DNA of 64,000 nucleotides from Marsupella aquatica (taxonomy: Eukaryota > Plantae > Marchantiophyta): assembly GCA_973895155.1 (NCBI GenBank), contig OZ316895.1, positions 1,376,312-1,440,311 on the forward strand, read 5' to 3'. The notes under the pieces were generated by a model. It was not told where the DNA came from. It searched no databases and was given only the letters and a program-made list of their open reading frames with translations. This document shows, piece after piece, positions 1 through 64,000 of this stretch (within the stretch, counting starts at the first letter, position 1; each line of letters opens with the position of its first letter). The translations under genes and the position numbers were made by a program.

Positions 1-203
1 ATGGTTGCATTATTTAACCTATTAGGCAAATGAACATGATTTCTATACAAGCTTGTTACCATCATCCTCTTGTGTTGTTGTAGAGTTTGTATTCCAAAGG
101 TAAAAGGCATTCATGTGGAGGCTATAGTTTTGCAACCAGTTGAATGCATCCAGAGACTGAATAAGAATAGCTTAGGGGGTGGACCCATGCAAGAGTCAAG
201 TGA

Positions 204-548
204 TATTAGGATTTACTCTTAGGTCTAGAGTTATGATTATACCGTAATTAAGGCTAACCTTAGTTGTAGACTTGGTTAGGTTAGTCATGTTGTGCACACT
301 CTATACCTAAGCGGTGTTTGCTTGGAAAGTGGGAACTCAGGCTCATTGTTACGGAGCCAGTTGAGAGATAGGGAGAGTTTGTGTTGTGGATGCTTCGCAT
401 GGTCGATCGACCTAGACTGCAGTAAAGCTCATGTGTGTTCCCGTGGACGTAGCCTCATGTGGAGGTCAACCACGTATCTCTCTGTGTCGACTCTTGTGCG
501 TTGGATGGTTCATGCGCTTGCCGTTGCGATTGTTGTCTATGCTCAACA
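204..548 (+). mobile_element. Solo LTR related to the Copia-A LTR family
   Basis: 345 bp, ends TGCTCAACA. The 3' half is the reverse complement of the Copia-A LTR at 28453-28796. Near-TSD AGTGA/GGTGA; 5' TG mutated to TA. Confidence 0.75.
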
Positions 549-1025
549 GGTGAGTGGGGAGGAAAGGCAAAGGGGGTTAGCTTTAGAAGAACAATTGGAC
601 AAACACTGTGACATTTCCCAGACCAAAACAAGTGGACAATGATTGTATATAACTCCCAGGCCTATGCTGAGCGGGAGGGGCCTTTGTGGGGAATGCAATC
701 AATGGATTCCAAGAGATCAAGTGAACAAAGCTTTACACTACCTTTTGTGGTCTGAACTTTGGCCACAAAATCAGTGTGCATGTCCCCATTCAACCAATAT
801 TCATTGGGACCCGCCAACTGCCATATATGTAGGTTTAGGCAAATAAGTGCTGAAATGGTCACCATTAGTCTTCTATAGTCATGAATAGGCAGCCACCTAA
901 AATCATAGTTGGGATGGCATCTTAGTCTTGAAAAGTAAGACTTGTTCGTCCGCTTGTTCTCGTAGAGCTCCCCTTTCCCCCTCCCCCTTGTCTTGCGCAC
1001 ACATTGCTACACAACATACGTCGCA

Positions 1026-1451
1026 TGTCACACACATCAAAACATAAGCACATTCAAACAAACATAAGAGAATGACTACAAGTGAAACTCATGTCCCACA
1101 TGTCCAAAACGCACAATAATCTTCAATGAATCCGACAGCGATTGGTACCAATCAACGAACAATTAATCCCAAGGCATCTGATCCGATTATAGACGTATGT
1201 CAAGCCCAACGCACCTTGCACTCAAGGAATTAACGTTACATAGAAGGAGCTTTCAGCCACCATAGCCACAACTTGAGCTCCCCTCTCCAAGTCTCAACAT
1301 CAATATATAGCCTTTTGATGCCTCACAATGGGAGAACTACTCTCCACACAAACCTAAACTAAACTGAGCTATTGGCTCATATAGCACACATCCAAAACAT
1401 ACAAACCTAAATAGTACAATATACTACAATATCACCTAGAATTGTGTGACA
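1026..1451. mobile_element. Possible solo LTR of an unrelated family
   Basis: 9-bp terminal inverted repeat TGTCACACA...TGTGTGACA, 426 bp long. No matching TSD. Confidence 0.35.
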
Positions 1452-1620
1452 CCCTAGATGAGTGGATGGTGAGCAGAGTTGAAAGAAAATGGAAGAGATA
1501 ACCAACATTTTCTCCTTTTCTCTTTGCTTCATAGGACATACAAAATGCCTAAAACGATCTGACAATTGAAGGATATTACCATCCAATTTTATATTCTTAT
1601 GTTCATGATAACAGTTTATA

Positions 1621-1644
1621 CCCTAAACCCTAAACCCTAAACCC
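1621..1644 (+). repeat. Interstitial plant telomere repeat (CCCTAAA)3CCC
   Basis: Read directly; abuts the left subterminal region of the CACTA element. Confidence 0.85.
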
Positions 1645-1940
1645 CATTAAACGACTATTCAGTACCGTATAGGACTTGGAAACGACTGGGAAGGACTCCA
1701 GTCCTTTATAGGACTGCGAGTCGTATGTTTTGTTACTATAATCAACTGAGTCCTTTATAGAACTGGTTTATAAGTCGTTTAATAGACTGGATTTTCAGTC
1801 TATTTTAGTCTTTGTGTGGGTAGCTTTGGTGAGTCGTTTTCAGTCTTTTATGGACTGAGATGGTGAATCGTTGGGAACGACTAAAAAGGTTATGGAGGGT
1901 AGTCTTTAAATATACTTTGTGGGGTATGTATAAGTCTTTC
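1645..1940. repeat. CACTA left subterminal repeat array
   Basis: Many short direct and inverted ACGACT/AGGACT/AGTCGT/AGTCCT/AGTCTT motifs. Confidence 0.65.
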
Positions 1941-2440
1941 ATGTCAACTGGATATGAGTGATGAAGACCCCACTATACTACTTGGAATGAACCCACTCTT
2001 GTGCACAAATAACATATTGCATTCATGTTTTATTGTGTACTTGAATTAACTCACTCTATAAGTTCACCATTCATCATGTTAACATTAGAATACATAGTTT
2101 CAGAAAGCCATCTTCTATACCATGTACACTAATATGAATTCACAGATTCAAACTTCATAGACTACAAAGAAGGTCACAAAGTATTCCTCTATACCATACA
2201 CACTAATACTGAAATGATACAAAACAGATTCAAGTATCATAGACAATCACCATAGAGCCATAGTTTGACATCAATCAATTGTTTCATACATACAGAATTC
2301 AGAAATATCAATGTCACACACAACGGCTCCTTCATCCTCTTTACCAAATGGAAAAATTGGTACAGATATTTCTTGGATCTTTCCAAGGCAATGTCAAAAT
2401 GTGACACAATTCACATGATTCTATCTACACTTGCATTCAG

Positions 2441-5400
2441 TCACTGCAGACTAACACACTCTGATGGCCAGAGCACAAGAGATCCTACTGCATCTGCAAT
2501 TATTTCCTAAGGTGGATCATCGTCTCTATTCGGAAATGGCAAATTACAATCAGATACAATCACTGTAGTCAACAACACTACTACATGGTCATCCGGGACC
2601 ACTTTGCCATGGAATTTTGCATGATCCGGTCGCAAAATGCCTGTACCCACACATACCTGCGAGTCATCCTCCCATGATAGAAGATTATGGACTGGCTCTA
2701 CTGTGGCTATCACCTCCACCTTACCCTGGCTGTTTTTCTTGGCTTTCCTGGGTGGCTTATACATGACATTATTCATACCTTGGTTGCGAGTCATGACTTT
2801 GGCACGAGTGTTTTGTGCTGGTGATCGAGAATTGGCTACACTCTTCTTCAAAGAATCTGCATCCATATTTGACACTTCTGATTGTGTAGCAGGATTTCCC
2901 TGCGACATCATCTCAGTATCTGCCAACATTGTACTTGCCTCAATTGAAGCATCTACAATCTTACTTGCATCCAATGTTGCTCCCAAGTTTCGACGTCGCT
3001 TCACCCTGCTCCCACTTGGTTGAGAGTCTGTCAACTCTGCATCAACTACAATTCAGTGTCATGTCCAACATAAGTGAATCACTCATCACATGTGCTAAAT
3101 GTACATGTCACCAACCACAAAGTTGTCACTATCTCCTTACCATTATGAACAGCCTTCTTCCCCTTCTTTGCCATTGCCATATGCTCCATGTCTGCTTCTG
3201 TTGATCAATAAACACACCACAATATTCACGTTGAATCTATTAACCACTGAATTGTTGCTCAACATTCATATAGAGGAATTTAAAGCATCAGCTTACCTGA
3301 TACCTCCTTGGCTATGGTCACTGAGGCACTGGGCACATCTTCTTCATTATTGCTCTTTGAATCACCTGATACATCAATCATGATGTCACTTCAGATCCCA
3401 GTTCATCCAACCAGTTCTTACAGAAAAGATTACCTCCAACCGGGTTAAGCTTCACAAAACTCCATGCACTTTTCAAATGTAATGTACTGGATCATAGCAG
3501 GTTACCTGTCTCAGCAACCTTCTTGCCCTTCTGCTTACTGATTACAGGGTCCTTCTCTGCCTCCACTCTTCCTGCATTCAAACCATTCACTCAATTCATG
3601 AAAACTTACTTCTAACATTTGAACATAGGACACAATGAACAATGGGCCGGTGTCATTTCCATACCTGTGTCAGATTTGCCAATTCCCTTTTTTGTTAACA
3701 AGGGCACACTTTGTACAATGTTGCCCTCATTGTTTGGTTGGGAACCACCCAATTTTTCAATCACAAGCTTGAAATTAGATTCCACTGATGCAAGAAGGTT
3801 CGCTACAGATGCCTCCACAATATCCAAACGATCAGCCAATTTACTTTCCACTTGAGGGAGTCCACACTCTAATGACTTCAACCGTTCACACATCTCTGTG
3901 AGAGTTGTAACAGTTCCCTGTCATAACACAGCTTACATATCTCAGATAACTGTCCCCAAGAACTGGTTGCTTACTTCCTACTACATTTCTTTCTGATGCT
4001 CAAGGCCAAATAGTCACAGAACATACAGAATTACAACATAATCACCTGTTTGGAAGTTACACTTGTCACCTCACTCCTTTGTTTCATGAACTCCTCTCTC
4101 ACTTCTTGTGCTGATGGTTCTTCACCTGTCAATTTCTTCTGCAGTCCACATCAACATACATATGAATGAAACCAAGTGTTGATTGTCAATGAAAATGTAA
4201 TAATGGTAGCAAGATGATAAGTTTGAGGCTTACTATCAGGCATGTCACTGCCTTACCAATTGTTCTTTCACTGGAGCATAACTTCCTCTCCCAGCCTGTG
4301 AAAGGTGTTTCACTTTGCCTCGAGCATTTGACATCAGTTCACTCTTGCTCTGTCCAGCCTCCGACATGAACCCTTTGATTAACCGTGTCCATTGATCCAG
4401 TTCCAATGATGGGGGTGGTGGCATTCTCCTGTTAGAACCATTGTCTATCCACGTCCTTTTCAACCTATGCCTCTCTTGTTTCAAAATCCTCATTGCATAA
4501 TCTGATATGCAATCTTCAACTGGGCCCTTACCATCATTACCAACATACTCCCACCGTTCAAGAATGTCCTTGCAGATAGCAGCCCAATCAGCTTTGTTCT
4601 GACTCCTAAACTCTGTAATGCTCAAATCTAACCAACGCAATACTTCTCCTCTTAGGTCAGAATGCCAACGGTTCTTACCATCACATGTGGGAGTTATCCA
4701 ACCTTCGGAATTCACTTCTACTTTACCAAATTTGTTACTGTCTCCTGCCTTGGTACTCCCTGAAGCGCTACTAGGTGTCCCTCCACGGCCTGGGGTCCCT
4801 CCACGGCCTGATCTCCCCCCACGGCCTGGATTGCATTGTCCAAACCTCCTTGGAGTCCCTGCACATTTACAGGATCCATTTACAGTCACTTACATTAGGT
4901 AAGTATGAATCATAAATCCCGCTGCCAAATATACAGTGGACTTCAGAGCAATTCTGCAATGACCAAGTTACCTCTCCCTTGGCGCATAGATGGTTCTGGA
5001 CCACCTGTCCTATTGCTTTGTCTTGATGAATTAGGGGCGTTTCTCCCGCCTGTGAATGATTGCCTCCTATCTGAACGTGGATGGCCTTTGTTGTTTTCGT
5101 GATTGTCCCAATCAGAGTCTGCATACCAACAGGTACATGCCACACTCATGGACCTGTAAGATAAACTCTTTGCCCTAGCTACACATCAGATAAGTGCATA
5201 TTGAGCTAAATCTCTACTACCATCACAAAATCACTAGCACAAGGCACTTACTTGTCCAATCATCCTCCTCACCTTTCTATTGCCCTCTGTACCCGTCTCT
5301 ACCACGCTCTGGGTGTTCATATTCATCCCATCCATCTTCTGCTCCATCATAGTCATCATCATAATTATCAGGCGTCCCTTGCCAATAACTCTGGCTCCTT

Positions 5401-5620
5401 CTAGGGTATGGATTATGTGATTTCTCTCTAGCTGCCCACCTACCTGGGACTTGATGAGGGCCCTGTGCATCTTGCACAGGTGCATTTTTCTGTGAGCCCC
5501 CTGCATCTGGGTCTCCATCCATATCCAATCTTTCCTCTTCACCCTACTCTCCAAGCCCCATGTCTGTCTCCATGTCATCACCCTCTTCCCCCATAGCTTC
5601 TGCACAGCACCCACAACCAA
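2441..5620 (-). pseudogene. TnpA-like (Ptta/En/Spm and Tnp1-like domains), multi-exon; exon limits approximate
   Basis: 4245-4889 has RHRLKR..PPP..QW..LI...SE....S..M...R...GRGSY. 2507-3034 has FHG..VP..V..V.....LPFP and continues past an in-frame TAG (2507-2509) as EIIADAVGSLVLWP to TGA at 2441. RGG repeats near 4780-4830. Confidence 0.75.
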
Positions 5621-5771
5621 ACAGGGAGAATCAACACACTAAATTCAAAGTATCAATCAATTTCATGCATATCCAACTATCCTAAACATCATTCCAGGCA
5701 ACAATTCCCGTTCTGTGACTCTGTGCAGGTAGTCATCCTCAACCTCATACTTGCCAATCGCCAGCTGTTGC

Positions 5772-8700
5772 CTATTGCAAATCATCAACCTCATCATATT
5801 CCATTTGCCCAGGTTCATCATATGTCTCTCTCAATGTTAAGGGGATGTAGTCAGTCCATGCCCGAGTTGGAAGTACAGTCTCATGACTAGGATGCTCGAA
5901 TGCAGCATGGTCATCCAAACTGAACTCTACTTTACTTCCATCCATCCGCTTGTTCCGTGCTTGGCTATGGCATACCACCCTCCAGCCATGTGACTCCTCC
6001 ATATCTGCAAAGAAAGCCTGTTCAACTTGGCTAGGGAAAACAAAAGGCTCAGACCATTCTGGTACTCTGGACCTAAAATTGGCCAACAAGAACCCATCAT
6101 GATCACGCTTCATGGTGGCCCTTGGTCTCTGCCACTCTGATTTCACCCATGATCCCTTCATCAATATCACTGGGACACTTGTGTTACCATAATTCAACAC
6201 CCAAATGTCGGTCAACTCCCCCACGTAACCCATCTTCATCCACCCCCTCTGTTCTTCAGAGGTTCTCTGCTCAAACACAGAAATCAAACCACAATCATAT
6301 GATACACAATGGTCACCCTGCTCATCCCTCACTCGATAATGATTTCCATAAGCTCTCATCCGTTTGTAGGTCAGAATAGACAATCGTGGTGGCACAGATA
6401 GAAGATACAAATCCTTCTCCATATCTGGGTGATGTCTACTATGCTCTCGAATTGTCACCCGAATCCACTGCTCGAACTGTGGGAAGGGATCCTGCTGCCC
6501 AGAGTGTGCAGCTTTTTGCATATCATATTCCCTGCAATATGAGGTACAGGCATAGTTAGTCTAAACAACACATGACAACCTAAGATCACCCTTGGAACAG
6601 ACAAGAAGCATCACAACAAAGGCAAGTCAATTCAATCACTCACCTCCACCATGGTTGCATAGGCTCTGTGTTTGCCAGCACATATGAATGAGCCTTGTCT
6701 CGAATCGCAACAGGCAGCTGAACAGCACGTCCCACACCTTCAACAACCTCGCCACTCACTCCATCATCTTCACCAGATTTCCAAACTCTTGTCATAGCTT
6801 CACCAGACCCAGCCATGTACTCTGTTAGGAATCCCAACGTCTCATCCTTAATGTACCCCAATGCCATGGAAGCCTCTGGCCTGTAGTATGTTCTCACATG
6901 ACCTTTCAACAACTTCATGTATCGCTCCATAGGGTACATCCATCTGGTACTGACTGGCCCATACTGCCCTAGCTCTTCTACCACATGGATTAGGAGATGA
7001 GTCATAACATCAAAGAAAGCAGGGGGAAGTATATCTCCAAGTCACAGAGGACATAAGCAGCATCCTGCTTCAACTGCTCCAATCCTTGGGGATCCCACAC
7101 TTTCACACATATACGGCGAAATACATTGCACAGTCGAAGAATGACATTACGGACTGGTTTCTGCATGAGACCTCTGAGGCATAGGGGCAGAATGTGCTGC
7201 ATCAACACATGGTAGTCATGTGTTTTCATACTGCCAAGTTTATTCTTTGTAATATGCTTCTTGAAGGCACCAGCATAGCCAGAGGGCACTTTCAGACAGC
7301 TCAATCTATACAAGAATGTCTTCCATTCATCCTGTGTGCACACATAGGGAGCTTGGAACTTGAGAAGTACATTGGGATTGCTTGCATGGGGCTTCAACCA
7401 AAGGTGAGGGCGAATCCCCTTCTGTTGCATATCAGCTCGAACTGCTCCTGTATCTTTCTCACCCGACAAGAACTTCAGCAAGCTCTCACAAATATTTTTC
7501 TCAATGTGCATGACGTCCACATTGTGTTTGCTGGGCTCGAATTCCTGCACTCCACAAAGCAAAGAATTCAACAACAGAAACACTAATTAACCACATAGGA
7601 GGATTGTAACCAACATCAATCCACCATTGCTCCAATCTAAAATTGCAATCATACAGGGGCTGGAGGCTAAGTACATTACCCTCCAGTACTCCAACTCCAA
7701 GTCCATCAAGGTCTGTCTTTTCACACCGTGTTTCACCACTGGATCCTTAGGTTCTCGATCAGTGGCACTTCTCTTGTCCCAATCAGCCTTCCTGGCTGCC
7801 CACCTCAGGACTTGCTCTCTGGTGACCCTCTGTGGTGGGCCACGAAGCTCTGTTTTGTTGTTGAAGTGTGCAATTTGAGACCGTGTGTGCCTGTAAGGAT
7901 GATCAACAGGCAGATACCTTCTATGCCCCTGAAATTTCATACTGTGCAGGGCATGCGACCACTAACTTGTCACATTTTTCCCACATGGTGTGCACCCCAC
8001 ATAGCCCTTTGTCACTCGTCCAGATATGATGCCATGGCCTGGGTAATCTGCTATATCCAGCAAACAAATTGCATGCAGTCTAAAGGGGCTGGGTCGAAGA
8101 AGCCCCTTCAGAACATCATGGGTTAACACCCCTTCTATCCACAAAGTCTTCCACTCTTCCACTGCTGGAGCCAACATGATATCTATGAATTGCTCGGTCA
8201 CAGAAGCTGGTCCAGGGATTAACAGCACCATCATGACAAAAAACCTCTTTGTAGTCATCCATGGGGGAAGGTTGTAATTTAGCAGCGTAACCGGCCAACA
8301 TGAATAACGGTTGTTTTTGTCTCCAAATGGGTTTACTCCATCCAGTGATAGACCAAATCTAAAGTTCCGCTTCTCTACAGCAAACTGTGGCCACCTCTCA
8401 TCAACAAATTTCCAATGGTTGGAATCTCCAATGTGACGCTGCAGGCCATCACTGCTCTTGTTATCAGGAGTCCATGTCATCAGCTTGGAAATGGCAGGGC
8501 ATCTAAACAGATGTTGTAGTCTAGGAATGAGAGGAAAATGACGAAGAACCTTGGCAGGGTGTGTACATTTCCCTACATTTTTGTACCTGTGCTTACCACA
8601 ATGAGGGCATGTCAATTTATCTGCATGCTCTTTGCGAAAGAGAACACACCCATCAGGGCATGCGTCAATAGACACATAGTTCAGCCCAAGGTTAGACATC

Positions 8701-9482
8701 AATTTCCTAGCCTCGTACATATTTTTTGGAATTGAATTACCATCTGGTAACACATTTCGGCGCAGGAAGGTCAACAACTCTGTCACAAATATATTGGGAA
8801 CATTGTGATTGCCAGAGATGTTCAACAACAACACGACAAAACCCAGCTTGGAGCAGTTCGACCCCTCGTAGATAGGAATGCAAGCTTCTTTGATGTGTTT
8901 TGGGCCCCCAAACACCCACTCCCTCTCTGCTGCACCTTCCCCAATGTCAAAGTCAGGTTCAGCTTGGCCGTCGCCAATGTGTGGCTGCGGTTCATTGTCC
9001 TCTTCTGATTCCACTGTGTCGTAAAAAGCATCAAGGTCTTCAAAAATCTCTTGAACCATTCTTGGGACATCCATCCCACCGTCCTCAGTGACTGCCTCTC
9101 CATCTCCATCTTGGTCATCCACGTTCTCATGTTGGACCCCAGGACCATCCTCTGCACAGTCTATGTCCTGCTCTACATAGTCTCTATGCCTAGCTGTATT
9201 AGAATCCACAAAGTCAGCTCTCCACTCTTCATCAGAGGAGTCTTCTTCTGCTGGTACATTCCAAACCCTCCACCGAGGGTGCCTTTCATGCCGCAGCAGG
9301 TGAAGGTGCACAGTGTTCAAACTCAACGACTTGAATCCTTGGCACTGTGTGCATGGGCATCTCATCCTCCTACTCCTACCTTGGGCGGCCCGGGCTTGTT
9401 CACACATCCACAATTTAGAATCATGATGCCTAATCCTAAATGGGTTGTGAAGAGGCAACCTTGGAGCCATCACTATACACAC
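5772..9482 (-). pseudogene. TnpD/Tnp2-like CACTA transposase (Transposase_21, DUF4218, DUF4216)
   Basis: Motifs CPC..C, IDACP.GC.LF, DGVNPF, SCWPV, DYPG, DVMHIEKN, KTHDYH, WMYPMERYM, EPFVFPSQ. Introns 7545-7679 and 6532-6643. In-frame TAG at 7962 and 1-nt deletion in a C run near 7022. Confidence 0.93.
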
Positions 9483-9796
9483 GCACTCAGCACCCTGTCA
9501 TTTTATTATGCAAGTGAAAAATACACTTCCTGTTAAGGATTTCACCCCCGACTGTACTTGCCAAAATACGTAACGTTCCAAAAAAACAAAAAAACAAAAA
9601 ATATAGGTGTCTGAGTCATGTACCTATTCTCAAGTGAATGAGACAAAATTCCTAAATGTTTGAGGGTGTCAACTCCTCCGCTGTCCTCACATGTACTGCC
9701 TCTGCACGTACATCCATGACCATATCAGAGTCCAATCATGTATAGTCATAGACACAGGTGCCAGGTGCGAGACCGGTGTGAGATGTCCTCATCTTA

Positions 9797-10366
9797 CTAC
9801 CACATCAAATACGGATACCAATCCTGTTGTCGATGCCACTCAGCCCTGAGGTACTCAGGCATGTACATTAAGTCATCAAGGTCTAAACCCTGCTCATGCC
9901 ATGGTGGTCTTCGATCCGTGCCTACAAGCAGTGGCAGCAGTGCCCTCCATGGTGCACATGTTGCTACCAAGTCCCTCCACTGGGTACTAATTAGTCTATA
10001 TTTGCAGATATCTTGTGCGCCAGACACCACAAGAACCCTCGGCCAGACATGTGCAAGAACTATATCATCTGCCAAATCAGGCAACAAGGAACCACCTACA
10101 GCATCGTGCTTGTCTAACTCATCTGCTGAAAAGTAAATATCCTCTTCCGACTGTGCATCCTCATTCACCACAGCATTCACAACACATCCAAGGTCTGCAG
10201 GCATTATCTCGGATGGAGCTACACTCTGTCTGGTTACCAATCCACACAAGTAAGCCCAAGCAGTAGCCATGCACGATGCAACCCGTAGGAGGACCCTACA
10301 TAGGGCCTGACGGTCTGGAAGAGGCAGCATACCCACCAAAGTCTTCAGCCAAACAGAGCCCAGCAA
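9797..10366 (-). CDS. F-box domain protein (CACTA cargo)
   Basis: SLLPDLADDIVLAHVWPRV...CKYRLISTQWRDLV fits the F-box consensus. Start codon uncertain. Confidence 0.6.
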   Translation of the reverse strand: MLGSVWLKTLVGMLPLPDRQALCRVLLRVASCMATAWAYLCGLVTRQSVAPSEIMPADLGCVVNAVVNEDAQSEEDIYFSADELDKHDAVGGSLLPDLADDIVLAHVWPRVLVVSGAQDICKYRLISTQWRDLVATCAPWRALLPLLVGTDRRPPWHEQGLDLDDLMYMPEYLRAEWHRQQDWYPYLMW

Positions 10367-10506
10367 GTAGATTCACAGTCACACCCCACGCAGCAGGAAA
10401 CAACAATCACTCCAACTGCGACCAACCATGACAAGATGAGTTAGTTCAAGGATCACATTTATTACAAAATTGTGATTTATACAAAAATATGAGGGACTCC
10501 TACTCC

Positions 10507-11355
10507 TCACTCTCTCCCACCTTTGCTAAGCATACATCTCTGCTGAATCTTGGAGGGCCAGGCCTCAAAAATATCAAAGTCCCAAGCATTCTGTCGCTTC
10601 CCTCTAGCTGCTGATTCCAGAAGCCAATCAGGGGAAAGCACCCAAAGATTGTTGTTCATGACAAAATCACGCACTGTTGTCTTAAAGAATTTTCTGCATA
10701 TTTTCATGTATGACAGACCTACAACATGAGTGGAGGTTTCTGTTAGACTCTCCTCCACTGTCCCACCTAGCTCAACAACGATAGACTTGTACAATCTGCA
10801 CTTAGTCTCCCCAATTCCTTCTTCTGCAAATATCACACTGAACCCCTTCATAATGGTATTTCTCTCCTTGCCATGCTCATTCAATATAGCATCTGCACGC
10901 ATAGGATGGTGTCCTATGTTGACAACAGGTCCATATTGGACAGAAGCAAAGTTGGGTTTCTCTGTCGCTGCTTCATAGGCTTCCTTTTCAGCCAAAGCCT
11001 CTGCAGTGGCCTCCTCACTCTCCCACAACTCATATTGCTCAGTACTCTGTACACACCTATGTTTAACAGAATCGGTCAGCCAAGAGACTTCAACTACTTT
11101 TAGACCTTGGTTGGTAATGGCAGAATCAATGAAGGACCATGACCAGTTGTTCATCACATCCAGCCATGTCCCCGCAACAACATGTGTAGTCTGTGGAGTG
11201 ATGTCCTTGACTTCAGTCCCATGGAACTCTGAGAATCATTTTTGTACGATTGGCCAACTCACTTGGGTGAACCCATAGTGGCCAGGAATCAAAATGGCTT
11301 TGATTCCAGCCAACAGAGGCGGGTGATCAACCTTTGTACGTTTCCTAGAGGCCAT
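10507..11355 (-). pseudogene. Tandem BRCT domain protein (CACTA cargo), one in-frame stop
   Basis: ATG at 11355 (MASRKRTK). BRCT1: LAGIKAILI..HGTEV..TTHVVA..KVVEVSWLTDSV. BRCT2: MKGFSVIF..LGGTVEE..THVVG..LSPDWLLES. TGA at 11236-11238, probably from CGA. Confidence 0.8.
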
Positions 11356-11953
11356 GTACACACGGGCCACCTAATCACTGCAGACCGGAAGATAATGCGT
11401 TCACCTGATAATCGGAGGGCCCTTAAAATGCTGCGTTTATAACTTGGTCCAGTCCAGTCGTCTGGTGAGTCTCTGCTCCGATTCCAAACGGGAGAAATAT
11501 TGGGACAAACGTACTAGACACCTGCAAGCATGCACCTCATAGTTTGAATATGTGCCTTGACAATATTGAAGGTGACAAGTGCAATTGTTTTGTGATGCCA
11601 CATACAGATGTTGTAAATGGGCAGACATTCAATGAGAATAGAAAATGTTGGTACACTTTAAGGGAATTCTCGCAAATTAAATAGCCTTGTAACTTATATG
11701 CTCATAATGAGAAGTCCTGATTTAATTTAAGCAGTGTCATGTAAGTCGTGATCAAAATGATTGCAGAGTTAAAAAAGTTCCTAGAAGGCTTAAGGGGAGT
11801 TTTTGAAGGCATGTACCCAGGAACAAGTAATGAACTTAGGGTACTTGTTGCCTAAGCATCCTCTCCTACAGAGGTCCTTCTTCTCAAAATTGGAATGTCT
11901 GCAATCTCCAAGGTATCCACATCAGGTGCACTATGCATGTACATTATTCAGGT

Positions 11954-12634
11954 TCAAAGCCAAGAAATGTGATCTCTCATGGGAGTGTGCAAAGTAGGAT
12001 CTATGGCATGGCGATGACAATAGAAGATCCATCGATCAACACCATGTGCAGAGTGATGATAGATGTGTCTGTCACAAGCATAGCCTTCTGCTTGACGCTC
12101 CTTCAAACAATGAAAGTGCCACATGGTGGGACACCTAACACAGTGGACTATGTCCACCCAGAAATCTTCATCGTGCTGACCACATGCCTTGCACTTATGA
12201 AGTGGGCAAGCTGTGGCAAGATCGGGCAAACATGAAAAACAAAAGAACCTCACACAATATCTGTCAGGGCATTTCCTAACAAGTGGTGGAGCATCAACAG
12301 AGCCCTCATAAGACCCCAACTTCCCACACTGTGCACACTTAGCCTGCTTCTCCAAACAATCAGTGCACATCCAGCCTCCCTGGTGTGCTGACGGGAGGCC
12401 CACCCCTGGACAGTTGTTTTCTGCAGCAAGGTCAGACTCTGGGTTGAGGTGGAAATGCCTCATGCAAGGGCCCTCACATATGGCTAAGCCACCACCATCG
12501 TCACAAATGGCACAACAATGAGCTGCCTTCTGGAAAATCTGACTTGCGGAGAAGTTACTACCATCTGGCCCAACTACACCTGTGTTGCTCACCTCTGTCC
12601 CCCGCTTCTTGGCTCGGATTTTAGGGCGTGCCAT
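11954..12634 (-). CDS. EDM2/NSD-like composite PHD-finger protein (CACTA cargo)
   Basis: Intact 226 aa ORF: CAICDDGG.L..CEGPCMRHFH...W.C.DC...C..CGKLGS...V.KC...C.RFF...CPLHKC..C...C.RCP..WH..C. Basic NLS-like N-terminus. Confidence 0.85.
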   Translation of the reverse strand: MARPKIRAKKRGTEVSNTGVVGPDGSNFSASQIFQKAAHCCAICDDGGGLAICEGPCMRHFHLNPESDLAAENNCPGVGLPSAHQGGWMCTDCLEKQAKCAQCGKLGSYEGSVDAPPLVRKCPDRYCVRFFCFSCLPDLATACPLHKCKACGQHDEDFWVDIVHCVRCPTMWHFHCLKERQAEGYACDRHIYHHSAHGVDRWIFYCHRHAIDPTLHTPMRDHISWL

Positions 12635-13303
12635 GCCTACGCCTGAGACAGATAGTACAATTTAGTAGAGTGCACAGACAATACAATTTAGTGCAGTGTA
12701 CAAAAAGTACAATGTAGCATATAGACTAGAGTGGCAATTGCTACTGCAATGAAATGTTCACACACATGTGCAGAGTAGACATACTTTTTGGTTTATTGAG
12801 CCCACACTAAAAACTGATCCCCTCGTACAATAGCTCCACCTACACCTCAATTTTGTGGCTATGATTCACCAAAGGAGATCTGCAACAAGATTTAATGCAT
12901 TTGAATCACATATAACAGTCGTGACATGTAAAACAGGCATTTTTTGAACAGGATTGGTATCAAGCAGTGTGATCAGGGTTGTAATTTATACATCCTAAAT
13001 AGGCTATGATAGTGAATGAGACAAATAAGTTAGGCATAAATCACTTTTTCCAGGTTATCACATGGCCCATTAATTCCAGTCTTTGAAAGGAGACTTTTAA
13101 GTGAGCTTGCTAGCCTCTTAAATTAGGATATTGTACTTAGTGCAGCCATAATAGGATAAGTTATGTACTGTTGACCGTAAACCCTGGACCCAAAATTGCT
13201 CATAATTCAAAATCTTAAGTAAATATCCTCTCTGTTCAAGTCAAAGTGTTAAGTTATAGGTCAATGGTCTCTGGTCTGTGCATGCGGTGTGACAAGTGGT
13301 CTT

Positions 13304-13876
13304 CTACAGCGTGTGATCCAAACATGTGTAGACACCAAAGTGACCGGTGGTGGGGTCTGGGAGGGCAGGACAAGTGACATCGCCAGGCACACTGCAGGAT
13401 GGCGAGTGGTTCCAGATGATACATTGTGCTCTGTGAAAAAACCGACATCCAAGAGAACGGTCATCCAACTCTAGGCCAGAAGCCCTACAGGCAGGACAGT
13501 CATACTGGCAACTGTGCACACACCCTTGGGCCCTAATTTGTGGCGGGTCATGTACGAGAGACAAAAATACCAAGGATGTTGGGAAGGGTGGAGAAGCAGG
13601 TACAGGGCGGCTGTAGTTATTCTTGGCAACAACTGGGTACTCAAAGTACCATGCAGACTGGGCTGGAAGGATCCCAAGTCTGACATACTCAAGGCGCAAC
13701 ATCTCTGCCTTGCGTGCAAGCCGCACATGTTCAGCATTGCGGGTCCTCACCATAAGTGTTGCTTTTGTGGAGTGTCGTGTGTTCACGTCCTCTGATAAGC
13801 ACCTTCGATCAGCAAGGTGAGCAGGAGCTGTACTTGCCTCACCAACAGCAACCAACCTTAAATTATCAGTTCCCAC
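13304..13876 (-). CDS. Hypothetical Cys/His-rich protein (CACTA cargo)
   Basis: 190-codon ORF co-oriented with the other cargo ORFs. C-terminal CVHSCQYDCPAC..C..H..C..H..C..C cluster. No family recognised. Confidence 0.35.
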   Translation of the reverse strand: MGTDNLRLVAVGEASTAPAHLADRRCLSEDVNTRHSTKATLMVRTRNAEHVRLARKAEMLRLEYVRLGILPAQSAWYFEYPVVAKNNYSRPVPASPPFPTSLVFLSLVHDPPQIRAQGCVHSCQYDCPACRASGLELDDRSLGCRFFHRAQCIIWNHSPSCSVPGDVTCPALPDPTTGHFGVYTCLDHTL

Positions 13877-15295
13877 TCACTGTGTCATTCCATTGGTTCC
13901 AGCTAGGGGTCACAATGTAAACATAGCATGAAACACTCCTAATCAACTTGCTTACAAACTACAATATCCAGAAAGAGTGAAAGTCTCACCCTCCAGTGAG
14001 CAGCAGAGAGGTAGTTCACTGGATGTGTTGATGTGCAGTTAAACCTCCACTATTGCTTACTTCCGGTGTATGCTGCTCAGTCGGAGACATATTAGTAGCA
14101 GCAAATTGCAAATAATGGCCATAAGCAAACCGTGAGAGTTTGCAGAATGCTACGACAACTATTCATCCATCACAACAGTGCTCCACAGGAATGAAACCAA
14201 GCAAAATTTGGTGACCTCGGCCAATGACAAGGCCAATGTAGTTCACAATCCTTGACCGATCAGGATATGGATTGGAATTACAATTAGTCAGCTCTTCTTC
14301 TTCTTTGTTTTCTAACTCTGGGGCAAATGAGCATGACCAGGGAATTCTCTGAGAAATAGAAGTGCACAGGGAAAATGAAATTGGCTCATTGAGTTGCGCA
14401 AGACCGCCCACTGCAGCATAAACAAACTCATGAAGTGGCAGAAAGGATAGCGTCGCCACAAGCGCAAAATCCCGACAGGTTTAAGCTGCAAAAAACTAAC
14501 CCATCCAAATGTGATTGCAATGGTGTTGAGGTCGTCTATTCACCACCCCACTCCACCGTGGGAGCATTGGGCACAAGGCATGTTCGGATCCAGGGAGGAG
14601 CAAAATAGTCATGTGAAGCAACAAGTGTGGAGAGACCAATAAGTAAACAAAAATAGGGAAGAACAATGCGGTGATCTTGAGCAGCAGGAAACAAGGAAGT
14701 TGATTTGGGAGGGATTGTAGGGACAGAGCTTTTGGTGGGCTTGGCTGCGCGTTCATATCGGAAGATAGATGCGAGAGAGTGTGAAGAGGGTGGCAACCAA
14801 CAAAGGCAGTGGCAAGCAAGCAAGCAATACACGATGATAGCGGCAATCGGCAATGGCGGTGGGAGGCAGCAATAGGCTACATGACTATTCAGTACCAATC
14901 CGCAGCTCGTCCGATGAGAATGAGTGACATGAGGAAAATGCCAACACACTGACCCACTACCAAGAAGAACGAAAACCAATCTCAACCACCCTCTATCATC
15001 AATGACAGGACATATATTCAAAAATCCAAGCTGCAATTGACGGAAACAATAACATAAACAGAATTCTGAACATAAACTGCTCATGAAGCTTTCGGGATCA
15101 TATATTCCAAGAGCAAATGTGAACATGCCAATATATGAAAGCTCTGGCATATAGGGCATTGCATTCCATAGAGACGTCTGCACCAAAGAGCTTGGAAGCA
15201 ATTGCCTATCTGCTGGAAGCAGGAAACATATATGTAAATCCCAAGCCCATACTACATTGGAGATGATCAGCTCACTCAGACAGACATTGCATTTT

Positions 15296-15443
15296 GATTA
15301 ACCAAATGTAGCAGGCTAGCAGAGGGACGAAGGATAGGGCCAACACTAATGCACAGCAGTGAACAACTATGATTAACCAAATGTCAGTAGCAGGCCAGCA
15401 GAGGGACGGAGGATAGGGCCAACACTAATGCGCAGCTGTGAAA
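15296..15443. repeat. Tandem duplication, ~75 bp x2
   Basis: GATTAACCAAATGT..GCAGAGGGACG.AGGATAGGGCCAACACTAATGC.CAGC.GTGAA occurs twice. Confidence 0.85.
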
Positions 15444-17759
15444 GACTGACAAATAGAAAGCAAACGAGAGCTTCAAATATAGAACATCAAACCTTCAGCA
15501 GCGGTCAATGGGCTTTGATTTACAGGTCGCCTGGCTTGGTCCCTTGTCGCAGCTCGCCCAGCTCCACAACACCGTAGACAAGGAGTTGGCTGGTCCAATT
15601 TCCACCATGCAGCGTTAGCAAAACTGCAATGCTTGATCTTCGCCCTCCGCCCTTTGCCCGAACCCCAAAATAGACCTCAAAGTAGAAAGCCAGCAAAGGG
15701 TTGAGCAGAAATCCCTAGAAAATCCCGCCTCTAAAGTCCATTGCTCGTGGTTACAAATGATGGCAACGGAACATTCGGGCAACCCAACAGTTGAACTGAC
15801 CTCAATCACACCTGCACCTGGTTGGCAGCTCCGCAGACACTAATTGTAGCTCTAGTTGAAGACATCATTTGAACAGCAAATCAGTCACAGCTCATGAATC
15901 CGTTCAGACTAGCATCATGGGTACTACGTCGGAGCACTGCGCAAGAAGCCAGGAAAAAACTGCAAACATGGGGACCCACAGGCAAGAAATCTGGACCTCC
16001 GACACAATCTGGAAATCCTTTCGCAAACAACTGGCCCTCTCCTCAACAACTTGCGATGGTAGTAGCTCGCAATGGTAGCAGCTCGCGATAGTAGCTCCCT
16101 TCAACAAGCTTGGTAGTGCGATAGGAGCAACAACTTACAGAGAAGACAATGACCTCCCCTATGAGACTGATTGAAAGACCTCAATACAATTACTGAAGTA
16201 GGGATACAGAACGGGGAGAAGCCTTTCGCAGTTTGGGACGGCGAGAAGTGTGAACACTTAGGGCAGGGCCCGCAGGAAGGTCACTCAGTCCGAATGAGCC
16301 ACAAGCTTATCGCCCAAAACCACGCAAACCTGAAGTTGAAATTAGCACTATGAGGTAGCAAGCTACAAAATAGCATTTCCCACATTCTTAATGCATGGCA
16401 TCGGAGCTCATTCCGCCTAGAAAACCAAAGCCACTACCAAAACTAACTTGCAAATGGAAGTTTGGACTAACCAGGGTGATTCAGGGCAGTTCAATGTCAC
16501 TATGGCAGGTGCATTGCTGCTCGTAGCTGCAATGTACCTTAGCGCTCCCGGTCCCTCCACGGCTGCAACTTCCCAAGACCGGTCGGTCCTAGCCAGTCAG
16601 TCTTCTCTGAATCTTGGTGCGCCCACGTTGTCTCAATCCGAAGCTGTCAGCTCTCAGGCAGGAGACAAATCTCCGCTTGCCTTCGCGCCAAAAGCTGTCA
16701 CTGGCCTCAAGAGCCTCTAAGGCAATGTCCGCAACGCCTCAATGTCTCCAACACCTCAATGTCCTTACCATCAAGCGCTTCTCAGGGATGCCTCAATGTC
16801 CTTACCACCTCACGACTGTCAAGGTCCCAAACCAGCGCAAACAACTTGCTGAACTCCTTTGTCCAAACAATTGTAAGGGGCATGCAGGTAGAACTGTCAA
16901 AAGCGCTCGCAGGAGTGGATGGCAACAATTGACTACAATCGCCTCCCAGCTTCCCTCGCAAAATGTTAACCCTAAACCCTACTCGTATGCTCCACTCATA
17001 GAAGCAAAGCACAATGTTCTGTCGCACAATGGGGCCCGAACACATGGGCGCAAGTACTCGATAGTTCCCTTCACAAAAACCCAATAATCACCTGATGACC
17101 AAAGCACACTCACCCTAACCCAATACTTAGTGCAAGCAGTCATGTAAGCTTGTTTCCGTTGAGGTGACCCGTTGAGCATAATAAGTACGTTTGCGCCAGA
17201 GTGTTAGGCAACACACAAAACTAAAGAGGGTTAAGGATAACTTTAAATAAATCCCTTTGGTGACAAAGTCATGGCCACTTAATTAGTTGTGGGCCCCCCT
17301 AACCCTCCCCCCCCCCTTGTGGAATTAATCTTGGATCAAAAGGCACCATCATTTACACTCAAATCAATCAAGTTGTGGACTGTTCATTGTGTCAATTAGT
17401 GCCCATGACCCTGTCAAAACAACACTAGTTGGCAATGCGGAATATATCATGGTGTGGGAGTTGTACCTAGCTAGGGTTATAGTGATGCATTAGTTCCGAT
17501 TCCGGTTAGAAACCACCCTAAGCCCTCTAGTACAATTGTACCCTAAGTTATGAAAAGTACCCGTTACATGGATATTTACGATGCAATGTTAGTTAAGGTT
17601 GGTGATATATAGAAGGCATGTCCTTAAGCACTTAGACCCAAAAGTAGCATGTCGCCCGGTCCTTCTTAAGTATACTCTTATCATGAACCCTTGTAAGACT
17701 TTGTATTAAACTAGTCTTTGTGTGGACCTTTAGAGTGATTCCAAGAACAAAACCCATGA

Positions 17760-17957
17760 TGTCCTAGAGTGTTCACCCTTCACAAAGTAGCAAGGTTACT
17801 TTTCATAGTCTTTAACTAAACCGGAAAACACTCAAAGTCTTTTATAGTCTTTAACAAAACCTTGGCAATGGGTGCAAGTCATTTAAAGTATGGAAGAAGG
17901 ACTTAGTGGGCTTAGTCCTATAAGGTATGGTCTAAATTACCCCGGTTTCTACTAGTA
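17760..17957. repeat. CACTA right subterminal repeats and TIR
   Basis: AGTCTTT/AGGACT/AGTCCT motifs ending in CCGGTTTCTACTAGTA. Confidence 0.6.
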
Positions 17958-18044
17958 GAAAATTACTACTAAGTAGATCCTTAGGTTATTAGAGTCATTC
18001 TCTATTCATCTGGCAATATTTCCTTACAAATTATGTGTGCTCTA

Positions 18045-18419
18045 TGTTAGGTATTTACTTTTTTAGGTCTAGGGTTACAACATGTAACCCTAGTAAGTTA
18101 GGCTACCATAATCGGAGACGTGGTTAGGTTAACTAAGTTGCACACTATATCCTAAGCGGTGTTTGCTTGGATAAGTGGAACTAAGGCTCATTGTTACAAA
18201 GTCACTTGAGAGATAATGAGAGCTTACACTGTGGAGACTAGGTATGGCCGACGAGCTTAGAGTTCAATAAAACTTTCTTGTGTGTTTTCGTGCCTGGATG
18301 CAACCTCGAGGAGGTGAACCACATATCTCTTGTATCGACCACTTGTGCATTGGATGTGTCATGTGCTTACCATTGTGAATGTCGTCTACTCAATGCTCTA
18401 ATGTCGTCTATGCTCAACG
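18045..18419 (+). mobile_element. Degenerate solo LTR of the Copia-A LTR family
   Basis: TGTTAG...GCTCAACG, TSD CTCTA on both sides, homologous to 204-548. Short tandem duplication at its 3' end. Confidence 0.75.
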
Positions 18420-18766
18420 CTCTAAACATTATAACCTGCAATCTTATAATTTGTTTAAGAAATATCATTCTAACAGAAAGCCACCTTAGCCACTTGATTA
18501 TGGTGACCATTTTTCCTAGCAATGAGATGGGCCTAACCATGTCTTTGTGCACCTTTTTCATGTCAACATGTCACTCTCCTTGCAGCTTGCACATTCCTAG
18601 GCACCCTCCTTGAAATTCCAGTTGCATTGTTTACTTGCCAACTGCCGACAACATCCTATTGCCTACCATCTCACTTGTACTCGATAACACTTATGCTCGA
18701 CATCATAACACTAATAGACATTGGACAGTGATAAACAATATTAAGAACTACACTTATTATGAACAA

Positions 18767-19748
18767 CTAGCTCAATCCCCGTGTGTTGCACAAAAGAAGT
18801 TGTGTCGGCCAAGAGGTCGTGGAGAAAAAAAGATCTCGTGTCAGCCAAGAGGTGGTTGAGAAAAAAAGATGTCGTTTCGACCAAGAGGTCGTTGAAAAAA
18901 AAAGATGTTGTGTCGGCCAAGAGGTCGTTCAGAGAAAATATGTCGCCGTCAGTGACTGTAGGGCCGAGGCAAGTCGGGTGTCAAGAGGGGCAGAGGTTTG
19001 GTCCAGGCGTCCCAATTTAGAAGTTGGGAGTCGACCGTTTTGAGTCTGATGAGGCCGGGCAAGGATAGGTCCGGCACGGCGAGTCCAGGCAAGGATGCAG
19101 CCTTTGTTGTTGGTTGTCGGCCCCTCCAAAAGCCAGGCACAATGCGAGGGAAATTAGCGAGGGCAATCCGTGAGCGAGGGCAGTTGGTCGCCAGGCAGGT
19201 ATAGTCGGTCACGATGGGAGGGCAGTAGGTCCGCGGACAATAGTGGGAGGAGCAAGGCAAGTCCCACCTCGCGAGTCGGGTCAAGGGAGTGGCGAGGCGA
19301 GAGGCCAGGGAGTGGCGAGGTGAGAGGCCAGGGAGTGGCAAGGTGCAAGTAGGGCCGAGGAAGGCACAGGAGGCGAGTTGCAACCCGAGGGAGGGATGCG
19401 AGGTGCCACTTGCGAGGCAAGGCACCATGGGAGGCGGTGGAGGAAGTCGAGTGGCCGAGGGAGGGAGGGAGTTGGGAGCGAGGAGGAGGGAATTGCGGGA
19501 GCGAGGGGGAGGCCGGGACTTGGTCGCGGCGCGGTAGCCGAGGAGGGTCACGATCGGTAGTCGAGTTGTGGCCCAGCATTATGAGGCAACGTTTGCAGGA
19601 GCCGAGGAAGGCATAGTGGGAGCGGAGCCTCTTTGCTCCTATTGCTTCCTGTTTGTCCGGTTTTGGATTTTCACACCCTAAAATCCAAGCTAAATTCGAC
19701 GACCCTAAACAGTGTATTATAGTTTCTAATAGTAATACTAATATATGA
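18767..19748 (-). mobile_element. Possible non-autonomous Helitron
   Basis: A|CTAG-N7-CCCCGTGTGTTGCAC is the reverse complement of a Helitron 3' hairpin plus CTAG. Candidate 5' TCATATATTAGT at 19748 has an imperfect flank. GC-rich repetitive interior. Confidence 0.45.
18802..18945 (+). repeat. Minisatellite, ~36 bp x4
   Basis: Unit GTGTCGGCCAAGAGGTCGTTGAGAAAAAAAGATGTC with variants. Confidence 0.9.
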
Positions 19749-20196
19749 CACTATGAGTTGGGGGCATTGGGCTTCTCATTGATGATAAAATAAAGAGGCA
19801 GATTAACTAAGTAATTCACTATTTGTGTGACATACACCATATCTTTTTCCCCACTCACAAAATCAAAAGGGTATCTCCAACATTACTGGGTTGTGAAGTT
19901 ACTTCATGGGTTCAGTCAGGAAAACTCACCAACTCCTGAGGTATTGTGTGAAGCAGGTACTAGACAGGATATTTTGCCAGCAAGGAAAGCATTGCTAGGG
20001 GGTCACAGGAGTAGTTCTTAATGCTTGTTGATGTTTGCTAACTTCTGTATTTCTAGTGCTTTTCTAAGGCTTCATATGGCTAGCCAGTTAGCTTGCCAAA
20101 AGAGAAATCCCCCCCAAAATCATATGTACTACTAAATTGTGATCCAAACCTACAATGTAGGGCTACTGTCTAGCATGAAGCCTGTAGACCGTGACT

Positions 20197-20326
20197 CTGG
20201 GGGTGTAACCAAAAATTGGGGTGGGGTGGGGTGGAAAATTACAAGGGGCAGTGGGGTGAGTATCTGGGGGTGTAACCAAAAATTGGGGTGGGGTGGAAAA
20301 TTACAAGGGGCAGTGGGGTGAGTATC
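20197..20326 (+). repeat. G-rich tandem duplication (67/62 bp), G-quadruplex potential
   Basis: CTGGGGGTGTAACCAAAAATT(GGGGT)nGGAAAATTACAAGGGGCAGTGGGGTGAGTAT occurs twice. Confidence 0.85.
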
Positions 20327-20761
20327 CGCAGTCACTAAAGATTGAATGCAATAAACTAGATGAATGGAATGCAAGTCGTTGAAGGGGAAACCAATTGGTA
20401 TTACCATTCAAACCAGGACAATGAGGAGTAACCGTGCTAAGGAGCTGGCGATGGAGCTGGCAACCTGAGAGTGCATGGGAGATGTGCTTTTTTGTCCTCA
20501 CCTCTAATCAGTTTCAAAGAACTGGATATTCTGGCCAGTGACAGATATTTCAATATAGCATGTTTGTCCCCGAACATGTCTCAATTTTTTTGTCTTGTAG
20601 TGATATGTAATTTATCTAATTTTATTTATGATAAAAGAAGAGAGCAGATGTAAAGAACATACCAAGAAAATAATATATCTGAATTAAGAGTGAGTGAGAT
20701 AATACACATGCAAAAATAAGCACATAATGACCAGGAAAGTTGTGCATATAACTATATAAGG

Positions 20762-21093
20762 TGTTGAACTAAGACGTCATTTGCAACGACCATACAACCA
20801 TGATTCATTCCATGCACACATAGTCGACACAATCTCTACGTGGTTCACCTTTTCTCCAAGGCTACATCCACACGAACACTCAAGCTTTACTTCAAGAGTA
20901 GACGAACACACATGCTCTCTCTCTTCCTCCTGTTGCTCTGTTACAATGAGTAAGCACCACACACCAGCGGCTTACACTAGCCCTGGTATATACAAGGTCA
21001 CACACGACTAACCTAACCTCAGCTAAGATCCTAACTGTGGTTAGCCTAAGTGTCGTAACCTATGAGTCACAAGACTAAGAGCAATCCTTAACA
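20762..21093 (-). mobile_element. Solo LTR related to the Copia-A LTR family
   Basis: TGTTGA...TTAACA, 332 bp, perfect TSD TAAGG. Shares AGTCGACACA, TACGTGGTTCACCT and ATGAGTCACAAGACTA with the Copia-A LTR. Confidence 0.85.
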
Positions 21094-21710
21094 TAAGGTA
21101 CAAAATTTCACTTACTTCTAGGTAAAACAGTCAACTCAATTAAAAACATAGATTTTGTAAAGGAAACCATTAGGGGAACTTAGTACATCACATGTGCACA
21201 TTGTTCAAATAATTTCTCTCACTCTCATGAGAAAAGATAGAATTAACTAAGAGGGATTGAAAAGGAAAATTTAAACATTGACGAGGGGAGCCAAAATAAA
21301 TTCAAAATACTCTAAGTCAACTAAAATTAAAAGGGGTCCAAAATTTAATGAAAATCTAATTACTACAAATGATTCATCTTGTTAAGGCACATTAAAATCT
21401 AAATACTGGACCCAAAATATGCATAAGGTAAAACATGAAAGTTGGATTCACCATATAGCAATATTAGTGTCAAAATTTATTTCAAATAAGGTATTGGTTA
21501 GCTAGGGACTAAGTTTGTTAGGGAAGTGGTGTATGTTTAGGGTTTTTCTTCTATTTAGGAAAGAACACGGTGCTGTGATGTATTTTAAAAGAGGGTGTTG
21601 GGATGAATTTATTACTCTTTGATCACACTCTACAGTACAACTCCACACACCAGCTTATTTTTTAAGTGCAAATTTTGCCAAATTCCACCTCCCCCCGAAA
21701 TGGTCACCAT

Positions 21711-21886
21711 TTTTGGCTAATATGCGCTAGAATTTCTTAACATCATTTGCCACTTTTCAACCACTTTTGGCTAATATGCGCTAGAATTTTTTAACACCAT
21801 TCGCCACTTTTTCACCAAATCATGACCCCATTTGCCAGAATCTAACGGCCCTCCTTAAATGATAGACGGCACTCCTTAAATGATAG
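21711..21886. repeat. Short tandem duplications (54 bp x2 and 21 bp x2)
   Basis: TTTTGGCTAATATGCGCTAGAATTT.. at 21711 and 21765; ACGGC.CTCCTTAAATGATAG twice from 21845. Confidence 0.8.
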
Positions 21887-22495
21887 GATATCTGACGGTC
21901 ATTATTTAATTCAGGAAAATCTGGTTGAGAAGATTCCTAGAATCTACTCACTAAGAGAACATTGGCCACACTGGCTAAAAATAAAAAACCTTAAAAAATA
22001 CGCTGCCACACACCCACACGAGAATGATGCATGTTCCCCTTAGCAGCACCTGTTCATGAGAATCCGAGCTTTCAGTTCCTTCAGAGGTCCACTGAAGACC
22101 TCGTCTGCCCACGAATCATGATCCACTTGTGACAGTATCTTCTCTGCTTTTCGACACAAGACGGAGCAAAGAGAGCTGCCCACAGATTTGGTTCGACTCT
22201 GGAGGTCGTTGTCTCCTCCCTTCTGAGCCTTTTTTCGAGGAGCTCGAGTCAGTGAAGCGAGAGCGATGGATAGTTTAGGTGATGTGGACCACATCTGCTT
22301 CCGAATGTCTTCTCGTTGTCGGTGAAAGCTGCCAAGAATTACAGTGTCGGTCGATTCCGCACGTTCTGTTTGCTCAGGTGCAGACGGAGAGGGAGGCCTG
22401 TGAGGAATGCTTTGAACCTCGTGAATGATTCAACGGAAAAACTTAGCGGAAATCTACCATTGGAGTTGGTCAGCACATCCACATTCGGTACATTC

Positions 22496-25100
22496 ATGGC
22501 GAGTGCGGCTGTTTGCCCACACACAGGCTGTGGCGCTCCATTTGCGCAAGGGAAGGTTGAGACGTCCTGTGGAAACGCGAGATGGCAGCGGAGCAAGTGT
22601 ACTTCTGGATCTACAGGCAGCAAGTTTGGTGGGATGATGATGCGGAGCTGTTGGTGGGGTGACGAATGTAGACGGCACGTCAGGTCCGGAAGAAGCTTTA
22701 GAAGAGGACATGGGAAGGGTTTTCCTCATGCCAAACGGCTTCAAGTGAAAGCAGGCTTGGAAGAGATTGTTCACAATCAGGCAAGAACTAAACGCCCAAC
22801 TGTGGTCGTCTCCATCTCTTTGCAGCTGTGCAATACTTAGCTAGTCTTACCTCATCTCGATTCACTTCACGGTGAGAAGGGATTTCTAGTGGGTCAAACG
22901 TTTTTCTGAGTAAGGAAGAATCGGGTGGGAGCATTACCTTTAAATCAAGACAACAATCTGGTCGGAGCATTGGCTCAAATCCTGTAGCTTTGCCTGCATT
23001 GATCAATGCAATCTAATGGCAACTACCTCCTCCTCGGCCGTTGATCATGGATTCCTAGAATTTTTGTATTTGTGTCTTTTGCAGCATCCATCTCATGGAT
23101 TTTAAAGGTCTGCTTTGGTTGGATAATGCGAGTCAAGACTATCAAAACTGACCACAGAAAAATGCATTTCAAGTTCCAATGCTCCTCGTAAGATTTTTCA
23201 CCTTCGACCTGGAGAAATTCCTCCCTGACAAGAGTGGTCCAAACAACGCAGTTTTCGATCAGTATCGTTTCTCGTGGCTACATTGACGGAAGACCTTTCG
23301 ACAGAAGAGTCGCTCAAAATCGTTTGAGTTGGGGGTGGATATCTTTCTGTAGGTGACATGAATTTTCAAATCACTATATGCTGTGCAGGTGTTAGTTTGT
23401 AGCGTTGCTGCTGGCATTCTTGGACAGATAGCTAAGCCAATTTACACTGCCTTAAGAGGAAAAGGATTCAACTGGAGACTTATTTATACGTCTGGTGGAA
23501 TGCCGTCCACGCATTCAGCGGTAACGCTCGAGAACTGCCATGAAAAGTTACGTTATTACATTTGTTTTTCCGGCAAAGACTGTCACTCTTTTGCCATCTG
23601 AGATATTTCGTGCAATGGTTGCAGACTGTGACTGCTGCTGCGACAGCCCTCGGTATAGAAAGGTACTGGACAAGACGCTCAACTTTCTGTAAGACATTGC
23701 ATTCCGGCATGTGGAAAGCCTTTAACGAAAACAGTTTGGGATGGTTGCTACTGCTGCATACGGTCGAGTAGAGTTGCTTCTTTTGTGCTTGATGTGAATT
23801 GACGTGATTTGTTCACTACATTTCTAAACCATGATTGTTCGACAGGGGACTGTCAGACTCTGTGTTTGGGCTATCCGTCATCATGGCTTGCCTTGTCATG
23901 TACGATGCACAGGTATTTACAGTCCGTCAGTCCTGAATATCTTCCTTCACTTAGATTTATGAAGGTTCTCACGTATCTTACAATCACAGTGTCCGATGAG
24001 GTTAGTCAAAGTCTATTCAAATGGTTATTCGTATCTCTGGCTGATGAACTGAAAGAATGCTGACGCTATTGATCATTGGCCCTTTCCTTTCTTAAACGAG
24101 TTCAAGCAGTAATGTTCAGAATCCTCAATGTCGAGAAAGTCTTCCCCCATCACAAGCCAGGAAACAGATGCGGCAGGATACCTGTGGGATCTTCTAGTCT
24201 GCCACTACGATTTTTCATTTTTTCCAATAATCGTGCAACATTTTGACATATCGCTCGACTGTCCAGAAGAATCACTACAAATTTAAAATGTGATTGACAC
24301 GGAATAAGGAGTTGCGGTGTCCTGTAAACTTATTTACTTAGATCGAAGGCAGGGGATTGAGGGTTTAGGGTGAAATCGTCTCTTGTACATCTATGGGAAC
24401 ACAAGTAAACAATGGTTTATGTTTCGAGTTCAGATGGCTTGTTATCAATATAGGGCAATGATGTCAAGATTCTCTCCTTGTGTTAGTATTCAACATGTTG
24501 CAGTACGAATGGCCTTTCTTGTCCAGAGAATTGTCACACATCAACCACGATGGTAACAGATTAATTTCATGTTGGCAGGGGGTAAGAAGGTCTGTTGGCA
24601 AACAAGCAGAAGTTATCAATACCATGATTTTCACACATATGGCAGGGTCTGTACCACCTCGATCTGTTCCTCCTGCTACATCTACTCCAAACCCTTCTCC
24701 TTATGCAATCGGCGTGGAGTTGGCCCGGGATCCTGTGCAAGCTGAGCTTGCATTTATGGAGGACGCTGACGCTTCCACTTATGGGAAATCGAAGAGTACA
24801 GCTGTACTAAGCAAGGAGAGTTCTGAGAGAGTAAATGGCATTCCAAGTGCACCCGTAACAATTGCAGGAGAGAGAACTCAAGCAAATGGAGCTGTTACTG
24901 GAGCACAACTCTTGGTGGAAGGTGCAGAGAGTCTACCTAGCATCCAGGATGGGGAGGTAACCCTACAAGAAATTGGGGACACAGATGGCTGGCGACACAT
25001 TCCACTGAAGGAATCAGTCGGACACACCAAATTGGAAGTCCTTGTGGGAGGAATATGGGGTATTGTACTTGCATCCGCATTGCATTCGAGCATCCAATGA
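22496..25100 (+). CDS. Acid phosphatase/vanadium-dependent haloperoxidase-related protein (DUF212, divergent PAP2/YuiD family), ~347 aa, likely plastid-targeted
   Basis: Exons 22496-22780, 23389-23520, 23625-23662, 23846-23912 and 24579-25100 splice in frame. Motifs GQIAKP, GGMPSTHSA, VMYDAQGVRR, LKESVGHT..EV. Intron 1 has a GC donor. Confidence 0.9.
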
Positions 25101-26137
25101 TCGTCTTTAAGAACTTCACCGCAGGTGGTTTATAGGAACTTGTTATGAGATTAAGATCCGTAAGTAATTCTGTACAGATTGGGGCATGTTTAACCCATTT
25201 TATGATGCAATATGACAGTTTGCTGCAGTAGGTGGGTTTGTAAGGTATTTCCATGAATATTATGGTGGTTGAGAATTGTCTATACGTTTATTTGGGGAAT
25301 TGAAAGCACGTGGTATGGAATTCTAATGAGATGGGCCTATTCGAAGGTTCTCATTTCTGGTGGTTTCATGCATGGTGACGAACATTTGAAATGTTGATTG
25401 GCAAGCGAGGGAAAGAAGACAGAAAACCATGAAAGGATTCCTCTCCTAACAGACCTTTTCCAAACCATCTGGGCTCAAAATGTCGATCCGGACAATGCCA
25501 TGGATCTTTTTCTCGAGATTCTATCGGGAGAACGTTTGTACGCCAGCATTCTTCGAGAAGATACCCTATACAGTGAGAACGTTTGCGTAGGGTACAGTAG
25601 GAGGAGCGGCCACAAGTGGACCAACAATTGAGGCAAAACCATGAGAATTGCAAGTCTACTGAAAATGGGAAGTGGACAGACTACTTACAACAGGTGAGAA
25701 TTCGCTTTATGAGTCATTGTTGACTCTTCCATTTAAAAATTTGTTATCGTTAGTCCATTGAGGCACCGACCTCTCTGCTTTTGGGCAAAAAGAAAACGGC
25801 ATGGACCCTAATGTTGCCCTTCTGGCTGCCACCATTGCTCTTTCCACCTTAGGTACTCCTGTTCGGGCAGCCCAGAACTTCAGTAGTCAGTGCAAAGCCT
25901 ACACTGTCTACTGCCAACGGATTGAGGCAGTGGTGAATCAACAGCCACTACTCACAGCTGCCCCCACCACCACCTCCCGGCTAATTTCCTGACCACCTGC
26001 ATCCAAGTTTAGCTGCCTCAACTCCTCTCTTCACTCGCCTGTGCTTTGCTATCGCCTGCCATACAACTACTTTCTACTACCCTGCCAAACCTCGAACTCT
26101 CTTCCCTCTGCCATACAATACCGTCATCACACGTCAA

Positions 26138-26753
26138 CTACCGTGACACCTTCTTCCACTGCCCGCACTCATCCTGTGAACCGTCTTCCACTGCCCTCAT
26201 TGCATTTGAAATACTGTTGCGACAATTCCTGAGGAAATTGACAATTTCACTTACACTACTCATGACAATGCACATTGCTACTGGACAATACATTGCCAAC
26301 CTTTGCTTGCAATCGTGCAAACACCAAAGGCGATGCTGATTGTGATTGTGTTGGAAGGCCGAAAATGTACTTTTTTTCAGTGCAAGATTCTCATGAAAAA
26401 GTGAAAGAACATGAATGATGGAAGGATCATTGGCAACATTATAATGTTGAAGAATCAAAACTATGGAGTTCAACTTCGAATTCTTCTCTAGGTATCTACT
26501 TCGATAATATGCGATCCCACAACGAGGGCACGCATTGTCTGCTAACAAAATTACAAAAGACAAGAATGCGACTGTTGAATTTATTTGTCGGTTCTTCTTG
26601 AATGTCAGTTCTCCAGCTAGAAAGGACCCTAAAAAAGGTCTGCAAGCCTTTGGAAACAGTCAGGAGAAACTCTAGCTCATGGTTCTGATCTATTGATGCT
26701 GCGATTGAGTTAAATACGATGTTGGACAACAGTGCACAATGGTCATGAGGCAA
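26138..26753 (-). pseudogene. Possible highly degenerate DNA-transposase (hAT-like) remnant
   Basis: Weak resemblance only (LEFLL.VSK.LQ.F.R.L; later SS.SE....RN.IS). Frames are broken. Confidence 0.2.
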
Positions 26754-28452
26754 GGGTCAAGCAGTCTGAGTTTTTAGATCAATGGGTGAAATCAGATCTT
26801 TAGATCAATGGGTGATATCAGATGTTGATGATTAATGGTGAGAATGCTCACTTTAAACCAACAGTACTTTATCAGGTGTTCTTTTTGCGTGTCTGTAATG
26901 ATGCTTCTATGCTTCCCAGGTGTGTCACCATACTAATTGCATCTAAAGAGTTTTCAGTTATAATTTTGTCATCTCAAGCCTGGTTTTTATGTTGTTGCCT
27001 ATCTTGGGGACCTACTCACTATTAAAAATTGAAGGAAATGGAAATCCCATAACCCTCTGATGAGGCGCCAATCAGATGAAAGAGAAGTGAGAAAGTGAAG
27101 TGGGGAGTCGGAGAGGAACGGAAAAAGGAAATGGGTGTGTGGGTTGGGGGACGGGGACAGGGACAGGGAGGGGAAAAGAATTGTGGGTTTCAAGTTTAGG
27201 TTGGAGGGCAACTTACTAAATTGTTTAATCTTGATATAATTATGGTACCACTTAACCAGCTTCCTATCTAACAAACGTTTCATGGACCTACTGTCCCACC
27301 AGCAAAGTTTGCATGAACAACATAGGCATTAAACATTTGGTTTCTGCTTTCTTCACCAGCCGTGCAACTTTTGCCTTCTCTTTGCACTCTCCTCCCCGTC
27401 CTTGTGACTTTAAGTCTCCTCCCTACCTACAATTCATGCATTGCTTTCTCTTTCACCTAGCATTTCAGCACTTACACTTTGACCATCTGTTGACAGAACT
27501 TGCCTCAACATTCCTTTTGGGGCGCTCGGCCATGGCCTCCACCCAGCGCGGCTTTGCTAATGGAATACATGTCTCCGATAAATATATGCAACTTTGTTTG
27601 ACCTCATGACCTTGCTCACTTTGCGTGCAAAATCATTCTTGCAACAATAGCACGGCAAGTACCACCAACAAAACAATTGTGCAACACACAGGCACTCGGC
27701 TGGTGCAACTATAGTAGACAATACTTAGCCCTTGGACAGTTACAAGACAAATCCCATAATGCTCTAATATAAGAATAAAACTACCCAAAGAGTACCAAAG
27801 AAAGAAATCCATGTGGAAGTCAGGGATTTATGTCCTTGAACTGCACACGAAGATCCAATTTATTCAGTGTGACATGTCTTGAGGCATCATAATTAAATGT
27901 GCTGGGGAGCTTAGGGCTCTTTGGGTGGGAGAAGGGGCGGGATAGGCTTCTTGTGGAATCATGATTGAACCCTCCTGGGAAATCTCAATTTTGCAGGTTG
28001 GCATGACTTACCCCTCCTTACAGATACTTTTAGATAGGATCTCTATCTCTCACACACACTTTCTCATCTCGTACAAATGTTTTTGTTTTGTTCTTGTGAA
28101 GACTCTGATAGAAGGTTGATCATCTCAGTCCTTTCACTTTGATCAACAATTTCTTTGTCATTCATGCTACTAAGTCCTTAACTTGGCACTTGGTAGACAG
28201 TAATGTGTATATTGTACAGAGTGTTCCTTTGATACTTTCACTTGTTTTCATTCTCCCCTCTGATTTGGACTCCTGCTTTTTTTCAATTTTCTTTTTTTGG
28301 ACTCCTGTCTCATGACTGAGCGCTTTTGTTCATTGGGAGTGTGATATATATTTGATAGTTCCTTGTAGTAAAAATTAGTCTAAAGTATAATTTCTTCTGT
28401 GGACTCTATGTATGATTCTTCATTGCCTCAAGTATGTCATATCACCAGACAT

Positions 28453-28796
28453 TGTTGAGCATAGACGACATTCGTAACGGCAAGCCCATGAACCATCCAA
28501 CGCACAAGAGTCGACACAGAGAGATACGTGGTTCACCTCCACATGAGGCTACGTCCACGGCAACACATAAGAGTTTTACTGCACTCTAGGCCGACCGGCC
28601 ATACCAAGCATCCACAACACAAGCTCTCCCTATCTCTCAACTAGCTCCGTAACAATGAGCCTAAGTTCCACCAGGGTCTGGAATCAGCCCTGGCTATATG
28701 CACACCAGCACTACCGCTAACATTAGCTAAGTCCTAACCCGAGTTAGACTAACTATGGTTAGCTCATGAGTCACAAGACTAGAGCAATATCTAACA
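28453..28796 (-). repeat. Copia-A 3' LTR (344 bp)
   Basis: TG...CA termini; PPT AAGGGGGAGTT adjacent at 28797-28807 (minus strand). Confidence 0.95.
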
Positions 28797-31032
28797 AACT
28801 CCCCCTTGAATCTTGTCTTGGGGACTGAACTAAATGCTACCATATGGAATCCTCAGCGGGAAGTTCTAGACAATCACCAAACCAGGTCTCCCCCTAAAAA
28901 CCACAAGGGTTAACTAAGGGTTAACTAGAACTAAGCCGTAGCCTAACAGGAATGAGTAATCCATTTACAAATAGTCACACATTGTTAAATAACTCTACTT
29001 GCACTACAACTGCAAAACCTGCAAAGTAGCACGGTGTCTTGAGAAACTCTCCAAAGGAATCACTTTGGTAAAGGCATCGGCAGGATTGAGCTTTCCATCA
29101 ATCTTGACTAGCTCAAAAGTTTTATCAGACACTGCTTGCCTGATAAAATGGTACCTGATATCAATGTGCTTCACCCTGCTATCCATCACCTGGTTAGCAG
29201 CCAAGTGAAGAGCACTTTGACTATCACAGTTTAGAGTCATTTTGCCATGCTCTAAACCCATCTCCGCGATCAACTTATCCAACCAAATTGCTTCCTTTGC
29301 TGCTTCTGCTGCTGCAACATACTCTGCTTCTGTAGTAGACTAAGATATACACTTCTGCAAGGTAGATTTCCAACTGATACATCCTCCTCCAAGAGTGTAT
29401 ACAAACCCAGTTGTAGACCTCCTTGTATCCAGACAGCCTCCATAGTCAGAATCTACATAGCCAACCAACGTTCTATCTGATCTGTTATCAAATAGTAATC
29501 CATAGTCCTTTGTTCCCCTCACATACCTGAGAATCCATTTCACAGCTTCCCAATGTACCTTCCCTGGATTTGACATGAATCTGCTAACCTTGCCCATCGC
29601 TAGGGCCAAGTCAGGCCTAGTACAGGTCATCAAATACATCAGACTGCCTACTGCCTTCTCATAAGGAATCTTAGCCATCAGACCTTTCTCCACAGCATCC
29701 GTAGGAGAGAAAGCCGATGATAACTTGAAATGTGAAGCTAAAGGAATACTCACTGGCTTATAGTTCTCCATGTTGAATCGTGCAAGTACTTTCCTCGCAT
29801 ACTGGCCTTGACTCAAGCACAACTGTCCAGTCTCAGAGTTCCTAAAAATCTCCATCCCTAAGATCCTCTTGGCCTTACCAAGATCTTTCATCCTGAATTC
29901 AACACTCAATTTCGCCTTGAGACTGTCAATCTCAGATTGATCTTTAGCCACAATCAGCATGTCATCCACATAGATCACAGAATGATGAAACCAAATACAT
30001 CATTCTTGACTGATTTCGTATACACACAAGGATCATACACCATCCTTGTAAAACCTTGAGCAAACATGAAATCATCAAACCGCTTGTTCTACTGTCTGGG
30101 AGACTGCTTCAATCCATACAAGGACTTGAGCACTCTGCAAACTAAGTTCTCTTGGCCCTTCTTCATAAAGCCTAACAGTGGCTGTCTCATGAAGATCAAC
30201 TCTTCCAAGTTGCCATAGAGAAAAGCAGTAACAACATCCATTTGATCCATCACCAGACCAAAAAACACAACAAGCTGACACAAGATCCGAATTGTGGAAT
30301 ACTTAGCTACCGGTGAAAAGACCTCATTGTAATCCACTTCTTTCTCCTGAGTGAATCCCTTGGCAACAAGCCTTGCCTTGTAGATCTTGTCTCCACCCTC
30401 TGAAGGACTATCCTTCAACTTGTAAATCCACTTGCTGTCCACCACTTGCTGACCTCTTGGAAGCTCCACCAGCTCCCATGTCTTGTTGTCACTCAAAGAT
30501 TGCAACTCCCTCTGCATTGCTGCATTCCACTCATGCTTCTGCTCTGAAGCACAAGCCTCACTATACGATGAAGGCTCTCCTTCTTCCAAGATCAAAGCCA
30601 TATCATCTTCATCAGGTGCAATGTCAATATCATCTAGCTTAGATGAGTCTGCCCATTGACCATACCTGGTAGGAGCTCTAGTAGAACGAATGGAAGTTCT
30701 TCTAGTAGATGACTCAGACTGATCTGTTGCAGCTGTTGGTTGAATTTGAGGTACCCTAGCAACAATTTGCTCCTCTTGTTCCATCACAAGAACCAACTCC
30801 AAGCCCGGAGCTTCTCCATCTCTCCTGTCATGAACTGCATCATGACTAATCTCCCCCTCAACCCGGTCCGGGATGGGAGATTTCCCCTTATCAGTATGGG
30901 AGTCCTGAGAACTCTCCCCCTCCTTTGATGATCTGGATTCATTAAAGGACACATCTCTACTGACAATTAGTTTACAGGTTATTGGATCCCATAACCTATA
31001 ACCCTTCACACCTTTTTGATAGCCAAGGAAAA

Positions 31033-34000
31033 TATTAGGAATTGGCTCAATTGTTAGGAATTGACTCTAGTTCCCGACATAGTTAGCTTGGCCTTACTAG
31101 GGTTAGTTTTAACCCTAGATTACATTAGGATAAGATCCGCTTAGTTTAGGCCCACTCATCTTGGCCCCCTTGGGGGGTATAGGCTGGAGGGAGAGCACTC
31201 TCTCCCTCATTCTTCACATGTACTCTCATTTGCTATGGAGCCTTCAGGAGTTTCTCCACTCGGGGTGTCTCGTCGGTGTAGCGTCTGATTGAGTGTCTCT
31301 CATATTTCCGCATTCCTATCTAGTCCGGAGCCGACGGTTTCTTACAAGTGGTATCAGAGCCTCGCGTTCGTGGTTCGGTGGCCTGGGCAGTGGTGAGAGC
31401 GTTTCATTGTATTGGATCGTGGTGGAAGATTGAATCGTCGTCGATGATTGCATGATTGTTTCACTGGTCGTTTCGCGTTGAAGGTTTCATGCTTGAATAC
31501 GGTGACGGTTTCCCGATTGAAACTTCAGCTTGGAGTGTCGGATGTGTCTCTGTTGTTTGAAGTACTGTCAAGAGGACAGTCTAGCGATCTCTTATGCGCG
31601 TCGGCGGGCACAACGTTTTGGTGAAGGTTTCAGTGCTTTTCATCATTGGTGTGCCGAGTAATCTTGTATATTGAGGTTGTTGTTTAGAGCTTTATGCTCT
31701 TGGTTATGGCTTATGTAAGGTTCGTCTCTCTCTCGTGTGGGGCCGAAGGAGTCTCTTTCTCTTCGTGAAAAGTCGTGAATTGTGGGGCCAATGTTGCATT
31801 ATTTTTGCAAATTTTAGTTCATCCTTAAGTCGCCGTATCGCAACGTTATACGGCGTTGCGGACAGGCTTGAGTCCAGCCGGTGTATTATCTTCGGGCACG
31901 AGGCCATATGTTCCCCGTTGGCATTGAGGGAGAGCCCGAGGTCTAAGAAGGTACATCTGTACCTGCAGGTACAGTACTTGAAAGTATTGTATTGAGTGGG
32001 GAGGGGGAGTTCGTAGCTCCCTCCTCTCAAGAGCTCTTGAAGAGGGCACGAGGCCCTGTGCAGGTACGACTGTACTTGCTGGTACAATTTTATTTTCTTT
32101 TAAGTGTGGGAAAGGGAAATTCGTATCTCCCTTCTCTCAGGAGCTTTAATGGGGCCCATTGCACTATGCTGAAAGAGCGAAGGGGAGGGGAGAGAGTCTC
32201 CTCCTTTGAGGAGACTTAATAAACGGGGGCTCAAAGCCCTATGGAGGTGTGCAGGAGCCAGGAGGTGCATTAAGCTCCCTTTTTTCAGGAGCTAGGAGGG
32301 GAGTTAATGGTCCCTCTTTCCAGGAGCTTTGAAGGAGGGCTCGAAGCCCTATGATCAAGCCAGGAGGGCTCGAGTGAATTTTGAGGGGTACAAGGGGGGC
32401 ATTAACGGCCCCTGTACCTGGTGCACAGCAGGACGGAGGGCTAGAGTGGAGGGTCGACGCGCGACCCTATGCGCGGGAGGGCAAGGCACGGAAAAGTTTT
32501 TTTAAAGAATTTTTTGAGGTCAGTAGGGACGAATGCTCGTCCCTAGTCTTCATTTTTTTTCTTTGTTCTTTTCTTTTTCTCTCCGCGATTACTCTTACTT
32601 CCCAGGTGGACAGGTGTTGGCTCCACATTTCTTCTGCTGTAAATTTCGACTGTACTTTGATTCCCTCCGAAAGATACTTTTCCAGAGAGCTGAATTTTGG
32701 CCGAAATTTCGAATTCGGCGGTTGTCGAGGCAGAATTTTTTCGCACTGCTTTGCAAGGGGATACTCAAGGGAGTTGAGCACCGGCCTGTGAAATCGATTT
32801 GCATTTAACTATTGCAAAAAAATTTCGGGACCTAAGATACCCGACGGGGGTCAAAACGGCCATTTTGACCCCCCTCCGGTCCGGGTTGAATAAGTTTTTG
32901 CTGGAGAAGTTTTTTGCCAAATCATTTTTAGATCTTGGTAGTGTACCTTGCAGGCTACGCGGCAGTGCATTCCATTTCCACTTTCACCAACTTTCATTTG
33001 TTGGTGACTTTTTGGGTGGAGGTATTTTGGTTGTGTTTCCCGTGTGTTTGTGGCAGCATCAATGACTTCAAGAAAGCTTGCGGCGCCGAAGTTTGAGGTG
33101 GAGAAGTTTGACGGGAAGGTCAGCTTCAGCCTCTGGACTCGGAAGGTGACCAATGTGTTGATCCAGCAGGGTCTTGAGAAGACCCTCACTGGAGTGAAAC
33201 CCTCGAATCTAACAGATGAGGAGTGGGAGGACATGTCGGTGCAGGCGTGTAGCACAATTGAGTTGTTCTTGGCAAACAACATTCTCAAGAACGTGTTGGG
33301 GATGGATCGGAATGCCAAGAAAATCTGGGATATGCTTACTCAGCTATACCAGAGTACTTCGTTGACTACTCGCATTTATCACTTGGAGCGGCTATTCAGG
33401 TTGAAGTTGAAGGATGGTGGCAACATGCGTGATCACCTCAGTCTCTTTGATGAGATTGTGCACGAGGTGGCCACGGCGGGAGACAAGTTGACCGATGAGT
33501 ATCTTGCGATGCATTTGTTGATGTCGCTTCCTCAGAGCTATTCGACGTTGGTGACAGTCATCACACATGACAAGTCTACGTTGAAGCTGGATGAGGTAAA
33601 GGCTACCATTCTTGCAGAATGGGGCAAGCGACAACTTTCTGGCCGTGACAATGAGTCTGCTACCTTAGTGGTTAGAGGCAGATCGACGGAGCGTACTACG
33701 GATCAGTCTAGATCTAAATCACATAGTAGATCTAAATCTAAGTCCCGTAGTAAGAAAGTGCAGTGTTGGCATTGCCATGAGAAGGGCCACACCAAGTGGA
33801 ATTGTCCTTCTCTGTCGAAGCAGAAGCGTCCTGCTTCCAATGGTGCGTCCTCATCGTCGGCTGGTATTGTGATTGCTGATAATGAGGATGCTGCTGAAGT
33901 GCTATGTATTGGTGCTGTGAATTCTGTGTATGACAATAAATGGATGTTGGATTCGGGTTCCTCTTATCACGTGTGTCCAACGCAATCGTATTTCTCCACT

Positions 34001-37000
34001 TACCAACCTTGTACCGATACTGTGGAAATCGGAAATGGAGTCCGATGTGCGATTGTTGGCATGGGGACTATCAAATTCCGGATGTTTGATGGTGTTGTGC
34101 GAGCACTGACGGGAGTCAGACACATACTAGACATCTCTAAGAATTTGATTTCTCTTGGTGCTTTGGAAGCTGGTGGATCTCATTTCACTGCACGTGATGG
34201 TGCGCTCTTTGTCATCAAAGATGATGTATCTTTGATTAAGGCGCTACGGCAGAATAATTTGTACATCTTGGAAGGAGATGTCATTGCTCCTAGAGTGGAG
34301 CATGTGGATTCTATGGTGGAACGTTCGGATGCAGCGGCAACATCTGCTGTAGAGTCATCTACGGCTGCTTCAATTGAAGCACCCTCGACATCTGGTCGCA
34401 CACAAGCCATAGATTTGTGGCATGCACGGTTGGGGCACTTGAGTGGTAAAGGATTGGCAGCCTTGGCAAACAGAGATTTGTTGCAAGGCGCTCAATCTGA
34501 TAAACTCTCTTTTTGTGAAGATTGCATCTTCGGCAAGCAGAGGAGAGTGAGTTTCAGTTCTAGTTCATACCATTCTCATGAAATTCTTGAGTATGTACAT
34601 TCGGATATTTGGGGTCCAGTGCCGGAGCCGTCGTTGGGTGGAGCCAGATATTTTGTGACGTTTGTAGATGATTACTCTCGAATGTGTTGGTTGTACTACA
34701 TGAAGGAGAAGTCTCAAGTCTTTGAGATTTTCAAGGAGTGGAAAGCCATGGTAGAGCTACAAACTGGGAAGGAGTTGAAGTGTGTTCGGTTCGATAACGG
34801 TGGCGAGTATAAGTCCAATGAGTTTGATCAATTTGGTCGGGACCTTGGCCTCAAGCGTCATTACACTGTACCGGAGACCCCGCAGCAGAATGGAGTTGCA
34901 GAACGGTTGAATCGGACATTACTAGAGAAATCACACAACATGCTATGTAAGTCCAAGTTGCCCAACAACTTTTGGGCTGAAGCTGTCAACCAAGCTGCAT
35001 ACGTCTACAATCTGTCACCGCATAGTAGTAAGTTGATGCAGACTCCATATGAGTTGTGGTATAAGAGACCTGCTGATTACTCTAGACTCCGAGTTTTTGG
35101 TTGTGCTGCCTATGTTCACATTGAGCAGACACACAGGTCTAAGTTGGATCCCAAGTCTAAGAAATGTATTTTTCTAGGCTTTAGTCCTGGGCAGAAGGGC
35201 TATAAATTGTGGGATCCTGTCGATTGCAAGGCAGTTGTGAGCAAAAATGTTGTTTTTGACGAAGAATGGTTGTCAAGACCCCGGGATATTCAAGAGGAAC
35301 AGGTGGAGGAACCCACTACGATGGAGCTTGGTGGCGATGAGGAAGCTGCTGGTCCCTCTGGAAGAGGTGCAATTCCTCAACCAAGGCGCTCCACCAGGGC
35401 CAATTTTGGCCAACCCCCTGATAGATTTGGTTTTGCAGATCCTCGTGTTCACGTTGTTGAGCATGACGATGATCCCGGTGTTATTTTGCTTACTGAAGAT
35501 GGAGACCCCTCTAGCTATGAAGAAGCTATGGCCTCTCCAGAGAAGGATAAGTGGATGGAGGCGATGTTGAAGGAGATGAATTCTTTGAAGAAGAATTCAA
35601 CTTGGCGCTTAACTGACATGCCTCGCGAGAAAACACTGGTTCCGTGTAGATGGTTGTACAAGAAGAAGCAGGATGGCACTTACAAGGCTCGCCTTGTGGC
35701 CAAAGGGTACACCCAGAAGGAGGGCTTGGACTACACGGAAATTTTCTCACCAGTTGTCAAACTCACTACTATCCGTGTTTTACTTGCGATTGTGGCATTC
35801 TATGATCTTGAGTTAGATCAGATGGATGTAATTACTGCTTTCCTGCATGGATTGCTTGATGTGGAGATTTATATGACTCAGCCTCCAGGTTTTATTGATG
35901 AAAAGACCAGACACTTGGTGTGTAAGCTCTTGCGCTCGTTATACGGATTGAAGCAGAGTCCCAGACAGTGGAATAAGCGTTTTGATTCCTTCATGTTATC
36001 TCAGGGGTTCACACGAAGTGAACATGATTGTTGTATTTACATGAAGGAGGTGGAGAATTACTCACGCTTTGGTTACATTGTGCTGGCATTGTACGTGGAT
36101 GACATGTTGATCCTGGCTGAGAATAAGTCTGATGTTGCCCATCTGAAAGCAATGCTGAGTAAGGAGTTTTCAATGAAGGACTTGGGTCAGGCCAAGAAGA
36201 TACTAGGGATGGAGATTCATCGTGACAGGGAGCAAAGGCAATTATGGTTGTCTCAGAGGCAGTATTTGGAGAAGGTACTTGCCAAGTATGGAATGGAGAA
36301 TGCAAAACCAGTTGGTACTCCATTGGCCTCCCACTTTAAACTCTCAAAGAATGATTGCCCTTCTAGTGAGAGTGATAGACTGGCGATGAAACATATTCCC
36401 TATGATAGTGTTGTGGGTAGTTTGATGTATGCAATGACATGCACTAGACCTTACATTGCCCACGCTGTTAGCATTTTGAGCAGATTTATGGCAAATCCTG
36501 GTAAGCTTCACTGGGAAGCAGTGAAGTGGGTTTTGCGGTATTTGAAAGGTACCTTAGATTGTGGGATCTTATTTGACGGTAAAGCAGACTCTACATTAGA
36601 GTTGGAAGGTTTTGTAGATTCAGATTATGCTGGTAACTTGGATAACAGAAAGTCTACTACAGGCTATGTGTTTATGCTGGGTGGAGGTTGTATCAGCTGA
36701 AAGTCGGCAACTCAATCTTGTGTTGCGTTGTCTACTACTGAGGCTGAGTACATGGCTGCATGTGAGGCAACCAAGGAGCTGATCTGGCTACGGAGATTGG
36801 TGAGTGATCTGGGTCTTTCACCTGAAAGACCGGTGCTGCTGTGCGACAGTCAAAGTGCTTTGCATCTGGCTAAGAACCCCGTGTTCCATGCCAGGACAAA
36901 GCACATTGACATTCGTTATCACTTCATCCGTGAGGTGATTGAGACAAAGCAGATGTTTCTGGAGAAGGTGGCTTCAGAGGAGAATGCGGCAGACATGCTT

Positions 37001-37440
37001 ACCAAAGTTTTACCTACCAATAGCTTTAGTCATTGTGTGGATATTATTAATGTTAGGGCCAAACCAGTGACTATGTAAATATGTTACTTAGTTACATATT
37101 GTATATCACCTGACTCATTGTGTGAACTTGAGTCAAGGTGGAGATTGTTAGGAATTGACTCTAGTTCCCGACATAGTTAGCTTGGCCTTACTAGGGTTAG
37201 TTTTAACCCTAGATTACATTAGGATAAGATCCGCTTAGTTTAGGCCCACTCATCTTGGCCCCCTTGGGGGGTATAGGCTGGAGGGAGAGCACTCTCTCCC
37301 TCATTCTTCACATGTACTCTCATTTGCTATGGAGCCTTCAGGAGTTTCTCCACTCGGTGTGTCTCGTCGGTGTAGCGTCTGATTGAGTGTCTCTCATGTT
37401 TCCGCATTGCTGTCTAGTCCGGAGCCGACGGTTTCTTACA
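31033..37440 (+). mobile_element. Copia-B: full-length Ty1/Copia element nested in the Copia-A integrase
   Basis: TSD GAAAA at 31028-31032 and 37441-37445. 295-bp LTRs at 31052-31346 and 37146-37440 (4 substitutions seen). PBS TGGTATCAGAGC at 31349-31360; PPT AAGGTGGAGAT before 37146. Confidence 0.95.
33062..37078 (+). pseudogene. Copia-B gag-pol polyprotein, single TGG>TGA stop in RNase H
   Basis: One frame containing CWHCHEKGHTKWNC, WMLDSG, DNGGEY, YVDDML, DSDYAG and KHIDIRYHF. Stop at 36698-36700 (ISW>IS*). Confidence 0.95.
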
Positions 37441-40400
37441 GAAAATGCACTTCTTTGACTTGGACTCCAGCTTGGATCGAAGCTGGGAAGGTGTAAGCAC
37501 ATAAGCATCACATCCAAAAATCCTCAGATGTGAGTAATCTGCTAAATGCCCGTACCTCATTTCAAATGGCGTCTTGAATCCAATCGAACTGGATGGAGAA
37601 AAATTTACCAAATAAGCTGTAGTGTTGACAGCTTCAGCCCAAAACTCATGTGGTAAGCATGATTGACTCAACATACTCCTCGAGCGGTCCAATAGTGTTC
37701 GGTTGAGTCTCTCAGAAACACCATTCTGCTGAGGAGTATAACTTGTTGTGAGATGGCGGGTAATCCCCTGCTCCTTACAATACGTTCTAAATTTCCCGGA
37801 ACTGTATTCACCGCCGTTATCCGATCGAAGATATCTCACCTTATTACCAGTCTGATTCTCAACTTGGGCTTTCCACTCCTTAAAAGTGGCAAAAACATCA
37901 GACTTATTGTGTAGAAAGTATATCCACACATACCTTGAGTAATCGTCTATGAACGTGACATAGTATAACCGTCCAGAATGTGAGGGAGTAGGGGCTGGAC
38001 CCCACACATCACTATGTACATACTCAAGTACCTCCTTGCTGGTGTGAGTTCCAACTCCGAAGGGTTTCCTGTGCTGCTTCCCTAGCACACAGTGCTCACA
38101 AAATTCCAACTTACAAGATTGCAAATTAGAAAGTAATCCTTTCTTCTGAAGAATAACCAAACCTTTTTCACTCATGTGGCCCAAACGGAAGTGCCACAGC
38201 CGGGCCGTCTCCTCATGAGATAAGGTTACATTGGCTTCATCACAAACTACATTGCCCTCCAAAACGTATAGATTGTTATGTCTCTTTCCCTTCAATACAA
38301 CTTTAGTACCAGTTGAAACCTGAAGGATACCATTAGCAGAGCTCCACTGATGGCCATTTGCTTCTAAAACTCCAAGTGAAATGAGATTTTTCATCATGTT
38401 GGGAATATGTCTCACATTCCTCAACGTTCTCATAACACCATCAAACATCTGAAATCTTACAGATCCAAGTCCAACAACTTGACATGGGATTCCATTTCCC
38501 ATCAACCCTGACCCGTTGGAAACCGTGTAAGAACTAAAACAATCTCTCCTAGAGCAAATGTGAAAAGTACATGCACTATCTAGAATCCAGTCATCACTAC
38601 CTGGATTTGACACTGCGTTGAGAGCATAACCTTGACATCACAATATGTCATCATCATCGAGTAAATCTACCTCATGCGAGCTCGATGCCGCGTTAGCAGA
38701 GGCAGTAGGGACCTTTACTCGACAATCCCTTTTCATGTGGCCAGGCTTGCCACAATTCCAACATGCAAGAGGCTTCCATGCAAGAGGCTTCCTCTCTTGC
38801 GATTTCCCTCTGGATTTAGATCTCCCCTGTGATGTAGATCTAAACCTATTCTGTCCATTCGTGCGCTGCGCTGCTCTTCCCCTGTTCACATTGAGTGCAG
38901 TGCCAGAAGAAGATGTTGTCTGTGATTGACCCAACTTCTTCTTAGCATCATCAGACAATAAAGAGCTCACCACCTCATTATACGAAATGGACTTCAGATC
39001 TCTGTATAAGAGCACCTGTTTCAAGCCCTGATATGACGGCGGTAAGGAGCTTAGCAGAAGCAAGGCCTTTTCCTCATCTTCAACTCCTTTTCCCAGGTTT
39101 GACAAATCCACCGCTAGACTGTCAAATTCATCCAGGTGATCCTGCATCTTGCTCCCTTCCTTGAGCTTGAGGCTCATCAAGAGAGACTTCTTGTACAACC
39201 GGTCTGATGCATCTTCCCGGTAGTACTTCTCTCTAAGAACCTTGAACAGTGACGCGCAATCCGCATAATCATCCAGTTGCTTGATGATGTGCGGCTTGAG
39301 ATATAGCATCACTGCATTGACAGCAATCACCTGCTCCTGTCTCCACTGTCTCACAGAAATCTCCTCCTCTCCATCATACTGCTATCGCGATGAAAGCAGA
39401 TGAGCTAAGCCCATGGCCCGTAGAACACCCTTCACTTGCTTCTCCCATAGCAAATAATCAGTACGACCATCGTACTTCTCCACCTCAAACTTCACTCCTC
39501 CAAATCTAGCCATCTCCCTCTTCTTCCCTACTACCGACAGCTCTGGTAGTAACACAGCTTCCTCCACTGCATGCCGCACCAGTGATCGTACCGGTGTCAC
39601 TAGTTCTTCCTCAAACGGTAGCAGCTCCTCCTCAGACTCTCCATCTGACCGTCGCGATCCTGAAGCTCCATCGACGCCAATTCTTCCAGTATCCCCCGAG
39701 TCACTCATATGAAACAATCACGAAAAAACGTCTTTTTTCAAAACTTCTCATAAAACTCAAAACTCAACACCGCCGTGTAACCCACGAAGTTGGGAGTCCA
39801 ATACTGAAAGTCGAAATCAAAATTGAAATTCGACGAAAAAGTTATTCAAATTTCGGTCGGGGTGGGTAAAACCTTGGGAAACTCCCCCGTTTTGACCACC
39901 TCGGAGAATAACCAAAATACCAAGTACAACCCGTCGTCGGAATCGCGATGTGATTGGTGCGCCGTGTTGCTAACTCCAGTGGCAATGTCCTCACCAAAAA
40001 AGAACCAAAAAAGTTACCGTTCGGCGGACGGAATCTTTGTCGGATGGCCAAAAAACAGCTCTCTATTTTTTGGGAATATTCCCGCACAGTCCGACAGATC
40101 TCACAGGGGGTCGTTCCCCCTGTCGGAGCGGTTAAAATGGAGGGCCACCGGTCCCCGGACAGCCAATAGAAGAGCCGACAAGAAAAAGACAAAAAAAATG
40201 GCCCTAAAGGGGTGCAAAGCGCCCTAAATTGAAAAAATACGAGTATAAAAAGGCGCATCCGCGTATAGGCGACGCGAGGCGGGCCAGGAAGTATACACGT
40301 ATTGGGCCGAGCATTTACAAGGCGTATGGTACGGGGTACGGGGAGTACCCGGGCGGCTGCATACGCAGCCGCGGTCATATAGTCGGCGCGAGTGAGGCGG

Positions 40401-41444
40401 GGCGAAAAATAGCCGGCAGCTTTTGATGGTGGCAGGGCCGCACACGCTGTGGGCTCAGGCAATGAGCAAGGCCGGAGCACGAAAAAGGAGGGAGGCGAGC
40501 AAGGGCACGGCCGGGGAGCAGCAGCCAGTCGGGGGGAGGGTGGGCACTGGCAGCGCGAGCGCGCACACAGCGCCGGCCGGCGCTGGGCAGCTCGCTCTGC
40601 GCCTGAAATAACGAGGGTGCGGGGGAGGGGGGGCGCGCATACACGGTACACAGTGCGGGATGGGGAGGAGGTGGAGAACGTGTGTTTATACACACATTCG
40701 TGTGTGTATACACACACAAGGGGTTAAACCCCTTTAAAACCAAAAATGACCCCCCCCCCAACGGAAAAAGGCAAAAACTCACCTTTGCCGCCGCTGTTTC
40801 CAACGAGTAAAATGAACGCTGCCGACGGTAAAAGTGGTCGAATTTCACCGGCACAGTTTGCAAGCTCAGCAAAGACTACACTTTTCGTCGCGTCGCCTTC
40901 ACTTCGCATCAAGTGCCAATCCCGGACTCAAAACGACCGCCTCGCTGCGATCAAACCGTTGAGCCGTAGCACTTTGCGCTTCTTCCACCGAGTCGGACGT
41001 CACGAAGAGAAACCTGGTTCAGATGAGAACAAGCTCCATAGCTTATGAAAAAACCTGAACGCCTCCTTCACTCGTCACGACGCACTTGGTAACAACTCGG
41101 CAGCAACTCAACTACCAAAATGACCAGCTCGCATCAACCTTCAACTTGAGCTATAATGTGCGATCCCTCCCGCACCACACAGCTCACTCCGTTGAAAAAC
41201 GCGATCTCTGGTCTCTCCCCCGAAAACCTGTCGAACACGAATAAAACCTGAACGACGCAAACTTCAATTCCTCTGCACCACGGATACCGATCAGCGAGTT
41301 CTAACCACCGTTAGAAAGCCCTCTCACTAACCTATCCGCTCAGCCACACACATTCGAGTTTCATGCGATGAAACTCCGAATGTACCATCGACAATGAACG
41401 CTGGAAAAACCTGTCACGAAAAAACCTCGTCACCTCCCAAGCAT

Positions 41445-41456
41445 GCTTTGATACCA
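41445..41456 (-). promoter_or_regulatory. Copia-A primer binding site (tRNA-iMet)
   Basis: TGGTATCAAAGC, 2 nt inside the 5' LTR boundary. Confidence 0.9.
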
Positions 41457-41560
41457 CTTGTTGAGCATAGACGACATTCGTAACGGCAAGCCCATGAACC
41501 ATCCAACGCACAAGAGTCGACACAGAGAGATACGTGGTTCACCTCCACATGAGGCTACGT

Positions 41561-44500
41561 TGTGGTGCGTCCCATGGCTCCCTAAACCCAAGAAACCCCC
41601 CAGCTCAAGCCGATTCCCGCAGGTTTCGCGCTTGGCGAGGCCGTTTCCGCGGCTTAGCGGCATGGGACGCTGCTAACCTTCTACTACTACTATTAACATT
41701 TTACACACATATACTGGACAGATCCTTCATCGGGTCATGAGATACGTAGCCGGCCTAATCTAGGCCTTCCCCTGTCTTCCCCTCCGTCTTGTTAGGTATG
41801 TTTGGATTCCGCCGCCGGAATGATCCCCAATAGGCTTGGTTAAGCCGCTAAGACCTCTCTCAGCTCGACACATCCAACTCTCACTCCCCTGCTTACTTTC
41901 CTTCCTTTTGGTTGATGTGGGCACTCTTCACACAAGTTAATGCGACACACAAATAGCAAAATGACTCATTCTGATTGAGTCATACCATGCACTTGCCATA
42001 CAAACAGTACATCTCATACACAAGTTCTGCGAACTAAGCCGTGAGGCCAACTCTATTCAGCTCTTAGGCATGAGGAAACATGAATATACACAAGGGTCAC
42101 TGTATGACTAACCGAGAGCTTCTCGTACTACTTGATCCCAGCCCGGCTGGTGCAAACTAAAAACTTGCTAAAGAAGAGGCCCTTAGCTCCCCGCTGCCCA
42201 GGTACTTATCCTGGTAGTGGATCCGCCATTCTTTGCATCGTAAGCCTAATCTACCTAACAGTAATCTACTTGCCCGAATCTACCTATGTACAGCAAGGCA
42301 GGAGCACAAGTGTTGCTCCTACCAGTGGGACCGCAATCCCACTAAGCTAAGTATCAGGGCCGCTCCTGGTTCTGATCCTAATCCTAAACGTGGAGATCCG
42401 CGCCCGCCCTGCTCACTCACGCCTCCTCCCTCCACGTCCGCCCTCCCTAAAAGGAACGGCACCTTTGCACCGTCACGACACCGGTGGTGGATCCTTAATG
42501 GACGCCCCCAACGCTTCCTCCTCAGCCACTGCCGTAGGCTCATTCCCTGATAGATTACCTGCCCTTGACTGAGTCAATTCTCCCTCGGCCTGACTGGGTC
42601 CACCATCGGCGTTGGCATCGGCTCGGGAATCGGTTACGGCCTCAGCCTCGGCTACGGTCTCCCCGGCCTGCTCAAGAGGCGGATCTGGAATACCGGCCTC
42701 ATTACTGAGTAGTTCGGCTTGGGCCGCACCACCCCCACCTGTGATGATAGCGGGATCTATTGCCGTATTCATGCCGGAGGATGGTGCTGGTTCTACCTCT
42801 TTGGTCACCACGGCTTGTGGAGTCGGATTACTCCTTGACCCTGAAGGTTTCCGCTTTTTCTTCTTTTCTGGTTCGGCAGCTGGTCCCTTCCCCTTCCCAC
42901 TTACTTCCGGCACTGGTGCAGTTGGCGCGGCTTTTTCTTCGGCCAGTACCACTCCTGGTAACTTGGTTGCCCCAATTGGAGTTGGGCCTAATGAAGACAA
43001 GCACTTAAATACTGCGGCTTGTTTCTTCAGCCGCTCCGTTTGGTTGTCGGCCCGCCGCTGGAGGTTCTCCATCTTCCTCGTGATTTCCTCCAACTCCTCC
43101 TGGGTCTCATCCAGGTCCTTGCGTGCCTCCTCTAGTTCCTTTTGGGCTTCCTCCCGTTCTTGTTTCAAGGTAGTCCTCTCCTCCTGGGTTGCTCTTAGCT
43201 CCTTGTCGAGCTCTGCAATGATGACAGACTCCATCTGGTTCATCTTGGCGTAAGTCTGTTCGAGCATCTCGTCCTTCTCCCTTAGGTCTGCCTTGAAGCT
43301 GGCCGTCAGGGACGCAAGCTCCTGCTGCAGCGCCATAATCCCTTGATAGGATTTCCCTAACTCGGCCTCCTTCTGCCCAAGGGCTCCGCGGATTTTCTCG
43401 AGCTCCCCCTTCAACGCCCATTCCTTTCTTTGGGTCTCTGCCATGGCCCGGCTGTTGGCTGTTATGTGGGCCTCCTCTGTATTCTTCAGCTCTTGCTTCC
43501 ACTTCTCCCTCTCTTTGATCGTGTCGGCCAACTCTCCCTGCGTCTGAGTCAGTTTATCCTTGATATTCTGATTATCAGCCTGCGCGGTGTCCAACTGCCC
43601 CTGCATGATGTTCAGCTCATGTCGTTTAATCCGCAGTTCATCTTGGGCTTTCTTGGCCGCCCTTAGATCTTCAATCTCGGCTTCCATCCTCCTAAGCTGC
43701 CGAATGACCTCGTCCTTCTTGCTTCTCTCTAAAGCCACCGCTTCTTCTAATTGGTGCTTCTCCAACTGCTCCCTATGGAAAAAGGGTCCTACCTCCAACT
43801 CCTCTCCAAAGATGCCGAGCGCAAGTTCCCCACACATCTCACCATACTCCATGGCTCTATTCTTAGCGTAGGTGGAGTAAGTAGAAGTGATCGACATCGC
43901 CCATCGCGGCCTCTGCTCCCAAGCCGTCTTGCGGATCTCTTCAATCGTGGCTAGAGGTTTGCTTCCTTTTTTGGCTAGCCGCCTGATGTCCTCCGGCCAA
44001 TCTCCTCCTGGTAAATCCTTTTCCCTAGCCAGGGCTGCCTCCTCTTCCTGCTTGATTCGCTCCTGAAATTCCTGCACCGTCTGTTTTATGCCGTCGAAGC
44101 TCGGGGGAGCAACATCTGGTGGGGGAGACTCAGGGCTACTCTGCTGGTTGGGGTCCCCTCGCACTACCCTTGGAAGTGTGGGGACAAACCGGCCACAGGT
44201 CCTTACTCCTGGGACGTGATGGTCCGACCCATAGCAGGAATTATCATGGCTGCAGTCCTCCACTGCCTCCTCTACTTCTTGGCCGTCCGGCTTCTCCCTC
44301 TCCTCTTCCTCGGTAGGAGCTTTAGGCAATTCTGCCTCAGATTCGGAGCTTGAGATTCCCACATACATTCGAACACCTGGCTTGGATTCAGGCCTGATTC
44401 TCTCCTTGTCTCCAGCAAAGGGGTTTTCTCTTGTGAGCCGGTGTAGGCCTACCTCTGTAGTAGTGTCCTGCATTGTTGCCGTTGCCGTTGTTGTTGCCGA

Positions 44501-46223
44501 TGCCGATTTCTTTTCTTTCTCCAGTAGTTTCAGCAGACTCTGCATGCCTGGTTGCTACATCGGCAAGTCCTCCTTCCTGGGCCTAAACACGTGCTCGATC
44601 GTAGGGCTAACAGGTGGTTGAGGCTTCTCAGCCAACGGCCTCGGCGTTGGAGCTTCCTCGGGTGCCCTTACCTGCAGGGGAAGTACCGGGGCAAAAGTTT
44701 GACCTCTGGCATACCGGCACAACAGCGGCATGTGATAGCCAAGCCGCGACACGCTCCCCATGCCAATTACCTGCTGCTCCTCCTTTAAGATCTTCTTCAA
44801 TTGGTTGAGGAGGTACCCGTTGTAGTCCCGGCTTGGGTCTGGCCTTTCTGCCAGATAGACCTGTGCCTTGCCGATCTCTGCCCTCGGCAAGTTACAATGC
44901 ATGGTCACCCGCAAGAAGTCGATCATCTCTCCTATGTGCGGGTTGGTGCAGGTGTTCCGGAAGAAGCCATTCTTCATTGATGGCCCGGGGAACGACCGGA
45001 ACTCCTTGTCAGGCAAGGTCTTCCTGGTATCAACTTTGGTCTTATTGCCTATCGGCAAGCCAAACACTTCGGCAATTACCTTGGGAGTAAGATAGAAATC
45101 CTTCCCATATATCCTCGTGCAATTGGTCTCGGGTTCCCATGACCCCACGAATTCTAATAGGTCTGACTCCGGTACCTCCGGCTTCAGCCATGGTAATCTT
45201 ACAAAGGCCTCTAAGCCGGATCCGGCCATGAAGCCTTGGTACTTCTTGGTCTGCATGGCCGTGAAGCATGCATCCTCCTCCCGTGCAAAATGTAGTTGCA
45301 CCTCCACCGGTAGGGTTGCCGCCCAGCCCTTCCAGGTGTCATCCCTGGTTGGAATGGCCTTGATGGGATCGACCTCCTCCTCTTCGGCTTCTCCCTGCCT
45401 CCTGCTCTGCTGCTCGGTTGGCTTCTTTGGTGCCGCCGACCTCGTTCTTTTTGCCGGGGTGGCTTCATCATTGACGGCTCCTTTCCTCTTCATCTCTGCT
45501 GCCGTGGAGGTTTCTCCTAGCACCGTTGCCTGGGTCCACCTTTCTGTGCTACCCTTTAATTCCCAGTGTATGTCGTTGCAGTTCTTGATGGCCTCTCGGA
45601 TGCCGACAACGCTGTCTTTGCAAAACAGAAGATCGTCGAGTTGATTGGAAGTAGGCGTCCACAGGAACTCGTCCTTGATGAGTTCGCCTCCTAAGAAAGC
45701 CGTCTTCTGCAGCTCCCACAATCGAGCGAGCTCCTACCGTTCTCGAGCTACCCTTTCTGATTCCTCGTCCTCGTAAGTCTTGATGTACTCAGTTGCCCGT
45801 TCGAACAGGCATCCCCAGAAATGTGCCGCTTGATTGACGTTGTTCATACCCTCCTTAGGTCGATCGTCGGTATCTACTCTCTCCGCGAGTGCTTGCCTAA
45901 GCAGCTGACAGTAGTTGGCCTCCCGTAGTCGTCTGCCTAGTTCGTGCTCGCAAATGAGCCACCATCTCCTGCAAGCGCTCCTTACCCCTCTCCTCTGCCA
46001 GTCCTTCTTCCCGTTGATCCTTCCTAGCCGCCGACGCTTAACGCGCCCTAACCCTAATCAAGTTTTCACCCTCAGCGTCCTTACCTCCGGCCTCGGCCCG
46101 GGTTCCATGGTTGCCCCTAATGGTTTATATTTTCCTTATTTTGTCCCTATACTAAGGTGTTCCTAGGGTGCCTTCCTGCTTTACCCACTTAACTGGCCGA
46201 GTGATTCCTGTCTAGGCATCACA
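41561..46223 (-). mobile_element. Gypsy solo LTR (4663 bp) inserted in the Copia-A 5' LTR
   Basis: TG...CA termini, perfect TSD TACGT. Near-identical reverse complement of 46673-51344. Confidence 0.95.
42473..46108 (-). pseudogene. LTR-encoded protein, copy 1 (1212 codons, two CAG>TAG stops)
   Basis: Single frame from ATG 46108 to TGA 42473. The stops at 45734 and 44555 are CAG in the other copies. Confidence 0.85.
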
Positions 46224-46672
46224 TACGTCCACGGGAACACATAAGAGCTTTACTGCACTCTAGGCCGACCGGCCATACCAAGCATCCACAGCACAAGCTC
46301 TCCCTATCTCTCAACTAGCTCCGTAACATCAGCCCTGGCATATGCACACCAGCACTACCGCTAACATTAGCTAAGTCCTAACCCGAGTTAGACTAACTAT
46401 GGTTAGCTCATGAGTCACAAGACTAGAGCAATATCTAACAGACATATCACACCTGGGAATACATCCTTTCTCTGAAACAGCCATGTGCCTGAAACTGTCA
46501 ACTAGCCACTGAATAATTGGTGCAATGTTTGATCTTCCTCATGCATAAATAGAATTGAACAAATATCTGTTTGAATGTCCATGATTTTACATGGGAATAC
46601 TATTACTAGTACTCCAAACTGATTTATACAAATAAGGGTGATTGGCCAATTTCTAGATTGTGGATGACAAGG

Positions 46673-49600
46673 TGTGATGCCTAGACAGGAATCACTCGGC
46701 CGGTTAAGTGGGTAAAGTAGGAAGGCACCCTAGGAACACCTTAGTATAGGGACAAAACAAGGAAAATATAAACAATTAAGGGCAACCATGGAACCCGGGC
46801 CGAGGCCGGAGGTAAGGCTGAGGGTGAAAACCCGATTAGGGTTTAGGGCGCGTTAAGCATCGGCGGCTAGGAAGGATCAACGGGAAGAAGGACCGGCGGA
46901 GGAGAGGGGTAAGAAGCGCTTGCAGGAGATGGTGGCTCATTTGCGAGCACGAACTAGGCAGACGACTATGGGAGGCCAACTACTGTCAGCTGCTTAGGGC
47001 AAGCACTCGGGGAGAGAGTAGATACCGACGATCGACCTAAGGAGGGTATGAGCAATGTCAATCAAGCGGCACATTTCTGGGGATGCCTGTTCGAACGGGC
47101 AACTGAGTACATCAAGACTTACGAGGACGAGGAGTCAGAAAGGGCAGCTCGAGAACGGCAGGAGCTCGCTCGATTGTGGGAGCTGCAGAAGACGGATTTC
47201 TTAGGAGGCGAACTCATCAAGGACGAGTTCCTGTGGACGCCTACTTCCAATCAACTCGACGATCTTCTGTTTTGCAAAGACAGCATCGTCGGCATCCGAG
47301 AGGCCATCAAGAACTGCAACGACATACACTGGGAATTAAAGGGTAGCACGGAAAGGTGGACCCAGGCAACGGTGCTAGGAGAAACCTCCACGGCAGCAGA
47401 GATGAAGAGGAAGGGAGCCGTCAACGATGAAGCCACCCCGGCAAAAAGAACGAGGTCGGCGGCACCAAAGAAGCCAGCCGAGCAGCAGAACAGGAGGCAG
47501 GGAGAAGCCGAAGAGGAGGAGGTCGATCCCATCAAGGCCATTCCAACCAGGGATGACACCTGGAAGGGCTGGGCGGCAACCCTACCGGTGGAGGTGCAAC
47601 TACATTTTGCACGGGAGGAGGATGCATGCTTGACGGCCATGCAGACCAAGAAGTACCAAGGCTTCATGGCCGGATCTGGCTTGGAGGCCTTTGTAAGATT
47701 ACCATGGCTGAAGCCGGAGGTACCGGAGTCAGACCTATTAGAATTCGTGGGGTCATGGGAACCCGAGACCAATTGCACGAGGATATATGGGAAGGATTTC
47801 TATCTTACTCCCAAGGTAATTGCCGAAGTGTTTGGCTTGCCGATAGGCAATAAGACCAAAGTTGATACCAGGAAGACCTTGCCTGACAAGGAGTTCCGGT
47901 CGTTCCCCGGGCCATCAACGAAGAATGGCTTCTTCCGGAACACCTGCACCAACCCGCACATAGGAGAGATGATCGACTTCTTGCGGGTGACCATGCATTG
48001 TAACTTGCCGAGGGCAGAGATCGGCAAGGCACAGGTCTATCTGGCAGAAAGGCCAGACCCAAGCCGGGACTACAACGGGTACCTCCTCAACCAATTGAAG
48101 AAGATCTTAAAAGGAGGAGCAGCAGGTAATCGGCATGGGGAGCGTGTCGCGGCTGGGCTATCACATGCCGCTGTTGTGCCGGTATGCCAGAGGTCAGACT
48201 TTTGCCCCGGTACTTCCCCTGCAGGTAAGGGCACCCGAGGAAGCTCCAACGCCGAGGCCGTTGGCTGAGAAGCCTCAACCACCTGTTAGTCCTACGATCG
48301 AGCACGTGTTTAGGCCCAGGAAGGAGGACTTGCCGATGCAGCAACCAGGCATGCAGAGTCTGCTGAAACTACTGGAGAAAGAAAAGAAATCGGCATCGGC
48401 AACAACAACGGCAACGGCAACAATGCAGGACACTACTACAGAGGTAGGCCTACACCGGCTCACAAGAGAAAACCCCTTTGCTGGAGACAAGGAGAGAATC
48501 AGGCCGGAATCCAAGCCAGGTGTTCGAATGTACGTGGGAACCTCAAGCTCCGAATCTGAGGCAGAATTGCCTGAAGCTCCTACCGACGAAGAGGAGAGGG
48601 AGAAGCCGGACGTCCAAGAAGTAGAGGAGGCAGTGGAGGACTGCAGCCATGATAATTCCGGCTATGGGTCGGACCATCACGTTCCAGGAGTAAGGACCTG
48701 TGGCCGGTTTGTCCCCACACTTCCAAGGGTAGTGCGAGGGGACCCCAACCAGCAGAGTAGCCCTGAGTCTCCCCCACCAGATGTTGCTCCCCCGAGCTTC
48801 GACGGCATAAAACAGACGGTGCAGGAATTTCAGGAGCGAATCAAGCAGGAGGAGGAGGCCGCCCTGGCTAAGGAAAAGGATTTACCAGGAGGAGATTGGC
48901 CGGAGGACATCAGGCGGCTAGCCAAAAAAGGAAGCAAACCTCTAGCCACGATTGAAGAGATCCGCAGGACGGCTTGGGAGCAGAGGCCGCGATGGGCGAT
49001 GCCGATCACTTCTACTTACTCCACCTACGCTAAGAATAGAGCCATGGAGTATGGTGAGATGTGTGGGGAACTTGCGCTCGGCATCTTTGGAGAGGAGTTG
49101 GAGGTAGGACCCTTTTTCCATAGGGAGCAGTTGGAGAAGCACCAATTAGAAGAAGCGGTGGCTTTAGAGAGAAGCAAGAAGGACGAGGTCATTCGGCGGC
49201 TTAGGAGGATGGAAGCCGAGATTGAAGATCTAAGGGCGGCCAAGAAAGCCCAAGATGAACTGCGGATTAAACGACATGAGCTGAACATCATGCAGGGGCA
49301 GTTGGACACCGCGCAGGCTGATAATCAGAATATCAAGGATAAACTGACTCAGACGCAGGAAGAGTTGGCCGACACGATCAAAGAGAGGGAGAAGTGGAAG
49401 CAAGAGCTGAAGAATACAAAGGAGGCCCACATAACAGCCAACAGCCGGGCCATGGCGGAGACCCAAAGAAAGGAATGGGCGTTGAAAGGGGAGCTCGAGA
49501 AAATCCGTGGAGCCCTTGAGCAGAAGGAGGTCGAGTTAGGGAAATCCTATCAAGGGATTATGGCGCTGCAGCAGGAGCTTGCGTCCCTGACGGCCAGCTT

Positions 49601-51344
49601 CAAGGCCGACCTAAGGGAGAAGGACGAGATGCTCGAACAGACTTACGCCAAGATGAACCAGATGGAGTCTGTCATCATTGCAGAGCTCGACAAGGAGCTA
49701 AAAGCAACCCAGGAGGAGAGGACTACCTTGAAACAAGAACGGGAGGAAGCCCAAAAGGAACTAGAGGAGGCACGCAAGGACCTGGATGAGACCCAGGAGG
49801 AGTTGGAGGAAATCACGAGAAAGATGGAGAACCTCCAGCGGCGGGCCGACAACCAAACGGAGCGGCTAAAGAAACAAGCCGCAGTATTTAGGTGCTTGTC
49901 TTCATCAGGCCCAACTCCAATTGGGGCAACCAAGTTACCAGGAGTGGTACTGGCCGAAGAAAAAGCCGCGCCAACTGCACCAGTGCCGGAGGTAAGTGGG
50001 AAGGGGAAGGGACCAGCTGCCGAACCAGAAAAGAAGAAAAAGCGGAAACCTTCAGGGTCAAGGAGTAATCCGACTCCACAAGCCGTGGTGACCAAAGAGG
50101 TAGAACCAGCACCATCCTCCAACATGAATACGGCAATAGATCCCGCTATGATCACAGGTAGGGATGGTGCGGCCCAAGCCGAACTACTCAGTAAGGAGGC
50201 CAGTATTCCAGATCCGCCTCTTGAGCAGGCCGGGGAGACCGTAGCCGAGGCTGAGGCCGTAACCGATTCTCGAGCCGATGCCGACGCCGATGGTGGACCC
50301 AGTCAGGCCGATGGAGAGTTGACTCAGTCAAGGGCAGGTAATCTGTCAGGGAATGAGCCTACGGCAGTGGCTGAGGAGGAAGCGTTGGGGGCGTCCATTA
50401 AGGATCCACCACCGGTGTCGTGACGGTGCAAGGGCGCCGTTTCTTTTAGGGAGGGCGGACGTGGAGGGAGGAGGCGTGAGTGGGCAGGGTGGGCGCGGAT
50501 CTCCACGTTTAGGATTAGGATCAGAACCAGGAGCGGCCCTGACACTTAGCTTGGTGGGATTGCGGTCCCACTGGTAGGAGCAACACTTGTGCTCCTGCCT
50601 TGCTGTACATAGGTAGATTCGGGCAAGTAGATTACTGTTAAGTAGATTAGGCTTACGATGCAAAGAATGGCGGATCCACTACCAGGATAAGTACCTGGGC
50701 AGCGGGGAGCTCAGGGCCTCTTCTTTAGCAAGTTTTTAGTTTGCACCAGCCGGGCTGGGATCAAGTAGTACGAGAAGCTCTCGGTTAGTCATACAGTGAC
50801 CCTTGTGTATATTCATGTTTCCTCATGCCTAAGAGCTGAATAGAGTTGGCCTCACGGCTTAGTTCGCAGAACTTGTGTATGAGATGTATTGTTTGTATGG
50901 CAAGTGCATGGTATGACTCAGTCAGAATGAGTCATTTTGCTATTTGTGTGTCGCATTAACTTGTGTGAAGAGTGCCCACATCAACAGAAGGAAGGAAAGT
51001 AAGCAGGGGAGTGAGAGTTGGATGTGTCGAGCTGAGAGAGGTCTTAGCGGCTTAACCAAGCCTATTGGGGATCATTCCGGCGGCGGAATCCAAACATACC
51101 TAACAAGACGGAGGGGAAGACAGGGGAAGACAGGGGAAGGCCTATATTAGGCCGGCTACGTATCTCATGACCCGATGAAGGATCTGTCCAGTATATGTGT
51201 GTAAAATGTTAATAGTAGTAGTAGAAGGTTAGCAGCGTCCCATGCCGCTAAGCCGCGGAAACGGCCTCGCCAAGCACGAAACCTGCGGGAATCGGCTTGA
51301 GCTGGGGGGTTTCTTGGGTTTAGGGAGCCATGGGACGCACCACA
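46673..51344 (+). repeat. Gypsy 5' LTR (4672 bp)
   Basis: TGTGATGC...GCACCACA, followed by the PBS. Confidence 0.95.
46788..50423 (+). pseudogene. LTR-encoded protein, copy 2 (no nonsense codons seen; three +1 homopolymer insertions)
   Basis: ORFs 47048-48268 and 48135-50423 join if one A is removed near 48110. Extra T near 46843 and extra G near 46998 relative to the 3' LTR copy. Confidence 0.85.
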
Positions 51345-51348
51345 TTTT

Positions 51349-51366
51349 TGGCGCTAGATGGAGGGG
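51349..51366 (+). promoter_or_regulatory. Gypsy primer binding site, probably tRNA-Asn
   Basis: TGGCGCTAGATGGAGGGG, 4 nt after the LTR. From recall, it resembles the complement of the plant tRNA-Asn(GUU) 3' end with one mismatch. Confidence 0.7.
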
Positions 51367-53955
51367 GCATTTCTTAAGCCGTGAGATATGAAGTTAGAAC
51401 GGAAGCGTAGGTAATGACTGACCTTACGCCGAGGGAAGAAAGAGTGATTCAACGGGAGAGAGCTCGACTGCAGCAGCTCGCCGGGTGGCATGATACACAG
51501 CGACTGAGAGGGGCAGAAAGAGCTGGTAGCTCCGAAACTGGAAGTGGCGTCGAAGAAGACATACCAGAAGAAGAGTCGGTAAGGAGAAGTGAGTCTCCAA
51601 CCGACATGGGGGAACCAGAGGCACGGCCAGACGAGAGGCCAGGGACCAGATTGAGCCAGCGGTCGCGCATACATTACAAGGCATTTCATGGGAGAGGAGA
51701 TGAGGATCCGGACGAATGGTTGGATGATTTCGAGGGAACCGCTGCAGCAAATGGAGAATCGGCCATCAAGATGCAGATTCTTCCCGGCCTATTCAAGGGT
51801 GAGGCTAGGCCTTGGTACAGAGCATTAGATGTGGAAGATCAAGCCATCTGGGATATCTTCAAAACACTCTTTGTTAAGGAGTTTCGACCCATTGGAACTT
51901 CAGAACTAGCAGTGCTGAAGTTGGGACAACTTCGGTTCAAGGAGAACAAATCCTTCAGGAAGTTCTTGCAACGCTTTCAGAAACTGGTAAGACGTACAAA
52001 GACCAATGCATCTGAAGGTATGCAACTTCAATGGTTGGTGAATGCTTTGCCACAGAAGATGAGTTTTGCAATTAGGAAGGAGAACCCGGAGACTTTAGCC
52101 GAAGCAATTAAGGATATTCAATTATACATTAATGCAGATATCACAAGCTGGAAGAAACAGCTTAAGTCTGAGAGTTCCTCATCAGAGGAGGGATCACCCC
52201 ATAAGAAAAAAGATAAGAAGAAGAAACATCCCAAGAAGTCTAGAAGTGATAAGTCAAGCTCGGATAGTGGGAGTAGCAAGAGTGAGTCATCTTCTAGTTC
52301 TGAAGAAGAAAAAACTAGGAAAAGGAAGGGCAGAAGGAGAGGGAAGACGAAAGTCAAGATGGAGGCTAAGCCACCAGATAACATCGTAGCCCTTACCGAG
52401 CAACTTAAGGCTATCATTGCAGAGGTAAAACCAAAGAAGAAGGTAGTACAGGAGGATAGCTCTGTATGGTGTGCCTTATGTTATAAAACCGGACACCATA
52501 AAGATACGTGTCCTAAGCTTAATACTAATCATGTTTGGCATGTGGCCGAGATCAGACCATGTCAGGGAGAAGTAGAGTACTTTTTAGGAGATGCCGCTGA
52601 TAGTGTTTTCGGCATCAGTGAGACTGGAGCACGAGACCTATCCAACAGACCTGCATCTCTGTGGTCAGGGTTAAGGAACAATCCAGGAGAGATGTATCCT
52701 CGGATTATTCAGAACCCGTCAGTACCTCCTAGGCCGAACGTGCAAAGATTTGCGGCGTGCTATAATTGTGGTCAACCTGGCCATTTTGCTAGAGAATGCC
52801 CGAATGCACGCAAACAGGGTGATGGACAACCAGCTCAGCTATGTATGGGATGCCGACAGGAAGGTCATATGCTAGGGCAATGTCCTACTTGGTTGGCAGG
52901 CCTGGCCGCAAATCATAAGCTTTTGCCGATCAAGATCTTACCGCCAGGTACTACCCCCGGAGGAGTTCAAATCAACCACATCGAACTAGGATGGCAAGAG
53001 GATGCCGAGGCAGAGTTCGTACCATCTGCTGATGAGGCCAAAGCCCTATCAACCTTCTCAGAGGAGGATTTAGATCATGATTGCTACCGGGTCTCTACTC
53101 GATCTACCAGAAGGAAGGAAAGGTGGGATGGGCTGGCCAAAAATAAAGGGAAGGTTACGGAGGAAAGGATCGACTCTTTGTCAACATCAACAGAAGGAGA
53201 AGGGAGGGCTCCGGCAATACAGGTAAGCCATGAGCCCACCAGTGAAACCAATCCTTCACAAGATAGCGACTTCAATCGAGATCATCCTAAGTTGTTCTAC
53301 CCCTCTGTTACGGCTAGTGTTAAGGAACAACTAAGAGAATTAGAAACCCTGGAGAATACCGAAGCCATTGCCAAGGATGTAAAACGAGCAAAAGCATTGT
53401 TTGCTTCGGAAGACCCAACAGCTGTGGAGACTAGCGTGGCAAAACTGGCCGAATCCAAGACGGAAACACCACCAGAAGAGAAGCCGATTGTTCCCTATGA
53501 CCTGGCTAAAGATGTACTGGAATCTAGAGTCTCGGCAACAGTAGGTCAACTATTGAAAAATAGCCCGTATTTCCGGAAGCAATTAAGGAAGGCTATTCTC
53601 GGCAAGCCGAGATTACCCAAGGTAGCAACCAGATCCGACGTACTAATGATAGAAGAAGATCAAGGAGCTCCAGCATTACCATTAATGATTCAAGGAGAAT
53701 TATTACTACAGGTACCCATCGATGGAGGATCAGGGGTATGTATTATGATTGATTCAACAGCAAAAGGGTGGGGTCTAACACCGGAGATGACTGGAAGAGT
53801 GTTGAACATGGCCAATGGATATCAGGTCATTCCTACGGGAGTGTTAACCGGCATCAAGACAGAGATAGGAGGTATCTTCTTTAGCATTAACTATGTAGTA
53901 ATGAAGCCGGTAAATCCTACGTCATTCCGGCTATTGATTGGTAGGCCATGGCTGT

Positions 53956-55800
53956 TGTAAGTAGTGGGTAATTCCAAAAGCATGAAGAAACTGAAAATTT
54001 TTAAATTTTTTACGGTGTTTAGACTGCAATTATTGCTAACTGTAACTAAAACAGCATTCAAAGTTACTAAGTTCCTAAGTTACGAGTAAACTCAGTTTAC
54101 GAGTTTACTAGTTCACTGCTTTACGAGTTACACCTTAAGATTTGGCGACTCTGTGATCGTGACATCTTACAACTAGTTCAACGGGACTCCACAACGGATG
54201 AAGAGCTCACCTTGAAAGGGAAGGAATGCAAGACATAGGCGCTCATTACTGACTTCTCTTCCACCTTACCTCTCAAACTCTGCCCAGCTTCAACCGGTAT
54301 TTCAGAGATGTCAAATGGAGACTTCGACCCTTCTATTCCAGGATGCTGAATAGTGATGAGTTCCTGTTTCATTATTCTCAAGTGTATGCTGCTACCTGCA
54401 ACAACTATGATGTGATCGGGATATACAGAGAAGCTCTTCGTATAGATTCCTGTTATTTGATGAAGCGAATGCCTTTGATGTATCCTGAGAGACAACTAAG
54501 GTGCCTACCCTACTCTCGAGGATCACCACGTCAGACTGAGCTGATGGAGGTAACACAGAATTGGACTGTCACCTACGTGGAGCTGCTCGAACCCGATGAT
54601 ATTCGACAACAAGCTTGAAGGAGACTATATTTTTAGCTAGTATTGAAAAGTATAGTACTTTTACCAATTTTTCTAAATGTGTTGTAGAGCTTTAAAAGCT
54701 ATGAGACTTCTTTAGGCTGTAGTCTGTACCTAGGAAACCCTACTGGAAAAATTTCAGAGTTTTCCGAACCAGGAGTAGAAAGTTAAAAATAGTTGAATCT
54801 ACTCAATTTTTAGTATACTGAAATTAAGAGTTTAAGAGTTTAAGTTTTTACGTTTTTAAGAGTTTAAGTTTTTAAGAGTTTAAGAGTTCATACTTAGCCA
54901 TTTTTTCCGGCTTTCCACTTATTGAATCGTCGTTTTGACTTTTTGAGGGTTATGAAGAGGCATGTCTCTTCGACCCTGTGACCTCTTATTCTGTAGTTCA
55001 TCACTATTTATACCTCTTCCCCTAGTGTAGAGAGATGGTTAAGTTTTGCAGTTTTGCCTCTCCCTTGTGTTAAACTAGTTGATCATGAATCTATGAGTTC
55101 GAGATCAGGTTTAACATTTGGAGAGACTTACCTCCTTCTTGTATTTTGGAACCCAAATACTTGAAGTAAAACCTCAGTTATGAATCTCGTGAATTATAAT
55201 GTCAGATTCCGCTTTGGTGACACATTGTAATCTCACAAGTTCTTAGAGTTAACTCATTGAGTTTAAGTTGCATTGGAAATGATGTTTTCACCTTCATGTT
55301 GCTTAGTACCATTTAAATGCTGAAGTATTTATCCTTTTAGATCTTGACTAAGTATCACTTAGGAAGAAAGGTCAAGACATGTTGCCGGCATTTTAAAAGG
55401 ATACTCTAGTATGCAGTTTAGATCTGAAAAGCCGTGTGGATTTGGATTCCCTTTAAAGTCATTCCATTATTACTTATGTCTAAGGAGTAACCTTGGTCTA
55501 TTCCAGACTCCCTTAAGCATACTCTGAGAGATTTTTCCTTGTGTTTTGTTAATTGCAATCTTTTGCTTAATTGAAGGTTATCTGATGTTGAGTTATCATC
55601 AAAAACTACTCACCGCTATGGAGCGATCTTCAAAGTACCTGATTAAAGTAGTCAAGATTGATTACTATGTGTGACACAAGAGCTTAAAGCTTTGTTTTTA
55701 GTTTATTACATCAAACCAACCCCATCTTGTTCTTAAAGGGAACGAATACCGAGTTTGGAGACTTTAAAATGTGATTTTTGGTTCTCTATGGCAAACTACA
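53956..55800. mobile_element. 1845-bp solo-LTR-like insertion of another family
   Basis: TGTA...TACA termini, perfect TSD GCTGT, AT-rich, internal AAGAGTTT repeats near 54830-54890. Confidence 0.85.
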
Positions 55801-56163
55801 GCTGTACCTAGCCGAGGTAATAGAAGATTGGGGTAAAAAGCAGTTCACTTTCGGGACCCCCTCTATCACGGTATCCTGGGACACTAAGGATGACCGTAGG
55901 AAAAGCATAAGGGAAGTAGATGGGTACGACAGTGGACTGGAGTCAGCCGATGAAGTACGTTGGTTAGAATGCCTCACTAACCTAACCGAAGAAGGTGTCT
56001 TTGGACCAGAGGTAGCCCCCAGCGGATTATGGCAAGAACCAATGGAAGGTGACTTGGAAGAAGAAGACGAAGAGGTCGAGGACTGCTTTACAATAGAATC
56101 CACCTTTTTAGCTGCAATTCCGGAGGAAGTAAAGGATGTAGACCAATTGGATGAAACGGCTAA

Positions 56164-59100
56164 GTGGGGAGCAGTAGCAGGGACAGTGGATTTTCTGCAG
56201 GCGTTGTGGCAGAGCCGACGGGGTCCACAACGCCATCGATCATCGGCAAGGAATTAAATACCAAGGGATCGGCATACAAGCCGATTACGAGGGCAGAACA
56301 AATTGAGGCCCTATTAGAAGCCGAGAGAGCACAGCGGCCTAACTCTCAGGAGCAAGAGGTGGATGAGATGGACAGACACGATCCAGAGCCAAGGCAGGAA
56401 GGGGAGCCGACCACTAATTCAAAACCGAATAGACCGGTAAGGGGACAATCTATGGACACCAAGGAAAGGACCGACTCGGCTAGTCCAGCCGAGATCCCAG
56501 TTTATGGAGGTATGAGATTAGAGAGACTGGAAGCCGAACTGGACCCGAATTTGAAGAAGCAGATTAATATGATCCAAGCACGGCAATATCGGAAGCTCGA
56601 CTTAGGAGAGGGAAGAGAACTGAACTTAGGGAGAAACCTAGCACCTGAGCTCGAGAAAGAGATCAGTGACTTATTGATTGAATTTTAGGATGTGTTTGCA
56701 TGGAGTCACCAAGATCTAAAGGGAGTAGATCCAACACTAGGGGAACATCGAATTGATCTCATGTTAGGAGCCAAATCATTTCGACAACCAATTCGAAGGA
56801 TGAACCCGAAGTATTCCCTGCTGGTCAAAACAGAAATCGACAAACTAGTGGAAGCTGGATTCATCACTCCAGTCCTGCATTCAGATTGGGTGTCTCCAAT
56901 TGTGATAGTTCCCAAGAAAGCTGGACCCGATGGTAAACCCAAGATCCGGGTTTGTCAGGATTACAGGAAGCTGAATGAAGCAACATTAAAAGACCATTTT
57001 CCTTTACCGTTTACTGATATGGTACTAGACATGGTAGCCAGTCATGAACTATATTCATTCATGGATGGATACTCTGGTTATAACCAAATCAGGATTCGGC
57101 AGGAAGACCAAATCAAGACGGCCTTCATCACGGAATGGGGGATCTATGTCTTCAATCGTATGCCGTTTGGACTCTGCAACGCACCAGCTATGTTCCAATG
57201 ATTAATGGTGAACATTTTTCATGATTACTTGAGAAAGTTCATGGAAATCTTCATTGATGACTTTGCAGTATTCGGGAAGGCATCGAAACATGCTAAATAC
57301 CTCAGGAAAACCTTCATGAGATGTAGAGAGGTGGGTCTCAAGTTACACCCAGATAAATGTTTTTTTGCAGTAACCGAGGGGGTGCTACTAGGTCACAAGG
57401 TATCAAGGAAGGGCATTGAGATTGACAAAGGTAAGGTAGCAGTATGGCTAGATATCATGCAACCTAAGAACATAAAGGATGTAAGATCCTTCTTGGGATG
57501 CATTGGTTACTATCGCCGGTTCATCAAGGATTTTGCCAAGCTAGCTTTACCATTAACCAATATGCTCAAGGCAGGAGCAGACTTCGAACCCACACCCGAA
57601 CGAGTCACAGCGGTGGTAGAATTGAAGCAGATGTTAGTAGAGGCCCCAGTCATGATAGCACCGGACTGGAACAAAGATTTTCATGTTTTTGTAGATGTCT
57701 CGGGCTTCTGTATTGGCTCAGTACTAAGTTAGTTGGATGAGAAAGGAAGGGACCATCCCATATACTTCGCAAGCCGACAGCTTGCCGATGCCAAACGGAA
57801 CTACTCTACCACGGAAAGAGAAGCATTAGGAGTCATTTATTCTTGTAAAAAGTTTAGGCATTATTTACTAGGGTACAAGGTAATCTTTCATACTGATCAC
57901 GAAAGTTTGAAGTACCTAGTCAATAAGCCGGACCTTACAGGCAGAGTAGCAAGATGGATTTTGCTATTACAGGAGTTTGACTATGAGCTGAGGATCAAGC
58001 CGGGAAAGTTACATGCCAATGCCGACTTCTTTTCAAGGATCACAAATAAACCTGCCACGGATTGCATCGATGATCGATTCCCCGACGAGGAGCTATTCGT
58101 TGTGGAAATAGCTGGTACATGGTACCCTGAGATTTTACAATTTCTCAGCACTTCCAGATTACAGCCAGGATTAAGCCGAGAGCAAGCCACAGTCTTTGTG
58201 CGGAAGGTCAGACAGTATCAGTGCATTAAAGGCATACTGCACAAGCATGGAATCAACGGCACGATTCAAAGATGTTTGGAAAAGAGTGAGGTAAAACGAG
58301 TCCTACGGGCCATGCATGGAGAGGAGGCCGGAGGACATTTTGCCCCAGTAACCACGTCTAAGAAGATATTAAATGCCGGTTACTGGTGGCCCACCTTGCA
58401 CAAAGATGTCTATCAGTTTATCAAACAATGCGATCCTTGTCAACGAGCGGGAGGACCAAGGGCGTCCACCAGGCATCCACTGCACCCTATTCTACCTCTA
58501 GCACCATTCGAGAAGTGGGGTATTGATTACATTGGACCTCTGAGACCACTGACCCACCCTCGACGGAACAAGTACATAATCCTGGCTACGGATTATGCAA
58601 CTAAATGGGTAGAGGCCAGACCAACAACGAAGGATGATGCAATTACTACGGCTAGATTCATGTATGAGCAGATCTTCACCAGGTATGGAGCACCCCTAGA
58701 ATTAGTTAGTGATAGAGGAACCCATTTTTTGAATGATATAATTAGTCGTTTAAATGAGCAGTATTTAGTTAAACATAGGCCTACTACTCCCTACCATCCA
58801 AAGGCAAACGGGTTGACAGAACGAGCAAACGGAATTATAGGAAAGATATTGAACAAGACAGTAGCTCAGAACAAACTCGATTGGGATGATAAATTGTTTG
58901 CTGCTGTTTTTGCTTACAATCTTGCCTATAAATCCACTACCGGTCATACACCCTTCTTCTTAACCTTTGGACAAGAAGCCCTGGTACCCATGCAACTTGA
59001 GATACCGACATTTCAAGTTACAATTGAGGAAAGAGCCTCAGCGGAGGAGAGCCTAAAGGAGCGAGAATATAGGTTAGAAGCTTTAGAGGAAGCAAGAATG

Positions 59101-59430
59101 ATTTCAGCCGAGAGAGTAGAATATAGACAGAATATCATGAAGCAGCAGTATGATAAAAGGTTAAAAGTAGTTAGTATTCATACCGGTGATCTTGTGCTAC
59201 TTTATGACAGTAGGTATAGTAGGTTTCCAGGAAAGCTTTACACTCGCTGGTTAGGACCCTTTAGAGTAACCATGATGTTCCCCAATGGCTCCGTACAATT
59301 GGCCAACATTACGGGAGAGGTATATCCAGTTCGCATCCATTATGACCGCCTCAAGAAATACTATATGGACGAAGATGAAGTTGTTCGCGAGGACGCTTCA
59401 CAATTAAGTGGGGAGCTATGTGATGCCTAG
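56164..59430 (+). pseudogene. Gypsy pol (RT, RNase H, integrase), three in-frame stops
   Basis: Motifs WVSPIVIVPKK, DYRKLN, MPFGLCNAP, FIDDF, RNYSTTERE, H..GH..C..C, SDRGTHF, GPF. Stops at 56686, 57199 and 57730. The ORF runs through the PPT and ends 12 nt inside the 3' LTR. Confidence 0.95.
56188..56247 (+). promoter_or_regulatory. Candidate programmed -1 ribosomal frameshift signal
   Basis: G_GAT_TTT in the gag-PR frame, then a 5-nt spacer. 10-bp stem 56200-56209/56225-56234; loop GCCGA pairs with TCGGC at 56243-56247. The pol frame is -1. Confidence 0.75.
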
Positions 59431-62181
59431 ACAGGAATCACTCGGCCGGTTAAGTGGGTAAAGCAGGAAGGCACCCTAGGAACACCTTAGTATAGGGACA
59501 AAACAAGGAAAATATAAACAATTAAGGGCAACCATGGAACCTGGGCCGAGGCCGGAGGTAAGGCTGAGGGTGAAAACCCGATTAGGGTTAGGGCGCGTTA
59601 AGCGTCGGCGGCTAGGAAGGATCAACGGGAAGAAGGACCGGCGGAGGAGAGGGGTAAGGAGCGCTTGCAGGAGATGGTGGCTCATTTGCGAGCACGAACT
59701 AGGCAGACGACTACGGGAGGCCAACTACTGTCAGCTGCTTAGGCAAGCACTCGGGGAGAGAGTAGATACCGACGATCGACCTAAGGAGGGTATGAGCAAC
59801 GTCAATCAAGCGGCACATTTTTGGGGATGCCTGTTCGAACGGGCAACTGAGTACATCAAGACTTACGAGGACGAGGAGTCAGAAAGGGCAGCTCGAGAAC
59901 GGCAGGAGCTCGCTCGATTGTGGGAGCTGCAGAAGACGGCTTTCTTAGGAGGCGAACTCATCAAGGACGAGTTCCTGTGGACGCCTACTTCCAATCAACT
60001 CGACGATCTTCTGTTTTGCAAAGACAGCGTCGTCGGCATCCGAGAGGCCATCAAGAACTGCAACGACATACACTGGGAATTAAAGGGTAGCACGGAAAGG
60101 TGGACCCAGGCAACGGTGCTAGGAGAAACCTCCACGGCAGCAGAGATGAAGAGGAAGGGAGCCGTCAACGATGAAGCCACCCCGGCAAAAAGAACGAGGT
60201 CGGCGGCACCAAAGAAGCCAGCCGAGCAGTAGAACAGGAGGCAGGGAGAAGCCGAAGAGGAGGAGGTCGATCCCATCAAGGCCATTCCAACCAGGGATGA
60301 CACCTGGAAGGGCTGGGCGGCAACCCTACCGGTGGAGGTGCAACTACATTTTGCACGGGAGGAGGATGCATGCTTTACGGCCATGCAGACCAAGAAGTAC
60401 CAAGGCTTCATGGCCGGATCCGGCTTGGAGGCCTTTGTAAGATTACCATGGCTGAAGCCGGAGGTACCGGAGTCAGACCTATTAGAATTCGTGGGGTCAT
60501 GGGAACCCGAGACCAATTGCACGAGGATATATGGGAAGGATTTCTATCTTACTCCCAAGGTAATTGCCGAAGTGTTTGGCTTGCCGATAGGCAATAAGAC
60601 CAAAGTTGATACCAGGAAGACCTTGCCTGACAAGGAGTTCCGGTCGTTCCCCGGGCCATCAACGAAGAATGACTTCTTCCGGAACACCTGCACCAACCCG
60701 CACATAGGAGAGATGATCGACTTCTTGCGGGTGACCATGCATTGTAACTTGCCGAGGGCAGAGATCGGCAAGGCACAGGTCTATCTGGCAGAAAGGCCAG
60801 ACCCAAGCCGGGACTACAACGGGTACCTCCTCAACCAATTGAAGAAGATCTTAAAGGAGGAGCAGCAGGTAATCGGCATGGGGAGCGTGTCGCGGCTGGG
60901 CTATCACATGCCGCTGTTGTGCCGGTATGCCAGAGGTCAGACTTTTGCCCCGGTACTTCCCCTGCAGGTAAGGGCACCCGAGGAAGCTCCAACGCCGAGG
61001 CCGTTGGCTGAGAAGCCTCAACCACCTGTTAGTCCTACAATCGAGCAGGTGTTTAGGCCCAGGAAGGAGGACTTGCCGATGCAGCAACCAGGCATGCAGA
61101 GTCTGCTGAAACTACTGGAGAAAGAAAAGAAATCGGCATCGGCAACAACAACGGCAACGGCAACAATGCAGGACACTACTACAGAGGTAGGCCTACACCG
61201 GCTCACAAGAGAAAACCCCTTTGCTGGAGACAAGGAGAGAATCAGGCCGGAATCCAAGCCAGGTGTTCGAATGTACGTGGGAACCTCAAGCTCCGAATCT
61301 GAGGCAGAATTGCCTGAAGCTCCTACCGACGAAGAGGAGAGGGAGAAGCCGGACGTCCAAGAAGTAGAGGAGGCAGTGGAGGACTGCAGCCATGATAATT
61401 CTGGCTATGGGTCGGACCATCACGTTCCAGGAGTAAGGACCTGTGGCCGGTTTGTCCCCACACTTCCAAGGGTAGTGCGAGGGGACCCCAACCAGCAGAG
61501 TAGCCCTGAGTCTCCCCCACCAGATGTTGCTCCCCCGAGCTTCGACGGCATAAAACAGACGGTGCAGGAATTTCAGGAGCGAATCAAGCAGGAGGAGGAG
61601 GCCGCCCTGGCTAAGGAAAAGGATTTACCAGGAGGAGATTGGCCGGAGGACATCAGGCGGCTAGCCAAAAAAGGAAGCAAACCTCTAGCCACGATTGAAG
61701 AGATCCGCAGGACGGCTTGGGAGCAGAGGCCGCGATGGGCGATGCCGATCACTTCTACTTACTCCACCTACGCTAAGAATAGAGCCATGGAGTATGGTGA
61801 GATGTGTGGGGAACTTGCGCTCGGCATCTTTGGAGAGGAGTTGGAGGTAGGACCCTTTTTCCATAGGGAGCAGTTGGAGAAGCACCAATTAGAAGAAGCG
61901 GTGGCTTTAGAGAGAAGCAAGAAGGACGAGGTCATTCGGCGGCTTAGGAGGATGGAAGCCGAGATTGAAGATCTAAGGGCGGCCAAGAAAGCCCAAGATG
62001 AACTGCGGATTAAACGACATGAGCTGAACATCATGCAGGGGCAGTTGGACACCGCGCAGGCTGATAATCAGAATATCAAGGATAAACTGACTCAGACGCA
62101 GGAAGAGTTGGCCGACACGATCAAAGAGAGGGAGAAGTGGAAGCAAGAGCTGAAGAATACAGAGGAGGCCCACATAACAGC
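59419..62181 (+). repeat. Gypsy 3' LTR (first 2.76 kb) with copy 3 of the LTR ORF from ATG 59534 (TAG at 60230)
   Basis: Near-identical to the sequence from 46673; preceded by PPT AAGTGGGGAG; cut at ACAGC by a nested copy. Confidence 0.93.
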
Positions 62182-64000
62182 TGTGGTGCGTCCCATGGCT
62201 CCCTAAACCCAAGAAACCCCCCAACTCAAGCCGATTCCCGCAGGTTTCGTGTTTGGCGAGGCCGTTTCCGCGGCTTAGCGGCATGGGACGCTGCTAACCT
62301 TCTACTACTACTATTAACATTTTACACACATATACTGGACAGATCCTTCATCGAGTCATGAGATACGTAGCCGGCCTAATATAGGCCTTCCCCTGTCTTC
62401 CCCTGTCTTCCCCTCCGTCTTGTTAGGTATGTTTGGATTCCGCCGCCGGAATGATCCCCAATAGGCTTGGTTAAGCCGCTAAGACCTCTCTCAGCTCGAC
62501 ACATCCAACTCTCACTCCCCTGCTTGCTTTCCTTCCTGCTGTTGATGTGGGCACTCTTCACACAAGTTAATGCGACACACAAATAGCAAAATGACTCATT
62601 CTGACTGAGTCATACCATGCACTTGCCATACAAACAGTACATCTCATACACAAGTTCTGCGAACTAAGCCGTGAGGCCAACTCTATTCAGCTCTTAGGCA
62701 TGAGGAAACATGAATATACACAAGGGTCATTGTATGACTAACCGAGAGCTTCTCGTACTACTTGATCCCAGCCCGGCTGGTGCAAACTAAAAACTTGCTA
62801 AAGAAGAGGCCCTGAGCTCCCCGCTGCCCAGGTACTTATCCTGGTAGTGGATCCGCCATTCTTTGCATCGTAAGCCTAATCTACTTAACAGTAATCTACT
62901 TGCCCGAATCTACCTATGTACAGCAAGGCAGGAGCACAAGTGTTGCTCCTACCAGTGGGACCAGTGTCAGGGCCGCTCCTGGTTCTGATCCTAATCCTAA
63001 ACGTGGAGATCCGCGCCCGCCCTACCCACTCACGCCTCCTCCCTCCACGTCCGCCCTCCCTAAAAGGAACGGTGCCCTTGCACCGTCACGACACCGGTGG
63101 TGGATCCTTAATGGACGCCCCCAACGCTTCCTCCTCAGCCACTGCCGTAGGTTCATTCTCTGACAGATTACCTGCCCTTGACTGAGTCAACTCTCCATCG
63201 GCCTGACTGGGTCCACCTTCGGCTTCAGCCTCGACACCGGCCTCGGCAATACCCACGGCTTCGGCCTCAGCCACTCCCTCGGCTTTGGCCTCCCCTTCCC
63301 CTAGGGTAGTTGGATCCCTAGCCGTGACCCTGTCTGAGGTCGGTGCTGGGTCTACCTCCTTGATCACCACGGCCTGTGAAGTCGTATTACTCCTTGACCC
63401 TGAAGGTTTCCGCTTCTTCTTCGTTGGTGGCTCGGCAGCTGGTCCCTTCCCCTTCCCACTTACTTCCGGCACTGGTGCAGGTGGCGCGGCTTGTCCTTCG
63501 GCAATTACCAGCCCTGGTAACTGGTTTGTCCAAACGGGAGATGGACCTGCTGCAGCTAAGCATTTAAATACTGCGGCTTGTTTCTTCAGCCGCTCTGTTT
63601 GGTTGTCGGCCCGCCGCTGTAGGTTCTCCATCTTCCTCGTGATTTCCTCCAACTCCTCTTGGGTTTCATCCAGGTCCTTACGTGCCCCCTCCAGCTCGTT
63701 TTTGGCCTCCTCCTGCTCCCTGTGGGCTTCCTCCAATTCCTTCTTCAAGGTAGCCCTCTCCTCCTGGGTTGCTCTTAGCTCCTTGTCGAGCTCTGCAATG
63801 ATGACAGACTCCATCTGGTTCATCTTGGCGTAAGTCTGTTCGAGCATCTCGTCCTTCTCCCTTAGGTCGGCCTTGAAGCTGGCCGTCAGGGACGCAAGCT
63901 CCTGCTGCAGCGCCATAATCCCTTGATAGGATTTCCCTAACTCGACCTCCTTCTGCTCAAGGGCTCCGCGGATTTTCTCGAGCTCCCCTTTCAACGCCCA
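62182..64000 (-). mobile_element. Fourth Gypsy LTR copy (3' end), nested in the opposite orientation, partial
   Basis: Begins TGTGGTGCG exactly as at 41561. Confidence 0.93.
63086..64000 (-). CDS. LTR-encoded protein, copy 4, C-terminal part (variant)
   Basis: Open frame homologous to copies 1 and 2, with in-frame indels. Confidence 0.8.
   Translation of the reverse strand, partial: WALKGELEKIRGALEQKEVELGKSYQGIMALQQELASLTASFKADLREKDEMLEQTYAKMNQMESVIIAELDKELRATQEERATLKKELEEAHREQEEAKNELEGARKDLDETQEELEEITRKMENLQRRADNQTERLKKQAAVFKCLAAAGPSPVWTNQLPGLVIAEGQAAPPAPVPEVSGKGKGPAAEPPTKKKRKPSGSRSNTTSQAVVIKEVDPAPTSDRVTARDPTTLGEGEAKAEGVAEAEAVGIAEAGVEAEAEGGPSQADGELTQSRAGNLSENEPTAVAEEEALGASIKDPPPVS

Follow-up and report, generated by a model that had tools for sequence, protein, structure and literature searches.

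A broken CACTA transposon of a highly repeated plant family carries four upstream genes, one for a stand-alone EDM2-type PHD protein, that may be a kit for life in heterochromatin

The window analyzed here, a stretch of 64,000 nucleotides from Marsupella aquatica (contig OZ316895.1), contains a CACTA transposon of a highly repeated plant family, in a copy that is dead. Its 5′ half carries four small genes that could well serve as a kit for expression or movement inside H3K9-methylated chromatin, a reading that we draw from sequence features and hold at about even probability. This four-gene cassette is probably a selected, host-derived accessory module working in heterochromatin. The features are listed below by position in the window.

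1620..1940, no strand: region that probably forms the 3′ end of the element, with a 7-bp telomere-like repeat at 1620-1644 followed by a cluster of short repeats
2507..4889, minus strand: TnpA-like multi-exon gene, 3′ of the transposase
5772..9473, minus strand: CACTA TnpD/Tnp2 transposase, pseudogene
9797..10204, minus strand: small F-box-like ORF, 135 aa from the ATG at 10204
10507..11355, minus strand: gene of 282 codons for a protein with two BRCT domains, interrupted by an early TGA
11954..12634, minus strand: open frame for a 226-aa protein with a stand-alone EDM2-type composite PHD module, colinear with its relatives
13304..13753, minus strand: Cys/His-rich ORF, 149 aa, of no known family
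14268..17240, no strand: lower-depth region upstream of the cassette

The element and its transposase

The transposase matched the Pfam families Transposase_21 (E 3e-47), DUF4218 (E 3e-22), DUF4216 (E 1e-5), and Transpos_assoc (E 6e-4). By this Tnp2/TnpD gene the element is a member of CACTA/En-Spm, although the gene is broken in this copy. Because the frame is interrupted by stops and changes near position 7021, where other copies of the element carry an extra base, we consider the copy dead. The TnpA-like gene has open frames and a match to Transposase_24 (Ptta/En/Spm) at 4248-4889 that is below the Pfam cut-off (E 0.013).

The original prediction placed the ORFs between a 5′ TIR and the transposase. 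They do adjoin the transposase on its upstream side, but no 5′ TIR was identified, and searches of this copy turned up no two TIRs flanked by the same target-site duplication; the ends may be lost or interrupted. Depth rises inside the probable 3′ end region, and we infer that the short repeats at about 1650-1940 are subterminal repeats. No CACTA terminus was recognized in 1620..1940, its 3′-end sequence had no second match at three or fewer mismatches, and the other end of the element showed no repeat cluster matching that at about 1650-1940. A terminus-like 10-mer at 20593-20602 is a lone exact match with no partner, its one-mismatch matches being at chance level (3 versus 4.4 expected). Positions 1653 and 14883 share a 14-nt direct match that is likewise expected by chance (E 0.65). 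In the lower-depth region upstream of the cassette, none of five frames examined had a Pfam match above the cut-off.

The ratio of observed to expected CpG was 0.23-0.41 in the four ORFs and 0.31 in the transposase, compared with 0.65 in the region of an apparent host gene. The CACTA family is strongly CpG-depleted, so over the long term it has not evaded methylation. The apparent host gene lies at 22-26 kb, within about 8 kb of the element copy, and LTR-like and Helitron-like insertions are found farther upstream of the cassette.

Four co-oriented ORFs that probably travel with the transposase

Four co-oriented ORFs had been predicted, and all are present as minus-strand stop-to-stop frames of 190-242 aa (13304-13876, 11954-12661, 10507-11235, and 9797-10372) directly upstream of the TnpD transposase. 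Their number exceeds the Markov expectation: none of 500 order-1 Markov resamples contained more than one frame of at least 189 aa on one strand. No cassette ORF had a Pfam match to VANC, MAIN, or Ulp1.

Distribution among copies was examined by depth, which here is contig depth summed in public runs that were picked with the cassette itself and is not a copy number. Median depths over the cassette, TnpD, the TnpA side, and the upstream region were 150,738, 209,672, 207,363, and 7,131 in run X1; 72,274, 57,828, 62,836, and 2,652 in run X2; and 107, 810, 129, and 11 in run X5. In run X6 the TnpA side was almost missing (median 3.2), and the cassette median of 132 came from few bins, with uneven depth across the cassette. 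All cassette bins were covered in each of the four runs. Since cassette depth resembled that of the transposase side in three of the four runs and fell roughly 20-fold upstream, the family seems to have a high copy number and to include the cassette as an integral part. Among 13 runs listed, none with a match was an RNA run, which says nothing for or against expression. An element end between the transposase and the ORFs, which would have separated them, was not seen; the 323 bp from the transposase start to the F-box stop are free of CACTA/CACTG-type words, and depth does not drop there. Among the contigs listed, the only bridge from transposase to cassette was a weakly supported joint across a deletion, which links 7094 with 13315 and has a 22-nt side. 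Linkage to the CACTA genes and conserved order are shown for near copies only and by depth only.

This copy is not alone in having the cassette, and the variant and conservation data do not look neutral. Neither condition under which the original prediction was to fail, a cassette confined to this copy and evolving neutrally or an element end between it and the transposase, was borne out. There are signs of purifying selection on the PHD, BRCT, and Cys/His-rich ORFs, which come from DNA variants for the Cys/His-rich ORF and from protein conservation for the other two; the PHD and BRCT variants listed among copies were all non-synonymous (three of three). Searches differed in sensitivity, with full HMMER used for the PHD ORF, word-indexed searches for the BRCT and Cys/His-rich ORFs, and only Pfam, Atlas, and PDB for the F-box-like ORF.

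The PHD ORF is a stripped-down relative of EDM2

The composite PHD assignment held up and could be narrowed to an EDM2-type module, with zinc ligands kept and a match extending over all fingers. The PHD ORF is 32% identical to Arabidopsis EDM2 over 193 columns, and the profile of its stand-alone family matches EDM2-named proteins of Arabidopsis, Neltuma, Mangifera, Iris, and Selaginella at profile positions of about 40-226. Stand-alone rows fell on one side of a long branch in an unrooted tree (10 of 60 rows, SH-aLRT 100), and a second unrooted tree gave them support of 100/100 (7 of 32 rows). Zinc ligands are retained across many clusters of this family, down to about 40% identity; in eight stand-alone rows, 23 of 39 Cys/His positions were invariant, compared with 26 of 159 other positions. 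Twenty-two short rows were nearer to the PHD ORF than to EDM2. Eight of these are full length and 14 are truncated or frame-broken, as would be expected of decayed mobile copies or of cut contigs. No loci were found when metagenomes were scanned with the PHD alignment or the transposase, or when viral sequences were scanned with the alignments of PHD and BRCT.

The whole composite PHD module of EDM2 aligns with the PHD ORF. EDM2 has about 1,300 aa, whereas the transposon-borne protein has 226, consists of PHD only, and is without the N-terminal DNMT1-RFD domain and the C-terminal methyltransferase-like part. One zinc ligand is Cys in all eight stand-alone rows and His in all eight EDM2-family rows, roughly 22 consecutive residues have been lost, and the run before the first finger is basic in the stand-alone proteins and acidic in EDM2. 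The mark read by this mini-PHD may therefore differ from that read by EDM2.

EDM2 (ENHANCED DOWNY MILDEW 2) is the PHD subunit of the ASI1-AIPP1-EDM2 complex. Arabidopsis EDM2 is described as an H3K9me2 reader that favors full-length transcripts across heterochromatic TEs (PMC7529245, PMC4980392, and PMC9292364). That the reader domain is EDM2-type strengthens the idea that the PHD ORF reads heterochromatin.

The BRCT, F-box-like, and Cys/His-rich ORFs

The predicted tandem BRCT was borne out as two Pfam BRCT stretches (E 2e-11), but the gene has a stop in this copy. The in-frame TGA (11238-11236) is codon 40, where an intact 294-aa relative (P0006) has Arg; 164 of 276 aligned residues of the two are identical (59%). 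The word-indexed search found one cluster of relatives. Taken alone, the first repeat is below the Pfam cut-off (E 0.0037). About 55 residues separate the two repeats, and the linker between them is predicted to be helical. The best solved relatives of the BRCT profile were weak matches, DNA ligase 4 (E 0.002) and BRCA1 (E 0.036), and the AlphaFold model of the BRCT relative was of too low confidence to use (pLDDT 34). Both the PHD and the BRCT gene have the predicted ATG of their own (12634 and 11355) and a basic N-terminus, although the BRCT frame is then broken by its stop.

The F-box assignment is less secure. The motif, which begins near 10087, resembles an F-box but scored 13.3 bits against a Pfam cut-off of 20.5 (E 0.083). 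The Atlas gave F-box clusters at 0.92 and 0.90 (recognition 2466), and the best PDB match was an F-box/WD protein (E 1.3). Alternative in-frame ATGs occur at 10270 and 10330. Some copies skip 43 nt at 10122-10164, whereby the frame gains an in-frame ATG at 10187. The skip equals a nearby GT-AG stretch in length, but its reported ends do not fit that stretch, so we read it as a DNA indel rather than an intron.

The coding part of the frame 13304-13876 is most likely 13753-13304, and its Cys/His-rich product is likely to bind metal. No match was found in Pfam, the word-indexed homologue search, Atlas, or PDB. Thirteen of the 28 variants listed among copies (28 of the 40 rows listed out of 60) were synonymous, against 7.1 expected (p=0.011, with variants that are not independent); read in the other two frames, the same variants gave p=0.90 and 0.74. 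None of the listed variants changed a Cys or His residue, the rough dN/dS was 0.36, and listed indels fell only outside the 149-aa ORF. Its derivation from a diverged PHD finger found no support (hhalign probability 0.1; -4.4 bits, below many of 500 shuffles), and the AlphaFold model was again too poor to use (pLDDT 42).

A proposed role in heterochromatin, and its alternatives

As H3K9 methylation is kept on TnpA-activated Spm, such elements could benefit from a protein that reads it. The mini-PHD would have kept the reader of EDM2 and lost all its other domains. Its targets might be nucleosomes that carry H3K9me on copies of the element itself, where it would push host readers aside or act as a decoy for them and thereby allow transcription of the multi-exon TnpD/TnpA unit. 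The F-box-like protein may direct one of the host's silencing factors to SCF, the BRCT protein may serve as a scaffold for repair proteins where excision or insertion breaks the DNA, and the Cys/His-rich protein may be a further zinc-binding adaptor, with the four genes acting as one module. A bolder version is a chromatin-warfare cassette in which the stripped EDM2 reader would hold H3K9me2 nucleosomes and exclude or redirect silencing and RNA-processing readers, the F-box protein would destroy a silencing factor, the BRCT protein would be a break-repair scaffold, and the fourth protein would be a new zinc-binding one. We advance this version tentatively, as possible but doubtful.

Chromovirus chromodomains are thought to steer insertions to heterochromatin, and by analogy the mini-PHD might tether the transpososome there and provide harmless landing sites, with the BRCT protein as a link to break repair. 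The reader-only architecture with its basic N-terminus agrees with such targeting, as do the repair proteins among the BRCT profile's relatives and the CpG depletion of a family not methylation-free in the long term, and insertion at safe sites would be in keeping with a copy number that appears to be very high. The position of this copy near an apparent host gene does not fit, however, and the F-box would be unnecessary; we judge targeting unlikely.

Independent captures, in which the genes would be real and selected but have unrelated jobs and different times of gain, the four-gene set being confined to a subfamily, would account for the uneven depth of the cassette in X6 and for the unequal reach of the ORFs (many clusters to about 40% identity for PHD, one for BRCT, none for Cys/His). 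The unequal search sensitivity and the full coverage of cassette bins in all four runs tell against it, and we find this explanation rather improbable.

Host fragments might also have been caught once and amplified by hitch-hiking, useless to the element. Pack-CACTA capture is known, and captured sequence is mostly pseudogenized (PMC13317346); the stop in the BRCT gene agrees. Decay is copy-wide, though, because the BRCT gene and the transposase are equally broken. Such passive cargo is made very improbable by the long-branch PHD clade, with its retained zinc ligands, own start, and stop directly after the domain, and by the synonymous excess in the Cys/His-rich ORF. Finally, a nested element or endogenized virus segment that merely abuts the transposase, as the missing 5′ TIR, the virus-like layout of small intronless genes, and the insertions farther upstream might suggest, is scarcely credible given the terminus-free 323-bp gap with continuous depth, the strand and CpG loss common to cassette and transposase, and the plant gene family that donated the PHD.

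Comparison with known accessory genes of transposons

The favored reading, a selected heterochromatin module, has parallels. In VANDAL Mutator-like elements, VANC is described as probably captured from host MAIN (PMC13547354) and accessory genes as retained by selection (PMC13317346). VANC and KIU/Ulp1 resemble the cassette as extra transposon genes, probably from host chromatin regulators and under selection, but VANDALs are Mutator-like and the present element is a CACTA; VANC is a sequence-specific DNA-binding factor, whereas the cassette has a histone-reader fold and its anti-silencing role is putative. TnpA of En/Spm, from the same superfamily, is reported to act in anti-silencing via ROS1-type demethylases, leaving H3K9 methylation in place (10.64898/2026.08.24.746577), and to have a C-terminal domain resembling host NDX (PMC13547354). 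Unlike TnpA, the genes of the cassette are not part of the TnpD/TnpA unit but lie upstream of it, in an element that has its own TnpA-like gene. Pack cargo typically consists of recent gene fragments in non-autonomous elements, whereas the cassette cargo is deeply diverged, has its own starts and stops, shows signs of selection, and lies beside full transposase genes. The likeness is that Pack-CACTAs too are CACTAs with host-derived sequence (PMC13317346). Fungal EnSpm and Plavaka, also CACTA-clade elements with epigenetic cargo, carry an added TET/JBP gene that is believed to help them evade silencing (PMC12730594); these are enzymes, and the plant genes are predicted to be non-enzymatic readers and adaptors. 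Accessory genes are thus known in kind (VANC/Ulp1 in VANDALs, TET in fungal EnSpm), and EDM2-reader cargo is a variant for which we found no paper. Among the papers listed by our search, judged by title and start of abstract and drawn from outside Repbase and subscription journals, none described a CACTA with BRCT and PHD cargo or a TE-encoded EDM2.

Known counter-silencing factors of transposons are DNA-motif binders (VANC and TnpA) or enzymes (TET/JBP). EDM2 is a host protein that lets transcription through heterochromatic TEs, and retention of its reading module under selection by a transposon points to a different counter-silencing route. Were the chromatin-warfare version true, no earlier DNA transposon would have had an anti-silencing system based on a histone reader, and the thousand-fold amplification of the family could be accounted for. 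The mini-PHD is in addition a small natural protein for probing how EDM2-type PHD fingers read marks. The cassette suggests that the unannotated small ORFs of CACTAs in large-genome plants may be a largely unseen set of accessory genes.

Four ORFs upstream of a CACTA transposase

The following features were analyzed, the last four forming a cassette at 9797-13876.

about 9473 to 5772, minus strand: CACTA TnpD transposase (Pfam Transposase_21, E 3e-47; DUF4218; DUF4216)
downstream of TnpD, minus strand: TnpA-like frame (Transposase_24, E 0.013, below cut-off)
about 10204-9797, minus strand: F-box-like ORF (Pfam F-box 13.3 bits, cut-off 20.5)
11355-10507, minus strand: BRCT ORF (Pfam BRCT)
12634-11954, minus strand: PHD ORF, 226 aa, open
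13753-13304, minus strand: Cys/His ORF, 149 aa, 16 Cys/His

The four compact, co-oriented ORFs of the original prediction were confirmed as same-strand frames of 190-242 aa upstream of TnpD, and none of 500 Markov resamples of the 4.1-kb cassette stretch had two or more such frames on a strand. Their placement between a 5' TIR and the transposase could not be confirmed: a search of the whole window found no pair of TIRs accompanied by a target duplication. A lone CACTA-terminus-like 10-mer is present at 20593-20602 (minus strand), with no partner found in the window; it could be the interrupted 5' end of the element or the end of another element, and it falls outside the 1200-19000 stretch used for depth. 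The probable 3' end (near 1642), whose sequence has no second match in the window, directly adjoins a 7-bp telomere-like unit repeated 3.6 times (1620-1644). In-frame stops interrupt TnpD, and its frame changes near 7021.

Other repeats surround the element. The stretch at 18768-19750 (minus strand), which we take from its end motifs to resemble a non-autonomous Helitron, contains 36-bp tandem repeats (18792-18945). Mutually related LTR-like repeats, 70-92% alike and in both orientations, are located at 306-548, about 17800-18400, 20760-21100, and 28450-28800, one of them upstream of the cassette. Several kb-long direct and inverted repeats with 98-99% identity occupy 41500-64000 and appear to be very recent copies of another element. 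The region 22000-26000, where CpG loss is milder (0.65), is a probable host gene region; the host itself appears to be a plant whose repeats are methylated.

Association of the cassette with the element

Parts of 9500-14300 were present in 11 public sequencing runs from nine studies, and four runs (X1, X2, X5, and X6) contained at least half of the sequence words. Contigs of these four were compared with the element over 1200-19000. The runs were chosen by cassette words, and the transposase side played no part in the choice.

Median contig depth by region (upstream, 14862-17237; medians omit the last three bins)
Run: cassette / TnpD / TnpA side / upstream
X1: 150,738 / 209,672 / 207,363 / 7,131
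X2: 72,274 / 57,828 / 62,836 / 2,652
X5: 107 / 810 / 129 / 11
X6: 132 / 883 / 3 / 1

Depth on the transposase side was in step with the cassette in X1 and X2, and in X5 for the TnpA side. The cassette is not unique to one copy, near copies being present in public runs. A terminus between the transposase and the F-box-like ORF was also looked for, and the separating 323 bp contain no terminus-like word. CpG loss is common to the cassette ORFs (0.23-0.41) and the transposase (0.31), with a value of 0.65 in the host gene region. None of the listed contigs spans the transposase-cassette junction, and one weak deletion joint connects 7094 with 13315. We conclude that the cassette is very probably integral to the element in near copies; that it is a separate nested unit is highly improbable.

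Near-exact pieces at 18359-18828 had depths of 100 (X1) and 74 (X2), and the ratio to these would imply about a thousand copies of the family, summed contig depths not being copy numbers. Depth falls in steps across 14268-17240; within this region, contigs of depth 1,200-2,800 agree without a single difference with pieces at 15665-16088, which suggests that a small, young subfamily has a 5' region of its own.

Kinship of the PHD ORF with EDM2

The predicted composite PHD held up: the ORF aligns with the entire composite PHD of Arabidopsis EDM2 (ENHANCED DOWNY MILDEW 2, a host PHD protein) at 32%. Among 47 candidates, five were stand-alone relatives (220-245 aa; identities of 81, 75, 54, 47, and 42%). 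A profile built from them and searched against 1.84 billion representatives gave 417 matches at E ≤0.001; in the best 150, further short proteins ranked first, followed by long proteins. Among 20 matches looked up, several clusters were named ENHANCED DOWNY MILDEW 2 (Arabidopsis, Neltuma, Mangifera, Iris, and Selaginella), and the others were unnamed PHD proteins from liverworts, one fern, and flowering plants.

In an unrooted domain tree of 60 rows (drawn from 140: the short rows, the first 48 of the remaining full-domain rows, and two named EDM2s), 10 stand-alone rows split off by a long branch (SH-aLRT 100). Seven likewise occupied their own side of a long branch (100/100) in an unrooted tree of 32 rows, five of which were labeled "liverwort paralog," three of them looked up. 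Across eight stand-alone rows, 23/39 Cys/His positions were invariant versus 26/159 other positions. One ligand is swapped from His to Cys (His in 8/8 EDM2-family rows, Cys in 8/8 stand-alone rows). Relative to EDM2, the stand-alone family has ~22 residues deleted, and its N-terminus is basic where EDM2 has an acidic run. Of 38 short rows, 22 scored nearer the PHD ORF than EDM2; eight of these were full length, and the truncated or frame-broken remainder fits decayed mobile copies, of which contig ends could explain part. Five other short proteins (P0036, P0039, P0049, P0058, and P0071), mostly EDM2-type PHD and nearer EDM2 than the stand-alone family, may be separate truncations or captures.

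The Cys/His, BRCT, and F-box-like ORFs

The Cys/His ORF behaves as a genuine gene despite finding no relatives. There were no homologues among 236 candidates, no match in Atlas (a protein-cluster resource), and no meaningful match in Pfam or PDB; its predicted structure was a poor model, and its assignment as a PHD was unsupported by profile comparison. Forty of the 60 variants among copies were listed, 28 of them inside this ORF. Thirteen of the 28 were synonymous versus 7.1 expected (p=0.011, only a rough guide because the variants share ancestry), an excess absent from the other two frames. None of the 28 made a stop or altered a Cys/His, and rough dN/dS was 0.36. Three listed indels fall just beyond the ORF (13288, 13766, and 13772).

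The tandem BRCT prediction stood as to domains, with two BRCT stretches by Pfam, but the gene is broken here by a TGA at codon 40. Its single relative among 297 candidates, P0006, is intact (294 aa), has Arg at the stop position, and is identical at 164/276 aligned positions, pre-stop part included. The nearest solved structures, DNA ligase 4 (E 0.002) and BRCA1 (E 0.036), are too weak for naming a donor, and fold prediction gave no usable model.

The ORF at about 10204-9797, whose Pfam score is under the cut-off, matched Atlas F-box clusters (0.92 and 0.90; recognition 2466) and likely encodes an F-box. Atlas also matched it to three unnamed clusters of 122-140 aa (0.92-0.95), and the sole PDB match was an F-box/WD protein (E 1.3). 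A 43-nt stretch upstream of the motif is absent from some copies; with an in-frame ATG available in either length form (at 10204 or 10187), the start is not fixed.

Possible function of the cassette

EDM2 is reported to bind H3K9me2 and to act with ASI1/IBM2 and AIPP1/EDM3 in promoting full-length transcripts through heterochromatic TEs (PMC7529245, PMC4980392, PMC9292364, PMC10241880); another paper reports altered silencing of some TEs in edm2 mutants (PMC3632883). A preprint describes TnpA activating Spm elements via DNA demethylases with H3K9 methylation remaining (10.64898/2026.08.24.746577). Given EDM2 binding and readthrough, and the H3K9 methylation left by TnpA, we favor reader occupancy. 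The reader-only PHD protein would sit on marked nucleosomes of family copies and displace or decoy host readers there, and the F-box-like and BRCT proteins would serve as degradation and repair adaptors, respectively. We infer all of these functional steps and give the proposal an even chance. That the cassette steers insertion to heterochromatin is unlikely, independent captures with no joint function are somewhat less likely still, and passive cargo is very improbable.

Among the papers listed in a search of sources other than Repbase and subscription journals, none describes such cargo in its title or the opening of its abstract. The proposed reader occupancy would resemble in its working VANC, a probable capture from the chromatin regulator MAIN (PMC13547354), and Ulp1/KIU (PMC13317346), and it can be likened to the TET/JBP genes carried by EnSpm and Plavaka elements of fungi (PMC12730594), but the cassette belongs to none of these classes. 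The accessory genes are real and probably selected, and the CACTA-family copy that carries them is dead.

Follow-up and report, generated by a model that had tools for sequence, protein, structure and literature searches.

The locus studied here, in the liverwort Marsupella aquatica, raises the question of what an LTR of nearly 5 kb is doing with a long open frame inside it, and whether this frame represents a functional gene of the retrotransposon. The window, i.e., the whole stretch of 64,000 nt that was analyzed (contig OZ316895.1), contains four LTR copies (n = 4), which together with the priming sites are as follows:

46673..51344, + strand: 5' LTR (copy A), 4,672 bp with TG..CA ends, from self-BLAST and end inspection
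51348..51366, + strand: PBS, TGGCGCTAGATGGAGGGGG; the PBS-like word TGGCGCTAGA begins 3 nt past the 5' LTR
59406..59418, + strand: PPT, AAGTGGGGAG, with the 3-nt spacer CTA, abutting the 3' LTR start at 59419
59419..62181, + strand: 5' part of the 3' LTR (copy C), 0.6% from copy A, interrupted
62182..64000, − strand: fourth LTR (copy D), inserted inverted into the 3' LTR and leaving the window, with mosaic divergence
41561..46223, − strand: solo LTR (copy B) with the TSD TACGT on both sides and the full gene span

The initial annotation had set the LTR limits by a PBS, a PPT, and a solo copy flanked by a TSD. All three were found, and the target of the solo copy additionally has an empty-site paralogue at 28452-28661, which is uninterrupted and contains TACGT once. 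The PBS TGGCGCTAGATGGAGGGGG is presumably tRNA-Asn-like. Because the 3' end of the full element lies beyond the window, the 5-bp TSD is seen for the solo copy only. The PPT is located directly at the end of pol, whose stop codon falls 10-12 nt within the 3' LTR, and a 3' internal region is absent. The segment around the PPT (59382-59423) is common to other elements in public contigs. Depth in these contigs was higher for the LTR than for gag, which was not taken as copy number.

The internal region consists of the following parts:

51414..53955, + strand: gag (Retrotrans_gag, CCHC) by Pfam, and a protease-like region by sequence motif
53956..55800: insertion of 1,845 bp with TG..CA ends and a 5-bp TSD (GCTGT), splitting gag-pol
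55806..59430, + strand: rest of pol (linker, RT, RNase H, and integrase), with three in-frame stops and a frameshift

The insertion most likely represents a solo LTR from a different family. An Ogre-type intron was considered for this 1.8-kb gag-pol gap and rejected on the basis of the TG..CA ends and the 5-bp TSD. The Ty3/gypsy order GAG-PR-RT-RH-INT is present (gag, RT, RH, and INT by Pfam, PR by motif alone), as are the hallmarks of this group, namely TG..CA LTRs, PBS, PPT, and TSD (the latter on the solo copy). Neither an aRH nor a chromodomain was detected by Pfam in the PR-RT interval, in the RH-INT interval, or downstream of INT. Athila elements are distinguished by the lack of both domains and by a 5-bp TSD, all of which were observed here. 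They are also primed by tRNA-Asp or tRNA-Asn, and the PBS seen here may be of the latter kind; a literature search for its motif gave no match. Tat elements (TatI-III, Ogre, and Retand) have an additional aRH, which is missing, and Phygy and Selgy are short elements with a 4-bp TSD and without an extra ORF, whereas the TSD here is 5 bp. Judging from these sequence features, the element is an Athila-like Ty3/gypsy retrotransposon.

The LTR-resident gene and the recognizable parts of its product were mapped on copy A:

46789..50423, + strand: gene span of ~1,210 codons, 78% of the LTR, with the first ATG at +116
47558..48209, + strand: conserved ~215-aa globular domain whose core is a helix-hairpin-helix; position transferred from copy C (60302-60952)
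49113..49910, + strand: a proline-free, heptad-rich region of 266 aa, a predicted coiled coil by a simple heptad score and weak coiled-coil Pfam matches
50031..50048, + strand: KKKKRK, NLS-like; the basic run is retained in copy D

A single ORF had been described over about 78% of the LTR. Its span and its ATG at +116 (another in-frame ATG occurs at 47048) hold, but in the very copy named the frame is broken at three homopolymer runs (46842, 46997, and 48109), each with one inserted base, so that ORFs of 436 and 770 aa are left. The gene has three premature stops in the solo copy B; in copy C it has one stop, at 60230, and is cut at 62181 by copy D. Thus, the window contains no intact copy, and the length of ~1,210 aa was inferred from the fact that the copies are broken at different places. 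Each of the copy A insertions is lacking in contigs from all four public runs, and the stop at 60230 is missing from 96-100% of contig depth in the same number of runs (4/4).

Since the PPT lies upstream of the gene, the gene belongs to the repeat and hence to the 5' LTR, the 3' LTR, and solo LTRs alike. Full elements therefore hold two copies, as had been claimed, and solo LTRs hold its whole span. The further claim that a solo LTR keeps the gene after LTR-LTR recombination is true of the DNA span. The single solo LTR in the window is decaying, with three stops, and gives no indication that the gene continues to work in solo copies.

Comparison of the copies argues that the frame was maintained as a coding sequence. 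The dN/dS ratio was 0.28 for B versus C (878 codons, CI 0.13-0.54) and 0.36 for A versus D (297 codons, CI 0.24-0.56); the overall span was 0.28-0.39, with copy pairs that are not independent. A control that takes mutation type into account gave 21 of 45 synonymous changes (14.6 expected) and 38 of 93 (25.6 expected). Among variants in public contigs, 16/27 and 12/20 were synonymous in two regions, and a further region (1/4) was without signal. The synonymous excess persists between copies just 2% apart and in present-day variants, and gaps between A and D leave the frame open across 304 codons of copy D. An excess at third positions was also seen in one antisense frame; the antisense frames contain 24-51 stops. 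On these substitution patterns, the LTR frame is under purifying selection. The Arg-rich start, which had been read as part of the protein, does not share this support as coding sequence (86 codons, four of eight variants synonymous, p = 0.27).

With regard to the protein, a coiled coil of ~250 aa and an NLS had been proposed, and both are borne out as predictions by the heptad-rich stretch and the KKKKRK motif. No transmembrane segment was found (maximum 19-residue hydropathy 0.89). Distant relatives of the globular domain, liverwort proteins among them, were identified at 19-44% identity, and one of these (P0027) shows the same order of domain, linker, and coiled coil. CAM6090539.1 and CAM6122807.1 are further relatives. 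The profile search gave 20 matches, 16 of which were used in the alignment; P0005, P0007, and P0018 were left out as unrelated repeat proteins, and P0014 as a short fragment whose match was lost. A word-index protein search with alignment returned 2 and 1 proteins only, and such a search gave no match for the linker region. No related loci were detected for pol in the viral contigs searched or for the LTR protein and P0027 in the metagenomes searched.

The domain had been likened to plant-mobile/Transposase_32-type domains, a label that we retain as a lead only, since searches relaxed to E values of up to 5-10 still matched the domain to no Pfam family. PF10536 (PMD), PF09331 (DUF1985), PF20167, and PF03078 gave no match at the curated Pfam cut-off for either the domain or its relatives. 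The predicted model of the domain is poor (pLDDT 54, pTM 0.37; single-sequence fold, pLDDT 30). Among Atlas clusters, DUF1985 scored 0.90 (82% of members) and PMD 0.88 (14%), with top three rows that share no family and low feature counts (143-155 of 256). VANC21 (PDB 9LNK) was ranked third with the longest alignment listed (150 residues; the next has 83), a match that is within noise by the guide of the tool (Z 3.0, rmsd 7.5, 7% identity) and was not recovered by Foldseek or the PDB sequence profile. In neither PDB nor BFVD did the fold search reach a match at E ≤ 0.001. With 48,161 chains, the wide fold search had none at Z ≥ 5, and the second-look comparison had none of six chains at Z ≥ 2; PDB sequence searches gave chance or coiled-coil rows only. 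The spacing of W-x-P-E-T...GLP resembles that of PMD rows, as judged by eye. These weak leads, partly from a predicted model, point to the DUF1985/PMD/VANC fold group. According to the available text of the respective reports, the PMD of MAIL1 resembles the DUF1985 domain of VANC (bioRxiv 10.1101/2024.09.27.615353), and VANC is like MAIN, with VANC and Athila-domain proteins modelled as coiled-coil pentamers (PMC13547354).

The placement of the gene relative to the transcription start was assessed from TATA-like words alone, which are the sole basis for the U3/R/U5 limits:

46767..46772, + strand: TATAAA, candidate promoter of the LTR gene from a motif scan, 22 nt upstream of the first ATG
50424..51344, + strand: non-coding 3' part of the LTR, with 1.2-2.0% divergence among copies A, B, and D
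51139-51153, + strand: GGCCTATATTAGGCC, candidate main TATA box; R/U5 would then be the last ~170 bp

At ~51111-51139, the non-coding part also has a 10-bp tandem repeat, which is short; no target-motif arrays of the VANC type turned up there in the 20 largest repeat families (out of at least 60). For CpG o/e, the LTR has a value of 0.70, compared with 0.60 for gag-pol and 0.21-0.58 for other elements; a reading of this value as a sign of methylation protection was rejected, as the difference is too small and the elements are not age-matched.

A reasonable hypothesis, which we favor tentatively and with somewhat less than even confidence, is that this Athila-like element has in its 4.67-kb LTR a selected accessory gene of ~1,210 codons, likely in U3, encoding a nuclear, oligomeric, DNA-binding anti-silencing regulator. 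An extra gene of a known type, combining a PMD-like domain with a coiled coil, would now be located 3' of the PPT, probably within U3, and by this position be copied into both LTRs. It may have originated as an Athila-type 3' extra ORF that was taken into the LTR as plus-strand priming shifted upstream of the ORF. Genomic RNA would start near 51170 and, at ~11 kb, have one gene copy at its 3' end, while the gene transcript may come from the promoter at the LTR 5' end or via spliced RNA. The putative product, with its PMD/DUF1985-like domain and coiled coil, would be a nuclear oligomeric regulator that binds DNA and, by analogy with VANC and MAIN/MAIL, likely shields the element against host silencing. 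An extended form of this hypothesis would make every LTR complete in itself as an anti-silencing gene, equipped with promoter, ORF, poly(A) site, and target motifs, and would have young solo copies act in trans; in our opinion it is rather improbable.

The gene might instead be real and LTR-resident but serve the replication cycle and not affect chromatin marks, for example as a coiled-coil scaffold of particles, as an aid in bringing the pre-integration complex into the nucleus, or, as the element lacks a chromodomain, as a tether for integration. The long coiled coil, the NLS-like run, and the lack of a chromodomain are in keeping with such a role, and nuclear roles have been proposed for other extra ORFs (PMC7264820, available text); we regard it as unlikely, because the weak domain leads are to PMD/DUF1985/VANC, whose studied members affect silencing. 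It is also conceivable that the gene lies in R/U5, with transcription from near the LTR 5' end, so that it would behave like the PMD-CC ORF that Tat lineage IV has upstream, and with a strong-stop DNA of ~4.5 kb. Strong-stop DNA of that size would be unusual. The TATAAA at 46767 is indeed close to the LTR start, and 5' sense PMD-CC ORFs are known (PMC4408406, in the part available), but a TATA-like word with a flanking palindrome lies ~200 bp before the LTR end and a 3.6-kb ORF ahead of gag would, on general grounds, impede gag translation, which makes this placement improbable.

Two other explanations receive less weight. GC3 is 0.61-0.64 in the LTR gene versus 0.44 in gag and pol, a contrast that suggests that the gene may have another origin, and all copies in the window that cover the full span are broken; the frame could thus be a captured passenger, selected in an earlier setting and now drifting in the LTR without a role. 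The synonymous excess even at 2% divergence and among present-day variants, as well as the A-D gaps that keep the 304 codons of D open, make this quite improbable. An envelope-like fusion protein is hardly credible: the gene resembles env-like ORFs in being sense, 3' of pol, and provided with a coiled coil (PMC7264820, in what is available of it), whereas its product lacks a hydrophobic segment, has an NLS-like run, and gives no significant match to viral folds (BFVD).

The closest known elements are Athila members with an eORF-3'F (ATHILA ORF-1 PF03078 or Transposase_32 PF20167; PMC6317226; sunflower Athila 14, PMC11728184). As far as the accessible parts of these papers show, they likewise lack an aRH and a chromodomain, have a 5-bp TSD and a single gag-pol frame, and contain an NLS-like signal and, 3' of pol, a large extra ORF in sense orientation. 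Unlike in Athila, the ORF here is downstream of the PPT and in both LTRs, pol enters the LTR without a 3' internal region, and there is no Pfam match of the ORF to PF03078 or PF20167. Tat/Ogre PMD-CC ORFs (Ustyantsev et al. 2015, PMC4408406, in the portion available) also combine a globular, plant-mobile-like domain with a subsequent coiled coil, so that the protein type is not new. Ogre LTRs of 1.9-6.5 kb (PMC6431247, excerpt) are comparable to the ~5-kb LTR here. Tat differs in having an aRH, the PMD match here is below threshold, and the extra ORFs of Tat are drawn 5' sense or 3' antisense in the available text of PMC4408406. VANC anti-silencing proteins of VANDAL DNA transposons (PMC5735166; PDB 9LNK) and MAIN/MAIL1 (PMC5418596) possibly share a fold with the LTR protein on the weak leads above; VANC, in the sections available, is likewise a transposon-borne nuclear protein with a coiled coil after the domain, as predicted here, but belongs to another element class, and the LTR protein has neither a sequence match to it nor visible target-motif arrays.

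Protein genes within the LTR/U3 that are copied at reverse transcription are represented by MMTV sag and HIV nef, the latter merely overlapping U3. Their proteins are unrelated to the LTR protein and about four to six times shorter. Narrow exact-phrase searches, whose matches concerned crocodilian retroviruses and peanut FIDEL, found no report of an extra gene inside a plant LTR, and an earlier description may exist. The long Tat/Ogre LTRs are counted as non-coding in the available part of a review, and that of Neumann et al. 2019 (PMC6317226) is silent on whether its ORF count excluded LTRs.

Plant LTRs are regarded as non-coding, and in surveys the extra ORFs are positioned 5' or 3' of gag-pol. 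A large selected gene that occupies the greater part of the LTR is one concrete explanation for LTRs of 5 kb, and solo LTRs can thus count as gene copies. With the gene and its likely cis-targets in one repeat unit, full-length and solo copies lend themselves to a comparison of methylation and expression. Should the VANC-like lead prove right, this would be a retrotransposon with a sequence-specific anti-silencer. Were each LTR also self-contained, young solo LTRs would serve as functioning helper genes and de-repress the family in trans, and the counter-defence gene would be spared by LTR-LTR recombination, the main host route of retrotransposon deletion.

Self-comparison of the window revealed four copies of one repeat, the LTR of the element described here.

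46673-51344, plus strand: LTR copy A (5' LTR)
41561-46223, minus strand: LTR copy B (solo LTR)
59419-62181, plus strand: LTR copy C (3' LTR)
62182 to window end, minus strand: LTR copy D (inverted within copy C)

The 5' end is common to copies A, B, and C and the 3' end to copies A, B, and D; the termini are TG..CA. A PBS-like word was found 3 nt after copy A, followed by gag, and a PPT upstream of copy C. TACGT is present at either flank of copy B and only once in an uninterrupted paralogue of its target site (28452-28661). In public sequencing-run contigs, a 42-nt segment surrounding the PPT is common to elements that differ on both sides. Because of these shared ends, PBS/PPT, target site duplication (TSD) with its empty paralogue, and differing flanks, the repeat is a true LTR and not a local duplication; self-comparison, end inspection, and contigs thus bear out the genuine LTR with PBS, PPT, and TSD-flanked solo copy proposed in the initial annotation. 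Loose contig ends were detected at 59382 and 59423-59425 in three of four runs, and copies A and C differ by 0.6%. In one run, segment 59382-59423 also occurs in far more abundant elements (depth 17,000-23,000 vs. ~100-250 alongside).

The element contains Gag, RT, RNase H, and integrase in gypsy order, and neither aRH nor a chromodomain was found in it by Pfam. Its gag-pol was originally a single frame, which now has three stops and is split by a nested insertion. This insertion (53956-55800; 1,845 bp) is AT-rich and has TG..CA termini and its own 5-bp TSD. By these sequence features it is probably the solo LTR of a different family, and it occurs once in the window. Pol ends within the 3' LTR, leaving no 3' internal region. 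Without the nested insertion, the element would be ~15.6 kb long. By the criteria of a lineage table (Neumann et al., PMC6317226, supplement 5), it fits Athila best, with Tat, Phygy, and Selgy excluded.

Other transposon sequences were also observed. A plus-strand Copia element (29340-39381), with 297-bp repeats (31050-31346 and 37144-37440) and a 1,230-aa ORF containing Copia Pfam domains, is seemingly nested in a minus-strand Copia. On the minus strand, 2500-12700 holds ORF fragments which, from their translations, resemble a CACTA-type transposon, beside presumably BRCT-like (10507-11235) and PHD/zinc-finger-like (11954-12661) frames.

The LTR frame, from the ATG at +116 to DPPPVS (46789-50423 in copy A), occupies 78% of the LTR and is intact in none of the window's copies. 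Compared with B and C, copy A carries one extra base in each of three homopolymer runs, either as errors of the assembly or as real mutations; copy B has three premature stops; copy C has one stop and is interrupted by copy D; and copy D retains only the last 304 codons, which are open. The original description as one ORF is therefore wrong for every copy here, and copy B, the only solo LTR seen, gives no support to the idea that a working gene is kept in solo LTRs. The breaks lie at different positions from copy to copy. In the contig check, which covered copy C's stop and copy A's insertions, the stop was missing from 96-100% of contig depth in four of four runs, and contigs lacking each insertion were likewise present in four of four. 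Since the breaks differ among copies and those checked are lacking in contigs, the inference that the family has a gene of ~1,210 codons (~1,120 if started at the second ATG), reconstructed across broken copies, is well supported.

The dN/dS comparison suggested in the initial annotation gave values of 0.28-0.39 on the window copies. Nei-Gojobori dN/dS was 0.28 for B-C, 0.36 for A-D, and 0.39 for B-D; A-B, analyzed in two parts, gave 0.29 and 0.39. The bootstrap intervals of these pairs all lay below 1, but the pairs share history and hence are not independent tests; A-C had too few differences, one interval reaching 1.55. When mutation types were kept constant, synonymous changes made up 21 of 45 differences in B-C (P = 0.033) and 38 of 93 in A-D (P = 0.004), and no such excess was found in the other two sense frames. 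One antisense frame, which shares third positions, also showed it; antisense frames hold 24-51 stops. Among contig variants (the best-supported 40 of 423 and 40 of 72, of which the 24 and 36 within tested frames were used), 16/27 were synonymous after the second ATG and 12/20 in the gene's 3' part, with 4/8 in the Arg-rich extension and 1/4 in region 47048-48106. A selected gene very probably resides in the LTR. GC3 is 0.61-0.64 in this gene, compared with 0.44 for gag and pol (51414-59430). Copy D (62182-64000) is a mosaic: its first ~200 bp within the window and its last ~1 kb nearly match A, but ~700 bp in the 3' part of the gene diverge by ~13%, a pattern that suggests recombination between subfamilies within the gene.

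The predicted protein starts with a basic N-terminus, followed by a globular domain of ~215 aa, an acidic/proline-rich linker, and a heptad region of 266 aa that contains no proline. KKKKRK and an acidic tail come last, and the protein has no transmembrane segment. A full-library protein search with the globular domain returned 20 matches, 16 of which were aligned together with one cluster member (19-44% identity). Of the ten relatives looked up, the two that carry an organism name are both from the liverwort Calypogeia fissa, a third being met in another search, which hints at a host outside the seed plants. One relative, P0027, has domain, linker, and coiled coil in matching order. No Pfam family matched the domain. 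An Atlas search with it gave plant clusters including DUF1985 (0.90) and PMD (0.88). Its alignment-based model is weak overall (pLDDT 54), with a confident helix-hairpin-helix core. In a wide fold search, DNA-bound VANC21 (PDB 9LNK) ranked third within noise (Z 3.0, rmsd 7.5), its 150 aligned residues being the longest alignment among the matches listed. PMD, DUF1985, and VANC are described as structurally alike (PMC13547354; bioRxiv 10.1101/2024.09.27.615353), and these leads, none significant alone, therefore point to one group.

Similar accessory ORFs have been reported. Athila ORF-1/Transposase_32 with an NLS has been described, as have SMC-like extra ORFs (PMC7264820) and "PMD-CC" ORFs in Tat (PMC4408406), and Ogre LTRs (PMC6431247) are similar in size to the 4,672-bp LTR. 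In the publications consulted (e.g., PMC7264820, PMC4408406), extra ORFs are located internally. In Athila the extra ORF is internal, 3' of pol, whereas here the gene would have a comparable RNA position but lies inside the LTR, probably in U3. Exact-phrase literature searches, which did not extend to a 2011 survey or to the table of elements in a 2019 survey, found no plant LTR-resident gene. The feature is real, an accessory gene of a known class at a location not found described for plants.

The gene lies 3' of the PPT and is copied together with the LTR. A TATA-like word at 51143 would confine R and U5 to the final ~170 bp of the LTR and place the gene in U3, so that packaged RNA would carry it once, where Athila has its 3' extra ORF. 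Such an ORF would become an LTR gene in a single step if plus-strand priming moved to the end of pol, and a second TATA-like word (46767) could allow each LTR to express the gene on its own. A nuclear DNA-binding, anti-silencing role may be tentatively predicted for this LTR gene, although the chain as a whole falls slightly short of being probable.
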